Assembly: GCA_963762985.1 (NCBI GenBank)
Contig: CAVXMK010000024.1
Location: 4,791 to 68,790, forward strand
Source: an uncultured Chloroflexia bacterium
GTDB lineage: Bacteria; Chloroflexota; Chloroflexia; Thermomicrobiales; UBA6265
DNA length: 64,000 bases
Direction: 5' to 3'
The translations under genes were made by a program, and so were the position numbers. Position 1 is the first letter of the stretch, and every line of letters starts with the position of its first letter. Below, one piece after another: positions 1-64,000 of this stretch. The notes below the pieces were generated by a model. It saw nothing but the letters and a program-made list of their open reading frames with translations. It searched no databases and was not told the DNA's origin.

Positions 1-809
1 CGGAATACCGGCGCGGCGAAGGTGTCGCCGACGGAGATGGCGTTCCCGGCGTTGCCGCCGCAGTTGATGTCGCCAATGGAGATCGCGCCGCCATCCGCCG
101 AGGCGTTCGAGATCCCACCGTTGCCGGCGCTGCTGGTAATGGAGCCGCCATTGCCGGCGCTGCCGCCGTTGGAGGCGATGTTGTCGTCGCCGCCGGAGGC
201 ATCGGCGATGGCAGTGCCGCCATCGGCGCTGACGGTGATGATCGTCTCGTTGGTCACGGTGCCGCCGTCGATGTAGACGCCGCCGAGCGCGTGCCGCAGG
301 CGTCGTAGCCGCCGCCCCAGGTGTCGCCAACGGCGATGGCCGTGCCGACATTGCCACCGGAGTTGACGTTCTCGACGGCGATCGCCCCGCCATCGGCGGC
401 GGCGCCGGAGATGCCGCCGTTTCGGCGGCCGCGGTCTTGGCGTCGTCGTCGCGGTCGCGGTCGTTCTTGCGGTTGTTCTTGTTGTTCCTCTTCTTGTCGT
501 TGTCCTGTCTTGTCGCCGCCGGTGGTGGCCAGATTGTCGTCGCCGCCGGAGGAGTCGCCGATGGCCGTGCCGCCGTCGGCGCTCAGGTCGAGGGTGGTGA
601 TGTTGGTGATGTCGCCAGCGTAGATGGAGACGGTGGCGGGGCGGCGTCATCGGCGCAGACCGGGGCGATGTACTCGTGGGGGCGTCTGGGTAGGCTTCGG
701 CCCCTGCGCCGGGCGCCCAGGGGAGGAGTCCCGCGGCGATCAGCGCGGTCACGGCCAAACGCGGGGTGGATGATCGCCGCGGCCGATTTCCCTGCCCGAG
801 CCAGCACAT
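1..809 (-). pseudogene. Secreted Gly/Asp-rich repeat protein, N-terminal part of a gene running off the left edge; needs two frame changes
   Basis: A minus-strand ATG at 809 opens a signal-peptide-like RRSSTPRLAVTALIAAGLLPWAPGAGAEA. Repeat units follow, such as SADGGTAIGDSSGGDDN and SADGGTAIADASGGDDN. The segment at about 290-650 is read in a different frame from both the leader and the 1-290 part. No family recognised. Confidence 0.4.
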
Positions 810-965
810 CGTCGGCCTCGCTTCGCGGGGCGGCCATGCGGGAGGCCGCGAGGCGGGATTGATCCCTTCAGGACCGGCAGAATTTCGTGTTTGTGCCAGT
901 CTGTCACCATGACGCGCGGCAGCGACGGTTCGTTACGCCGGGTTGCTTGGGAAGATCCGTCTGTT

Positions 966-1559
966 GACACTGTGTTGGCCGTCAAGCCGCAACGGGCAGG
1001 ATGGCGGGGTGATGTGTTCGCAGTGCGTGCATTTTGCCCATCAATTGCCGCAGTAGCTTGTGGGCGGCGATGCCGGCGTCGCCCCTTGGCTGTTTGCTCA
1101 TGGAGCGTCGTTCCCGCGTCGCCCCTTGGGTTGCCACGCTCGCACCGTAGACCGGGGTGCTCCGGCACGGCGGCGGGGCCACCGGACGGTGTCGAGGGCC
1201 GGGACGACCGCATCCACACGGCCGGGGCACGCCGCCAGGCCGGAGACGGGCTCCGCCGCCTCCGCCGGGCTGCATCCGCGCCAGGACCAGGCCGGCCAAC
1301 GCGACCGCAACCGGCTCAGCAAACAGGGCTGCCCGGCGCTGCGCCACGCCCGCTCCCTGGCCGCCTTGACCGCCGTCCGCGGCGACCCGGCCATGGCCCG
1401 CTGGCATCGCCGCTCGGCTGGGACGCGGCCACGCGGCCAGGTGCGCCACCCGCGCCGTGGCCCACACGGTGCGGCGCCAGGTGATGGCCAAGATCAAGGC
1501 CTTGCGCCGCGATCACCCCCTCATCCTGCCCGCGGCGGCTTGACGGCCAACACAGTGTC
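966..1559. mobile_element. MITE-like element bounded by perfect 25-bp inverted repeats
   Basis: gacactgtgttggccgtcaagccgc (966-990) is the exact reverse complement of 1535-1559. The ~544 bp between them contains only Arg/Pro/Gly-rich ORFs with no recognisable domain. Confidence 0.4.
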
Positions 1560-1606
1560 TACGAACGGGGAGGCGTGGCACCATTCCAAAAGGCCATGAC
1601 TACCCA

Positions 1607-1700
1607 CTTAGGGGAAGAGAGGGGTTGGGGTGAGGGCCGTTCGCGGCAGACGTGATTCCGTATCAACTCCCGCCGCCATCACCCCGTGCTTCCCCTACGC
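1607..1700. repeat. G-tract/C-tract imperfect palindromic element (copy E1)
   Basis: The left arm ttaggggaagagaggggttggggtgaggg faces the right arm ccatcaccccgtgcttcccctac across a ~40-nt spacer. The element overlaps the stop codon of the upstream minus-strand gene. Confidence 0.5.
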
Positions 1701-2489
1701 CTCATCACTCGCCGCGGCAAAAGCAACTGGCCCCTGGATGACAACGGGGTCGCCCTCGACGAAATCGGCCGCGCCCTGGTCGCACCACTCCGCCGCGAGC
1801 CGGGTCGACTCCGTGGCGCCCTCCTCAGTCTCGTAGACTCCGATACTGAATTGATCTCGTGTCTCCTCGTTCGCAACCGCCAGATAGGCCACAAAACCCG
1901 GCGGCGATTCCAGCAACGGCAAGGATCCCTCGCGCACCAGATCCAGCAGCTCGGTGCCGGAGCGATCGGGATTCAGCGTGCGCGAACGGATCACGGCGTA
2001 GCCGCCCGCGAGCTCGTCGCCGCCGAGACTGCCCGCGGCGACGCCGATCGTCCCCTCGATCACGCTCGGCTCGCCCGTGAAGAATTCGTACTGGTTCTCT
2101 TGCAGCCACTCCCCTCCCACCCGCGTCGACTCGTCGGCGCCGGTCTTGTCGGCGAACACGTTCACGAACGCGGTCTGACGAGACGACGGATCGCTGACTC
2201 CCAGATAGGCAACGAACCCGGGGACTGCCTCAACGAGCGGGATGAAACCTTCCTGGATCGTCGCGAGCACGTCCGCTGTCTGGAGTTCGCCCGTGAGCGT
2301 GCGGATTCGCACGGCCACGTAACGCCCTTCGAGACCACGGCCAGCAGACGGCGAGGCCACGGGTCTCGCCTCCTGGGCGGCGACGAGCCGCCGGCTCCCG
2401 ATCGCGTTGCCATTTAACTGGAGCACCGCGACCGCAAGTCCGCCGCCTGCCTTGAACATCGCTCGCCGCGTCACGCCTTGGACCCGCAT
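1695..2489 (-). CDS. Tat-exported protein with two ABM/ferredoxin-fold-like repeats
   Basis: ATG at 2489 is preceded by AAGGAG. Twin-arginine leader is MRVQGVTRRAMFKAGGGLAVAV. Two internal repeats each contain PGFVAYL...EST motifs typical of antibiotic-biosynthesis-monooxygenase-like domains. The long ORF upstream of 2489 is Arg/Ser-rich and looks non-coding. Confidence 0.6.
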   Translation of the reverse strand: MRVQGVTRRAMFKAGGGLAVAVLQLNGNAIGSRRLVAAQEARPVASPSAGRGLEGRYVAVRIRTLTGELQTADVLATIQEGFIPLVEAVPGFVAYLGVSDPSSRQTAFVNVFADKTGADESTRVGGEWLQENQYEFFTGEPSVIEGTIGVAAGSLGGDELAGGYAVIRSRTLNPDRSGTELLDLVREGSLPLLESPPGFVAYLAVANEETRDQFSIGVYETEEGATESTRLAAEWCDQGAADFVEGDPVVIQGPVAFAAASDEA

Positions 2490-2565
2490 GGTGTGCTCCT
2501 TCTTTATTCGTCGGCCGTCGGGTCCTTGGGCGATGCTCGTGCAGCCATCGCCCCAGACCGCCGAG

Positions 2566-2970
2566 TCAGACGAGCTTCCGATACAGCTCTTCGACCGCCA
2601 GTTCTGGATCGTTCGCGAGCCCAGTATGCACCGCGCCCGGCTGCACGACCGTGCTCGATGGCGCACTGACCCAGCCGAAGCGCTCCGCCGCCGGCAGCGC
2701 CGCGATCGGCCCACCCGCCGGGTTCCCCTCTACCACCAATTGCATCGCCTCGAGTGTCCGCGCTACCCCATCGATATCGAGGTCCGGCCAGAGGGCGCGC
2801 AGCCGATCCGCGTCGAGTCGCCAGCGGACGGCGAGGTATTTGCGCGGGCGGGAATAGAGAACGACGCCCACATTGACGAACTCCCCCCGCTCCACCCGTG
2901 GCACGATCCGGATGACCGCGTAGGCATAGGGCGCCCGCTCGCCGTCGGCGTCTCCCTCACCCGGCGGCAC
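2566..2970 (-). CDS. DUF3037 domain protein
   Basis: YAYAVIRIVPRVERGEFVNVGVVLYSRPRKYLAVRWRLD matches the DUF3037 N-terminal pattern. A GTG start at 2970 with AGGAGG upstream overlaps the stop of the HipA-like gene. Confidence 0.7.
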   Translation of the reverse strand: MPPGEGDADGERAPYAYAVIRIVPRVERGEFVNVGVVLYSRPRKYLAVRWRLDADRLRALWPDLDIDGVARTLEAMQLVVEGNPAGGPIAALPAAERFGWVSAPSSTVVQPGAVHTGLANDPELAVEELYRKLV

Positions 2971-3775
2971 GACGTGCCTCCTCGGCTTCGGCAACCCAGG
3001 CGCGGGGCGCAGCCAGCCGTCCCAGCAGGTGCCGTTCGTAGGCGTCCCGATGCCTCTCCGGGGCCAGGAACGGCGGCACGCCGTCCAGCAATTCGTCAGG
3101 GATCTCCCCGAGAATTTCGCGAATGAGGTCTGGGGAGAGACTCGGCGCGAGCCGCGCATCCGCCTCATCGATGGACCCGGCGATCGGCAGCAGCACATGG
3201 TCGCGGATGATCGGGAAACCCGCCCCGGCCCCTGCGGCGATCACCTCCAGATTGTCGCTCCAGCCGTGCTGAGTGTAGATGGCCGCCCCGTGGTCGATCA
3301 GCCACAGGTTGCGGTGCCACAGGAGCAGATTCGGGTTGCGCGGCGTGCGGTCGACGTTCTGCAAGAAGGCGTCGAACCAGACCACCTCCGCCGCCAACCC
3401 CGGCGAGACCCCCGAGCCCACGGGCGCGCCCAGCGGCAACGACCCAGGCAGGTAATCAAGCCCCACGTTGAGCCCCGTGCTCCGCTCCAGCAGCTCTTGG
3501 ATCTCCGGGTCCGGCTCGGCCATCCCCAGCGCCGGATCGAGCTCGACCAGCACCGTCTCCGGCACCGGCAGCCCCAGCGCGCGCCCAATCCCGGCGGCGA
3601 TCAACTCCGCCACCAGCGCCTTCGGCCCCTGCCCGGCCCCGCGGAACTTCACCACGTACATCCCGTCGTCGTCCGCCTCGACGATGGCCGGCAGCGACCC
3701 GCCCTCCCGCAGCGGCGTCACATAGCGCAGGCAGCGAACCGTTCTCACCAGTGGCACAGCCGTCTCAGACACCAC
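2957..3775 (-). CDS. HipA-like serine/threonine kinase family protein
   Basis: The 272-aa ORF contains VVKFRGAGQGPKALVAELIAAGIGRALGLPVPE and the catalytic-loop-like NVDRTPRNPNLLLWHRNLWLIDHGAA. This is the usual partner of DUF3037. Confidence 0.7.
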   Translation of the reverse strand: MVSETAVPLVRTVRCLRYVTPLREGGSLPAIVEADDDGMYVVKFRGAGQGPKALVAELIAAGIGRALGLPVPETVLVELDPALGMAEPDPEIQELLERSTGLNVGLDYLPGSLPLGAPVGSGVSPGLAAEVVWFDAFLQNVDRTPRNPNLLLWHRNLWLIDHGAAIYTQHGWSDNLEVIAAGAGAGFPIIRDHVLLPIAGSIDEADARLAPSLSPDLIREILGEIPDELLDGVPPFLAPERHRDAYERHLLGRLAAPRAWVAEAEEARRAAG

Positions 3776-3862
3776 CCCTCACCCGTCCATCACACGCCAG
3801 CGTACAGCGTTCACACGGAAACCAAAGGAACATCCCAATCCAGAACCTCCCCGGCGGAAAAG

Positions 3863-3895
3863 CCCCCCTCTCCCATGGGTCATGGGAGAGGGGGG
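3863..3895. repeat. 14-bp-stem hairpin repeat (family B: CCCCCCTCNCCCAT...ATGGGNGAGGGGGG)
   Basis: cccccctctcccat gggtc atgggagagggggg. A second copy lies at 25162-25193. Confidence 0.6.
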
Positions 3896-3903
3896 GGTTG
3901 GGG

Positions 3904-5133
3904 CTCTGTTCCTGACAGTTTGGGCCGAGGAGGCCGACACGGGGTTCTGCTGCGACACTGCTGGGTAGTTGAGATCCGGCAGCGTGCAGCGGAGGTGCCC
4001 CGTGTCGAGCCGAGGACGATTGTTGCATGCGTGGACGCGGCAGGTCGCAGCGGTGGTGCCGGCGGCGCGGGTGACGCGGGTGCGGGTCTTGGCGCTGTTT
4101 GCGGCGGGGATCGTGTGGGCCAACGCGGTGACCTTGGACAAAGTGGCCGCGGCGCTGCCGCTGGGGGCCGCCGATCCGAGCACGGAGCGGCGCTTGCAGC
4201 GCTTTCTGACCAATCCCGGGGTGGATGTGGCGACGCCGTGGCAGCCGCTGCTGCCGATCTTGCTGGCCAGCGTGGGCCAGCGGGAGATGGTCCTCGTCTT
4301 CGACCGGCCCCGTACTGCGACGACGCCACGATCCTGGTGCTGGGGGTGGTGGTGCGGCGGCGGGTGCTGCCGTTGGCCTGGCGGGTGATGCCCCAGGAGC
4401 CGGACGGGCCGGAGCGGCTGCGCGACGTGTTGGGACCGCTGCTGGCCCCGGTGGCCGCCGTGATCCCGGCGGGCACGACCGTCACGTTGCTGGCCGATCG
4501 CGGCCTGGTGGGACCCGGCATCATCGATACCACCCGCACCGTGGGCTGGCACATCGTGCTGCGCTTGCGCGCCGGCGCGGGCGAAGCGACCCGCGTGCGC
4601 CTCGGTGCCGGACCCGTCCAGCGCCTGGCCGAACTGCCCACCGGCCCGGGGCGGCGCTTCGCGGGACCGGCTGCCATCTTCCAAGACGCGGGGTGGCGCG
4701 ACGGCTTCCTGAGCCTCCACTGGGATCGCACCGCCCAGGAGCCCTGGGTGCTCTTTTCCGAGCGCCCGCCCGGCCCGGATCGGGTGCGCGAGTACCGCCA
4801 GCGCGTCCGCGCCGAGGCCACCTACCAGGCCGAGAAAACCCGGGGCTTCGGTCTGGAGGCCAGCAAGATCACCGCCCTGGCGCGCATCGAGCGGTTGTTG
4901 CTGCCGCTGCATCTGGCGCTGTGGTGGGCCTAGGGGCTGGGCCTGCAAGCGATCCGCAACGGCCAGCGGCACCGCTTCGATCGCCGGGATCGCCGCGACC
5001 GCAGTATGCTCCGCATTGGGCGCCGCGCCTGTCTGTACGCCCTCGATCGCGATCATCTGCCCGGCTTACCCTTTCGCCACACGCCCATCGGCTGGGAATT
5101 TCGATGGCTGCGATGAAACTGTCAGGGAGGGAG
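3904..5133 (+). mobile_element. IS4-family insertion sequence (degenerate)
   Basis: Terminal inverted repeats are ctctgttcctgacagttt (3904-3921) and aaactgtcagggagggag (5116-5133), matching 15 of 18 with an 11-bp perfect core. They enclose a DDE transposase reading frame. Confidence 0.65.
3969..5116 (+). pseudogene. IS4-family DDE transposase, disrupted (frameshift near 4300-4312 and in-frame TAG at 4931-4933)
   Basis: N-terminal part ...LQRFLTNPGVDVATPWQPLLPILLASVGQREMVLVFD continues in another frame as PYCDDATILVLGVVVRRRVLPLAW...LLADRG. The IS4 Y-x2-R-x3-E-x6-K signature YRQRVRAEATYQAEK is present. The C-terminus continues after the TAG as GLGLQAIRNGQRHRFDRRDRR. Confidence 0.7.
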
Positions 5134-5215
5134 GGGTGACAGGGTGATGGGGAGCAGCCGAGGCCCATCGGACACCCGTTCAACTCCCCACGATCCTAAC
5201 ATCCTGTCACCCTCA
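5131..5215. repeat. G-tract/C-tract palindromic element (copy E3), abutting the IS right end
   Basis: gaggggtgacagggtgatgggga ... tccccacgatcctaacatcctgtcaccctc. Confidence 0.55.
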
Positions 5216-5296
5216 CCAAAGGCGCCCGTCTGACTGGTATCGCTGCTGCACGGATCGCGGGCTGACCGCGCCGGCATCCGGCTGAGGGGCGATGCG

Positions 5297-5659
5297 GTGC
5301 AAGCACTGCGGCAGAACGCGGACTGCTTCCGCTTCCTGCTCGACGACGTGCGCGATCCCCGCTTCAAGGCGATCGCGGGTACCGCGCTCGGTTTGATCGC
5401 GATCGGCTCGGTCGTGTTCTGGCTGCTGGAGGGGTGGATGCTTCTCGACGCCGTCGCCTTTTCGGTGATGACGGTGACCACCGTGGGCTTCGGCGATCTG
5501 GCGGCCCGCACCGCGCCGGGGAAGATCTTCACGATCGTCTACGTGGTACTCGGCGTCGGTCTCCTCGGTGGCTTCCTGTCGCTGGTCGCCAAGCGGGCGA
5601 GCGGGCGTCTCGAGCGGCAGGGGCCGGCCACGAAAGACGATGAAGAGAGGATTCCTTGA
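5297..5659 (+). CDS. Two-TM pore-only potassium channel (Ion_trans_2 type)
   Basis: Selectivity filter TVTTVGFGD lies between two hydrophobic helices. 120 aa, GTG start. Confidence 0.8.
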   Translation: MQALRQNADCFRFLLDDVRDPRFKAIAGTALGLIAIGSVVFWLLEGWMLLDAVAFSVMTVTTVGFGDLAARTAPGKIFTIVYVVLGVGLLGGFLSLVAKRASGRLERQGPATKDDEERIP

Positions 5660-6065
5660 CGCTCGTCATCCAGTGGATCGTCGCGGCGGTGGCCATCGCG
5701 GCCGCGGCGTGGATCGTGCCGGGAATTGCCGTGCGCGGGGAGGAGTGGGTGGCGCTGGGGGTCACGGCCATCGTGCTGGGACTGGTCAACGCGCTGGTGC
5801 GGCCTGTTCTGCTTCTGTTGAGGAGCCCATTACCCTGATCACGCTGGGGTTGTTCATCTTCCTGACCAATGCCCTCACACTGCTGCTGGCCAGTTGGCTC
5901 ACGACCAATCTCTTCGGGCTGGGACTGGTGATCGACGGGTTCCGGTCCGCGCTGGTGGGCGCGCTGCTGATCAGCCCGCTGAGGAGGAGAAGACAAGCCG
6001 GGAAGGCGAACGCCAGCCACAGCCCGCGCGAGGCAACCAGGAAGAGGCACGCCGCCACGACATAA
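5656..6065 (+). pseudogene. Phage_holin_4_2/YvlD-like four-TM membrane protein, frameshifted near 5822 with an aberrant C-terminus
   Basis: MTLVIQWIVAAVAIAAAAWIVPGIAV...LGLVNALVRPVLLLL continues only in another frame as ITLITLGLFIFLTNALTLLLASWL...GFRSALVGALLIS. The tail after about 5985 is Arg/Lys-rich and overlaps a convergent membrane-protein fragment. Confidence 0.5.
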
Positions 6066-6461
6066 CTCAGCAGAGGAAGGCCACCGCAGCGAGCGGCAGC
6101 AGATAGAGTCCGACGATGCTGAGCCACCGCCGGTCGGGCCCGCCATAGTACTGGACGATCGCGTCGTCGCTGGCGCGGAGTCCGGGCGCCTGGGTCAGGA
6201 TGGAAACGCTGACGACAAAGAGCACGGCGAAGGCGGCGCCGGCCGCGGCCGTGGCGAGCGTGATCTTGCGGAAATGGTCCGCCGCGTCCTCACCCGCGTG
6301 GGTCTGTTCTACGATGCCCTTCCCATCACCACCATCCACGCCGGGCTGACGGTGCGCGATACTGCGCGAGCGCGGCGCCCGGCGCGGGGTCTCGCCTCGG
6401 TAACGACGCACGACACGCGGGGCACGGCCACGCACCACCAGAGCGCCGCCATCGTAGAGGA

Positions 6462-7103
6462 GTGGGGATTCCCGTGGGACGCATCTTTGCAACGATTGAC
6501 GACACGCTGCGGCAGTGGCTGACGAAGCAACCGTTGTTCTTCGTGGCCACGGCGCCGAACGACCCGGAAGGGCGCGTCAACCTCTCCCCGAAGGGGGGTG
6601 AAGGCGTGTTTCGCGTGCTGGGGCCGAACCGGGTGGCCTACGTCGATCTGGTTGGGAGCGGGGTGGAGACGGTGGCCCACCTGCGCGAGAACGGGCGCAT
6701 TGTGCTGATGTTCTGCGCGTTCAACGGGCCACCGAAGATCGTGCGGCTGCACGGGCAGGGGCTCGCCATCCCGGAGGATGACCCGGAGTACGCGGCGCTG
6801 CTGCCGGAGTTTGCATTGCCCGAGGAGCACGTGCCGCTGGCGCGCGGGATGGTGGTTGTCGACGTCGCGCGCATCGCCGACTCGTGCGGGTTCGGGGTGC
6901 CGCGCATGGAACTGGTTTCCGAGCGAGACCAGCTCGTGCGCTGGAGCGAGGGGCAGCGCTCGAAGCACGGGGACGTCTGGAAGGCGCGCTACATGGCCGC
7001 CAACAACGCGACGAGCATCGACGGGCTGCCGGGGTATGACCCGGAGGAAGTGCTGGACGAGGGGGAGGCGCGGGCGCTGTCGAGCAGTGGGAGGGCGTTG
7101 TAG
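6462..7103 (+). CDS. Pyridoxamine 5'-phosphate oxidase-family (FMN-binding split barrel) protein
   Basis: PLFFVATAPNDPEGRVNLSPKGG...RVAYVDLVGSGVETVAHLRENGRIVLMFCAF is the typical PNPOx-like pattern. Confidence 0.75.
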   Translation: MGIPVGRIFATIDDTLRQWLTKQPLFFVATAPNDPEGRVNLSPKGGEGVFRVLGPNRVAYVDLVGSGVETVAHLRENGRIVLMFCAFNGPPKIVRLHGQGLAIPEDDPEYAALLPEFALPEEHVPLARGMVVVDVARIADSCGFGVPRMELVSERDQLVRWSEGQRSKHGDVWKARYMAANNATSIDGLPGYDPEEVLDEGEARALSSSGRAL

Positions 7104-7144
7104 GGGCAGGCGCAATGGCCAACCATGACCGTCGCGGCCCCTTC

Positions 7145-7167
7145 GCCTGACCCTAAAGGGATCAGGC
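7145..7167. repeat. 23-bp hairpin repeat (family C)
   Basis: gcctgaccctaaagggatcaggc. Its reverse complement, with one mismatch, recurs at 30776-30798. Confidence 0.55.
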
Positions 7168-7258
7168 TGACCGAACGGAAGAACCCTGAAGGGTCCTGGG
7201 GACGCGATGCGAGTGCCACGATTGGCGGCACTCGCGTGGGTAGGCGCGGCGGCTTCGC

Positions 7259-7909
7259 TTACCGCTCAGAGCTGGCGGTTTCCGGCTCGCGAGTCAGGGC
7301 CGGGGCGATGTGGACTGGCTCCAGGACCTCGTCGATGAGGCCGTACTCGCGGGCTTCCTGGGCGGTCATGTAGTAGTCGCGGTCGCTGTCGCGCTTGACC
7401 TTTTCGAACGGCTGCCCGGTGTGGGCTGAGAGGAGCGACAGGCACTTGGCCGAGAGGGTCAGCGCCTCGCGGGCGGCGACCTCGATGTCGGGCACGGCGC
7501 CGCTGAAGCCACCGGAACCCTGGTGGATGAGGATGCGGGCGTTGGGGAGAGCGAAGCGCTTGCCCGCCGTTCCCGCCGCCAGCAGCACCGCGCCCATGCT
7601 GGCCCCGAAGCCCATGCAGAAGGTGGCGATGTCGGGTTTGATCATCTGCATGGTGTCGTAGATGGCGAGGCCGGAATAGATGGTGCCGCCGGGGGAGTTG
7701 ATGTAGAGCTTGATGTCCTGGTCGGGGTCGTCGTGGGCCAGGAACAGCATCTGGGCGATGATGACGTTGGCCACGTCGTCGTCGACCGGGGTGCCGAGGA
7801 AGATGATGCGGTCCTTGAGCAGGCGCGAGTAGATGTCGAAGGCGCGCTCGCCGCGGTTGGTGCTTTCGATGACGGTGGGGATGAGGTTTTCGACGGATGG
7901 GATATGCAT
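7259..7909 (-). CDS. clpP: ATP-dependent Clp protease proteolytic subunit
   Basis: [25 protein letters not shown], catalytic Ser in GFGASMGA, His in ILIHQ, and Asp in [13 protein letters not shown]. Confidence 0.95.
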
Positions 7910-8347
7910 GGGTGGGTGAACTCCGCTAGAGAATTCCGGATGATCGACCCGCGAGACTTCTTCGCCGTGGCGCGGGGGGTGAGTCTACCAGAGCCTCAGG
8001 ATGAATCTGCTCAACACCGATGCGCGCAACTCTATTGAAAACCCACTCACGACTGCCGATTTATCCACAACCGAAGGGCGGCGATCAGCAGATGCCGCCC
8101 TTCAGCTCATTCGTGCCTTGCCGTTGTCAGAGGTCAAGGACACACCCTCTCGTTATCGAGGGGTCACTGTCGTGTTCCGAAGTATTGAGCCTGCGTGTGA
8201 CGGGTGGCCTCCTTTCACTCTCTGCGGAAAAGAGGGAGGGTACCCCACAGAGATTGTACGCCGCGGTCGGAATGTTGTCCAGCGGTTATGCGCAAATCGT
8301 TTGTGGTTCCCGAGTTGCCGCGCCTCGGAGTTGACCGGTAACGGCGA

Positions 8348-8908
8348 TCAAACAGCGAAGAGCCGCTCCAGGTCTATCTCCACCCCTGGCAGCGCGGCCA
8401 GTCTGATCACGCCGCTGCTGTAGACCGTTTCCTGGTACGACCCGTCTGCCTGGCGCACCCAGCTCGTCACGGTGCGTTCGTAGGGGTGGATGCGCCAGAT
8501 CTCCAGGTCGCCGCGATGCTTGTAGACAGGGAGCTTCGTATCGACATCGTAGTCGCCGGTCGAGGCCGACCAGACCTCAGCCACGAGGGGCAGAGGTCCG
8601 GGGAATATCGCCAGCTTGCCAGGACGGCCGCGGAATGGCTCGCCGTAAGCTGTGGGAACAACCATGACGTCCGGGATGAAGATGGTCGCCGCTGGACGCA
8701 GAAGCCGGCTCTCGGCAAAAATACGGAACTCGGCCCGGTCAAGTTGGTGGCGCAGCAAATAGACGAGTTCGGTCACGACATCGACGTGGTCCCAGCTTAT
8801 CCCCGGCTTCTCCACCAGCACCCCATCGTGCAGTTCCCACAACCCCTCCACCCCGGAAAGCACAAACGCCTCGTAGGCGGCTTCGGTCATGCGATGCGCG
8901 ACGGCCAT
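8348..8908 (-). CDS. Uma2-family (DUF820) putative endonuclease
   Basis: WELHDGVLVEKP...IPDVMVVP...PLPLVAEVWSASTGDYDVDTKLPVYKHRGDLEIWRIHP is the PD-(D/E)xK-like Uma2 pattern. Confidence 0.8.
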   Translation of the reverse strand: MAVAHRMTEAAYEAFVLSGVEGLWELHDGVLVEKPGISWDHVDVVTELVYLLRHQLDRAEFRIFAESRLLRPAATIFIPDVMVVPTAYGEPFRGRPGKLAIFPGPLPLVAEVWSASTGDYDVDTKLPVYKHRGDLEIWRIHPYERTVTSWVRQADGSYQETVYSSGVIRLAALPGVEIDLERLFAV

Positions 8909-8929
8909 CGCCGTTTCCTTTCCGATGCC

Positions 8930-9487
8930 TCAAGCGCCGAGAAGCTGGTCGAGGTCGATCGACACGCCCGGCAACGCCGCGAGTTGGACGACGCCTCCGC
9001 GATAGATCGTTTCGCGATAGGAACCATCGGCTTGGCGCACCCAGCTCGTGAGCGTCCGCTCATACGGGTGGATGCGCCAGATCTCGAGATCGCCGCGCTG
9101 CTGGTAGATGGGAATCTTGGTATCGACGTCGTAGTTTCCGGTGGAGGGGGACCAGACCTCGACGACGAGCGGCAAGGGTTCTGAATAGATGGCCAGCACG
9201 GGGCGATCGCGGATGTCCTCGCTGTAGGCGGTCGGGACCACCATGACGTCCGGCATGAACACCGTGGCCGTGGGCCGCCTCACGCGAAGCTCGGCAACGA
9301 CCGAATACTCGTTCCAATCCAGTTGCGAAAGAAGGTAATACCCCAAGCGCATCGGGATCTCGCCGTGCCGAAAGCTCATCTTCGGCTTCTCCACCAAGAT
9401 CCCATCGTGCAGCTCCCACAGGCCCTCGACGCTGGAGAGTACGAACTCCACGTAGTCCTGTTCGCTCATGCGTTGCGCGACGGCCAT
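8930..9487 (-). CDS. Uma2-family (DUF820) putative endonuclease, tandem paralog
   Basis: The architecture matches the neighbouring gene (MPDVMVVP, PLPLVVEVWSPSTGNYDVDTKIPIYQQRGDLEIWRIHP). The start was chosen at MAVAQRMSEQDY by analogy with the paralog; the longest ORF starts at 9523. Confidence 0.75.
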   Translation of the reverse strand: MAVAQRMSEQDYVEFVLSSVEGLWELHDGILVEKPKMSFRHGEIPMRLGYYLLSQLDWNEYSVVAELRVRRPTATVFMPDVMVVPTAYSEDIRDRPVLAIYSEPLPLVVEVWSPSTGNYDVDTKIPIYQQRGDLEIWRIHPYERTLTSWVRQADGSYRETIYRGGVVQLAALPGVSIDLDQLLGA

Positions 9488-9548
9488 CCGTGCCTCCAAT
9501 CGCGGTGTGCGGGGAGTCGTCATGCGTCCTCAGTCTACCGCGGTCCCT

Positions 9549-9650
9549 GGGGGTGTCGGGGTGTCGGGGTATCAGGGTGATCTGGCAGTCGGGGAAACGC
9601 TCCCCTTTCGTCGCTCCCCGTCACCTTGACACCCTGATACCCCGACACCC
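9549..9650. repeat. G-tract/C-tract palindromic element (copy E4)
   Basis: gggggtgtcggggtgtcggggtatcagggtgat ... tcaccttgacaccctgataccccgacaccc, with an inner hairpin ggggaaacgctcccc. It lies between two co-oriented genes. Confidence 0.65.
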
Positions 9651-10460
9651 TTACAGGATCTTCGACAGGAATTGCCGCGTGCGCTCGTTGCTGGGGCGGG
9701 TGAAGAAGTGCTCGGGTGGGCCCTCTTCGATGATGAGGCCGTCGTCCATCATGACGATGCGGTCGGCGGCTTCGCGGGCGAAGCCCATCTCGTGGGTGAC
9801 GCAAATCATGGTCATGCCGTCGGCGGCGAGCTCTTCCATGACGGCCAGGACCTCGCCGACCGTCTCCGGGTCGAGGGCGCTGGTGGCCTCGTCGAAGAGC
9901 ATCAGCTTGGGGTGCATGGCCAGGGCGCGGGCGATGGCCACCCGCTGCTGCTGGCCGCCGGAGAGTTTGCTGGGGTAGGCGTTGCGCTTGTCGGCCAGAC
10001 CGACGCGGGCCAGGAGCCGCTCCGCGGTGGCGATGGCGTCCTGGCGGCGCTCACCACGGACCTGGATCGGGGCCTCGCTGATGTTCTCCAGTGCGGTCAG
10101 GTGCGGCCAGAGGTTGAAGCGCTGGAAGACGAAGCCGATCTCCGAGCGCTGGCGGGCGATGGCCTTGGCCGATTGCTCGGCCAGGCTGCCATCGGGACGC
10201 TCCCGGTAGCCGACGAGGGTGCCGTCGACTTCGATGCGGCCGCCGTCGATGCGCTCCAGGTGGTTAAGACAGCGCAGGAAGGTGGTCTTGCCGGAGCCGG
10301 AGGGGCCGATGATGCAGACGACTTCGCCGCGGCGCACCTCCAGCGAGACGCCCTTGAGCACCTCGTGGTGGCCAAAGCGCTTGTGCACGTCGCGGGCGAG
10401 GAGGATGGTGCGGGGCTGTGGCAGAGCCGTATCCAACCCGGCGATGGCGGTCTCGGTCAT
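9651..10460 (-). CDS. Amino-acid ABC transporter ATP-binding protein
   Basis: Walker [10 protein letters not shown], signature [15 protein letters not shown], Walker [13 protein letters not shown]. Confidence 0.9.
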
Positions 10461-10549
10461 GGTCAGCTCCTCGCGGTCTTCGCCGCTCCCGGCGCGGCGG
10501 GCCGCGTGCCCTCTGGGCGGCGGGGCAGGGGGTTAATGGGCTGCCGCAT

Positions 10550-11338
10550 CTATTGTGCCCGCCCCCACTGCAAGCGCCGCACCCTGGCGCGGAATCCCGC
10601 CTCCTGCTCCTGGCCGGCGGGATCGAGGCGGCGCTCGATGCGGGCCTGGATGAGACTCCAGATGGTGGTCAGCACCAGATACCAAAAGGCGACGGCGAAG
10701 AAGTATTCGACCGGGCGGAAGGTGGTCGAGTAGCCGACCTCGGCATCGAAGAACAGTTCGTAGACGCCGATGAAGGCGAGCAGGGAGGTGTTCTTGATCA
10801 TGTTGTTGAACTCGTTGCCAAGCGGAGGCACGATGACTCGCGCCGCCTGCGGCAAGACGATGCGGCGCATGGCCAGCGGCCGCGTCATCCCCACCGCGAG
10901 GGCGGCCTCCATCTGGCCGGGGTCGACCGCCTGGATCCCGGCGCGGATGATCTCGCTCATGTAGGCGCCCTCGTTGACGGCGAGGGCGGTGATGCCGGCC
11001 AGGACCGCCCCCGAGAGGGTCAACCCGGCAATCGCCACCTCGCGCGGGAAGAGGCTGAACCCGAAAAAGAGGTTGGCGCCGAAGAAGATGAAGAAGATCT
11101 GCACGATCAGCGGCGTGCCGCGGATGACCAGCACGTACGCGCCGGCGAGGGCACGCACCGGCCAGAAGCGCGACAGCCCGGCGAGGGCCGAGACGAGTCC
11201 CAGCCCCACGCCGAGCAGTTGGGCGATGATGGCGATCGAGACGGTCGTCGCCAGCGCCCGCCAGAACTCCGGCGGGGGACTGAAGATGCGCTCGGCGATG
11301 ATCGACCATTCGACGTTGATCGCCGGGACCACGGGCAC
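10550..11338 (-). CDS. Amino-acid ABC transporter permease (His/Glu/Gln/Arg/opine family)
   Basis: Multi-TM protein with VLVIRGTPLIVQIFFIFFG and the EAA-like loop EGAYMSEIIRAGIQAVDPGQMEAA. Confidence 0.85.
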   Translation of the reverse strand: MPVVPAINVEWSIIAERIFSPPPEFWRALATTVSIAIIAQLLGVGLGLVSALAGLSRFWPVRALAGAYVLVIRGTPLIVQIFFIFFGANLFFGFSLFPREVAIAGLTLSGAVLAGITALAVNEGAYMSEIIRAGIQAVDPGQMEAALAVGMTRPLAMRRIVLPQAARVIVPPLGNEFNNMIKNTSLLAFIGVYELFFDAEVGYSTTFRPVEYFFAVAFWYLVLTTIWSLIQARIERRLDPAGQEQEAGFRARVRRLQWGRAQ

Positions 11339-11381
11339 GCCCTCACTTTGCCGCTGCTGCCTGTTCCCGGCGTATTGTGCC

Positions 11382-12242
11382 TTAGCCGGAGGCGGGTGTC
11401 GCCACCGGGGTGGCGCTCGCCGCGTCCGGCAGCGCGAAGTCCTGAAGCTGCCATTCCTCGAGGATGGTCATCATCGTGCCGTCGGCATACAGCTCATCGA
11501 CGGCGGTCTGGACCTGGTCGCGCAGCTCGGCATTCTCCTTGTTGAAGGCGATGCCGACCAGGATGGGGTCGATCACCTCGCCGCCGATCTCCAGGGCGCC
11601 CTCCGCCTGGGCGATGTAGTAGGCGGCTACCGGGGAATCGGTCATGTGGGCGTCTACGCGATCGGCCTGAAGCGCCAGGATGCCGTCCGTGTCGGAGGGG
11701 AATCCGGTGATGCTGATCGGCTCTTCGCCGGCTTCCTCACACGCGGCGCTCGCCGCCTCCAGCGCTTCCAGGAAGGTGGTGCCGACCTGGGCCCCGGCCG
11801 CGATGCCGCACAACGACTCCAGCGAGGCGATGCCGAGCGGATTGCCGGTGGGAACCACGAGAGACTGCCCCATCTCGAGGTAGGGGACGAAATCGACCTG
11901 CTCGGCGCGCTCCGGCGTGATGTTCATGCTGGAGATGATGGCGTCGCACTGGTTGCCCAGGATGGCGGCGATGATGCCGTCGAAGCCGATGTTGGAGAAC
12001 TCGGCCTCGCGCCCGAGGTTCTCGGCGATGGCGCGGCCGATGTCGATGTCGGCGCCGACCGGGTCCGATCCTTCGAAGAACTCCATCGGCGGGTAGGCGA
12101 TGTCGGAGCAGAAGACGAGCGGTTCTTCCTGAGCCTTCACGGCCGGCGCCGTCAGCGCCGCGCCGGCCCAACCGGCCACGAGCGCACCGACGACCAGCCA
12201 GAGGCGAAGACTCAACCACGATTGCACTCGCACGGGAGACAC
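11382..12242 (-). CDS. Amino-acid ABC transporter substrate-binding protein (SBP family 3)
   Basis: Signal peptide followed by YPPMEFFEGSDPVGADIDIGRAIAENLG...FDGIIAAILGNQCDAIISSMNITPER. Confidence 0.85.
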   Translation of the reverse strand: MSPVRVQSWLSLRLWLVVGALVAGWAGAALTAPAVKAQEEPLVFCSDIAYPPMEFFEGSDPVGADIDIGRAIAENLGREAEFSNIGFDGIIAAILGNQCDAIISSMNITPERAEQVDFVPYLEMGQSLVVPTGNPLGIASLESLCGIAAGAQVGTTFLEALEAASAACEEAGEEPISITGFPSDTDGILALQADRVDAHMTDSPVAAYYIAQAEGALEIGGEVIDPILVGIAFNKENAELRDQVQTAVDELYADGTMMTILEEWQLQDFALPDAASATPVATPASG

Positions 12243-12437
12243 TCCTTTCGATCCGCAACGACCGAGCGACGGCGCCGCAAGGTCGCCGCCTGGTCACGCC
12301 CCGCACGGGGCGTTCCAGCCCCTTCTGAGCCGGACCGCGCCCGCCAAGTCGCGGCTACCATCCTTGGGCACAGCATATTGTGCCCCTTCCGCCTACCCGC
12401 AACCGTACCTCAAATTGGATTCTGAGAACGGAACGCG

Positions 12438-13835
12438 TCAGCGGCGGAACACCCGCACCGCCAGCGGCGGCCGCGTGGAGTACTGGCCGGTGCGCTCCAC
12501 CTTCTCGTTCTCCTTATAGCGGGAGCGGCGGACCAGGTTGACGCCAAGCGAGCGCAGGGGCTCCGGTTCCCAGGGGAGCGGTTTGTGGGAGGCCATTGGG
12601 AGGCGGGTGAGGTCGGAGTCGGTGGCGGTAAGGAGGTCGGTCAGGACACGGCCGCTCAGGTTGGCGGTGGCCACGCCTTCGCCACTGTAGCCGAAGGCCA
12701 GGGCCACGCCGGTTTGCGGGTTGAACCCCATGGTCGGCATGCGGTCACGGGGGACACCGAGGACGCCACCCCAGGCGTGGGTGAAGCCGACGTTTTCCAG
12801 CACCGGGAACCAGACCCGCGCCGCGCGCCGGGCGTGGGCGAAGATCTCCTCCTGGCGGTCGATGGCGTCGGTGATGCGCGAGGCGTAGGGGTAGGTGCCG
12901 CGGTAGGCGCCGAAAGCAATGCGGCCGTCGGCGGTGTGGTTGAGGTAGCCGGCCATGGTGCCGTGGCCGTAGAGAACCTCGTTGCGCGCCCAGCCGATCT
13001 GCGCCCAGATCTCCGGCGGCAGCGGTTCGGTGACCACCATATGCGAGGTCATGGGGATGACGTGGCGGCGCAGCTTCGGCAACCGCGACAGGTACGCCTC
13101 GCCGGCGAGGACGATGGCCCGCCGCGCCCGCACCTCGCCGCGGTCGGTGATCAGCCGGGGTGGGGCGCCGCCGGCGTAGTCGAGCACGGTCGTCTGCTCG
13201 GCGATGCGGCCGCCACGACGCTCCACGGCGCGGGCCAGGCCGCGGGCCAGCCGGGCCGGTTGGATACGGGCGCCTTCCTTCATCCAGAAGGCGCCGACGA
13301 GGTCCTGCACCCGGAGATGGTCCTCCGCCTCTGCCCGGTCGAGCAGAGCGACGTGCCTATCCAGCCCGAGGGAGCGATAGCCTTCGAACGATTCCTCGAT
13401 CAGCGGCAGGTCGTACTCGGCGCGGGCGATCTCCATGCCGCCGCCGCGCGAGAAGTGGGCGTCGATGTCCTCTTCCTGGATGACGCGCTCGATGTCGTCG
13501 AGGGAATCGATCATGGCCAGCGCGACGGCGCAGGCGGCGTCGCGGCCATAGCGTTTGGTCAGGATCGCCGGGTGGAGGGGGAAGTCGGCCACGCACCAGC
13601 CGCCGTTGCGGCCCGAGGCGCCGAAGCCGGCGATTTCCTGCTCGACCACCAGCACGTCGAGCGCTGGATCCCGTTTCAGGAGTTGATAGGCCGTCCACAA
13701 GCCGGTGAACCCGGCGCCGACGATCGCCACGTCGACATCGGCCGGGCCGTCGAGGGGCGGGCGGGGGGTGAAGTCGTCGCCACAGGTTTCGAGCCAGAAG
13801 CTGTAGGAGCCGTAGTTCTTTGCGCTCACCAACAC
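12438..13835 (-). CDS. FAD-dependent oxidoreductase (DAO family, PuuB-like)
   Basis: Dinucleotide fold VDVAIVGAGFTGLWTAYQL. 465 aa, immediately downstream of the ABC operon. Confidence 0.8.
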   Translation of the reverse strand: MLVSAKNYGSYSFWLETCGDDFTPRPPLDGPADVDVAIVGAGFTGLWTAYQLLKRDPALDVLVVEQEIAGFGASGRNGGWCVADFPLHPAILTKRYGRDAACAVALAMIDSLDDIERVIQEEDIDAHFSRGGGMEIARAEYDLPLIEESFEGYRSLGLDRHVALLDRAEAEDHLRVQDLVGAFWMKEGARIQPARLARGLARAVERRGGRIAEQTTVLDYAGGAPPRLITDRGEVRARRAIVLAGEAYLSRLPKLRRHVIPMTSHMVVTEPLPPEIWAQIGWARNEVLYGHGTMAGYLNHTADGRIAFGAYRGTYPYASRITDAIDRQEEIFAHARRAARVWFPVLENVGFTHAWGGVLGVPRDRMPTMGFNPQTGVALAFGYSGEGVATANLSGRVLTDLLTATDSDLTRLPMASHKPLPWEPEPLRSLGVNLVRRSRYKENEKVERTGQYSTRPPLAVRVFRR

Positions 13836-14255
13836 TCATCCTGCCGAAGGAACGGCGTCGTCGATCGTGGACGCCACGATGATCACCTACCGTAGCATGG
13901 GAGACGTGCTGCCTTCGTGAGTGCGACAGCCCCCCCGCGATAGCAACGTTGGGCAGCGCCACCCACGCAGGCAGCGCCGCCGACAGCCATCCCACCAGAC
14001 CGAGCCGCGAAAGCGTCCTCTCGCCTCTTTCCTCCAGCATCGGCAGCCCGGCTGCCAGCACGGTGGCCGCGCCCGCGAAGACGATCACTCACCGCCAGGC
14101 GGCAGCGATGGCGACCGCCGGCGCCGAAGCACTCGGCGCCGACGGCTGGCAATCCAGCGTCGATCAGGAACGATTGGCGGCCTGAATGAGCGCGATGAAG
14201 GAGCCCGGATTCTTCCGGGGTCATGATTGCCGCTGGGCGTCGGGTGTCGGCCGCT

Positions 14256-16688
14256 TTAGACGAGGCGGTCGCGCATGGCGATGGCCACCGCGGCGGTGCG
14301 GGAGGGGGCGTCCAGCTTGGCGCGGATGGCTTCGACGTGGCTGGAGGCGGTGCGGCGGCCGATGCCGAGCGCGGCGGCGATCTCCTTGTCGGTCATGCCG
14401 CCGACCAGCAGCCGCAAGATGTCTTGCTCGCGCGCGGTGAGCCCGGTCGCCGGCACGCACGCGTGGTGTGCCGCCTGGGCGGCTATCTCGGCCGCGAGTG
14501 AGCGAGCCTCGGCCACCGCATCGCCGAGCGCCAGCGCCCTGCCCGCGCTCCACGCCGCGGCGAAGACCTGCTCGCCCAAGAGCGCCCGCGCCTGCTTCAG
14601 CACCCGCGCCTCGTCGATGCGGTCGGCGTACAGCGGGCGGGCAGCCAGCGCCGACCGTTGCGCTTCGGCGGCCGCGAACAGCCGCACCGCCGGCTGCGGG
14701 CGCCCCATTGCCTCGGCCAGGGCCGCAAGCGTGAGCACGCCGATGTCGATACGACTGATTGCGCCAAGCGCCTGATAGATGGCCAGGCTCTCGTCGAGAT
14801 ACATGGCCGATGCCCGCGCATTCCCGGCTACCCGCTCCAACTCACCCAGTTCGTACAGGCACCAGGCAAGGCCGAACCGGTCGTCGTGCGCGCGATACAG
14901 CGCGAGAGCCTCGGTCAGGAGCGGACGTGCGCGCTCGAAGTTCCGCTGGCGCGTCGCCAGCGCCCCGAGCTCCCCAAGTGCCGTGGCGATGCCTCGTACG
15001 TGACCGAGCCGGCGGGCCAAATCCAGGATTTCCTCGTAGAGCGCCACGGCACGATCGAAATCTCCGGCCTCCGTGGCCGCGAGGGCGATCATCTGGTTGG
15101 CCCGAAGCACGCCGTCCCGATCGCCTAACACACGATAGAGGATGGCGGCCTCCTCGGCGAAGGGAGCGCTACGCTCCAGGGCGCATTGCTCGTTGGTCAG
15201 CACGCTGGCTCCATAGAGCGCCCTGGCCCGCGCCGCCGCCGGGATCGCCTCGCCCAGTGTCAGCACGCGTTCGGTCCACTCCAGACCTTCGCTGAGATGG
15301 CCGTGCATGGCCCAGAAGTATGAAAGGGCTCCAGCCAGTTTCGCGGCGGTTTCGGCGTCGTGGTTGAGCGACCACGACAGCGCAGCCCGCAGGTTGTCGT
15401 GGTCGCTGGCAAGCCGATCGAGCCAGAGTGTTTGCGCCGCTCCCGGTTCCGAAGACCACAACACGCTCCGCGCCGCTTCGGCCAGGCAGAGGAACCAGGC
15501 GGCATGGGCGGCGTCGGCGACCTCCGCTTCGCCACGCTCGACCAGTCGTTCCAGAGCGAACTCGCGAACTGTTTCCAGCATCGTGAAGCGCGGGGCAGGA
15601 TCCTGCGAGAGCACCTGGAGCAGGCTCTTTTCGATGAGCCCGGCGATGCGATCCAGCAGCCCCGAAGCAGAGGCGGGAGGGTCGTCTGGTCCGGTCCAGG
15701 AGGCCGCGGCCTCCCTGGCCACGTGCTCGGCCGCCTCGAGGGTGAAGCCGCCTACGAAGACGGCGAGGCGTCGAAACACCCGAGCTTCGTCCTCGTCGAG
15801 GCGGTCGTACGACCAGGCGATGGCGTCGCGCATGGTGCGCAGGCGCGCCGGCTGGTCCGTGGCGCCGCCAAGCAGCAGGGGCAGTCTCGGTTCGAGTCGA
15901 GCCAGCAGCGCCCGCGGCGGCAGGATGTGGGTCCAGGCCGCCGCCAGTTCGATGGCCAGCGGCAAGCCGTCGAGGCGCCGGCAGATCTCGACGACGGCGG
16001 CGGCGTTCTCGCCATCGAGGGTGAAATCCGGGCTCATCCTGCGCGCACGGTCGACGAACAGCGCGACGGCGCCGAAATCCGGCAGCGCATCGATCGCGGA
16101 CTCGTCACCCGCGGCCGGAGACGCAAGGGGCGGGGTCGGGAAGCGCTGTTCGCCGCTGACCCGCAACGGCGCACGGCTGGTGGCCAGCACGGTCAAGCCA
16201 TGACATCCCGCCAGCAGGTGGGACACGTCGCCCGTGGCGTCGAGCACGTGCTCGACGTTATCCAGGACCAGGAGCAAGCGACGGCGCCGCAAGAACTCCG
16301 CCACGGCCTCGGCCAGGGACCGTTCCCGCGCCTCCCGGATGCCCAGGGAGCATGCGACGGCGGGCAGCACCATCTTCCCGTCTTCAACGGCGGCGAGCGG
16401 GACGAATGCCACGCCGTCGGGAAAATCGGGCGCGGCCGCCGTTGCCGCCGCGAGCGCCAATCGCGTTTTGCCAACGCCGCCGGGACCCGTCAGCGTCAGG
16501 AGGCGCATCTCGGGGGCGACCAGCAGCGCGCGAACCGCGGCCACATCGGCTTCGCGCCCGACCAACGAGGTCAGCGGGCGGGGAAGTTGGCCGGGCAGCC
16601 CCGCGACCGAGGCGTCGAGCGGCCGCTTCGGCGTAACGGCACGCAGGTGGACGGGAGGAGGTTCGGAGGCGGGCAGTTCGGGCGGCAC
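14256..16688 (-). CDS. LuxR-family transcriptional regulator with STAND-type ATPase and TPR-like region
   Basis: Walker [12 protein letters not shown] and a long helical repeat region. C-terminal HTH is [46 protein letters not shown] start (VPPELPAS). Confidence 0.85.
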
Positions 16689-16825
16689 GGCATCGTCCGC
16701 GGGCGATGATCAGGCACGATGACAACCAGGGCGCAAGCACCTGCTCCCATCATACATAGGCCGGCGGCGATCAGGAGAGCAAAAGTGCCGAGACGCGGGT
16801 CCGATCGTGACGGACGCCGACGCGA

Positions 16826-16857
16826 GGCGCACCCGCGGCGATCGCCGCGGGTGCGCC
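16826..16857. terminator. Perfect 32-bp palindrome, probable bidirectional terminator hairpin
   Basis: ggcgcacccgcggcga/tcgccgcgggtgcgcc lies 40 nt downstream of the last gene of the cysteine-rich island. There is no clear U-tract. Confidence 0.4.
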
Positions 16858-16895
16858 CCTGACGCTCGTTCACCCGACGGGCAGCGCCCGGGACG

Positions 16896-17210
16896 TCACC
16901 TGAGCCAGCAGGCGGCCGTGCCGACGCAGTTGTCCGGGGTATTGTTGGTGATGGCGCTGCCGCCGCTGAGTGTCACGCTGCCGCTGCCCGCGTGAGCGCG
17001 GCCAGTCCCGCGAACAATCGCACCCTCGCCGAGGCGCGACCCGGCTGGCGCCGTTGCCGGGACTTCCGTCGGCGCCGATGCCTGGCATCCGGCTCGGCGA
17101 TGGCGCCGGAGAGGCTCGCCAGCCCGAGGCCCGCGAGCGGTCCCAACGCGGATCTCCGAGTCACGCGCCCGCCGAATGTTTTCGTGAGACGATCAAAACG
17201 CGTTCTCCAT
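16896..17210 (-). pseudogene. Member D of the Tat-leader/polybasic family, disrupted by two frameshifts
   Basis: ATG at 17210 gives MENAF. A 1-nt shift in a T-run restores DRLTKTFGGRVTRRSALGPLAGLGLASLSGAIAEPDA followed by RHRRRRKSRQRRQ. A third frame ends with GSGSVTLSGGSAITNNTPDNCVGTAACWLR. Confidence 0.45.
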
Positions 17211-17274
17211 GTCAGACGTCCAAGGTAGTCGTCCGAAGAGAAGCCGCGCCTGCGCCACATCCTTCCGGCGTGCC

Positions 17275-17913
17275 TCACCGTCGATGGGCGCCGCCCTCGT
17301 TGGAGGACGTGTTCCCAGTGATGGTGCAGCCGACGACCGTGGCCGTACCCCAGTTGAAGACGCCGCCGGTGATGCGCAGCTTCTTGAGGGTAACGGTGGC
17401 GCCTTTGGCGATCTCCACCACCGACGCCGTGCCCGTGCCGCGCAGGATCGTGTCGCCGTCGCCGGCGCCGATCAGGCGCAGGTTGGCGCGGATGCTGAGG
17501 TTCTCGCGGTACTCGCCGGGGCAGACGACGATCGCCGCGCCCGGGTTCACCGCGTCGATGGCCGCCTGCACCGAGGTGAAGGCGCAGCCGGCAGCGCAGA
17601 CGTCGCACGGGCGATCGACGCACGCGCCGCCCTGGCACTCGTGATCTTCGTCGCAATCCCCGCACGACTCGCCGCAGCCGTCCGGGCCGCAGGACTTGCC
17701 CGCGCAGAGCGGGATGCACGTCGGCGGCTACTTGCGACGCTTCTTGCGCTTCTTGGCCATGGCGGTGTCGGCGCCAATCCGGGTGCTCAGGGCGCTGGCT
17801 ACCGGAAGCGATGCGGCGAGGCGCAGCAGCCCACGCCGCGTGCCGCCGTCGAGCAACTGTCGGACGAGTTGATCAGAGCGCGACGCCGTGCCCTGACTTG
17901 CGGTTCTGCTCAT
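17275..17913 (-). pseudogene. Member C of the Tat-leader/polybasic family (Cys-rich plus parallel beta-helix passenger), interrupted by an in-frame TAG at 17728-17730
   Basis: The gene reads ...SDQLVRQLLDGGTRRGLLRLAASLPVASAL...AMAKKRKKRRK, then TAG. The same frame continues as PPTCIPLCAGKSCGPDGCGESCGDCDEDHECQGGACV...AIDAVNPGAAIVVCPGEYRENLSIRANLRLIGAGDGDTILRG. The beta-helix part is truncated at 17275. Confidence 0.55.
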
Positions 17914-18064
17914 GACAGGATGGGCAGCGACGCGAACGCCTCTGTCATTCGCTCAGCGGCGCCGGAAGCCGGGAAAAGGATCTTCTCCGGATCTGGAATC
18001 GCCAGCGCGGCGCTGGCGACCACCCGGCCGCCAGCGCCGCATTGAAACGGCTATTCGCCCACTA

Positions 18065-26343: not shown

Positions 26344-28099
26344 CTGTTCCACCCACCAATTCTCGGCGTCCCAGGTGGCGTACTCCCAGGTGCTGACGGT
26401 GTAGCCGTGGAGGCGGTTGGCGTAGACGCTGCCCTCGCTGAATTGCAGGATGGGGAAGGTGGGGATGTCCTCGCGGTGGGCGTCGGCGACGTTGCAGAAG
26501 TTCTCGCGACGGACTTCAACGTCCGGGCTGGAGTTGGCGGCGTCGATCCACTCGCCGACGTCCTCGCGCACCCAGCGGGCGGTGTTCTGGCCGCCGGGGG
26601 TTTCCTCGCTCGGCACCTGGTCGGGGTGGTGATCGAGGACGATGTCCTTGCCGGGCTCGGCGAACCAGCCGGCGTCGTAAACGAGGATGTCGAAATCGCC
26701 CAAGAGGCGGGGCGAGCCGTCGGCCCAGGTGCCGAAGATGACGGCGAACTCCTGGTTTTCCAGGCGGGTGTCGATGCCGACCGCCCGCAGGTCTTCCTGG
26801 ATGGCTAGCTCAATCAGCTCGAGGTCGGAGAAACCGGTGTAGCCGTTCATCATCAAGCTCAGCGGGGTGCCGTCCTCGACGCCCTCGACGCCGTGCGCCT
26901 CGCGGATGCCGTCGCCGTCTTCGTCGCGCCAGCCGACCTCGTCAAGCAGCGCCTGGGCGGCTTCGGGGTCGTAGGTGAATGGCTCGACCTCGCAATTCAT
27001 CCAGCCGACGGCGAAGGGGGAGTCGATGTGGAATTGCTCTCCCTCCAGCAGCTCGTCGATGATCCGGTCCCGGTTGACCGCGAGGGTCATCGCCTCGCGG
27101 ACGCGCAAGTCGCCCAGGATCGGGTGCGGAGGCTCTACCCCTGGATCTCCGTCGAACGGTTGGGAGAGGTTGAACCACATGCGCACGACCCAGATGCCGG
27201 GGGCAATGCGGCCCATGCCGGCGCTGGCCGCCTCGATCTGCTCCTCGGCCTCGTTGCCGGCCCAGAGCATCACGTCGCCGTCGCCCTCGATCATGCGCGC
27301 GGTGCGCGCCTCCTCGGCCGGGACGACGAGGAAGTTGATGCCGTCGAGGTAGGGCTTGCCTTCTTCGCGGTAGTTCTCGTTCCTGACGGCGGCCAGGAAC
27401 TCGCCCGGCGCCCACTCCTGCAGCACGAAGGGGCCGGTGCCGATCGGGCTGCGGTTGAAGTCCCAGGTGGCCATCTCCTCGGGGGCGCCGGTGGCATGCT
27501 GGGGCATGATCCAGGGGAACTGGTCGAGGTAGCCGGCGTTGAACTCCGAGTACGTGACCACCACGGTTTCGGGATCGGGCGTCTGCACGTCGGTGATCAG
27601 CTCGTACTCGCTGGCGACCGCCGAGCCGTTGGCCGCGTCGCGCGCCGCCTCCCAAGTGTGCCTGACGTCGGCCGAGGTGAACGGTGTGCCGTCGGACCAG
27701 AGGACGTCCGGCTTCAGTTTCCAGGTGACGGTGGCGAGATCCTCGGAGACGCCGCCGTTCTCCAGGGTGGGCAGCTCCGCGGCCAGGGCGGGTTGGAAGT
27801 TGCCGTCCGGGTCGTGGTAGGTCAGCCCTTCCAGGATGGCGGTCGAGACCTGGGCCGCGATGCTGGTCTGCCCAACGAGCGGGTTGAGGCTGTCGGGGTC
27901 TTCGATAGAGGAGGAAGTTGGCGACGCCGCCCGGCTGCGGCGGGCCCTGGGTGTCGGAGTAGTAGGGGGCCTCTGATTCCGGGGTGCTCTCCGCGTCCTG
28001 GGCGCGGGCGATGCCGGCACCGAAGAATAGCGGCGCCATCAGGGCGATGAGCGCGGCGATGCGCCACCACTGAGACGAGCGGGAACGAGACTGCGTCAT
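26284..28099 (-). pseudogene. ABC transporter substrate-binding protein (SBP family 5), frameshifted near 27905
   Basis: ATG at 28099 follows AAGGAGG. MTQSRSRSSQWWRIAALIALMAPLFFGAGIARAQ...GGVANFLLY continues only in another frame as SIEDPDSLNPLVGQTS...IGTGPFVLQEW. Confidence 0.75.
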
Positions 28100-28350
28100 C
28101 GCGTCCTCCTTGCCACGATCTCCACGCCGAAGATTTCGCCGATTGACGCGAGCCGCGGCGGGTCTCGCGCTGCCGGCACGGCAATCTCGGTGAGCGTGCA
28201 GCATAACAGGGTGACGGTGCGCGCGGGGCAGCGAGGGAACGATTCTCGCTGGCGTGGCACGGTTCTCGCAGGGGTCGCCGGTATCCGCCCGGGTCCGCCG
28301 TGGCATGAATGGCGGTGCCCGGCGGATCGGCCCACGACCGGGAATGCCCA

Positions 28351-29892
28351 ATGAGCCGCGAGATGCACGGCCGGATCACCCGCAGGCGACTGGTGGCGGG
28401 AACGGTTTCACTGGGCGCAAGCCTCGGCCAGTCAGCCACGTCATTCGCCGTGGGTGACGAAGGCCGCGCACACCAGGTGCCCGGCGCTCACGCCCGGAGC
28501 GGGGATGTCGCCGCCATCGCCGACGTGACGGTCGTCGACGCCACGGGGTCGCCCCCACTGCCGCACATGACGGTGACGATCGAGGGCGAGCGGATCGCTG
28601 ATATTCGCCCCGCGGACACGGCCGAGGCTCCCGCGGGGGTGCGCGTGGTCGACGGCGCGGGGCGGTTTCTGATCCCCGGTCTGTGGGATGCCCACGTCCA
28701 CAGCTTCGTCTTCCCCTGGCAACCCGATGTCTATCTGCCGCTGCTCGTCGCCAACGGGGTCACCGGCGTGCGGGACATGGGCGGCACGTTCCCCATGGAC
28801 GCCATCGATGACGTACGCGCCGTGATCGCCGCCGGGGAGAGCGTCGGGCCGCGCATCGTGGCCGGGATGATGGTCGACGGTCCCACTCCGGTCTGGCCCT
28901 TCGCGCTGCGCGCCGGGACCGCCGAGGACGCTCGTCAGGCGGTCGCGACGATCGCCGAGTCCGGGGCCGATTTTGCCAAGGTCTACACGCTGTTGCCGCG
29001 GGAGGCATTCTTCGCCATCGCGGACGCCGCGAACGAGCGCGAGCTTCCCTTCGCCGGTCACGTCCCGATCGCGGTGACGGCCACGGAGGCCTCGGATGCC
29101 GGGCAACGCAACGTCGAGCACTACAGCGACTCGATGTTGCCGTATTGCTCGACGGACGAGGAGGCGATGCTGGCCAAACTGCGCGCCGCGGCGGAAGGCC
29201 CAGAGCCGGTGCAGGCGTACGCGGCCACGTTCTTCGCTGCCCTGCCGCCGTTGTTGGAGACGTTCTCGCCCGAGAAGGCCGCGGCGCTGGCGGAGCGCTT
29301 CGTGGCCAACGAAACCTTCTTTTCCCCGACGCTGATTATCGGACAGATCGCGGCGCGGGCCGGGGAGCCGGAACTGCTCGCTGACCCGCGGCTGCGCTAC
29401 CTGCCGCCGGAGGTCACCGCCGCGTGGATGCCGCAAGGGGATGCCGCCCCGGCCGAAGGCACGAGCGTGGATCCGGCGGTCGCGCGGCGGTCGCTGGAAG
29501 TCGGCGCGGAGATCACGCGGGCGATGCAGCGGGCCGGAGCGCCGGTGCTGGCCGGCACCGACCTCGGGTTGCCGTACGTCTTGCCCGGATTCAGCCTGCA
29601 CGACGAGCTGGGGCTGCTGGTGGAGGCGGGACTGAGCCCCCTGGAAGCGCTCCAGGCGGCAACCCGCAACGCGGCAGACGCCGTAGGGTGGGGCGACGAC
29701 CTGGGAACGGTGGAGAGCGGCAAGCTGGCGGATCTGGTCCTCCTCGACCGCGATCCGCTGGCCGACATCGCCAACACCACGCGCATCGCGGCTGTCGTGG
29801 CAAACGGACGGCTGCTGGAGGATTCGGAGTTGGAAAGGTTGGCGCCGAACCGAGCCCAGGTCGCTACGCCCGCGGCGTCCCCGATGCCGTAG
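28351..29892 (+). CDS. Tat-exported amidohydrolase-family protein
   Basis: Leader MSREMHGRITRRRLVAGTVSLGASLG, metal-binding GLWDAHVHS, and C-terminal GKLADLVLLDRDPLADI. Confidence 0.8.
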   Translation: MSREMHGRITRRRLVAGTVSLGASLGQSATSFAVGDEGRAHQVPGAHARSGDVAAIADVTVVDATGSPPLPHMTVTIEGERIADIRPADTAEAPAGVRVVDGAGRFLIPGLWDAHVHSFVFPWQPDVYLPLLVANGVTGVRDMGGTFPMDAIDDVRAVIAAGESVGPRIVAGMMVDGPTPVWPFALRAGTAEDARQAVATIAESGADFAKVYTLLPREAFFAIADAANERELPFAGHVPIAVTATEASDAGQRNVEHYSDSMLPYCSTDEEAMLAKLRAAAEGPEPVQAYAATFFAALPPLLETFSPEKAAALAERFVANETFFSPTLIIGQIAARAGEPELLADPRLRYLPPEVTAAWMPQGDAAPAEGTSVDPAVARRSLEVGAEITRAMQRAGAPVLAGTDLGLPYVLPGFSLHDELGLLVEAGLSPLEALQAATRNAADAVGWGDDLGTVESGKLADLVLLDRDPLADIANTTRIAAVVANGRLLEDSELERLAPNRAQVATPAASPMP

Positions 29893-30024
29893 GGGCCGGT
29901 TGGGCGGTCGCACGCGGCATCGAGAGCGTTCGGCTCGCCGCCGATTCCGTAGACCGACCGTACGCAGTGCAGCCCTTCAGAGGGCCAATTTCGGCGATCC
30001 GGGAAAATTGTCCCGCTTACCCTC

Positions 30025-30052
30025 TTGACACTGTGTCACGATGATGTAGAGT
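30025..30052 (+). promoter_or_regulatory. Sigma-70-like promoter TTGACA-N16-TAGAGT
   Basis: TTGACA at 30025-30030 and TAGAGT at 30047-30052, directly upstream of the hairpin-rich region. Confidence 0.5.
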
Positions 30053-30058
30053 GTACGT

Positions 30059-30440
30059 ACTGAAGCACCGGGGGCCGCGCAAGCGGAGAGGCGGCCGGAG
30101 CAATCCGGAAGCCAAGGCAGAAGTCGGACTTGCCAGCAATGGCTGACCGACGACTCCCGGGGGACCGATCCCGTCGCGGTGGCAACACCGTTAGTCTTTG
30201 GTGGCTTGTCCACCAATGTGGTGACGGTCCAGGGTTTGCGGCAGCAATGTCGCGGACCGGGCGCACGGCAGGCGGCACACGAACACCGGCTGGCGAGCGT
30301 TCGATCGGGGAGCGGCCGAGCAATCGGCGCGGCGAACCGGTCACCGGGGTTCCGACGGATTTATCCGTCGGAAGCCACTGGGGCCTCAGGACGGAGCGCC
30401 GATGGCTGCGCAAGCGGCTGTCGGCGTTTCTGTGTTTGTC
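30059..30440 (+). ncRNA. Candidate ~380-nt structured RNA of unknown class (seven GCAA-tetraloop hairpins, intrinsic terminator)
   Basis: GCAA-loop hairpins are CCGC-GCAA-GCGG (30075), CCGGA-GCAA-TCCGG (30095), GCCA-GCAA-TGGC nested in GTCGG/CCGAC (30123-30151), and CGGTG-GCAA-CACCG (30177). Further ones are GCGGCA-GCAA-TGTCGC (30236) and GCCGA-GCAA-TCGGC (30314). A 10-bp hairpin TTCCGACGGA/TCCGTCGGAA lies at 30350-30373. The terminator stem at 30398-30425 also has a GCAA loop and is followed by gtttctgtgtttg. ORFs across the region are Arg/Gly-rich. Confidence 0.5.
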
Positions 30441-30468
30441 CTACCGCTTGACCGAAGGGATTCGCCCC

Positions 30469-30726
30469 GTGGCCAAGACGCAGACGGTGAAAGCCGATAC
30501 GACTGGCCGACTCACGCTGCCGGCGAGCCTCTGCAAGGCACTCGGCATTGAGCCTGGGGATACGTTCGTGGTCGCCGCCGAGGAGCAGGGCATTGTGCTC
30601 CGCCCCATGCAACGCGAGAATCCATTCGACGCTCGTGCCGAACACGCGTTGGCCGAGTATCGAGCGGGGCGAACGCAGAATTTGCGCGATTTTGCTACGG
30701 ACCAAGGCATCGACCTGGACGGTTGA
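30469..30726 (+). CDS. AbrB/MazE/SpoVT-family DNA-binding (antitoxin-like) protein
   Basis: GTG at 30469 lies 8 nt after GAAGGGA. VAKTQTVKADTTGRLTLPASLCKALGIEPGDTFVVAAEEQGIVLRPM is a swapped-hairpin barrel motif. No toxin partner is seen. Confidence 0.6.
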   Translation: MAKTQTVKADTTGRLTLPASLCKALGIEPGDTFVVAAEEQGIVLRPMQRENPFDARAEHALAEYRAGRTQNLRDFATDQGIDLDG

Positions 30727-30775
30727 GCGCATGCGCCACCTCTGCAGCGCCCTTCAGGGTGCTATCGCTAAGTCA

Positions 30776-30798
30776 GCCTGATCCCTTTGGGGTCAGGC
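30776..30798. repeat. 23-bp hairpin repeat (family C), inverted copy of 7145-7167
   Basis: gcctgatccctttggggtcaggc. Confidence 0.55.
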
Positions 30799-31035
30799 GA
30801 CATGGCAGCGAAAGCCCAATCAGGGAACGCTGTTGCCAGCCTCGCCCGCCCCGCCGGAGGCTCAAAGCCATCCGGCTGCCCCAACGAAAGCCCCGTAAAA
30901 CGGGGCTGGATTCGGCTCGGATCAGTCACGGATACAGTCTATTCGAGGGGTAGGGCGCAAGACATCGGTTGTCGAAGTCGAACGGGACCAATCAACCATT
31001 GCGGGCCAGCAGCCCAGCGCGAAAGGAGGCTTCGC

Positions 31036-31590
31036 ATGGGAATCGTGATCGCCGGGATGAGCATGTCACTCGATGGGTTCGTCGCCGATCCCGAAGGCAA
31101 CCTCAATCTGCTCTACCTGGACTTCGCGGACCTCCAAGGTTCCGAATTCATGAGCGCCATCATCGAGGAGACCGGCGCCGTGCTCATGGGTCGCAAGACG
31201 TTCGAGATGGGCGACCCCGACTCGTACGTCGGCAGCTACGAGTTCCAGGTCCCCATCTTCGTGCTCACGCACCATCCCCCGCGCACCCCGCCGAAGCAGG
31301 ACGAGCGGCTCACGTTCACCTTTGTGAGCGGAGATGTTGCCGAAGCAGTTGCCCAGGCGAAATCCGCCGCCGGGGAGAAGGCGGTTCAGGTTGTTGGTGG
31401 GGCGAACGTCATTCGGCAAATGTTGCGGGCGGGACTGGTTGACGAGCTGCACATCGACATCATGCCGGTGCTGCTGGGCGCCGGCCTTCGCCTGTTCGAC
31501 ACCACCGACGACGCACCTACCCGCCTGGGGCGAACCACGATGGACGCCATCGGACAACGCACCAGCCTCAGGTTCCGCGTCATCAGATAG
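31036..31590 (+). CDS. Dihydrofolate-reductase-like (RibD C-terminal domain) family protein
   Basis: ATG follows AAAGGAGG. MSMSLDGFVADPEG...VLMGRKTFEM...VVGGANVIRQMLRAGLVDELHIDIMPVLLGAG. Confidence 0.8.
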   Translation: MGIVIAGMSMSLDGFVADPEGNLNLLYLDFADLQGSEFMSAIIEETGAVLMGRKTFEMGDPDSYVGSYEFQVPIFVLTHHPPRTPPKQDERLTFTFVSGDVAEAVAQAKSAAGEKAVQVVGGANVIRQMLRAGLVDELHIDIMPVLLGAGLRLFDTTDDAPTRLGRTTMDAIGQRTSLRFRVIR

Positions 31591-31712
31591 CCGAGACGGG
31601 CTACCTGCGAGCGATCCGCCAGCCCGACTCTCCGGCTTGCCCAGCCCCCGGTTAATTCGGGCTACACGGTCACCTCGACGCGATCGCCCCGATCTGCCAT
31701 GCCCCAGACCGT

Positions 31713-31999
31713 GTGCCAAGCGGTGCCAAACGGTGACTCGACTGCGGCACGGCCCGAATCTCCGATGCGCTTTTATGCATTGCTGAAGTTTTCTGGAGTG
31801 CCGTCACACGCCGGCCAGAGGCACAGGCGAGAGTCGGATGCCCAAGCCGCCCTGCGACGTACGCCCCCACGCGATTGACTCGCGGCCAATTCAGCGCCCT
31901 GGTGTCCGTACATCTCCGTGCCAAGTCAGGCAAAGTGTCCGTTCACCACTGTGCCAACGAAGTCAAACCGACCCGAAGGTCCCCTTCGGCGCGTGCCAA
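31713..31999. promoter_or_regulatory. Iteron-like GTGCCAA repeats flanking an AT-richer patch (candidate origin/operator region)
   Basis: GTGCCAA occurs at 31713, 31723, 31918, 31951 and 31993. The locally AT-rich stretch gcttttatgcattgctgaagttttctgg lies at about 31769-31796. The region is upstream of the MerR-like/initiator-like gene pair. Confidence 0.35.
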
Positions 32000-32154
32000 T
32001 GGGGCACACCGTTTACTTCCTTCGCTCCCAGACCTACTATGCAGTTGCAGAGCGGAGGGGAGGACTCCCGCCGCTGACGAGGACCGATCCGCCGCCATCT
32101 CATCTGGACCGGCACGCGGTGGCAGCAAGGCGAGAGCAGCCGGGAGGCGAAGTC

Positions 32155-32457
32155 GTGGCAACCGAACACATCGCCCCGGAAACCGGGCTGGGTCGCACCT
32201 GGACGGTGCCGGAACGAGGACAGGCCGGCCGACTCTACATGACTGGCGATCTGCGCGCGCTGACCGGGCTGCCGCGCACCCACATGGATTTCTTCCTGCG
32301 CGAGGGCATTGTCCAGCCGACGCTGCGCACGGGGAGCGGCTACCTGCTCTTCGACGACGCCGAACTGGAGACCCTGCGCGCCGTGTTGCGCTGGCGGGAG
32401 GAGGGGGTCGGGATCCGCGAGATCCGCGACCGCCTCGGCCGACCGGCGACGGACTGA
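32155..32457 (+). CDS. MerR-family HTH protein
   Basis: GTG at 32155 lies 7 nt after GGGAGG. LYMTGDLRALTGLPRTHMDFFLREGIVQPTLRTGSGYLLFDDAELETLRAVLRWREEGVGIREIRDRL. An alternative ATG lies at 32239. Confidence 0.6.
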   Translation: MATEHIAPETGLGRTWTVPERGQAGRLYMTGDLRALTGLPRTHMDFFLREGIVQPTLRTGSGYLLFDDAELETLRAVLRWREEGVGIREIRDRLGRPATD

Positions 32458-32580
32458 GACCGACGGAGGATGGCGCGGCGGGCGCAATCGGCCGCGCCGG
32501 AGGAGAGAAGCAATCACGAGACTGACCGATGACCCGCTGCGGGGTTCAGGCCGCCGGGCGTAGGGACGGAAGGCGCTCAC

Positions 32581-32608
32581 TTCCGACTTCCGACCTCCGA
32601 CTTCCGAC
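32581..32608. repeat. Four tandem heptamers TTCCGAC (GTCGGAA on the minus strand)
   Basis: ttccgac ttccgac ctccgac ttccgac, immediately 3' of the minus-strand terminator. Confidence 0.7.
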
Positions 32609-32611
32609 TCG

Positions 32612-32817
32612 CAAGAACGACAAAGGCCGGCGCGCCAACGCCAGCCTTTCTCCGGTCTTTCGGTTGTGACCTTGCCCGAACCCGTTACCGGGTTCCTGAC
32701 CTGACGCGCTAACCGGGTTTCGAACGGACCGTCGCCAAACCGCCTGTTCGAGCCCACCGAGCGCCAGATGTGCCGCCGCGTTCCCCGCCAAGGGAGGGTT
32801 GCTTGTACCCAGGCGAC
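32612..32817 (-). ncRNA. Candidate ~200-nt small RNA, antisense to the leader of the initiator-like gene
   Basis: The minus-strand promoter TTGACA-N18-TAGATT lies at 32853-32824. An internal hairpin GAACCCG-GUAA-CGGGUUC is present. The terminator AAAGGCUGGCG...CGCCGGCCUUU (32649-32622) is followed by GUCGUUCUU. No convincing ORF. Confidence 0.45.
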
Positions 32818-32823
32818 TCCGTG

Positions 32824-32853
32824 AATCTAAGCATGCCTCGGGAGGCGTGTCAA
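32824..32853 (-). promoter_or_regulatory. Sigma-70-like promoter TTGACA-N18-TAGATT on the minus strand
   Basis: tgtcaa at 32848-32853 and aatcta at 32824-32829 on the plus strand. Confidence 0.45.
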
Positions 32854-33128
32854 TACCGGGTGTCGGGTGTCCGACGGGGTTCCGACGTTCGATGGCCGGC
32901 TTCTGCGTCCCCCCCGAGGGGCGGGGAGTCCGCGTGACCTCGTCACGGGACCAACGCCGCGGCGCGGCGCCGAAAAAGCCCCTCTCCCTGCGCACAGGGC
33001 CGGGTGCCCTCGGGGCGGCGGTTGGGGTGAGGGTTGCCCAGAAAGAGGGGATAAGTCCCAGCCCCGGCGGCCACCCCGAAGAACCCCAGCTCGCCCCCGT
33101 CCCCGAGGCGACCCTCGGCGGGGAAGAC

Positions 33129-34814
33129 GTGCGGCGGCGGGGCTGGTTCTGGCACTGGAATGCGCTGGTCACCCAGTACGCGCCGCTGATCGGGTTGAAG
33201 GGGGTGGGGCTGCTCAACTCCTACACGGTCTGGACCGACCGCCGCGAGGAGTCGCCCCATCGCGGCTACGCCTTCCCCTCCCAGCAAAGCGAGGCCGACT
33301 TCTACGGCGAGGACCGCGCCGAGCTGATCACGATCAACAAGATCCTGGTGGCGCTCGACCTGATCGAGATCCGCAAGGAGATGGTGGTACGCGCCGATCC
33401 CCAGGGGCGGCGCTGGAAGGTGCCGCACAACTTCTACCGGGTCAAGGACCACGGCGACGACTTCACCCTGAGCACGCCGGACGTGCTGCGCGTGGCGGAA
33501 CTGGCGGCGAAGGACCGCTCCGTCTACCGCTACGTGCGGCGCGTCTTCTCCCCCCGCTTCGCGCCGATCGACGGGGACAACGTCTGGGGCCGTATCCTGC
33601 CGGAGGTGCGCGCCACGCCGGTCTGGCAAGAGCTTGCCGCGAAGGCCGCCGCCGAGGAGAATCGCGCCTCCGCTCGCACCCGCGCCGGGCACGCCGCGCG
33701 CAAGGGGAGCGCCCCCGCGCCGGACGACTCCGGCGAAACCGGCTCCGCGACGCCATTTTTTGTGCCCGCGGACGGTGACGGCGCGACAACGCGCGCCAGC
33801 GGCAATGACAGCAGCGGTGTCAATAGCAAGGTTGATGAGAAAATCTTTGTTGCAAACGCCAACACTGGTTTGGGGGTGGATGTTGCCGGGACCAACAGAG
33901 GTTCGGGCACGATCGGGCGAAGCAGCGTTGCTCCGGTCAACGAAGCTGAGGCAACCGATGTTGAACCGACCAACACGACGTATCACCAATCATCGACAAC
34001 AACGAAAGACGGACCGAATCAAACGATTGCAGAACGATTGGATCGGCCGGCGGCGAAGATCGTGCAGGCGACAACGACAGGGGATGCGCCAAGCGGTGGG
34101 CCGGGCGCGAGCCCACCGGCTGACGGCCCAGGCGAGACCGCCGCGCTGCGGGCCTTCGAGAGCGCGAACGACCGGGCGGCAACCCCGGCAGAGCGCAAGA
34201 TCCTGCGCGACCTTGCGGCTCGCTTTCAGCCGGTGGCCGAGACCGCGGGGAAGGTGCGAGACGATGTGCCTGAGTCCGGCTGGGGGTGGCTGGAGGCAGC
34301 AGTGTGGGAGGCGGTGGAGGCGGGGAGCGCGTTTGTGGCGCCGCGCCGGCTGCGGGAGATCCTGCTGCGTTGGGAGCGGGACGGCTTTCCCCAGCCGAGC
34401 GGTCCCCAACCGCCCCAGCCGAACCAGCCCCGACGAGAGTCCCGTCGCACGGCGCGACCAGACGAGACCGTGCCTCCGCCGCGCTCATTGCCTCCGGTCT
34501 TCGCCATCGAGGAGGTCGGGCTGTCCAACCGGCAGGTCTGGGCGGCGACGCTGGCGGAGTTGGGGCAACGCGGCGACGTGGGACGGGCCGATCTGGAAAC
34601 CTGGCTGCGGCCGGCGGCGCTTGTCGGGCGGGATGGCGATACGCTGTTCGTCGGCGCGCCGAATGCCGTGGCCCGCGACCGGATCGCGAGCAGGCTGCTG
34701 TCAGCGCTGCGTCAGGCGCTGACGGCGACGATCGGCGTGGCGCTCGACGTGGTGGTTGTGGTCGAGACTGACGAAGGTTGGACACGTCATCAGCACGACA
34801 CGCCGGCGAGCTGA
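33129..34814 (+). CDS. Replication-initiator-like protein (N-terminal winged HTH, DnaD/DnaB_2-like domain, C-terminal DnaA_N-like domain)
   Basis: GTG at 33129 follows GGGGAAG. wHTH-like WNALVTQYAPLIGLKGVGLLNSYTVW...GYAFPSQQSEADFYGEDRAELITINKILVALDLIEIRK. DnaD-like TPAERKILRDLAARF...WLEAAVWEAVEAGSAFVAPRRLREILLRWERDG. DnaA_N-like VWAATLAELGQRG...DLETWLRPAALVGRDGDTLFVGAPNAVARDRIASRLLSALRQAL. The ORF upstream of 33129 overlaps repeats and the antisense RNA. Confidence 0.55.
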   Translation: MRRRGWFWHWNALVTQYAPLIGLKGVGLLNSYTVWTDRREESPHRGYAFPSQQSEADFYGEDRAELITINKILVALDLIEIRKEMVVRADPQGRRWKVPHNFYRVKDHGDDFTLSTPDVLRVAELAAKDRSVYRYVRRVFSPRFAPIDGDNVWGRILPEVRATPVWQELAAKAAAEENRASARTRAGHAARKGSAPAPDDSGETGSATPFFVPADGDGATTRASGNDSSGVNSKVDEKIFVANANTGLGVDVAGTNRGSGTIGRSSVAPVNEAEATDVEPTNTTYHQSSTTTKDGPNQTIAERLDRPAAKIVQATTTGDAPSGGPGASPPADGPGETAALRAFESANDRAATPAERKILRDLAARFQPVAETAGKVRDDVPESGWGWLEAAVWEAVEAGSAFVAPRRLREILLRWERDGFPQPSGPQPPQPNQPRRESRRTARPDETVPPPRSLPPVFAIEEVGLSNRQVWAATLAELGQRGDVGRADLETWLRPAALVGRDGDTLFVGAPNAVARDRIASRLLSALRQALTATIGVALDVVVVVETDEGWTRHQHDTPAS

Positions 34815-34840
34815 TGGGACGAGCGCCGGCAGGAGAGACG

Positions 34841-36173
34841 ATGAGCGACGCCCCGCGCGATCTGGGTCATGGTTTGCTTTTGCGCAAGGCGCGGCTGGAG
34901 GATCGCGAGACACTGGCCCAGCTCCACGCGACCATATTGGTCGACGTCGACGAGGAGGTTCCGGCGGCGCGTCTCTATTACTTCGTGCTCGATCTCATGA
35001 GCGGCGCCCACCCCCTGTGTCGGGCGGATGATTTCACCGTGGTCGAGGAGATGGCCACCGGGCGCATCGTCTCCTCGATGGTCCTCATCTCGCAGACGTG
35101 GACCTACGACGGGGTGCCGTTCAGGGTGGGGCAGCCGGATATCGTCAGCACGGACCCCGAGTATCGGCGGCGCGGTCTGGTGCGAGCGCAGTTGGCGGAG
35201 GTCCACCGCTGGAGCGCGGCGCGTGGCGAGCTGGTGCAGGGCATCACCGGCATTCCCTGGTACTACCGGCAGTTCGGCTACGAAATGGCGCTCAGCCTCG
35301 ATGCGTCCCGCGGCGCCTACCGGGCTGAATGTGCCCGCGCTGAAAGCTGGCGAATCGGAGCCGTTTGCGTTGCGCCCGGCCACAACCGACGATCTCCCGT
35401 TCATCATGGCGATGTACGAGCAGGGTGCGGCGCGCGCGGTGGTCGCCGCCGTGCGGGACGAGGAACTGTGGCGCTTCGACTTGGAACGACGGCACGAGCG
35501 CAACGGCACGAGCAGCCACATCCGCATCATCGAAGCGCGGGAGCGTCATGGCCCGCCCGTTGGTCTGCTGATCCACTCGCGCCGGCTGTGGGGGACCGAT
35601 CTGGGGGTGCGGCTGTGCGAAGTCCGGCCCGGCGTGCCCTGGCTGGCGGTGGCGCCGGGGATGATGCGCGCGCTCGACGCGACCGGGGTGGAGTACGCGG
35701 CCCGCGATGGCGGCGAGTATCAGGGCATCGTATTCGACCTGGGCGAGACCCATCCGTTGTACGACACCGTTGCCGATCGTTTGCCGAAGGTGGGCCGGCC
35801 GTATGCGTGGTATCTCCGAGTTCCCGATCTGGTGGCGTTTCTCAACCGCATTGCGCCGGCATTGGAGGGGCGGCTGGCAGAATCGCCGCAAGGCGGCTAC
35901 AGCGGCGAGCTGACAATCAGCTTCTTCCACTCGGGGATTCGCCTCGTGTTCGACGAGGGGCGCGTTGCCGTCGCAGATTGGCGGCCGGATCGGATCGAGG
36001 CAGGCGATGCGCTGTTTCCCGAATTGAGCTTTCTGCCGCTGCTGTTCGGGTTTCGCTCACTGGACGATGTGCAACGCGCCTACCCCGACTGCGCGGTCAA
36101 CACGGACGATGCCCGCGCGTTGCTGCCGATCCTGTTCCCGAAAACGGATTCGCAGGTCTGGTCTGGCGGTTGA
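34841..36173 (+). pseudogene. GNAT N-acetyltransferase (Eis-like, with sterol-carrier-like C-terminal region), frameshifted near 35318-35330
   Basis: ATG follows AGGAGAG. LLLRKARLEDRETLAQLH...DPEYRRRGLVRAQL...WYYRQFGYEMALSLDASRGAY continues in another frame as LNVPALKAGESEPFALRPATTDDLPFIMAMYEQG... Confidence 0.7.
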
Positions 36174-36190
36174 GCGGGTGGGCCGGGGCA

Positions 36191-37495
36191 TCACCCCGCG
36201 GGCTGGCCGGCTCGGCTCTGGCTTGTCGGCGACTCGACGCGTTGCCCGCGCGCGCCGATCTGGACCCAGATCACGAGCGCGGCGACGGCGAGCAGCAGCG
36301 CGCCGGCGGCGACGAATGTGGAGCGGAAGCCGAGGCTGGTGGCCAGGATGGCCCCCAGCAGCGGGCCGACGAACCCGCCTGCCCCGGAGAGGGCGGCGGT
36401 CAGCCCGAAGACGGCGCCGCGACGCTCCAGCGGGCTGAGGTGGGCGACAAGGGCGTTGGCGGACGGGATGAGGCCGCCGGCGGCCACGCCCATCAGCGCC
36501 TGCAAGACGGCGAGTTGCCACGGATCGCGGACGATGGCCATCGGCAGGTAGAGCAACCCCGCCGCGACGAGACTGATGGCCAGGACGCGCCGGTGGCCGG
36601 CGCGGTCCCCCAGGCGGCCCAGGTAGGCCGCGGCGAGGGCACTGGTGAACCCGGCCGCGCCGAGGACGAGACCGGAGAGCGTGGCCACATCGGGGTTGTC
36701 CGGGGCGAGCTCCTGCACGAAGAGGGGGATGATCGGCTGCATCGACATGGAGACCATGCGGACGACGAAGATCGAGGCGAGGACGGTGAGCATGGCAGCG
36801 GTGAAGAGGAAGGCGCCGCTCGTGCGGAACCGTCGCCAGCGGCCGTCGTCGCCGTTGGTCAAGGGGTGCCGGGCCACGGGGGCGAAGCGCTCGCGGGCGA
36901 AGAGGGCGACGAAGATGCCGCCGCAGAATAGCATGGCCGCGCTCAGCTCGAACGTGGCGCGGGGACCGACGCGGTCATAGGCGAAGCCACCGAAGAGGGG
37001 GCCAGCCGAGGCGCCGGCGAAGACGGCCGTCTGCACCATGCCGAGCGCGTAGCCGAGGCGCTTGCGGGGGGCGCTGGCGGCGACGAGGGCGGTGGCAGCG
37101 GCGACGGTGCCGGTGAGGGCGCCTTCCAGCATGCGCAGCGCCAGCAGTTGCCACGGGGCGACGGCGAACCCCATCAGCGCCACGGTGAGGGCGCCGCCGA
37201 AGAGTCCGCGCAGCAACATCGGTTTGCGGCCGTAGCGGTCGGCCATGAGGCCCCAAATCGGGGCGGTGATGGCCATGACGCCCGCGCCGGCGGCGTTGAT
37301 GGCGCCGGCCCAGAGCGCCTGCCCGGCGACGTCGGGCACCCCGAGCTCGCCGACATAAAAGGGCAGGAACGCCGCGCGGGAGGAGAACCCGATCAAGGCG
37401 AGGAGCTGGCCGGCCCAGACGGCGTAGAGGGTGACGGTCCAGCCGGGCTGCCCCGCCTCGGGATCGGCGGGGGGTGGGCCGGGGTCGGAGGTCAT
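36191..37495 (-). CDS. MFS transporter
   Basis: Twelve-TM-like protein with MADRYGRKPMLL (the MFS D-R-x-G-R-K/R motif). The start was set at MTSDPG (37495) because the upstream 25 codons are encoded by the GTCGAAA heptamer repeat. Confidence 0.85.
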   Translation of the reverse strand: MTSDPGPPPADPEAGQPGWTVTLYAVWAGQLLALIGFSSRAAFLPFYVGELGVPDVAGQALWAGAINAAGAGVMAITAPIWGLMADRYGRKPMLLRGLFGGALTVALMGFAVAPWQLLALRMLEGALTGTVAAATALVAASAPRKRLGYALGMVQTAVFAGASAGPLFGGFAYDRVGPRATFELSAAMLFCGGIFVALFARERFAPVARHPLTNGDDGRWRRFRTSGAFLFTAAMLTVLASIFVVRMVSMSMQPIIPLFVQELAPDNPDVATLSGLVLGAAGFTSALAAAYLGRLGDRAGHRRVLAISLVAAGLLYLPMAIVRDPWQLAVLQALMGVAAGGLIPSANALVAHLSPLERRGAVFGLTAALSGAGGFVGPLLGAILATSLGFRSTFVAAGALLLAVAALVIWVQIGARGQRVESPTSQSRAGQPAG

Positions 37496-37544
37496 GGCTT
37501 GGGAGTGTACGCAGGTCTGTGAGAGCGGGGAACCCCTGGTGTCA

Positions 37545-37565
37545 GTCGAAAGTCGAAAGTCGAAA
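37545..37565. repeat. Three tandem heptamers GTCGAAA
   Basis: gtcgaaa gtcgaaa gtcgaaa, between the divergent MFS and peptidase genes. Confidence 0.7.
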
Positions 37566-37608
37566 GTCATTGCCGCTCGGTGCGCGGGGAACCTCTACAC
37601 TTATCCGC

Positions 37609-39231
37609 ATGACGGCATCATCGACGGTGAACGAGGCGAACTCGTGGTCGTGGGCGCGGCGGCGAGGTGAAGAGGCGAAGCGAGCCGCGCTGCGCTGGAC
37701 GCTGGTGGCACTCCTGCTGCCGATGGTTTCCAGCACGGCCGCGCTGGCTCGAGACACGGCGACGGTTCCCGGCGAGACGGATCCGTTTGCCGATGTCGTT
37801 CCGGGCGCGCTGGCGCCGGCGGAGCGCGCGGCGGCGGAGCTGAGCGCCTACCGGATGGATGTGACGATCGATGAGGTTACCGGTGCGATCGGCGGCGAGA
37901 TGGCGCTCACCTGGCGCAATCCGGCCGCGGAGCCGCTGGGCGAGGTCTGGTTTCGACTCTTCCCCAATGCCTTCTATTACGGAGAGGGGGAGTTGACCGT
38001 TGCCAATGTGACGGTCGATGGCGAAGCGGTGGTTCCCGAGCTCGCCGTGGACGACACCGCGCTGGGGATACCGTTGCCGGTCCCCGTCGCGCCGGGGGAG
38101 AGCGCCGAGATCGCGCTCGATTTCATGGCTACAGTCCCGGCCGACTCGACCGGCTCCTATGGCATCTTCAGCCGCGACACCCGCAATGGAACCTGGGTGC
38201 TGGCCGACTGGTACCCGATCCTGGCGGTCTATGAAGAGGATGAAGGCTGGGTGCTGCCGGAACCGACCTCGTTCGGAGATCCGACCTATGCGCCGAGCGC
38301 GTTCTACGACGTGCGAATCACCGCCTCCGATGGTCTGGAGGTTGTCGCTACCGGCGTGGAGATGGCGGCGACGGACGCGGGGGACGCGATCGGCCAGCGG
38401 TTCATCGCCGGGCCGGCGCGCGATTTCGTCATCGTCGCCGACAACGACCATGCCCCGCTCAGCCGGGAGGTCGATGGCGCGCGATTGACCATCTGGACTG
38501 CGCCCGCGCTTGATCCCGCGGTGGCCGAGCAGACCCTGGAGGCCGCCGCGGACGCGTTGCGTTTCTACAACGAGCGCTTCGGTCCGTACCCGGCGCGGGA
38601 GATCGACCTGGTGCAGACCGATCCTTCCGGGGCGCTGGGCATCGCGTGGGCGGGGCTGCTCTTCCTCGATGGTCCGGCGCTGCTCGGCACCTACGGTGCG
38701 CACGACCCGGAGGGGCTGTCCACAGTGGTGGCGCACGAGGTGGGGCACCTGTGGTGGGGCATCCTGGTCGGCGGCGACTCGAACAAGCACGGGTACATCC
38801 AGGAGGGGTTGGCCACCGTCTCCTCGCTGCTCTACCTGGATGAGGCGCTCGGCGCCGAAGCGGCGGGGGTTCAGCTCGATGCCTGGGTAACTGGCCCGGC
38901 GCTGGATCTTCTGGCGGCGGGCGATGCGGTGGTCGATGTGCCGGTTCTCGAAGGGATGGACGAGACCAGCCGCTCGGCGGCGGCCTACGGCAAGGGCTCG
39001 CTCGGTTTCCTCGCCATTCGGCAAGAGATCGGGGCGGCGGCGTTCGAGGCGGCGTTGCGCGATCTGGTCAGCCGCTATGCGTGGGGCGAGATGACGCCGG
39101 AGCAACTGCGGGAAGGGTTCGAGCGGGCCTCCGGGCAGGATCTCTCCGCGCTGTGGAGCCATTGGTTCGACGAGGCGGCGATGACGCGGGAGGAGATCGA
39201 GGGCATCGCCGGCGTGGCGTTCGGATCGTAG
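37609..39231 (+). CDS. M1-family zinc metallopeptidase (aminopeptidase N-like), secreted
   Basis: HEVGHLWWG followed by the downstream Glu in YIQEGLATV (HEXXH-x18-E). Signal-like ALRWTLVALLLPMVSSTAALA. Confidence 0.85.
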   Translation: MTASSTVNEANSWSWARRRGEEAKRAALRWTLVALLLPMVSSTAALARDTATVPGETDPFADVVPGALAPAERAAAELSAYRMDVTIDEVTGAIGGEMALTWRNPAAEPLGEVWFRLFPNAFYYGEGELTVANVTVDGEAVVPELAVDDTALGIPLPVPVAPGESAEIALDFMATVPADSTGSYGIFSRDTRNGTWVLADWYPILAVYEEDEGWVLPEPTSFGDPTYAPSAFYDVRITASDGLEVVATGVEMAATDAGDAIGQRFIAGPARDFVIVADNDHAPLSREVDGARLTIWTAPALDPAVAEQTLEAAADALRFYNERFGPYPAREIDLVQTDPSGALGIAWAGLLFLDGPALLGTYGAHDPEGLSTVVAHEVGHLWWGILVGGDSNKHGYIQEGLATVSSLLYLDEALGAEAAGVQLDAWVTGPALDLLAAGDAVVDVPVLEGMDETSRSAAAYGKGSLGFLAIRQEIGAAAFEAALRDLVSRYAWGEMTPEQLREGFERASGQDLSALWSHWFDEAAMTREEIEGIAGVAFGS

Positions 39232-39286
39232 CGATCCTGTGCCGACCGCAAGGGCGAGCGCGCCGATATCGACACGATGATAGGCG

Positions 39287-42200
39287 TCAAGCGGGTGCTC
39301 TCTCCTCGATTTCCACCGCGATGGATATGGCCTCGGTGACGGCCTCTTCGGGCCGTAGTGCGGCGCCCTCGTCCTGGGCGAGCGTGAAGGGAGATGCGCC
39401 GAGCTCGGTTTCGGCCGCGGCCAGATCCCGGGCGCGGCGTTCGGCGGCGTAGCCATGGAGGTGGAGGTCTTCGGGAGCGCGCCACGCTTCCTCGGCCGCG
39501 AGGAGGCGGACGGCTTGTGCCGCCCGACCTTCTGCCAGGGCGAGGGACGCTACGCCCTGGAGGGCGCCGACTAACGCGCGCGCATCGGCCAGCTCCCGCG
39601 CGGCGGTGAGACCCGCCTGGTAGGTTCTAGCGGCGGCCGTAGTGTCTCCCCGGGCGAGGAGGGCATCGGCCAGGCTGACCTGCAGGAGGGCGATGGCGCT
39701 GGGGTCGCCACGCTCGCGCGCGATCGCCAGCGCCTCTTCGAACAGCGTCGTCGCCGCGTCGAACGCCCCCTGGCTGAGCCGGATGTCCCCAAGATCGTTG
39801 TAGTTCTGGGCGATGCTGATTCGCGAGCCGCTGTCGCGGTAGTGCGTCTCGGCCTCTTGCAGGAGTGTCGCCGCGCGGTCGAGGTCGCCCTGTGCGACCG
39901 CGATGTTGCCGAGCAGATGCAGGGCCTGGCCCTCGATCAGCCGGAAGCCGAGTGCCCTGGCATCAGCTTGCGCCACCTCGGCAAGTTCCCTCGCCGAGTC
40001 GAGATCGCCCTGGGCAAAGACCGTGGCGCCGAGCGCCGCGCGCACATAACAGCTGAACGCGCGATCCCCCAGGACCGCCACTTCCGCCAGCGATTGTTCG
40101 AACAACCGTCTGGCCTCGCTGATCCGCCCCGTCACCCGTGCCGCATTGCCGAGGCCATACAGCGCGATGGCCGCTCCCCACCGTTCCCCGGACTCGCGGA
40201 AGGCTTCGCGCGCCCGCGTGGTGAGCTCGCCCGCTCGTCGGTGGTCTCCGGCCAGCCGTGTGGCGGCGCCGAGATTGAGCAGGGCCCAGCCTTTGCCTCG
40301 GACATCGTCAAGCGTGTCGGCCAGGTGTAGCGCTTCGTTCGCGCGGGCTTTGGCGACGCCGAGGTCGCTCTGGTTCCAGGCCAGAAAGCTGGTCCAGTTG
40401 AGGGCCGTCATGCGCAATGGGCCGGGCGTCGACGGGTCGGCAAGCGCCCGCTCCAGCCAGGCCCGCCCATCGCTGAGCCGCCCACGCAGGAACCAATACC
40501 AATGCTGGCCGGCCGCGAGCCGCAGCGCCGATTCCGGATCGTGACGCAGCGTCCAGCGCAGGGCCGCGCGCAGATTGTCGCGCTCAGCGTCCATCTGCCC
40601 CATCTGCTCGACCTGGCGCGGCCCGCTCATGTGGGGTGCGATGGATGCGACCCAGTCGGTGAAGTAGCGCGCGTGTCTGGAGGAGATCTCATCGGCTTCC
40701 CCGCTCTCGTCCAGGCGCTCCAACCCGAACTCGCGGACCGTCTCCAGCATGAGGAAACGCGGCTCGCCGCCCGGCTGCTCGTCCTGGCGCAACAGGCTGT
40801 GCTCGACCAGGTGCTCCAAGCCGCCGAAGACATCCAGCTCCCGATTCTCGCCCTCGGTCTCCCACTGTCCGCCCGCGACCGTTTCCGCGGCCTCGAGGGT
40901 GCAGCCACCGGCAAAGATCGCCAGTCGCCGAAACAGGGTTTGCTCGGCGGGTTCGAGCAGGTCGTAGCTCCAGCCGATGGCGTCCCGTAGTGTGCGCTGT
41001 CGTTGCGGCGCGTCGCGGGCGCCGCCGGTCAGCAGCGGCAAGCGCCGCTCCAGCCGCGCCAGCATGGCCTGTGGCGGAAGCATGCGGATGCGGGCCGCGG
41101 CCAGCTCAATGGCCAGCGGCAGGCCATCGAGTCGCCAGCAGATCTCGGCAATCGCCGGAGCCGTCTCGTTGTCGACGGCGAAGTCCGGCTTGACCGCCTG
41201 CGCCCGGGCGATGAAGAGCCGCACCGCGTCGTACTGGGTGAGTTGCTCGGCCGTGGGTGGTGGCTTGCGGGGCGGCAGGTCGAGCGCCGGCACCGGGTAC
41301 TCGCGCTCGGCGCGCACATGGAGGGGCGTGCGGCTCGTGGCCAGGACCTTGAGCGATGGGGCGGCGGCGAGAAGCTCGGCGACGAGCGGCGCGGCCTCGA
41401 TGAGGTGCTCGACGTTGTCGAGCAGGAGGAGGACATCCCTGGCGGCCAGGAACTCGTGGAGCCGATCGGTGAGCGGGCGCCCACCTTCCTCGCGGACGCC
41501 GAGGGCGGCGGCGATGGCGGAGGGAACCAGGGCGGGGTCGGTGAGGGGCGCCAGGGCGACGAAAAAGACACCGTCGGCGAACTCGTCGATGGCGTCCGCG
41601 GCGACCTGCAACGCAAGGCGGGTCTTGCCGCTGCCACCGGGACCGGTCAACGTCAGGAGGCGGACATCGGGCCGACGCAGGAGCGCGGCAACCTCCGCTA
41701 CCTCGTCGTCCCGGCCGAGGAAGGGGGTCGGTTGCAGCGGCAGGTTGTTCGGGTGAGCCCGCAGGGAGCGGAGCGGCGGAAAATCGGCGGGCAGATCGGG
41801 GTGGGCGAGCTGGAAGACGCGCTCCGGCTCGAGCAAGTCACGCAAGCGGTGGTCCCCGAGATCGTTGAGCGAGACATCCGCGGGCAGGCTGTCGCGGGCC
41901 AACTGCTGGACGGCCTGGGAGAGGAGAATCTGGCCGCCGTGCGCGGTGGCCAGCAACCGCGAGAGGCGGTTGAGAGGGGCGGCGAGGTAGTCGCCGCGCT
42001 CGTCCGGGACCGCTTCCCCGGCGTGCAGCGCCATGCGGACGCGGAGCGGGCCTGCTCCGCCCCAGTTTTCGGCGAGGAGGGTCTGTTGGGCCTCCAGTGC
42101 CGCGGTCACGGCCTGCGGGGCGGTTGGGAAGGCGGCCTGGATGCCATCGCCGACGGTCTTGAAACGGACGCCGTTGTGAGCGGCGATAGCCCGATCGAGC

Positions 42201-42319
42201 AGCGCCAGGTGGCGGTCGACGGCCGACCGCATGGCGGTGCGATCGCGTTCCCAGAGGCTGGTGGAACCCTCGATATCGGTGAAGAGGAAGGTGACGGTGC
42301 CGTCGGGAAGCTCAGGCAT
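39287..42319 (-). CDS. Class III adenylate/guanylate cyclase domain fused to a STAND-type ATPase and TPR repeats
   Basis: N-terminal VTFLFTDIEGSTSLWE...FKTVGDGIQAAF, Walker A GPGGSGKTRLA, and a long C-terminal TPR-like region. There is no LuxR HTH. Confidence 0.85.
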   Translation of the reverse strand: MPELPDGTVTFLFTDIEGSTSLWERDRTAMRSAVDRHLALLDRAIAAHNGVRFKTVGDGIQAAFPTAPQAVTAALEAQQTLLAENWGGAGPLRVRMALHAGEAVPDERGDYLAAPLNRLSRLLATAHGGQILLSQAVQQLARDSLPADVSLNDLGDHRLRDLLEPERVFQLAHPDLPADFPPLRSLRAHPNNLPLQPTPFLGRDDEVAEVAALLRRPDVRLLTLTGPGGSGKTRLALQVAADAIDEFADGVFFVALAPLTDPALVPSAIAAALGVREEGGRPLTDRLHEFLAARDVLLLLDNVEHLIEAAPLVAELLAAAPSLKVLATSRTPLHVRAEREYPVPALDLPPRKPPPTAEQLTQYDAVRLFIARAQAVKPDFAVDNETAPAIAEICWRLDGLPLAIELAAARIRMLPPQAMLARLERRLPLLTGGARDAPQRQRTLRDAIGWSYDLLEPAEQTLFRRLAIFAGGCTLEAAETVAGGQWETEGENRELDVFGGLEHLVEHSLLRQDEQPGGEPRFLMLETVREFGLERLDESGEADEISSRHARYFTDWVASIAPHMSGPRQVEQMGQMDAERDNLRAALRWTLRHDPESALRLAAGQHWYWFLRGRLSDGRAWLERALADPSTPGPLRMTALNWTSFLAWNQSDLGVAKARANEALHLADTLDDVRGKGWALLNLGAATRLAGDHRRAGELTTRAREAFRESGERWGAAIALYGLGNAARVTGRISEARRLFEQSLAEVAVLGDRAFSCYVRAALGATVFAQGDLDSARELAEVAQADARALGFRLIEGQALHLLGNIAVAQGDLDRAATLLQEAETHYRDSGSRISIAQNYNDLGDIRLSQGAFDAATTLFEEALAIARERGDPSAIALLQVSLADALLARGDTTAAARTYQAGLTAARELADARALVGALQGVASLALAEGRAAQAVRLLAAEEAWRAPEDLHLHGYAAERRARDLAAAETELGASPFTLAQDEGAALRPEEAVTEAISIAVEIEERAPA

Positions 42320-42333
42320 GAACTGCTTTCGGG

Positions 42334-42699
42334 ATGGACCGGTCCGGTAGCCGCCGCGACCGATGTGAGTTCAGCCGCACTGCACCGTGCAGTATCCAGA
42401 ATTGGCGTAGGGATGACGAGTTGGGTGCTTCACCGGGCTTGGTTGCGGAGAGGCGGCGGCTGGCATGGTGGCATTGGGCGTTGCTTGACAGCGACAAGCG
42501 ATACTGGGGGCGGCTCAAAGCGCGGCAGCTCCCACCGGCGGAGGATGCCACGAGCGCAGAGATCACCTTTTCGTACACCCATAGGGCGAGTGGCGAGCGG
42601 GGCGAGATCGCGGTGACGGTGCTGCCGGATGGCGCGGTGATGACGCAGACGGAATCGGCCGATCCCGAGCTTGTCGAGGCCCCACAATATCGGACCTAG
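42334..42699 (+). CDS. Hypothetical protein (start uncertain)
   Basis: Only the 3' two-thirds (...EITFSYTHRASGERGEIAVTVLPDGAVMTQTESADPELVEAPQYRT) has coding-like codon usage. No domain recognised. Confidence 0.3.
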   Translation: MDRSGSRRDRCEFSRTAPCSIQNWRRDDELGASPGLVAERRRLAWWHWALLDSDKRYWGRLKARQLPPAEDATSAEITFSYTHRASGERGEIAVTVLPDGAVMTQTESADPELVEAPQYRT

Positions 42700-42862
42700 G
42701 TGCGCCGGGTGGTGCCAGCCGATGGCCTGCTGGCCGGGGCGGGCACGTCTTTTCAAGCTCTGGCCGCGGGCACGAGTCTTGCGGCGATCTGGCGCGGTAA
42801 CTGACAGCATGGCGCCCGGAACGGGGCGATCGGCGGATCGACAATGCGGAGGAGAGAGCGGC

Positions 42863-44062
42863 ATGACCCGTGACCTCGTGCTGACCCGACGTGCGATGCT
42901 ACGCGGCGCTGCCGGCGCCGGGGCCATGGGAATCGCTGGCTATCCGGCCATCGGGCTGACCCAGGGCGCCACTCCGGTGGCGACGCCGGTGCCGCTCGCG
43001 CGGGTGCCGCTGTGGCAGCCGGCGTGGGAGAACGGCATCGTCTACGGCACCTCGGCGACGACCTGGCAACTGGATGACGCGGAGTACGCAAGTCTCGTCG
43101 TCCACGAGGCGGCCATCCTCTTTACCGAGGACGATCTGCTCTGGTGGCGGCTGAAGCCGGCACCGGATGCCGCGCTCGATTTCCAGTTCGCCGACCGCTT
43201 CATCGACTTCGCCGAATCCAATGGGCAACTGGTGCTGGGCGCGCACCTCGTCTGGGACGAGGGGTTCGGCGAGGGGTGGACGGACGATGACATCTGGGGG
43301 TTGGACGAAGAGGCGGCCAGCAGCCTCCTGTACGGCACGGTGGAGGAGGTCGTCAGCCGGTATCGGGGCCGGGTGGCAGGCTGGATCGTGGTCAACGAGG
43401 TGATCGACGCCCACGAGGAGGACGGGCTGCGCCGGGACTATCCCTGGTACGAGACGATCGGGCCGTCGTTCATCGCGGAGTCGTTCCGGATCGCCCACGA
43501 GGCGGATCCCGAGGCGACGTTGGTGCTCAACGAGTTCGGGTTCGAGACCGATTCCGAGTTCGACGCGGCCGCGGACAGACGGGCGAACGCACTGCTGGTG
43601 CTCGACCAGTTGCTGGAGGAGGATGCCCCGGTTCATGCTTTCGGGGTGCAGGCGCACCTGTCGGCGGCTGGATTTGCGGAGAACTTCGACGCCGAGGGCT
43701 ATCGGCAGTTCCTGGCGGACCTTGCCGCGCGCGGGATGAAGATCATCATCAGCGAGCTGGATGTGCTGGACGATGACCTCCCTGCCGATGTGGCCGAGCG
43801 GGATGCCGCTATTGCCGACGCCACGAGGCTCTATCTCGACACGGCGTTGCAGGAGCCGGCCGTCGCCTCGGTGATCACCTTCGGCCTCTCCGACCGCTAT
43901 ACGTGGCTGCAGGAGGATTATCCCCGCGAGGATGGGGAGGCGCGACGGCCGCTGCCGTTCGATGATGCGCTGGAACCGAAGCCGATGTACGAGGCGCTGC
44001 TGGGGGCGCTGGAACAGGCTCCGGAGCGGGAGCCGTTGTGGGTGCCGCCGCGGGCGGAATGA
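42863..44062 (+). CDS. Tat-exported glycoside hydrolase family 10 (endo-beta-1,4-xylanase-like)
   Basis: Leader MTRDLVLTRRAMLRGAAGAGAMG. Acid/base region WIVVNEVID, nucleophile region IIISELDV, and GVQAHL. Confidence 0.8.
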   Translation: MTRDLVLTRRAMLRGAAGAGAMGIAGYPAIGLTQGATPVATPVPLARVPLWQPAWENGIVYGTSATTWQLDDAEYASLVVHEAAILFTEDDLLWWRLKPAPDAALDFQFADRFIDFAESNGQLVLGAHLVWDEGFGEGWTDDDIWGLDEEAASSLLYGTVEEVVSRYRGRVAGWIVVNEVIDAHEEDGLRRDYPWYETIGPSFIAESFRIAHEADPEATLVLNEFGFETDSEFDAAADRRANALLVLDQLLEEDAPVHAFGVQAHLSAAGFAENFDAEGYRQFLADLAARGMKIIISELDVLDDDLPADVAERDAAIADATRLYLDTALQEPAVASVITFGLSDRYTWLQEDYPREDGEARRPLPFDDALEPKPMYEALLGALEQAPEREPLWVPPRAE

Positions 44063-44167
44063 GCGGGGTGTTGCTGGCCACGCGCTACGCCAGAGACGCC
44101 TGAGCGCAGCGGTCGTATGCTTCTCATCACACCCGGGACCCATCGCCGAGCGATGAAGGAGCACGAC

Positions 44168-45733
44168 ATGGCAGCGACCAGCATGCTCTGGAGCGTCTAT
44201 CAGGATTTGCGTGCGGGGCGAATCTCGCGGCGGACCCTTCTGCAACGGGCGACGGCGCTGGGCGTCGCGGCCCCGGTTGCCCTGGGACTGCTGCGCCTGA
44301 CGGACGTGGCCGCGCAAGAGGCGACGCCGGGGGCCGGAACGATGGCCGCGGCGCCCACCAGCGGCACAGAGGGACAGGAATGCGGCGCGGGCGGCGAACT
44401 GCGCATCCTGCATGCAGTGGCAGGCGCCGACGACGCTGAACATGCATCTGGCCGGCAGCTTCAAGGATCAGCTCGCCGCCTGTCTGGTGACTGCGCCGCT
44501 GATCCACTTCCTGCCCGATGCCACGCCGATCAGAGCGGCGGCATCCTGCCCGCGCACATCCTTTCCGCGGGGAGCGAGGCGGCGGCGGCGTTCGCGATCA
44601 CACCGATCGGCACGGGGCCGTACGTGGTCGACTCGTTCGCGCCAAACGATACCGTTCAGTACTCGATCAACCCGAACTACCGCGAGCCGAACAATCCCTA
44701 CTTCGCCACGGTCAATCTCAAGGGGGGCGACGACGCGGCCACCGCGGCGCGGGCGGTGCTGCTAACGGGCGACTGGGACTTCGCCTGGAACCTGCAAGTC
44801 GATTCCGAGATTCTCGCCGAGCTGATGGAAGGGGGAGCGGGCGACCTGGTCATCATCCCGGGCACCGCCGTCGAGTTCCTCACCCTCAACTTTTCTGACC
44901 CGACGGCAGAGGTCGATGGGCAACGCTCGCAATGGCAGACGCCCAATCCGGTGCTCAGCGACAAGGCCGTGCGGCAGGCGATGGCCCTCGGCGTCGATCG
45001 GCAGGCGATCTCGGAAAACTTCTATTTCGGACTTCCGGGTGAGCCGCCGACGTCCAACAATCTCGTTGGCATCGCCGGCGCGGAGTCGCCCAACACCAGT
45101 TAGGCGTTCGGCATCGATGCGGGCAACGCCCTGCTGGTTGAGGCGGGGTGGACCCTGAACGGCGCGGTGCGCGAGAAGGGCGGCGTGCCGCTGAATCTCA
45201 CCTTCGCCACCTCGCAAAGTGAGGTGCGCCAGAACACCCAGGCGGTCATCAAGGGCGATTGGGAGGAGATGGGGTTCGCCGTCGAGTTGTTGCAGATCGA
45301 AGCGATCGTCTTCTTCGATACCTCAGCCGGGAACGACCAGACGTTCTATCACATGTACCGGGACGTGCACGAGTACGCCTGGAGCCCGGCCGGGCCCTAC
45401 CCGCTGTCGTACATGCTGCGCTGGGTGAGCCACGACGGCGAGAACATCCCGCAGGAGGAGAACGGCTGGGCGGTGTTCAACGAGGCGCGTTACCACAATC
45501 CCGAGTACGACGCGCTCTACGACGAGGCGGCGCGGGAGACCGACCCGCAGCGGGCGGCAGAGCTGTTCATCCAAGATGAACGACATTCTCATAGAGGACG
45601 TCGTGGTCATCCCGCTGGTGCAGCGGGCGACGGAGAAGTACGGGTTGGCCGCGGATCTCAACAAGGAGAACATCGCTGGCGGGCCGTTCGAGTCGCTGTC
45701 TGGAATATTGCGAACTGGAACCGAACTGGCTGA
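44168..45733 (+). pseudogene. ABC transporter substrate-binding protein (SBP family 5), heavily degraded
   Basis: The Tat leader RISRRTLLQRATALGVAAPVALGLL is intact. The frame switches near 44405 and back near 44530, with an internal deletion. An in-frame TAG lies at 45101-45103 (SPNTS*AFGIDAGNALLVEAGW). A further pair of frame switches lies near 45570 and 45700. The native end WNIANWNRTG stops at 45731-45733. Confidence 0.7.
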
Positions 45734-45754
45734 GTCGGAAGTCGAAAGTCGAAA
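45734..45754. repeat. Three tandem heptamers GTCGGAA/GTCGAAA directly after a stop codon
   Basis: gtcggaa gtcgaaa gtcgaaa. An 18-bp perfect palindrome ggcacggcatgccgtgcc follows at about 45791. Confidence 0.7.
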
Positions 45755-45854
45755 GTCGTACGGACGACGGAAGAGACGCGTCGCCGCGTCTGGGCACGGC
45801 ATGCCGTGCCTCTACCGGCCGTTGGGGGATTCGACCTGGCCTCCCGCCTTCGTT

Positions 45855-47321
45855 TCAGCTGAACGAGGTCGGGGGGATGCTCTGTGGCCCGCCGAAGACG
45901 TTGTCCGGGTCGTAGAGGGTCTTGAGTTGAGATAGCCGCGCCAGGTTTGCGCCGTAGTACGCGGTTTGCCAGTCGGGGAGGTCGGCGTCGATGTAGTTGA
46001 CGTAGGCGCCGTCCGTGTACGGGGCCATCGCCGCGCGCAGGTTGCGCACCCAGGCGAGGTCGGCCGGTTCTTCGGCCGGGTCCCACCAGTAGGCTTGGTA
46101 TTGCAGGTCGAACAAGGCGCGGCGGTAGGGGAACGCCGTTTCTCGTGGGGCGATTGCCGCGACCCGGCCGCCGAGGGGAAAGAGCCCGACGAGGTTGGAG
46201 GCGGTTGGCGCGGCGCGCAACTCGTCGACCAGGGTGGCGATCGCCGCGGCGCTCAGCGGGGCGGAGGCGAACGCCGAGGCGTTCTTGAAGGGCAGTCCCG
46301 TGATGGGAGGGCCGGCGAACTGCTCGGCGGCGGTCAGGTAGGGGAGCGTCTGGATTGCGGGTGGATCCGGTGACCCGGTGGCGAGCAGGGGGGCGAGCAG
46401 CGATGGCATCTCGGCGGGTGGACCGGTGAAGAGCCCGGTCGCGGAGATGACGCCCGTGCCGGAGGAGGGGAGACCGAGGGCGACGGTGAGGCGATCGTCA
46501 GTGAAAGGGGCCCAGCGCTGCCAGGTGTCGAGCACGTCCGCGATGTCGTCCCAGGGCCAGATCAGCGAGCAGGTGGTCACCTCGCTGATGGGGTGGACGC
46601 GGAAGGTGAATGACGTGGCGATGCCGACGTTGCCGCCCCCACCGCCGCGCAGGGCCCAGAAGAGATCGGGGTGGTCCTGCGCGCTGGCGCGCAGGGGATC
46701 GCCGTCCGCGTCGACCAGATCGACGGCGAGGAGGTTGTCGCAGGTCAGTCCGTACTGGCGCGAGAGGAACCCGATGCCGCCGCCGAGAGTCAGCCCGGCG
46801 ATGCCGACGCCGGGGCACGTGCCGCCCGGGAGCGTTACCCCGTCATCCCACAACCGCCGGTAGAGATCGAGCATGCGCACCCCGGTGCCGACGACCGCTT
46901 CGCCGCGCGCCGCGTCCACGACGACCGCGGTCAACCCGCCCACATCGATCACCAGCGCGTCGTCCAACGTGGAATAAGCCTCGTAGCTGTGGCCGCCGGA
47001 GCGGGCGCAGAGCGGGATGCCTTGCTGGCGCGCCCAGCGGACGGCGTTCTGGACGTCTGCGGCGCTGGAGCAGACGACGATGCCCGCGGGGAAACGCGCG
47101 AAGCGGGTGTTGAAGGTCTGGCGGGCCGCGTCGTAACCGGGGTCGCCGGGCCAGATGACGCGGCCAGTCAAAGGGAGTGGTTGCGCCCGTACCGGCAGGC
47201 GACGGGAGGCAACCACCGGATGCGCCGGCGTTGCGCGCCCGGCGACGACCGCGCTGCCGAGTCCGACAAAGCCGCGGCGAGTCGTTTTGTGCGTCAGCAT
47301 GGCGCTCTCCGCTGTGGTCAT
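45855..47321 (-). CDS. Tat-exported FAD-linked oxidase with berberine-bridge-enzyme-like C-terminus
   Basis: Leader TRRGFVGLGSAVVAG, then ARSGGHSYEAYS, LRGGGGGNVGIATSFTF, YVNYID and NVFGGPQSIPP. Confidence 0.85.
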   Translation of the reverse strand: MTTAESAMLTHKTTRRGFVGLGSAVVAGRATPAHPVVASRRLPVRAQPLPLTGRVIWPGDPGYDAARQTFNTRFARFPAGIVVCSSAADVQNAVRWARQQGIPLCARSGGHSYEAYSTLDDALVIDVGGLTAVVVDAARGEAVVGTGVRMLDLYRRLWDDGVTLPGGTCPGVGIAGLTLGGGIGFLSRQYGLTCDNLLAVDLVDADGDPLRASAQDHPDLFWALRGGGGGNVGIATSFTFRVHPISEVTTCSLIWPWDDIADVLDTWQRWAPFTDDRLTVALGLPSSGTGVISATGLFTGPPAEMPSLLAPLLATGSPDPPAIQTLPYLTAAEQFAGPPITGLPFKNASAFASAPLSAAAIATLVDELRAAPTASNLVGLFPLGGRVAAIAPRETAFPYRRALFDLQYQAYWWDPAEEPADLAWVRNLRAAMAPYTDGAYVNYIDADLPDWQTAYYGANLARLSQLKTLYDPDNVFGGPQSIPPTSFS

Positions 47322-47458
47322 GGCGGTGCCGTCTGACCGCGATGCGATGTTGCGCGCTCTTTTACCGCAGAAGGGGGTTCAGCCGCTCGCCGCGTTCATG
47401 GACACCCATCGCGCCGCGAAGTTGTTGCGGCGATGGCGTGGGCGAACGGGAGTGCGGT

Positions 47459-47932
47459 TCAGCCTGCGACGGTGGCTCTCGCCCGGCGGATCTGGTCGGC
47501 GTGGTCGTGGGCGTGGCCGGCGTAGATGCGCAGCCAGTCCGCGACGGCGTAAGGACCGCTCTCGCTGTGCGTGCCGGCCCGTTGCCACTGCTGGTCGCTG
47601 AGGCGGCGCAGGATGGGGACGGTCGAGTCCCGCGCAGCGGCGAAGGCGGCGAGGGAGGGTGCGATGGGGCGGTCGGGGAAGAGGTTGGCGACGAAGGCTT
47701 CCTGATCGTAGCCAATGATGGTTGGGGCATCCTGGGCGATGAGGAGGCGCAGGCGGATGGCCGAGGTCATCTCGCTGTCGGCCAGGTGGTGGACGATCTC
47801 GCGCGGGTTCCACTCGCCCGGTGCTTCGCGGGCTTCGAGCTCAGCCTCGCTGATCCCGTCCAGCGCCGCCTCAATGACCCGGAACCCATCTTCGTATTGA
47901 GCGATCAGCCGCTCCCGCTCCGCCGCGTCCAT
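47459..47932 (-). CDS. DinB-family (DinB_2) protein
   Basis: WNPREIVHHLADSEM...LRIYAGHAHDHADQIRR (His triad pattern). Confidence 0.8.
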   Translation of the reverse strand: MDAAERERLIAQYEDGFRVIEAALDGISEAELEAREAPGEWNPREIVHHLADSEMTSAIRLRLLIAQDAPTIIGYDQEAFVANLFPDRPIAPSLAAFAAARDSTVPILRRLSDQQWQRAGTHSESGPYAVADWLRIYAGHAHDHADQIRRARATVAG

Positions 47933-47945
47933 TCGCTCCTCCTGC

Positions 47946-47973
47946 TTTCGATTTCCGACTTCCGACTCACGAC
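47946..47973. repeat. Four tandem heptamers TTYCGAY (GTCGRAA on the minus strand), overlapping the stop of the upstream minus-strand gene
   Basis: tttcgat ttccgac ttccgac tcacgac. Confidence 0.65.
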
Positions 47974-48326
47974 TCCCGCGGCGTCATCCACCATTCGGTG
48001 AAATCGAGGCAGCGCCCGTCGTCGTCGAATTGAAGCACCCAGAGGTTGTGGTAGTCGGGCGGGTCGGTGTAGTGGGTCCAGCCGCGAACGAAGGCCAGGT
48101 CGCCGGTGGTGGCGAGGACATCGGAGCGGAAGGTCCAAGTGCCGGGGTCGTCCTTGTTCTCCAGCCAGCCGGCGACGATACCGTCGCGGTCCTGCCACGG
48201 TTCGTCGTCGGGGCGTTGGCGATAGGTGGCGTGCTCGGCGAAGAGGTCGCCGATGGCGGCGGGGTCGTTGGATTCCCAGGCGCGGACGTAGCGGTCGACC
48301 CAGGCGGCGACGGTTTCGGCGTTCAT
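47967..48326 (-). CDS. SnoaL-like/NTF2-fold protein
   Basis: VAAWVDRYVRAWESNDPAAIGDLFAEHATY...GDLAFVRGWTHYTD...FTEWWM. Confidence 0.75.
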   Translation of the reverse strand: MNAETVAAWVDRYVRAWESNDPAAIGDLFAEHATYRQRPDDEPWQDRDGIVAGWLENKDDPGTWTFRSDVLATTGDLAFVRGWTHYTDPPDYHNLWVLQFDDDGRCLDFTEWWMTPRES

Positions 48327-48343
48327 CGCTCGGCTCCGATTGA

Positions 48344-48520
48344 TCAGGCGGTCCTGTTCCGGGACCGAAGCCGCTCCGTCAGGCGGCGCATGGCCGCCGC
48401 TGCCGAGGAACGCGCCCAGCGCGGGGCGAGCGCGATGTGGTCATCGAAGGCGATTTCGAGGTCGGCGTCGTACTGGCGGGCGATGGTCTGCAAACTGTCC
48501 CAGGCGGTGTAAGCGAGCAT
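48344..48520 (-). CDS. Small hypothetical protein (58 aa)
   Basis: ATG at 48520 lies 6 nt after AAAGGAG. MLAYTAWDSLQTIARQYDADLEIAFDDHIALAPRW... No family recognised. Confidence 0.4.
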   Translation of the reverse strand: MLAYTAWDSLQTIARQYDADLEIAFDDHIALAPRWARSSAAAAMRRLTERLRSRNRTA

Positions 48521-48650
48521 GGACGACTCCTTTCGTGCTACGTGGATAGAACGCATGCGGGTGATGGTTGTGAGATGGGCGAGTTCATCGGTCTGCTCAG
48601 ACGCCGAGCGAATGCTTGCATGCTACAACCCATGCATTATCATTGGGCTA

Positions 48651-49007
48651 ATGGCGTGGGAAGTGGAGTACACCGACCAGTTCGAGTCCTGGTTTGAAGA
48701 ACTCGATCGACGTCAACAGAACTCTGTCGTTGTTGCCGTCGAGATGCTCGAACGTCACGGACCAGGGCTTGGGCGACCGCTTGTCGATACCATCAAGGGA
48801 TCGCGCCACGCGAACATGAAGGAACTCCGGCCAAGGGGTGGCAATGTGCGCATTCTGTTCGCGTTTGACCCGCGCCGGATGGCGATTCTGCTTATTGGCG
48901 GGGACAAGACGAACCGCTGGCAGGATTGGTATCAGGAGTTCATCCCGTTCGCCGACCAGCTCGATGACGAACATCTCAAGGAGTTGACACAGGAAGGATT
49001 GCTCTGA
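48651..49007 (+). CDS. higB: Type II toxin, HigB/Gp49-like (RelE/ParE superfamily)
   Basis: MAWEVEYTDQFESWFEELD...GLGRPLVDTIKGSRHANMKELRPRGGNVRILFAFDPRRMAILLIGGDK. The stop overlaps the start of the antitoxin (ATGA-type junction). Confidence 0.8.
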   Translation: MAWEVEYTDQFESWFEELDRRQQNSVVVAVEMLERHGPGLGRPLVDTIKGSRHANMKELRPRGGNVRILFAFDPRRMAILLIGGDKTNRWQDWYQEFIPFADQLDDEHLKELTQEGLL

Positions 49008-49324
49008 TGCCGAAAACAAAGCCCTTTTCCGAACTCGCGGCCACGGTCAAGGCCGACCCAGAGCGCCGGGCGTGGATTGCCCTGGAAAAGCAGGCCATCG
49101 AGGATGCGTTGACCCTGGCTGAGCTGCGCTCCCGGCAAAACGTGACTCAGCAAACGTTGGCGCAAACCCTTGGGGTGACGCAGGCGAACATCTCCCGCAT
49201 TGAACACGAAGAAGACCTCTACCTCTCCACGCTCCGCGGCTACGTTGCGGCCTTGGGTGGGGAATTGGAGGTCAACGCGGTATTCCCGAATGGAAAAGTC
49301 ACGCTGGTCCCGGTTGAGAGGTAG
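49007..49324 (+). CDS. higA: Type II antitoxin, XRE-family HTH (HigA-like)
   Basis: LAELRSRQNVTQQTLAQTLGVTQANISRIEHEEDLYLSTLRGYVAALGGELEV. Confidence 0.8.
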   Translation: MPKTKPFSELAATVKADPERRAWIALEKQAIEDALTLAELRSRQNVTQQTLAQTLGVTQANISRIEHEEDLYLSTLRGYVAALGGELEVNAVFPNGKVTLVPVER

Positions 49325-49366
49325 TGGCCGGCTCTCCACAGCGCCGACGCCCTTCTTCCCTCCGTC

Positions 49367-50827
49367 TCACCCCACCCGTACTACTTCCACCCCCAACATC
49401 TTCCCCACCTTGGCAATCGTCCCTGCCACGTGTCCCACCCCTAGCGCGCAGTGGTGCGTCGGGCCGTGGCGGCACCAGGCGTTGACGAACTCGGCGGGGG
49501 GCAGGGAGAAGGCGATGCGGGAGAAGGTGTTGCCGATCTGGAGCACGGGGCCAGGGAGGGATTCGCCTTCGGCGGTGAGCAGTTTCAGGCGGCCGTCGGC
49601 GGTTTGGGTCAGGGTGAGGATGGTGACGGGGCCGGTTTTCACCCGCGCTTCGACGGCGACGCCGCCGCCGCGCTTGCCGTGGAAGATGTCCTTGCCGCGC
49701 AAGGCTGGTTTGCCCTCGGCGATGGCGAGGTGGAAGGGGCCGTCGTGGCCCATAAGCAGGAAATCGTCGACGAAGTCCATGGCGGCGAACTCGGTGAAGG
49801 AGCCGCCGGCGCCGAGGCGGTCCATGATCAGCATGGCGATGGCTGTGAGAGCGTCGCCCTCGCCGGCGCAGGGGATGCCGCGGCCGGTGAGGAGGGTGTT
49901 GCCGAGGATCATGCCGGCGCCGAGTTGCTCCGCGTCGTTGCCGCCGAGACCGCGATAGTAGTAGGCGAGGGCGTCGAGGGCGAAGTCGCGGCGGAGGGCG
50001 TCGAGGCCGGCGGCGACGCGGGAGGCCCAGGCCATCTCGTCGGGGCGGGGGGCGCGTCGTTCGGGGTCGGATGTGTCGGTCGGGATGTCGAAGAGGGCGC
50101 GGGCTTCCCGCGTGTGGCGCTCGATCTCCGCGTCGCTGGCCGCGTCGACTTTGGCTTGCAGGTCGTCGATCTCCAGCAGTTCGACGTGCAGGCCGGTGGC
50201 GCCGCCGATGAGGGTGAAGTCGGCGTAGAGGTCCATCATGCCGGGGTAGGTGTGGCCGAGGAAGCCGAGGCGGCCGGTGCGCAGAGCCCGCGCCGCGCCC
50301 GCGGCGGCGACCCACTCGCCGATCTCGCGCCAGGCTCGTTCCCCGGCCGGACCGGCGTCCTGGCGCAAGAGGCCGCTGACGACGTTGAAGGGGATGCCGT
50401 AGCGGGTGAAGACGCCGGCCAGCTCCGGGATGACACAGACGGTGCAGTTGGCGAGCCATTCGGCGGTGTCGGCTTCTTCGTAATCGAGGGCCGGGGTCGG
50501 TTGCAGGTTGAGGACCAGCACGGGGCGGCCGACGTCGCGCACGACCGGGACGACCTGGGACGAGGTGGCGTAGGTGCCGACATAGCAGACGACGAGGTCG
50601 ACGTCCTCGCGCCGGAAACGTTCGCCCGCCTCGCGTGCAGCCGGCGGGGTATCGACCAGCCCGGCAGAGACGACCTCCGCTCCCGCGGCCCGCAACCCGT
50701 CCTCGACCTCGCGCTGATACCCCTCCAGCCGCTCTTTCAGCCCCGGCAACTGCTCCCAGTACGCGTGCAGGCCGATGCCGAAGACGCCGATCTTTACGGG
50801 CGGGGTTGGGATACGTTCCAGGGTCAT
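49367..50827 (-). CDS. L-arabinose/L-fucose isomerase-family sugar isomerase
   Basis: 486 aa with VKIGVFGIGLHAYWEQLPGLKERLEGY...DLVVCYVGTYATSSQVVPV. Lies adjacent to rhaM. Confidence 0.7.
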   Translation of the reverse strand: MTLERIPTPPVKIGVFGIGLHAYWEQLPGLKERLEGYQREVEDGLRAAGAEVVSAGLVDTPPAAREAGERFRREDVDLVVCYVGTYATSSQVVPVVRDVGRPVLVLNLQPTPALDYEEADTAEWLANCTVCVIPELAGVFTRYGIPFNVVSGLLRQDAGPAGERAWREIGEWVAAAGAARALRTGRLGFLGHTYPGMMDLYADFTLIGGATGLHVELLEIDDLQAKVDAASDAEIERHTREARALFDIPTDTSDPERRAPRPDEMAWASRVAAGLDALRRDFALDALAYYYRGLGGNDAEQLGAGMILGNTLLTGRGIPCAGEGDALTAIAMLIMDRLGAGGSFTEFAAMDFVDDFLLMGHDGPFHLAIAEGKPALRGKDIFHGKRGGGVAVEARVKTGPVTILTLTQTADGRLKLLTAEGESLPGPVLQIGNTFSRIAFSLPPAEFVNAWCRHGPTHHCALGVGHVAGTIAKVGKMLGVEVVRVG

Positions 50828-50845
50828 GGCGGTTCTCCTCCGGGG

Positions 50846-50970
50846 AGGGTGTTAGGGTGATGGGGTGTTAGGGTGATGGGGTGTTAGGGTGATAGGGAGA
50901 ACGGCGTGAGAGCGGGCGTTTCCGACAAGCTCACCTATCACCCCATCACCCTAACACCCCATCACCCTAG
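50846..50970. repeat. G-tract/C-tract palindromic element (copy E9)
   Basis: Three copies of ggggtgttagggtgat plus aggga form the left arm. The spacer is gaacggcgtgagagcgggcgtttccgacaagctc. The right arm is acctatcaccccatcaccctaacaccccatcaccctag. Confidence 0.7.
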
Positions 50971-50973
50971 TCC

Positions 50974-51294
50974 TCACTCCATCCGAAACACCTCGTCCAT
51001 CATGCGCAGCGGTTCGGGGGCGTCGGGGTCGACGGGGGTGGCGAGGTAGCCGCGCATGAACTCCTGCCAGCGGCGGTTGGCGTCGGAGCGGGCGAGGGCG
51101 GCGGAGGTGGATTCCCAGTTGTCGCACTCCAGGGAGGCGAAGAGATCCGGGCCGTCGGCGAAGATGGAGTAGTTGCGGATGCCGGCGGCGCGCATATCGG
51201 CCAGGAGTTCGGGCCAGACGTGCTGGTGGAGGCGTTTGTATTCGTCGAGCCGCGCGGGTTGGACCCAGAGGCGGAAGGCGATGCGCTGGGTCAC
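50974..51294 (-). CDS. rhaM: L-rhamnose mutarotase
   Basis: MTQRIAFRLWVQPARLDEYKRLHQHVWPELLADMRAAGIRNYSIF...RWQEFM. Confidence 0.85.
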   Translation of the reverse strand: MTQRIAFRLWVQPARLDEYKRLHQHVWPELLADMRAAGIRNYSIFADGPDLFASLECDNWESTSAALARSDANRRWQEFMRGYLATPVDPDAPEPLRMMDEVFRME

Positions 51295-51560
51295 TGGCTT
51301 CCCTCCACACGATCCGCTTGAGTCGTTTGCAGATGACGGCCGGTGTCATCCCGCCATCGATGTGGGGCACGACCTGCCGTGCCCCCACAAACGTAGCTGG
51401 CGTCAGTCTTGCGCCGCAAACGTGCGCCTCGCGCCTGCGAGGCGCAGCGAATACGGAACAGCGCGCCAGGCCCGTCGATATGAGACGGCCGGCGGCGATT
51501 GCCCTTCCATCGTTTGGGTCGCTGGTACCGACAGCGCACTTCGGCGATGCTACGGTCGAT

Positions 51561-53939
51561 ATGGACGAGGAGACCGCGGCGTCTGCCGACCAATCGATCG
51601 GTGCCGTGTCCCGGGCTCCCAGCGCCCTGGGGCGGCTTCCGCTGCCCCTCACCTCCTTTCTTGCCCGCGAGCGGGAAATCGCCGAGGCCACCGCCCTGCT
51701 GCGGCGGACCGATGTCCGGCTCCTGACCCTGACCGGCCCCGGCGGGGTCGGCAAGACCCGGCTGGCTATCGCAGTCGCCAACGACCTCCCACCTGAAGTC
51801 ACCGATGGCGTCGCCTTCGTTGCGCTCGCTCCCGTGCGGGATGCCGAGCTCGTCGCCTCGGCCATCACTCAGGCGCTCGGGGTTCGGGTGTCCGGCGATC
51901 AGACCGTCCAGTCGAGTTTGATCGGCGCCATTGGCGATGCCGCGATGCTCCTGGTGCTCGATAACTTTGAGCATGTCCTGGAGGCTGGCTCGCTCGTGGT
52001 GGCGCTCCTGACGACGTGTCCGCAGTTGACGATCCTCGCCACCAGTCGCGCTCCCTTGCGTGTGTCTGGCGAACGCGAGTATCCCGTGCCACCGCTGGCG
52101 CTCCCCGGCACGGACGCGCAGGCATCTGAGGCCGTGGCGGAATCCCCGGCGGTGCGCCTCTTCGCTGAGCGCGCCACGGTAGTCGACCCGCGCTTTGCGC
52201 TCACCGACGATAACGCGGCAGCCGTGGCGGCGATCTGTATACGGCTCGACGGCCTCCCGCTGGCGATCGAGTTGGCGGCGGGACGTAGTAAGGTCCTGGC
52301 ACCGTCCCTTCTGCTGCCTCGTCTGGCGCGTCAACTTCCCTTACTCACCGGCGGCCCGCGCGACGTACCCGCGCGCTTGCAGACCATGTACGACGCTATC
52401 GCCTGGAGCTACTCCCTGCTGCCAACCCATGAGCAACAACTTTTCCGGCGGCTGGCGGTCTTCGTCGGGGGATTCAGCCTTGATGCGGCCGAGGCAGTGG
52501 CTGCCTCCGAGCCTGGCGCCATTGATCCACTCCGAGACATCAGCTCGCTGATGGAACAAAACCTCCTGCGCCGAGAAGACGCGACTGCCGCTGAGCCGCG
52601 TTTCGGCATGCTGGAAACCATCCGCGAATTTGCCGCGGAGCACCTGGGCGCGTCGGATGAAGCCGTCACCATCCGCGATCGGCACGCCGCCTACTTTCTG
52701 GCGCTGGCCGAGGAGGCCAGACCGCACATCCTCGGCGCCGACCAAGTGACCTGGCTGAACCGTCTCGAGATCGAGCTGCCTAACGTTCGCGTTGCCCTGG
52801 AGTGGCTGCGCACGCAGCCACGGATCGAGGAAGCGCTGCGCCTCGTGGGCGCGCTTGGATGGTTCTGGTATCGCCGGGGCTACTACAGTGAAGCTCGCCG
52901 TCATTTGGCAGCGCTGTTTGCTGCATCCGCCGCCTCCGAGCCAACGCCCGCGCGTGCCGCGGCGCTGGTCCTTGCGGCCGAGCTCGCCACGATGCAAGGC
53001 GATCGCGATTCCGCCGCGGCCCACGGTAACGAAGCCCTGCGCACGTGGCGCGACCTGGATAGCCAAAACGGCGCGGCGCACGCCCTCAATGCGCTGGGGA
53101 GCCTTGCGATCGATCAAGGCGACACACGCCGAGCCCACGCGTTGCTCGAAGAAGCTGTTGCCCTTCAGCGTGGTGTCGACCAGTGGGGATTGACGAAGTC
53201 CCTCGCCTACCTCGGCGTCGCCGACTACGCCCAAGGCGACTATGCGAACGCGGCAGCACGGTTCGCAGAAGGTCTCGCGCTGGCGCGGGCCATCGAGGAT
53301 CTGTTTCTCGTCGCGCAGATGCTTGGCGACGCCGGGCATGTGGCCCTGGCGCGCGGACAGCTTGAGTCCGCCGCAATATGGTATGAGGAAGCCCTTGACC
53401 TCCATCAACGCCTTGCCGCGTATTGGGACGTGGGCTGGTGTCTCGCGGGATTCGCGGGGATGGGGGCCGCGATCGAGCAGCCCGACCGCGCAGCACGACT
53501 CTACGGTGCCGCCATGGCGTTGCACGCGACCGACCGCGCACCGATGCGCCCGAGTGTGCAGCAGACCTACGATCGCATCCTGGAGCCGGTACGCCGCGCG
53601 CTCGGTGCAGCGGGATGGGAGGCCGCATGTGCTGCCGGCGCCGCTCTGACTTTGGACGAAGCCATCGCCGAGGCGTACGCCGTAGTCGCGGATATCCGGA
53701 TCAGCACGGCGTTGGCCGATGCCGCGACCCCAGCAACATCCTCGGCCTACGGGCTAACCCCGCGTGAGGTCGAAGTGCTCCGTCTCGTGGCTGCCGGACG
53801 ATCCGATCGCGAGATCGCCGCGACGCTCTTCATCGGCCATCGCACGGCACAAGATCACGTCTCCAACATCATTGGCAAGCTGGGCGTCGCCAATCGCACC
53901 GAGGCGGCCGCGGTCGCCGTCCGCGACGGCATGATCTGA
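51561..53939 (+). CDS. LuxR-family transcriptional regulator with STAND-type ATPase and TPR-like region
   Basis: Walker [58 protein letters not shown]. The start is uncertain: ATG at 51561 or 51480, and the longest ORF begins at 51318. Confidence 0.8.
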   Translation: MDEETAASADQSIGAVSRAPSALGRLPLPLTSFLAREREIAEATALLRRTDVRLLTLTGPGGVGKTRLAIAVANDLPPEVTDGVAFVALAPVRDAELVASAITQALGVRVSGDQTVQSSLIGAIGDAAMLLVLDNFEHVLEAGSLVVALLTTCPQLTILATSRAPLRVSGEREYPVPPLALPGTDAQASEAVAESPAVRLFAERATVVDPRFALTDDNAAAVAAICIRLDGLPLAIELAAGRSKVLAPSLLLPRLARQLPLLTGGPRDVPARLQTMYDAIAWSYSLLPTHEQQLFRRLAVFVGGFSLDAAEAVAASEPGAIDPLRDISSLMEQNLLRREDATAAEPRFGMLETIREFAAEHLGASDEAVTIRDRHAAYFLALAEEARPHILGADQVTWLNRLEIELPNVRVALEWLRTQPRIEEALRLVGALGWFWYRRGYYSEARRHLAALFAASAASEPTPARAAALVLAAELATMQGDRDSAAAHGNEALRTWRDLDSQNGAAHALNALGSLAIDQGDTRRAHALLEEAVALQRGVDQWGLTKSLAYLGVADYAQGDYANAAARFAEGLALARAIEDLFLVAQMLGDAGHVALARGQLESAAIWYEEALDLHQRLAAYWDVGWCLAGFAGMGAAIEQPDRAARLYGAAMALHATDRAPMRPSVQQTYDRILEPVRRALGAAGWEAACAAGAALTLDEAIAEAYAVVADIRISTALADAATPATSSAYGLTPREVEVLRLVAAGRSDREIAATLFIGHRTAQDHVSNIIGKLGVANRTEAAAVAVRDGMI

Positions 53940-54133
53940 CCCCTTGCTCGCTGACGCGGCTGCGCGGAGTACGGAGCCCCGTATTCACCGCTCGCCCACA
54001 TCTCCGTATCCCAATCCCGTCATTTCCGGGATGCGCTTCCCACCCTTCCCAAGCATGCTGCCTCCATGCCCTGGCGGGCACGCCGGGGTCTGCGGAGGCC
54101 TGACGGCGGCGGAGAATTGACAGGAGGAGCGGC

Positions 54134-54580
54134 ATGCAAGAAGTGCTCTACGCGATGCGGTTCACGGGCCAAGCCGAGCCGGTCGGCAACGCGGGCAATG
54201 TGCTCAAGGCGGCGACCAGCGCCCCGAGCAGCACTCTCACCAGCACGGTGGGGCCGCAGGGGCTGCAGGGAACGATCGCGCCAGTGCCAGGAGGGGAGGC
54301 CCGCTTTACCTCCGAGGTGACTTTCACCAGCGAGACCAGCTTCCTGGAGACCGGGACGATCGCCTTTAGCGATGGCAACACAGTGCGGTTCGCGACGGTG
54401 GGCAGCGGCTACTTGGCGCCGAGTGCGGATCCGGAGCGCAAGCACGGCACGGTGATGTGGCGGGTCGAGGGCGGCGAGGGGCAGTTCGCCGGCGCCACCG
54501 GGCTGATTACCTCCAACTTCTTCGTCGATGACAGCTTAGGAGTGGTCGACCATCACTTCGGGGTGCTGCTGGTGCCATAA
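54134..54580 (+). CDS. Hypothetical protein (148 aa, all-beta-looking)
   Basis: ATG follows AGGAGGAG and codon usage is coding-like. ...GTVMWRVEGGEGQFAGATGLITSNFFVDDSLGVVDHHFGVLLVP. No family recognised with confidence. Confidence 0.55.
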   Translation: MQEVLYAMRFTGQAEPVGNAGNVLKAATSAPSSTLTSTVGPQGLQGTIAPVPGGEARFTSEVTFTSETSFLETGTIAFSDGNTVRFATVGSGYLAPSADPERKHGTVMWRVEGGEGQFAGATGLITSNFFVDDSLGVVDHHFGVLLVP

Positions 54581-55859
54581 CCCACCGCAGGCACCGGTCG
54601 TGCCACCTATATCCAAATGCTTGGACCATCCCAGGGTTCGTCCGGAGCCTCGTGAGAGCGCGTCAGGAGTCGGCGCATGCAGCTCCCGTCCGCCACCGCG
54701 CTGCCATTTTCCCCGGTCGTCATGCGGCAGCTTCCGCACTCAGGCCCAGCGTAGGGTGACCGCAACGACCTGAGGGGCTAGCCAACGTCGGGCGTCAACG
54801 CTGGCACGTGCCTCGGACGGGCGCCGCTGTCCGAGACGGGAGCGTGGGCAGTGTGCCTGCATCGGGTTGTGACGGAGTGCGGCCGCAGATCGCACGAGAG
54901 GAGAAAGGTTCATGAATCCGCGCTACTCCAATCGCTACGACGCCCGGCAAGCCGCAATTCTGGAAACACTGGTCTCAGGAGGATTCTGTGCGCCAGCCCT
55001 GCTGGAATTGCGTGTTCGTACTGAGCGTCGATCCTGGGATCAGCCTCTGCGAGAACCGCCTTCCCCTGTGCCACGAAGAGTCGTTGTCTCCAGCTGGTTC
55101 AGGAACGTAAGCGGACGGTTGCATCCTGGACGTGGCCAGGACGTTGCGCCGACTCGGTCGTCGCCCATGGAACCCGCGTGACAAACGTCACAGCCGTTGT
55201 TCGTGCTTCACCGATCGCCGTGCGAGGGCTCCCGTGCGAAGCGCGCCTTGGGATGACTTTGCGACTCCGTTCGATCGCGCTCCCAGGAGACAAGGCCACG
55301 AGCCGGGTCGTGATCCTTCCGCGCTCGAACGCGCCGCCCTCGCGGATCGCTACCTACTGGCTCCCGGCGCTGGGCGGCCTGCTGGCCGCGCTCGGCGTCG
55401 CCTGCGTCGTGGCCGGCACCGAGCACGTCATCGCCGAGGTCATGCGACCTCCGGTGGCGGCCGCGCGGAGCCTGCCGGAGAACAACCCTGGCCCCGCCGG
55501 CGACGGGCTGGTGGCCGGCGGGACAGAGGACGCGGCCTGTGGGGAGGGCGCCGCGGCGCGTGGTGGGTCGTGTTCGGCAACCGACGCCACAATCCAGCCG
55601 CCGGCGGCGGCCGCTGGAAATCCGTCGCCGGAAGCGATCGCGCGATCGGAGCGGCCGGACGCCACTGCCGACTGCTGGAGAACGGAGAGTGGTCGGGGCA
55701 CGCGCTCCGAGTCGGCCCACCTGGCGTCACTTCCCTCTTGCCCCGATCCGCGCCATGCCCTCGCCGCGATGGCCGCCACGCAACACCGTGGGCGCGGGTT
55801 CCGCTCGCGCCACACCGACGGCGATGATGGACCAGCGACCGCGCTGTTCGCCCCGGCGT

Positions 55860-56168
55860 TCACGCATCAGCCCGTGGCGCCACGTGCAGCCTGCAGCCAA
55901 GCACATCGCCCAGCCGATCCGTGCCGCGCATGAAGTCTTGCCAGCGGCGGTTGGCGTCGGAGCGGGCGAGGGCGGCGGAGGTGGTGTCCCAATCGTCGCA
56001 CTCCAGATAGGCGAAGAGCTCGGGGCCGTCGGCGAAGATCGAGTCGTTGCAGATGCCGGCTTCGTGCATGTCGGCCAGCAATTCCGGCCAGACTTGCTGG
56101 TGGAGGCGTTTGTATTCTTCGAGCCGCTCGGGTTGGACCCAGAGGCGGAAGGCGACGCGCTGCGACAC
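55860..56168 (-). pseudogene. Truncated second copy of rhaM
   Basis: The first 82 codons closely parallel those of 50974-51294 (MSQRVAFRLWVQPERLEEYKRLHQQVWPELLADM...RWQDFMRG). The sequence then diverges into unrelated residues. Confidence 0.65.
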
Positions 56169-56190
56169 CAGCCTCCCTCCAGGCGATCCG

Positions 56191-57342
56191 CTAGATCCAT
56201 GCCGTGAGCAAGCGCTGCGCTTCGTCCGCCAGAGCGAACTGGAACGCCTGCAGCTCGACCCAGCATGCCACCGCCTCCGCCATCGGCCTGCCCAGCGCCA
56301 GCTCCAGGGCCGGGTACTGGGTTGGATCGCTCAGCTCCGCGACCACCAAGCCGAGCGGGCCCACCGTGTAGAGCAACGCCGCGGTTGCGAGGAAGCCGAG
56401 GCGGACCGCGCGCTCGTCGTCGTCCCACCCCGCCTCCCGCAGCCCGGTCGCGTACGCCGCGAGTGCGGTCTCGGCCAGCTCCCGAGGCGCAACGTCGGCC
56501 ACCTCGAAGAAGAAGAGGCTGCCGACGACCAGCGGCGCCAGGTCGGCCCCGACCGCCCCGCTCCCGGCGAACGCCCAGTCGACGGCCACCGTCTGCTCCG
56601 ACCCGTCCGGCCCGCGGCGGGCAAACAGGTTGCGGCGGAACGCGTCGTGGTGGCAGATGGTCTGCGGGAGCCGATCGAGCGCGGTCAAGTACCGCTCCCG
56701 CTCCGTCCACAACCGCCGGGTCTGGGCGACGGCCGCCGGTGGGAACAGCAGGCGCAGCAGCGGCTGGCCATCATCGGCCACGGCAAGGTTTGCCGCCGCG
56801 CGCCCCTGCGCCGCGATGTAGCGGCGGAGCCAGTCGCGGCTGAACCAGCCGTGATCGGGGAGGGCCTCGGCGACGAGCCAGGTGCCGTTGAAGCGCCCGA
56901 GATGCTGCGCGGCAAGGGCGAGGCGCCTCGTGTCCCACGCGCCCGGGTGTTCGTCGACGATCTCCTCCAGCCACAGCCAGGTGGAGCCATCGGGCCGCTC
57001 GGTCAGCCCGAGGCACCGCGGAGCGACGAGCGGGCCGGGTAAGCCGTCGCAGAACCCCGAGCGGTAGGCCAACGCCTCGCGCCGCGGCGCGTCCCACGCC
57101 CGCGAGTCGTCGCGCTGCCAGGCAGGCGGGGCGACCTTGAGGACGAGCGACCAGGGGCGCGTGCCGCCACCGACCTCGGCGCGCCCGGCAATGCGGTACA
57201 GCCCCTGCCCACCAAGCCCCCCCTGGAGCGGCCAGGTGGACCAGCGACCATCAATGCGCGCGGCATTCCCGAGAAGCCGACCGACGAGGGGCGTGAGGAT
57301 CGTCGCGTCGACCACTGGCACGCCATCATCGGCATCTGCCAT
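56191..57342 (-). CDS. Phosphotransferase (APH/choline-kinase-like) family protein
   Basis: Catalytic loop ICHHDAFRRNLF and metal-binding VAVDWAFAG. Confidence 0.75.
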   Translation of the reverse strand: MADADDGVPVVDATILTPLVGRLLGNAARIDGRWSTWPLQGGLGGQGLYRIAGRAEVGGGTRPWSLVLKVAPPAWQRDDSRAWDAPRREALAYRSGFCDGLPGPLVAPRCLGLTERPDGSTWLWLEEIVDEHPGAWDTRRLALAAQHLGRFNGTWLVAEALPDHGWFSRDWLRRYIAAQGRAAANLAVADDGQPLLRLLFPPAAVAQTRRLWTERERYLTALDRLPQTICHHDAFRRNLFARRGPDGSEQTVAVDWAFAGSGAVGADLAPLVVGSLFFFEVADVAPRELAETALAAYATGLREAGWDDDERAVRLGFLATAALLYTVGPLGLVVAELSDPTQYPALELALGRPMAEAVACWVELQAFQFALADEAQRLLTAWI

Positions 57343-57687
57343 CTTCTCCCCCTCGTGGCATCAGCACGTGCCGTCACCCCCGCTGGCTCGTGTCTGCCCG
57401 CCACGGTATACCCCCGCCGTTGCGCCAGCAACCGTGGTCACCAGACCCGAGCGCTGTCAACGATAGCGCGCGGGCCACCGAACGCGGGTAGGATCTCGGC
57501 CCCGGTCCCCAGGCGGTGGGCATGCGCGAGGCAAGGGCATGCCATGGCGGCGGTGGTCATCTTGGGCCAGAGGCTCAGCAGCCGCGCCCGATGCAATCGT
57601 CGTCGCACAAACGGTCCTTTGTGAGACGCGCTTGCGCGTCTCACACGTACCCAAGATTCCCGCGGCCAATCCGCCCCAGCCGGTGAA

Positions 57688-58863
57688 TCAGGCGATGTTG
57701 ACGTGCCGGGTGATCTGGCCGTTGCTCTCCCAGTACGTCTTCTTCCCTGCCAGGAGTGGGTCATCCGGGGCCGGCTGGACCTCCCCGTCCGTAGCGATCG
57801 CGCGCGAGGTGATGGTGTGCTCGCCGGGGGTTGGCGTTTCCCAGTCGAGGGTCCAGAAGCTCCAAGTGAACTCACTGCCCTCGCCGTCATCCGTGAGGAG
57901 AGTAGCGCTCTGCCAGGGTTCCTCGTCGATGCGGACCTCCACCCCCTTGAGGGGAGCCCCCCAGGCCGCCCCCATGATCTGGTAGTCGTCGCCCTGTTTG
58001 GTCACCTTGGCCGGGGCGGACTTGAGCCGGTCATGCGTCACTGAGGTGAAGGTCCAGACGGTCTCGCCGTCACGCTCTTCTTCCCGGATGGTGACGTAGT
58101 CGCGGGCCATGAAGTTGCCCTGGTAGCGGCTGTCACGTACCTCGATGTGGCTTAGCCACTTCACGTTGGCAATCCCGTACCAGCCCGGGGCGATGAGGCG
58201 GAGCGGGAAGCCATGCAGGGGTGGCAAGGGTTCGCCGTTCATCTCATAGGCGAGCAGGTTGTCGGGGTTCATGGCGTCTGCCACCGACATGCTGCGGGCG
58301 AAGTGCTCGGTGATGGTCATCTCCCGCCAAATCTGCTCCCCAGCATCCGCGCCCCAGAAGACGACCTCGATCCCCGCCTCCTGCACGCCGGCTTCCTCGA
58401 GAAGGGTTGCCAGCGAGGTACCCGCCCAGGTGGCGTTGCCAATGCCGCCGTTGAAGAAAGGCAGTCCGGTATTCCCCGAGCACTCGATGGTGAAGCCCAC
58501 CACCTGGCGCTCCCGGGCTTTGAGATCATCAAGGGTCAAGGTCATGGGCGTGTCAACCAACCCGCCGATCTCGAGGCGATAGTCAGCTTCGTTCAACTCG
58601 GGGAGGTTGAAGTGCTTGATGACGAAGAACTCGTCCGTCGGGGTGAGCCAGGTCTCGGTATCGAGGTGCGCCCAATCGAGCTGCTGGACGATGACCTCGG
58701 GGACCGGGTTGGGCTCGAGCTGGTCCAGCCAGGGGATAACCTCCCCCGTGACGGGGGTCTGGAACGCGGCGGTCGGTCCCGCGATGCGCAGCACGCTCAT
58801 GCCGGCCAGCGCCGCACTCCCACCCTGCAACAGCGTTCGGCGCGAGATAGCCGATGGGGTCAT
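57688..58863 (-). CDS. Tat-exported sulfite-oxidase-like molybdopterin oxidoreductase
   Basis: Leader MTPSAISRRTLLQGGSAALAG, Moco Cys region FTIECSGNTG, GFPLRLIAPGWYGIANVKWL, and a C-terminal dimerisation-like domain. Confidence 0.85.
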   Translation of the reverse strand: MTPSAISRRTLLQGGSAALAGMSVLRIAGPTAAFQTPVTGEVIPWLDQLEPNPVPEVIVQQLDWAHLDTETWLTPTDEFFVIKHFNLPELNEADYRLEIGGLVDTPMTLTLDDLKARERQVVGFTIECSGNTGLPFFNGGIGNATWAGTSLATLLEEAGVQEAGIEVVFWGADAGEQIWREMTITEHFARSMSVADAMNPDNLLAYEMNGEPLPPLHGFPLRLIAPGWYGIANVKWLSHIEVRDSRYQGNFMARDYVTIREEERDGETVWTFTSVTHDRLKSAPAKVTKQGDDYQIMGAAWGAPLKGVEVRIDEEPWQSATLLTDDGEGSEFTWSFWTLDWETPTPGEHTITSRAIATDGEVQPAPDDPLLAGKKTYWESNGQITRHVNIA

Positions 58864-59006
58864 GGTTTGCCTCCTTGCGGTGAATTGATTGTGCGAAACG
58901 CCATTCCGCCTACACCTCCGCGTCTTCCTGTCAATCGGGAAGAACGGGGGTGGCCAGATGGGCCGACTCCGAGCGCGTGCCGCTGGCGACGGCCACTCGG
59001 AGGTCG

Positions 59007-59444
59007 TCAGCGCTCCGTCCGTGTCTCAGCACCTGCTGCGCCGGTGGTCACCACGATGATGAGCGCCTCCTCCTGCATACTGCCCAGGTCGGGGGAGTGC
59101 AGCGCCTGTTGGGCGGCGAGCACCCGGGTCTGCTTGGCGACATGACTGCCCGCGACAGAACCGAAGTCGCTCGTCGCGTCCAACGTGGGAGCGGCGGCCA
59201 CGATGGCACCCAAGTGCTCCTCTTGCAGGCTGCCGATGTCGCCGCTCTGCAACGCGCGCTCGGCGGCAATAGCACGGGCGGAACGCACCGCCTCGGCACG
59301 GGTCTCGTCCACAGATGGAGCAGCGAGCGGGACCACGGCGATGACCTCCTCTTCTGCTGTGACCGCCGGTGGGGCGAGAAGTGTCAACGCGAACACCGCC
59401 GCGATACCGAAGACCAGACTCCGAGACCGATTGGGATTGGACAT
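59007..59444 (-). CDS. Secreted hypothetical protein with an internal duplication
   Basis: ATG follows GAAAGGA. Signal peptide SLVFGIAAVFALTLLAPPAVTA. Repeats are ALQSGDIGSLQEEHLGAIV and ALHSPDLGSMQEEALIIVV. Confidence 0.55.
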   Translation of the reverse strand: MSNPNRSRSLVFGIAAVFALTLLAPPAVTAEEEVIAVVPLAAPSVDETRAEAVRSARAIAAERALQSGDIGSLQEEHLGAIVAAAPTLDATSDFGSVAGSHVAKQTRVLAAQQALHSPDLGSMQEEALIIVVTTGAAGAETRTER

Positions 59445-59530
59445 CTTTGGATCCTTTCTGTCGTTCCATGGTCCGAATGGGGTCTCATGTCGCCTGGCGC
59501 TCGTGGTCACTGCGCAAACGCAGACGAGCG

Positions 59531-60055
59531 TTAGCGCGGGCCGCTGCGGGGCTCGACATAGGCCACACATGGGGGTTCAACGGTCAGCCAGGTGCTACAG
59601 GTGACCGTTTCGAGGTCGTAGGCCCGCATCATCGCGGTCGCTCCGCAGAGGTTGGCGAACGCCTCGCGCAGCATGCCGCCGCGACCGGCCCCCAGGAGGG
59701 ATGCGGCCTCGTGCCCGCTCGGTCCCGTGAATGGCACCATGGGGAGGCTGGCGGTAATCCAGCGCGTCTCGTAGAGCCGAGCCCCCATCTGGTCATAGAT
59801 GGCGAGGTAGACGCGGCCCCCGGCCGCGAAGTCGTTCCCGACGACCGTGAACAATCGCGGTGTCTGGGTCGTGGCCGAGACATCGGTCACACTCGGAATG
59901 GCGACCGGCTGACGAATGTCAGCGGCCCCTACACTGCCGTTCCCGAGGGCGATCGCGGCAATCCCGGCGATCATGGCGAACCGCCAACCGACGTGCGATG
60001 GGCTCGGGACCAGCGTCAGGGCCAGGAGGGAAATACGACCAATCTTTCGGAGCAT
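59531..60055 (-). CDS. Secreted hypothetical protein
   Basis: ATG follows GAGAGGTG. Begins MLRKIGRISLLALTLVPS... No family recognised. Confidence 0.5.
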   Translation of the reverse strand: MLRKIGRISLLALTLVPSPSHVGWRFAMIAGIAAIALGNGSVGAADIRQPVAIPSVTDVSATTQTPRLFTVVGNDFAAGGRVYLAIYDQMGARLYETRWITASLPMVPFTGPSGHEAASLLGAGRGGMLREAFANLCGATAMMRAYDLETVTCSTWLTVEPPCVAYVEPRSGPR

Positions 60056-60122
60056 AGGGATCACCTCTCGCATTCTCGTGTCCAAATAGCCACGCGGCCA
60101 TTGCGGGCTGCCGCCCGCCCAC

Positions 60123-60395
60123 CTATCGATAGAAGTACCGGTCGAGGACGGTCACCTGGATGATGCGATCGACCGGCAGGCGATTGCGCTTGGTGGCCCG
60201 CCGGATCGCCTCAGGGGTCGGTCCGTCATAGACACAGAAGGACGTTTTCCTGGCCTCGCCGACGTAGGAGTGGATCCAGGTCACTCCCAGATCGGCATTG
60301 CGGGCGACGACCTCCTGGCAGATGGCGGCGCCTGCATCGGTGAGGGAGATCGCCCACCTCTCGGGAAAGACGCGCTCCACCAAGTATCTCGGCAT
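60123..60395 (-). CDS. DUF4242 domain protein
   Basis: ATG follows AGGGAGG. MPRYLVERVFPE...GVTWIHSYVGEARKTSFCVYDGPTPEAIRRATKRNRLPVDRIIQVTVLD. Confidence 0.75.
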   Translation of the reverse strand: MPRYLVERVFPERWAISLTDAGAAICQEVVARNADLGVTWIHSYVGEARKTSFCVYDGPTPEAIRRATKRNRLPVDRIIQVTVLDRYFYR

Positions 60396-60508
60396 GAATG
60401 GCACCTCCCTTCGCTGACCACACAGGTCTGTGCGGCGAGGTCCACTCTGCCGGAACGCGTGTTGCCCTACATCGGGGAGATGCCCTGAGATTGGGAGCGC
60501 AGAGCCCC

Positions 60509-63172
60509 CTATTTTGGAGGGAGCACCCCCAGCTCGCCCGCGATCTGAATGGCCTCGCGGCGAGAGTGGGCGTTCAGCTTGGCGAAGACGGCCGAGACGT
60601 GGTGCTCGATGGTCTTGGGGGAGAGGAAGAGGTCTCTGGCCATCTCCGCATTGCTGCGGCCAGCGGCCATCAAGGTGAGGATCTCTGCTTCTCGCGGCGT
60701 GAGGTGTGCGGGGTGCGCACGGGTGGCCGCGCGGGGACCGCGGGGAATGTCCCGCACTCCGAACTCCTGCAGCCGCCGCTTCACCGCCACGATGGCTGGG
60801 CGCGCCCCCAGCTGTGCCAATCCCGCGAGCGCCTCGCGCAGTGCGATGGGATCGTGGCTGTCCATCAGGGCCCGCGCGGCTTCGTAGGGGCAGCCGAGGG
60901 CGCGCCATGCCGCCGCGGCTCCCGCCCCATCACCGCCAATCTGCAAGGCAAACGGGCCGACGATCCCGGAAGGTGGGTCCGTCAACGCTCCGGCCCGCCA
61001 CAGCCAGAACGCCAATTCACCGGCGATCCAGGCATTGCGATACCCGTCGGGCATCTCGAGTGCAGCACGTGCCTCGTCCAGGGTCCGCTCCCGGTCACCC
61101 GCTAGCCACGCCGCCTCGGCCCGGGCGGCATGTACTGCGCCGAGGCGCAGGAACGTGCCATTCGGCGCCGTAAGAGCCAAGGCCTCGTCGAGGGCATCCC
61201 ACGCTCCCGGATCACCGCGTCGCGCCCGCACGCGGCCGAGCGCCAGGAGCGCAACGGTTCGACTATTGACCGGGATGCCAAACCTGCTCTCGACGCCCTC
61301 CCAGGTGGCCGCTTCGTGGGGAGCGAGAGGCGTAACCACGGGCATACGCAGGACGGAGGCGGCTAGTTCTGCAGCCTCGCTCCAGCGTCCCTGAAACTGG
61401 CGGATATGGGCCAGCCGCGCCACCATGATCCAGAGCCAACTATCCAGGTCGTGATCGGTCGCATAGGTAATTCCCTCACTGACGTGCCGATCCGCGTCAT
61501 CAAAGCGGTAGTGCTCGCTATGACCTTCGCTGAGGTTGGCATGGGCAGCCGCGATGAATCCCGGAAGTCCCGCCTCTTGGGCCAGATGCAGCCCCCGCTC
61601 CAGCGCAGTGCAGCCCTGTGCTACGTCCCCCCGTTCAAACCACGCGTGTCCGACGGTGTTGAGCCCGAGGAGGATCCGTTCGACATCGCCGAGCCGCTCG
61701 GCCAGGGTGATGGCGCGCTCGCCCCAGGTCACCGCTTCGTCCAGATCCCCGGAGAGCAGGCCGAGCGATGCGCGGACACCGTGGACGCCGGCATGTGCCA
61801 CCCCCTCCGACACGCCGTCAAGGACAGCCAGTGCGTCGCGGGCCACCTGCGCCGCCTCGGTGTGCTGCTCAACCAGGGCCAGGGTGATTGCCAACCAGCC
61901 CAGGTGCTCGGCCTCCTTGGGTCGGTCACCTAATCGTCGCGCCAGCGCGATGAGCTCTTGGCGCGGCCAGATCCCGGCCGCGCCCCATTCGGCGAGGTCG
62001 GAGACCTGCGCGTACGCCTCCAGCAACGCCAACCGCTCCCGGTCAGGCAGTCCCACGGCGAAGCGCAGCGCCCGTGCGTACTGCGCCGTCGCTTCGCGGT
62101 TGGCGTGGAGGTCGGCTGCCCGCCGTGCGGCTGCTGGGGCAAAGGTCAGCACAGCCTCACGATCGCCGGCGGCCTCCGCGTGGTGGGCGAGTCGAGCCAG
62201 ATCGTCCCCACCGATCGCCGCGGAGCGGAGCGCTGCCAGCACCGCAGCGTGCAGGGCACGACGGCGCCGGTGCGGGATCGTCGCCAGGATCGCTTCCCGG
62301 GCGAGTTCGTGCCGGAACGTGAGCAGGTCATGCTCCATCCGCAGCACGCCGACGGTGAGGCACGCATCGACGGCGTCCCCATTCTCGCTACCAATCGCAT
62401 CCAGCAGCCACGGCTCGATCCGAGAACCAATGACGGCCGCGGCATCCAGGACCGACCGGGCGGCAGGGGACAGGCGCGCAACGCGGGCGAGCACGGCATC
62501 CTGCACCGTCATCGGGATGCCAAGCTCGGTGCTAGCGAGGATCTCGGTCACAAAGAATGGATTGCCTCCAGTGCGGCGGTAGAGGATGGCCGGGTCCATG
62601 CCGCTCTCGGCCGCCAGGGTCGCTACCGCTGCGGCGGACAGTGGGGGCAGCACGATGCGGTGCATCGAGGTTGTGGTGGCCAGGTCTCCCGCGACAATCC
62701 GCAGGGGGTGCGTTGGTCCCACCTCGTCATCGCGGTAGGTGACCAGCAGTAAGGTATGGGTTCCGCCGATGCGCCGGCCAAGGAAGCGCACGAGATCGAG
62801 GGTTGCCTCGTCCGCCCAGTGGGCATCTTCGATGACCAGGAGGGTGGGCCGAGGGGCCGTGAGGGTGTCGAGGGCGGCACTGAAGAGCAGGTGCCGGGGC
62901 GCATCTGCCCCGACCACCCGGGCCAATGTGCCGCCTGCATCCTGCGCGATATCAAGCAACGGACCGAGCGGACGCGGCGTTGACAGCGGATCACACGCGC
63001 CGAGGAGCACCCGCGCCGTTGCGCGCGACCGCTCTCTGAGCTGGGTGACGATGGCCGTCTTCCCGACTCCGGCCTCCCCACCCAGCAGCACCACATGGCC
63101 GTCGCCGGAAGCCGCCTGCGCCAGGAAGGCCTCCAATGCCTCAAGCTCCGTGCCGCGTTCGAGGAGGGTCAT
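60509..63172 (-). CDS. LuxR-family transcriptional regulator with N-terminal AAA/STAND ATPase (MalT/LAL-like)
   Basis: Walker A GEAGVGKT. HTH LTPREAEILTLMAAGRSNAEMARDLFLSPKTIEHHVSAVFAKL. Confidence 0.85.
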   Translation of the reverse strand: MTLLERGTELEALEAFLAQAASGDGHVVLLGGEAGVGKTAIVTQLRERSRATARVLLGACDPLSTPRPLGPLLDIAQDAGGTLARVVGADAPRHLLFSAALDTLTAPRPTLLVIEDAHWADEATLDLVRFLGRRIGGTHTLLLVTYRDDEVGPTHPLRIVAGDLATTTSMHRIVLPPLSAAAVATLAAESGMDPAILYRRTGGNPFFVTEILASTELGIPMTVQDAVLARVARLSPAARSVLDAAAVIGSRIEPWLLDAIGSENGDAVDACLTVGVLRMEHDLLTFRHELAREAILATIPHRRRRALHAAVLAALRSAAIGGDDLARLAHHAEAAGDREAVLTFAPAAARRAADLHANREATAQYARALRFAVGLPDRERLALLEAYAQVSDLAEWGAAGIWPRQELIALARRLGDRPKEAEHLGWLAITLALVEQHTEAAQVARDALAVLDGVSEGVAHAGVHGVRASLGLLSGDLDEAVTWGERAITLAERLGDVERILLGLNTVGHAWFERGDVAQGCTALERGLHLAQEAGLPGFIAAAHANLSEGHSEHYRFDDADRHVSEGITYATDHDLDSWLWIMVARLAHIRQFQGRWSEAAELAASVLRMPVVTPLAPHEAATWEGVESRFGIPVNSRTVALLALGRVRARRGDPGAWDALDEALALTAPNGTFLRLGAVHAARAEAAWLAGDRERTLDEARAALEMPDGYRNAWIAGELAFWLWRAGALTDPPSGIVGPFALQIGGDGAGAAAAWRALGCPYEAARALMDSHDPIALREALAGLAQLGARPAIVAVKRRLQEFGVRDIPRGPRAATRAHPAHLTPREAEILTLMAAGRSNAEMARDLFLSPKTIEHHVSAVFAKLNAHSRREAIQIAGELGVLPPK

Positions 63173-63455
63173 TGCGCAACGATAGTCCGCCTGCGGGATC
63201 CGTCAATCGATCGCCCGACGAATGGTCGTTTTGCCACCGGGTCTGTGTCAGAACGGGCCGCTTGTGCGACAGCCCCTTCGCACCATCTCCTGCGTGGTCT
63301 GTCCGGACGGCATCACCGTGATCGATTTCCTCGACTGCGAGGAAGCCCATACCCGTACTCCGCGACCGACCAAGACGCCCATGCGGCAAGAAGTCCACTG
63401 CGATTCGCGCGATACCGGCCGGTCTGCCGGTGATGGCGTCCCGGTTTCGCATCAT
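63141..63455 (-). CDS. Hypothetical ORF translationally coupled to the upstream permease (possibly a gene remnant)
   Basis: Its ATG overlaps the permease stop (ATGA). Composition is poor, and its 3' end overlaps the LuxR start by about 30 nt. Confidence 0.25.
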   Translation of the reverse strand: MMRNRDAITGRPAGIARIAVDFLPHGRLGRSRSTGMGFLAVEEIDHGDAVRTDHAGDGAKGLSHKRPVLTQTRWQNDHSSGDRLTDPAGGLSLRNDPPRTRHGA

Positions 63456-64000
63456 GAACCTTCACCGCGCCGCAGTTGGTCAATGACGACGGCCAGGAGG
63501 AGGACCACGCCCCAGGCGATCATCTGGTAGAAGGAGGAGACGTCGGTCAGGACCAGGCCGTTGCGCAGCGTCTCCATGATGAGCGCGCCGAGCAGGGTGC
63601 CCCAGACGCGGCCCCGGCCCCCGGCCAGGCTGGCCCCGCCGAGGACGACGGCGGCGACGGCGTTCAGCTCCAGTCCCATGGCCGCTTGCGGGCTGCCGGC
63701 GCTGAGCTGGGCGGCCAGGATGGCCCCGGCGAAGCCGGCGGAGAGGCCGGAGATGACGTAGGCGGCGAGTTGCACGCGACCCACGTCGATGCCGGCCAGC
63801 AGCGCCGCGCGCGGGTTGCCGCCGACGGCGAAGAGGGAGCGGCCGAAGGTGGTGAAGCGCAACGTCAGCCAGACGGCGACGAAGACGGCCAGCATGATGA
63901 GGACCGAGACGGGGATATCCCAGAAGACGCGGCCGGTGCCCAGCCAGCGCAGGTTCGGCCCGGGGAAGACCTGGGTGAGGGCGTCGGTCCAGACGTAGGC
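63452..64000 (-). CDS. Sugar-type ABC transporter permease (RbsC/BPD_transp_2-like), C-terminal part; gene continues beyond the right edge
   Basis: TTFGRSLFAVGGNPRAALLAGIDVGRVQLAAYVISGLSAGFAG...VVLGGASLAGGRGRVWGTLLGALIM. Confidence 0.8.
   Translation of the reverse strand, partial: AYVWTDALTQVFPGPNLRWLGTGRVFWDIPVSVLIMLAVFVAVWLTLRFTTFGRSLFAVGGNPRAALLAGIDVGRVQLAAYVISGLSAGFAGAILAAQLSAGSPQAAMGLELNAVAAVVLGGASLAGGRGRVWGTLLGALIMETLRNGLVLTDVSSFYQMIAWGVVLLLAVVIDQLRRGEGS

What the first reader, a model, noticed from the sequence alone, without database searches (positions are those of the whole stretch)
30025..30440. Candidate ~380-nt highly structured RNA with seven GCAA tetraloops, its own promoter and terminator
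The region lies between the amidohydrolase gene and an AbrB-like gene. A TTGACA-N16-TAGAGT promoter is followed by a run of stable hairpins, seven of them capped by the GNRA loop GCAA (positions 30079, 30100, 30136, 30182, 30242, 30319 and 30410). One of these is nested inside an outer GTCGG/CCGAC helix. A 10-bp TTCCGACGGA hairpin is also present, and a 12-bp GC-rich terminator stem precedes a U-rich tail. So many identical GNRA loops in one strand orientation are unlikely by chance; on the other strand the loops would read UUGC. I could not match RNase P, tmRNA, SRP, or the cobalamin, ZTP, glmS or c-di-AMP consensus features from memory. The terminator lies 30 nt before the RBS of the AbrB-like gene, so a long cis-regulatory leader is an alternative reading.
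Basis: partly seen in the sequence, partly recalled or inferred. Interest (0 to 1): 0.7.

Follow-up and report, generated by a model that had tools for sequence, protein, structure and literature searches.

The report
New abundant structured RNA of soil Thermomicrobiales
This stretch is the gene of a previously undescribed, intricately folded ~320-nt non-coding RNA of uncultured soil bacteria (Thermomicrobiales), and soil RNA data sets hold it at 10,000 to 100,000 times the level of its neighbouring genes.

Summary
Seven of the nine GCAA-capped hairpins in the 64-kb window lie in these 416 nt.

It is a stand-alone gene, not a leader. Sixteen further copies were found in soil metagenomes and Thermomicrobiales MAGs. 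They share the promoter, an invariant leader, the fold and the terminator, but their downstream genes differ. Twenty-one of 85 base pairs show compensatory changes (0/500 shuffles reach this), and all 102 loops of six hairpins stay GNRA.

At least 37 soil or rhizosphere metatranscriptomes hold the RNA. Contig depth is 10^4-10^6 on the RNA and 0-3 on 20 kb of flanks. The RNA runs from 30068 to about 30384-30392, so a ~9-nt leader and the terminator hairpin are trimmed off.

Nothing known matches: Rfam 15 (4227 families), ARAGORN, plasmid, phage and viral collections, and a full-text paper search all gave nothing.

The function is unknown. My best inference is a very stable trans-acting structural or scaffold RNA, comparable to raiA, OLE, ROOL/GOLLD or 6S/Ms1. 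Its GNRA loops would make tertiary, intermolecular or protein contacts.

The parts
30004..30010 (+). A/T tract AAAATTG about 15 nt upstream of the -35 hexamer (UP-element-like)
   Evidence: Conserved as AAAATTGC or AACATTGC in most homologues (alignment). A role as an UP element is inferred.
30025..30030 (+). -35 hexamer TTGACA
   Evidence: Promoter scan. Invariant in all homologues whose upstream DNA is held.
30047..30052 (+). -10 hexamer TAGAGT, 16-nt spacer
   Evidence: Reads TAGAGT, TAGGGT or TGGAGT in the homologues.
30053..30067 (+). Invariant start region GTACGTACTGAAGCA. It contains the palindrome GTACGTAC (30053-60), the expected transcription start near 30059, and the ~9-nt leader that is absent from the mature RNA.
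   Evidence: 100% identical in all 17 copies, although the core is only about 75% identical. RNA contig depth is 0 here in 8 runs. In about 300 kb of held DNA the palindrome occurs only at this promoter.
30060..30066 (+). P0 5' strand (leader). It pairs with 30383-30389 of the 3' tail and exists in the precursor only.
   Evidence: The pairing is kept in all lineages. The tail reads GCCUCAG, GCUUUGG, GCUUUAG, GCUUCA or GCUUCGG. The one leader change (G to A in L028) turns a G-U pair into A-U (pairs checked).
30068..30392 (+). Mature RNA, about 317-325 nt. The 5' end is at 30068 and 3' ends lie at 30384-30392.
   Evidence: Adapter-joined contig ends at 30068 in four runs and at the equivalent L029:2170 in a fifth. 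3' adapter joins at 30384, 30389, 30391 and 30392, and at L029:2460/2462. Depth is 1e4-1e6 inside and 0 outside.
30068..30074 (+). P1 5' strand. It pairs with 30375-30381 and closes the outer multi-helix junction.
   Evidence: C30069-G30380 is invariant. 30070-30379 is G-U, G-C (L046) or A-U (L059) (sequences). This is a short, irregular helix and the least certain one.
30075..30086 (+). H1 hairpin CCGC-GCAA-GCGG
   Evidence: The stem is invariant. The loop is GCAA or GAAA.
30090..30113 (+). H2 hairpin with a GG/AA internal loop and a GCAA loop
   Evidence: 3 of 8 pairs have double-sided changes. The loop is GCAA or GCGA.
30123..30151 (+). H3 hairpin: outer GUCGG/CCGAC helix, an A-A mismatch, an inner GCCA/UGGC helix and a GCAA loop
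   Evidence: 3 of 10 pairs have double-sided changes. A30135G and T30140C occur at equal depth in four metatranscriptomes, so they are a linked compensatory change. The loop is GCAA or GAAA.
30155..30160 (+). P2 5' strand (UCCCGG). It pairs with 30344-30349 and closes the inner junction.
   Evidence: C30157-G30347 becomes U-A independently in L043 and L059. The rival pairing with the 5' end gives mismatches in L046, L058 and L059.
30163..30167 (+). P3 5' strand (GACCG). It pairs with 30225-30229 (CGGUC).
   Evidence: 98.7% of cells are paired, with one double-sided change.
30176..30191 (+). H4 hairpin GCGGUG-GCAA-CACCGU
   Evidence: 3 of 5 pairs have double-sided changes. 30179 G>A and 30188 C>U are each frequent in the metatranscriptomes and occur together in L037, where they keep the pair.
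30198..30216 (+). H4b, a lineage-specific extra hairpin (UUGGUGG-CUUGU-CCACCAA)
   Evidence: Present only in the window and L037. Many metatranscriptome contigs diverge after 30190.
30233..30258 (+). H5 hairpin with a GCAA loop
   Evidence: 3 of 10 pairs have double-sided changes. The loop is GCAA or GUAA.
30259..30302 (+). H6, a long irregular hairpin with apical loop CACACGAACA
   Evidence: 3 of 13 pairs have double-sided changes. The stem sequence is almost entirely replaced in L046, L058 and L059, yet still forms a hairpin topped by CGG-loop-CCG (read by hand).
30303..30342 (+). H7 hairpin with bulged G residues and a GCAA loop
   Evidence: 2 of 16 pairs have double-sided changes and 8 vary on one side only, keeping the pair in most cells. 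GAGCGGCCGAGCAAUCGG is among the most conserved stretches.
30350..30373 (+). H8, a 10-bp hairpin with loop UUUA
   Evidence: 2 of 8 pairs have double-sided changes. The A30355-U30368 pair is an A-C mismatch in all other copies. The loop is GCGA or GCAA in L046, L058 and L059.
30393..30440 (+). Intrinsic terminator: 17-pair hairpin with a GCAA loop (30393-30430) and a T-rich tail. It is removed from the mature RNA.
   Evidence: It is 91% identical among lineages, more conserved than the core. RNA depth is 0 beyond 30404.

Best explanation
This is the gene of a previously undescribed stand-alone non-coding RNA. It belongs to a clade of uncultured soil Thermomicrobiales (Chloroflexota).

Shown: A conserved sigma-70-type promoter (A/T tract, TTGACA, 16-17 nt, TAGAGT) and a conserved intrinsic terminator bracket a primary transcript of about 380 nt. 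The RNA that accumulates runs from 30068 to about 30384-30392. It folds into two nested multi-helix junctions, P1[H1, H2, H3, P2, H8] and P2[P3-H4, H5, H6, H7]. Six hairpins always end in a GNRA tetraloop. In many soil metatranscriptomes it is 10^4-10^5 times more abundant than any neighbouring gene.

Inferred: Transcription starts near 30059. The invariant ~9-nt leader pairs with the 3' tail (P0), as in precursors of stable RNAs. The leader and the terminator hairpin are then cut or trimmed away.

Inferred function: It acts in trans as a very stable, compact structural RNA. Its many GNRA loops make tertiary contacts within the molecule, and probably also between molecules or with a protein partner. 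It would therefore work as a scaffold or sequestering particle that builds up in slow-growing or dormant soil cells. This resembles the abundant 'ornate' RNAs (raiA, OLE, ROOL, GOLLD) or 6S/Ms1. It is not a riboswitch or a short base-pairing regulator.
For: Real and non-random:
- 7 of the window's 9 GCAA hairpins lie here.
- Fold z-score is -5.84 on the + strand against -2.60 on the - strand.

Gene-like unit:
- Promoter and terminator are found by scan.
- Both are conserved in 16 further copies whose flanks differ.
- Identity among lineages is 100% for the leader, 91% for the terminator, 76% for the promoter and 75% for the core, against a background of about 62%.

Structure:
- Model-based alignment of 17 copies gives 96.5% of cells paired.
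- 21 of 85 pairs carry double-sided changes. Shuffles give 6.1 +/- 2.0 (0 of 500 reach the observed value), and slid partners give 1-8.
- 9 of 10 helices have at least one compensatory pair.
- All 102 loops of H1-H5 and H7 are GNRA.

Strand:
- Many pairs alternate between G-C or A-U and G-U. On the other strand these would be A-C mismatches.
- Adapter orientation on contig ends fits a + sense RNA.

Expression:
- 19 metatranscriptomes hold the window type and at least 18 others hold the commoner type.
- Depth is 1e4-1e6 on the RNA, against 0-15 on immediate flanks and 0-2.8 over 20 kb.
- A DNA run shows the locus at ordinary single-copy depth.

Ends: the 5' end is at 30068 in five runs, and 3' ends lie at 30384-30392.

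Not cis-acting: downstream genes differ by lineage and are not expressed.

No known family.

Extra hairpins, two of them GCAA-capped, were gained independently in three lineages.
Against: - There are no functional data and no cultured carrier.
- No GNRA receptor, pseudoknot or conserved partner gene was identified, so the scaffold or assembly role rests on analogy.
- GNRA loops could simply be stable caps.
- Only 16 distinct sequences from about 8 lineages were available, and the alignment used for counting was fitted to the model.
- P1 is short and irregular.
- Contig depth is a rough measure of abundance. It mixes many strains at 80-95% identity, and high RNase resistance could inflate it.
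- The 5' end comes from assembled contigs, not from data that distinguish primary from processed ends.
- The RNA is missing at the syntenic site in sister clades (L040, L044, L047), so it is not essential to the order.
Confidence: 0.6

Rival explanations
1. It is a functional analogue of 6S RNA or Ms1. An abundant stable RNA binds RNA polymerase (holoenzyme or core) and holds it in reserve during non-growth.
For: It is extremely abundant in soil RNA, where most cells grow slowly. It has its own strong promoter and terminator and processed ends, as 6S has. Rfam found no 6S RNA in the loci held, but those cover only a small part of each genome.
Against: The fold is a multi-branched double junction with ten short helices. 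It is not the long irregular rod with a central open-promoter-like bubble that defines 6S and Ms1. No 6S match appears even at E up to 10. It is absent from sister clades at the syntenic site.
Confidence: 0.1
2. It is a large ribozyme. The precise 5' end at 30068 would arise by self-cleavage of the invariant leader, or the RNA would catalyse another reaction in trans.
For: The 5' end is sharp and identical in five runs, about 9 nt downstream of the expected start. The leader is 100% invariant. The GNRA-rich, junction-rich architecture is typical of large ribozymes such as RNase P RNA and group I introns.
Against: There is no match to any ribozyme family in Rfam. Leader removal by cellular RNases acting on a leader-tail helix is the ordinary explanation. 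No invariant single-stranded catalytic core stands out, and the junction strands vary between lineages.
Confidence: 0.08
3. It is a cis-regulatory leader (riboswitch or attenuator) that controls the downstream gene through the terminator.
For: The terminator lies about 25 nt before the RBS of the AbrB-like gene in the window. In the commonest lineage, a candidate GTG start of a nucleotidyltransferase-like ORF, read by hand, lies in the terminator's T-tract (sequences).
Against: The downstream gene differs by lineage: AbrB plus RibD_C, an NTP_transf_2-like ORF, or a 136-138-aa hypothetical located 50-840 nt away. Downstream depth is 0 while the RNA is at 1e5. No alternative anti-terminator pairing is conserved. 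The size and abundance fit a stable RNA.
Confidence: 0.03
4. It is the guide or structural RNA of a mobile element or defence system, such as an IscB/TnpB omega RNA, an IS110 bridge RNA, a retron ncRNA or a group II intron fragment.
For: Toxin-antitoxin genes (MazE/AbrB, ParE, PIN) and, in one relative, transposases lie nearby. The region from 31.6 to 36.6 kb lacks the strong third-codon-position G+C bias of the rest of the window.
Against: No nuclease, transposase, recombinase or reverse transcriptase is adjacent in any of 7 lineages. The locus is single-copy and syntenic between an SBP/DUF2243 gene and the MerR gene. There are no Rfam matches to HEARO or related families. There are no hits in viral, phage or plasmid collections.
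Confidence: 0.02

Closest known systems
raiA motif RNA (Rfam family; about 200 nt; Firmicutes and Actinobacteria)
   Same: It is a stand-alone, highly structured ncRNA whose cellular abundance approaches that of rRNA and tRNA, and its function is unknown (abstract of PMC12968392, listed).
   Different: cmscan finds no sequence or structure match. This RNA is larger, has a different fold (two nested junctions), belongs to a different phylum, and has no link to a raiA gene.
ROOL, GOLLD and OLE 'ornate' large RNAs
   Same: They are ornate multi-helix bacterial RNAs of unknown function with very high expression where measured (PMC5643018). ROOL, GOLLD and OLE form RNA-only homo-oligomers (PMC12286853). 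Such assembly is a plausible use for this RNA's many GNRA loops.
   Different: There is no Rfam match. This RNA is only about 320 nt, against about 580-800 nt. It is not associated with a prophage or tRNA genes, and no Oap-like partner genes are nearby. Oligomerisation has not been tested here.
6S RNA and Ms1 RNA
   Same: They are abundant stable regulatory RNAs with their own transcription units and processed ends, and they accumulate in non-growing cells.
   Different: The defining rod-with-central-bubble fold is absent, and there is no 6S match at E up to 10.
Bacterial RNase P RNA (type A)
   Same: It has a similar size (330-400 nt), a closing helix formed by the two ends, several GNRA tetraloops that dock into helices, a terminator removed from the precursor, and high abundance in rRNA-depleted libraries.
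   Different: There is no match to any RNase P model. The conserved P4 sequences are absent. A P4-like pairing considered by eye is contradicted by covariation, which supports hairpin H3 instead. Helix order and topology also differ.
Leader-trailer processing stems of rRNA and other stable RNA precursors
   Same: The 5' leader pairs with the 3' trailer (P0) next to the mature ends, and both ends are trimmed.
   Different: The helix is only 7 bp, or about 14 bp when stacked on P1. The enzyme is unknown, and the processing is inferred from contig ends only.

Membership tests
Any Rfam 15 family, including RNase P, tmRNA, SRP, 6S, OLE, ROOL, GOLLD, raiA, HEARO, ribozymes and riboswitches | Score at or above the family's gathering threshold against its covariance model | tested here: not met
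   The whole window gives 0 matches. 125 kb of homologous loci give only an unrelated c-di-GMP-II riboswitch. With permissive filters at E up to 10, positions 29850-30600 give only two 13-14-bit chance matches, Xoo5 and Scr1601.
tmRNA | tRNA-like domain plus a tag-peptide reading frame | tested here: not met
   ARAGORN finds no tRNA or tmRNA in the window.
6S RNA / Ms1 | Long irregular hairpin with a large central bubble that mimics an open promoter | tested here: not met
   The covariation-supported fold is a double multi-helix junction of short hairpins.
6S RNA / Ms1 | Binding to RNA polymerase | not testable with these tools
   This needs co-purification or gel-shift experiments.
Bacterial RNase P RNA | Conserved P4 pseudoknot and CR-I to CR-V sequences | tested here: not met
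   No cmscan match. The candidate P4-like pairing AGUCGG/CCGGCU is not kept in L046, L058 or L059, whereas hairpin H3, which uses the same bases, covaries.
Cis-regulatory leader / riboswitch | A constant downstream gene, or functionally related genes, under its control | tested here: not met
   Three unrelated downstream gene sets occur in different lineages. No downstream transcription is seen.
Stand-alone bacterial ncRNA gene | Its own promoter and intrinsic terminator, conserved independently of the flanks | tested here: met
   Promoter hexamers and terminator are conserved in all copies, while flanks sit at background identity.
Stand-alone bacterial ncRNA gene | A discrete transcript far above neighbouring genes | tested here: met
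   Depth is 1e4-1e6 against 0-15, with sharp boundaries at 30068 and about 30390.
Structured RNA (evolutionarily conserved fold) | Compensatory base changes beyond what shuffled and shifted controls give | tested here: met
   21 of 85 pairs have double-sided changes, against 6.1 +/- 2.0 in shuffles and 1-8 with slid partners. Caveat: the alignment was fitted to the model, and only 16 distinct sequences were available.
GNRA tetraloop / receptor tertiary contacts | Loops restricted to G-N-R-A | tested here: met
   102 of 102 loops in six hairpins across 17 copies are GNRA: GCAA 87, GAAA 11, GCGA 3, GUAA 1.
GNRA tetraloop / receptor tertiary contacts | Identified receptor motifs, or docking shown by probing or structure | not testable with these tools
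   No 11-nt receptor motif was seen by eye. This needs chemical probing or cryo-EM.
Ornate RNA-only assemblies (ROOL, GOLLD, OLE) | Homo-oligomer formation | not testable with these tools
   This needs native gels, SAXS or cryo-EM of the transcript.

The most novel reading that the evidence does not exclude
This would be a new class of 'ornate' RNA that works without a dedicated protein. One possibility is a GNRA-mediated homo-oligomeric particle or condensate. The other is a new large ribozyme that cuts off its own leader. In either case it would be one of the most abundant non-ribosomal transcripts of dryland and rhizosphere soils and would be tied to the dormancy or persistence of Thermomicrobiales.
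Probability: 0.22. Interest if true: 0.93.

Novelty: categorically new. Interest (0 to 1): 0.82.

Why it matters
- New large structured RNA classes are rare. Each one has opened new biochemistry, as RNase P, riboswitches, OLE and the ROOL/GOLLD cages did.
- This RNA is short enough for cryo-EM and chemical probing.
- Its fold is already supported by covariation.
- It is so abundant in public soil metatranscriptomes that it probably affects read budgets and normalisation in those studies while going unannotated.
- It gives a direct molecular handle on the in-situ physiology of an uncultured, widespread soil lineage.
- It makes testable the question of whether RNA-only assemblies, or 6S-like reserve particles, exist outside the few known families.

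Tried and rejected
- The genome-contig scan with the 18-mer GACCGACGACTCCCGGGG returned 27 loci. All were chance matches. In hindsight the invariant leader GTGTACGTACTGAAGCA would have been the better probe.
- Viral contig scans with the 18-mer, the leader and the terminator gave nothing or AT-rich chance hits. Plasmid and phage BLAST gave no match.
- RNase P was considered, because GCAGAAGUCGG and ACGAACACCGGCU look P4-like. It was rejected: cmscan is negative, and covariation supports hairpin H3 instead.
- SRP was considered, because GGAAGCCAAGGCAGA resembles part of the E. coli 4.5S RNA sequence as recalled from memory. It was rejected: there is no Rfam match, and the bases lie in a different structural context.
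- Pairing of the 5' end (CCGGGG) with CUCCCGG, as in the single-sequence MFE, was rejected in favour of P2 (30155-60 with 30344-49). Two independent G-C to A-U changes support P2.
- An alternative CACCG/UGGUG pairing competing with H4 is supported in one lineage (L034/L039) but contradicted in L035, L043 and the divergent group. It was dropped.
- A 3' hairpin GAAGCC/GGCUUU predicted by RNAalifold on the trimmed RNA is not kept in L030, L043 or L046. It was dropped.
- A pseudoknot search among unpaired columns found nothing of 4 bp or more.
- A second weak model hit at window 11949-12059 (20 bits) is noise. It has z = -1.66 and lies inside a coding region.
- An antisense ORF of 115-119 aa appears in some copies, but insertions of 19, 23 and 25 nt break the frame in others. 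It is not coding.
A 273-position model without leader and tail was used.
Full report
**1. The observation**

I read 29700-30800. A script counted tetraloop hairpins with stems of at least 4 bp.
- GCAA-capped hairpins start at 30079, 30100, 30136, 30182, 30244, 30320 and 30410.
- These are 7 of the 9 such hairpins in the whole 64-kb window, which has 68% G+C.
- No UUGC-capped hairpin lies in this stretch.
- The + strand folds to -210 kcal/mol, with z = -5.84 against dinucleotide shuffles. The - strand gives z = -2.60.
- The consensus scan finds one promoter, TTGACA-N16-TAGAGT at 30025-30052, where 0.2 are expected by chance.
- It also finds a terminator-like hairpin at 30393-30430 followed by a T-rich tail.

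**2. Known families**

- cmscan of the window against Rfam 15 at gathering thresholds gives no match at all.
- With permissive filters at E up to 10, positions 29850-30600 give only two 13-14-bit chance hits.
- ARAGORN finds no tRNA or tmRNA.
- 125 kb of homologous loci give only an unrelated c-di-GMP-II riboswitch.
- Plasmid and phage BLAST and three viral-contig scans give nothing real.
- No paper in the held library contains the conserved sequences. Three keyword searches found nothing on such an RNA.

**3. Organism and context**

The neighbouring genes are:
- an SBP_bac_5 transporter gene (-);
- an amidohydrolase (28309-29892, +);
- a MazE/AbrB-like gene (30469-30726, +);
- a RibD_C gene;
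- a MerR gene;
- a 671-aa protein with a weak DnaA_N match.

NCBI labels homologues of the 671-aa protein as belonging to Thermomicrobiales or Chloroflexia MAGs. The window therefore comes from an uncultured Thermomicrobiales bacterium.

**4. Relatives**

- A metagenome scan with a 21-mer returned 11 true homologues, L028-L039 except L031.
- Contigs encoding homologues of the 671-aa protein gave five more lineages: L043, L045, L048, L046, L058 and L059.
- In every case the RNA lies upstream of the MerR gene and the gene for the 671-aa protein (called the DnaA_N pair below), usually after a divergently transcribed DUF2243 or SBP gene.
- The gene directly downstream of the RNA differs by lineage: AbrB plus RibD_C; a weak NTP_transf_2-like ORF; or a 136-138-aa hypothetical protein.
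- Sister clades whose 671-aa protein is about 47-69% identical lack the RNA within 10 kb (L040-L042, L044, L047). Both nhmmer and the covariance model find nothing there.
- Identity among seven lineages is 100% for the 11-nt leader, 91% for the terminator, 76% for the promoter and 75% for the core. Unrelated flanks give a background of about 62%.

This is a self-contained gene, not a leader.

**5. Structure**

I derived the fold from the alignments and checked every pair in the window.
- P0 pairs the leader (30060-66) with the tail (30383-89).
- P1 (30068-74 with 30375-81) closes an outer junction that carries H1, H2, H3, P2 and H8.
- P2 (30155-60 with 30344-49) closes an inner junction that carries P3-H4, H5, H6 and H7.

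A 273-position covariance model recovered all 18 copies at 84-321 bits and nothing else in 316 kb.

On the model alignment of 17 copies, pair counting gave the following:
- 96.5% of cells are standard pairs.
- 21 of 85 pairs have changes on both sides. Shuffles give 6.1 +/- 2.0, and 0 of 500 reach the observed value. Slid partners give 1-8.
- 9 of 10 helices have at least one compensatory pair. H1 is invariant.

Caveats: the alignment was fitted to the structure, and there are only 16 distinct sequences.

Independent support comes from the metatranscriptomes. A30135G and T30140C occur at equal depth in four runs, so they are a linked compensatory change in H3.

All 102 loops of H1-H5 and H7 are GNRA: GCAA 87, GAAA 11, GCGA 3 and GUAA 1. 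The H8 loop is UUUA in most copies but GCGA or GCAA in the divergent group.

Three lineages gained extra hairpins at junctions:
- H4b in the window and L037;
- a duplicate of H4 with a GCAA loop in L030;
- a duplicate of H5 with a GCAA loop in L046, L058 and L059.

No pseudoknot of 4 bp or more was detected.

**6. Expression**

- The window sequence is held by 19 soil metatranscriptome runs.
- The commoner type (L029) is held by at least 18 more, from other studies dated 2017-2025.
- Laid on the window, contig depth is 1e5-9e5 over 30084-30347 and 0-15 on the immediate flanks.
- Over 20 kb at 95% identity or more, the bin containing the RNA has depth 0.9-2.2e5, and every other bin has 0-2.8.
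- Four unrelated runs laid on L029 give 1e4-6e5 on the RNA and 0-2.4 on the flanks.
- A DNA run holds the same organism at depth 5-10 on the locus and 0-22 on the flanks, so the gene is single-copy.
- One to four thousand contigs per run map to the RNA, which points to a large micro-diverse population.

Contig depth is only a rough measure, but the contrast spans four to five orders of magnitude.

**7. Ends and strand**

- Adapters are joined exactly at 30068 in four runs and at the equivalent L029:2170 in a fifth.
- Depth is 0 at 30054-30067, even though that DNA is invariant in all copies.
- 3' adapter joins lie at 30384-30392. The terminator hairpin has depth 0.
- The -10 hexamer ends at 30052, so transcription should start near 30059. 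The ~9-nt leader and the terminator are therefore removed. This is an inference. The P0 leader-tail helix resembles processing stems of stable-RNA precursors.
- Adapter orientation runs at least 20 to 3 in favour of a + sense RNA, if the libraries are dUTP-stranded. That library type is assumed, not known.
- The frequent G-U pairs also fit the + strand only.
- No ORF is conserved.

**8. Interpretation**

Shown: this is a new, conserved, processed and very abundant structured ncRNA gene of a soil Thermomicrobiales clade.

Inferred: it acts in trans as a highly stable structural RNA. Its density of GNRA loops, about one per 45 nt, is unusual for an RNA of this size. Together with the repeated gain of further hairpins, two of them GCAA-capped, this suggests that the loops are displayed for tertiary, intermolecular or protein contacts.

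The closest analogues are raiA, OLE, ROOL/GOLLD and 6S/Ms1. It is a member of none of them. A riboswitch or leader role, a mobile-element guide RNA and a chance origin are each contradicted by the data.

Two features remain unexplained:
- The region GTGTACGTACTGAAGCA is invariant and contains the palindrome GTACGTAC.
- The terminator is conserved more strongly than the core, although it is not retained in the mature RNA.

**9. Verdict**

The finding is real, and I could match it to nothing known. The function is open. I rate interest at 0.82.

Noticed in passing
window 30053-30060 (and the same place in all 16 homologues): The perfect palindrome GTACGTAC sits between the -10 hexamer and the mature 5' end, inside a 100% invariant 17-nt block. 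It occurs nowhere else in about 300 kb of held DNA. It could be an operator for a repressor or a processing signal.
   Followed up: partly
window 30393-30430: The terminator hairpin is more conserved (91%) than the RNA core (75%), although it is absent from the mature RNA. This is unexplained. It may be a recognition element for processing or have a second function.
   Followed up: partly
L043:3119-3204 (+): A c-di-GMP-II riboswitch scores above the Rfam gathering threshold (54.5 bits). It lies upstream of a 145-aa ORF in a Thermomicrobiales contig.
   Followed up: no
window 31918-34814; L040-L059 around position 10001: A small MerR-family gene followed by a gene for a 570-770-aa protein is conserved across Thermomicrobiales. 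The larger protein has no Pfam match except a weak C-terminal DnaA_N hit. The pair occurs on chromosome-sized contigs. Its function is unknown.
   Followed up: partly
L029:2517-3161, L038, L045:5813-6460, L048:8173-8832: In the commonest RNA lineage, a ~220-aa ORF with a weak nucleotidyltransferase (NTP_transf_2) match begins right at the RNA terminator. By my hand reading its candidate GTG start lies in the terminator's T-tract. A degraded copy lies in L043. It is not detectably expressed.
   Followed up: partly
L043:7284-7700, L046:6727-7143, L058:6445-6855, L059:5857-6267, L030:202-615: A conserved 136-138-aa hypothetical protein (N-terminus ...GTYYPRHY(I/V)VAVIHD...) follows the RNA in five lineages. 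It has no significant Pfam match and is absent from the window.
   Followed up: partly
window 14256-16688, 21602-24070, 39287-42319, 60509-63172 (all - strand): Four large STAND/AAA-TPR regulators lie in one 64-kb window. Three carry LuxR (GerE) DNA-binding domains and one has an N-terminal adenylate/guanylate cyclase domain.
   Followed up: no
window about 31600-36600: No ORF here passes the G+C third-position filter that nearly all other genes of the window pass. This region holds the MerR gene, the 671-aa protein gene and a GNAT gene, and it has a different codon composition from its surroundings.
   Followed up: no
L046:6425-6450: Directly after the RNA terminator lies a short tandem repeat, GCTATCG in about 4 copies.
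   Followed up: no
window 30160-30238 and 30151-30308 (joints in RNA contigs): A few low-depth contigs skip 77, 108, 146 or 154 nt between points that lie at the bases of P3 or at the P2 junction. These may be reverse-transcriptase jumps across helices, which would fit the fold, or rare deletion variants.
   Followed up: no
window 30221-30234: Many RNA fragments have adapter-joined 3' ends clustered here, in the predicted single-stranded strand between H4b and P3. The cause could be a priming hot spot or a natural cleavage site.
   Followed up: no
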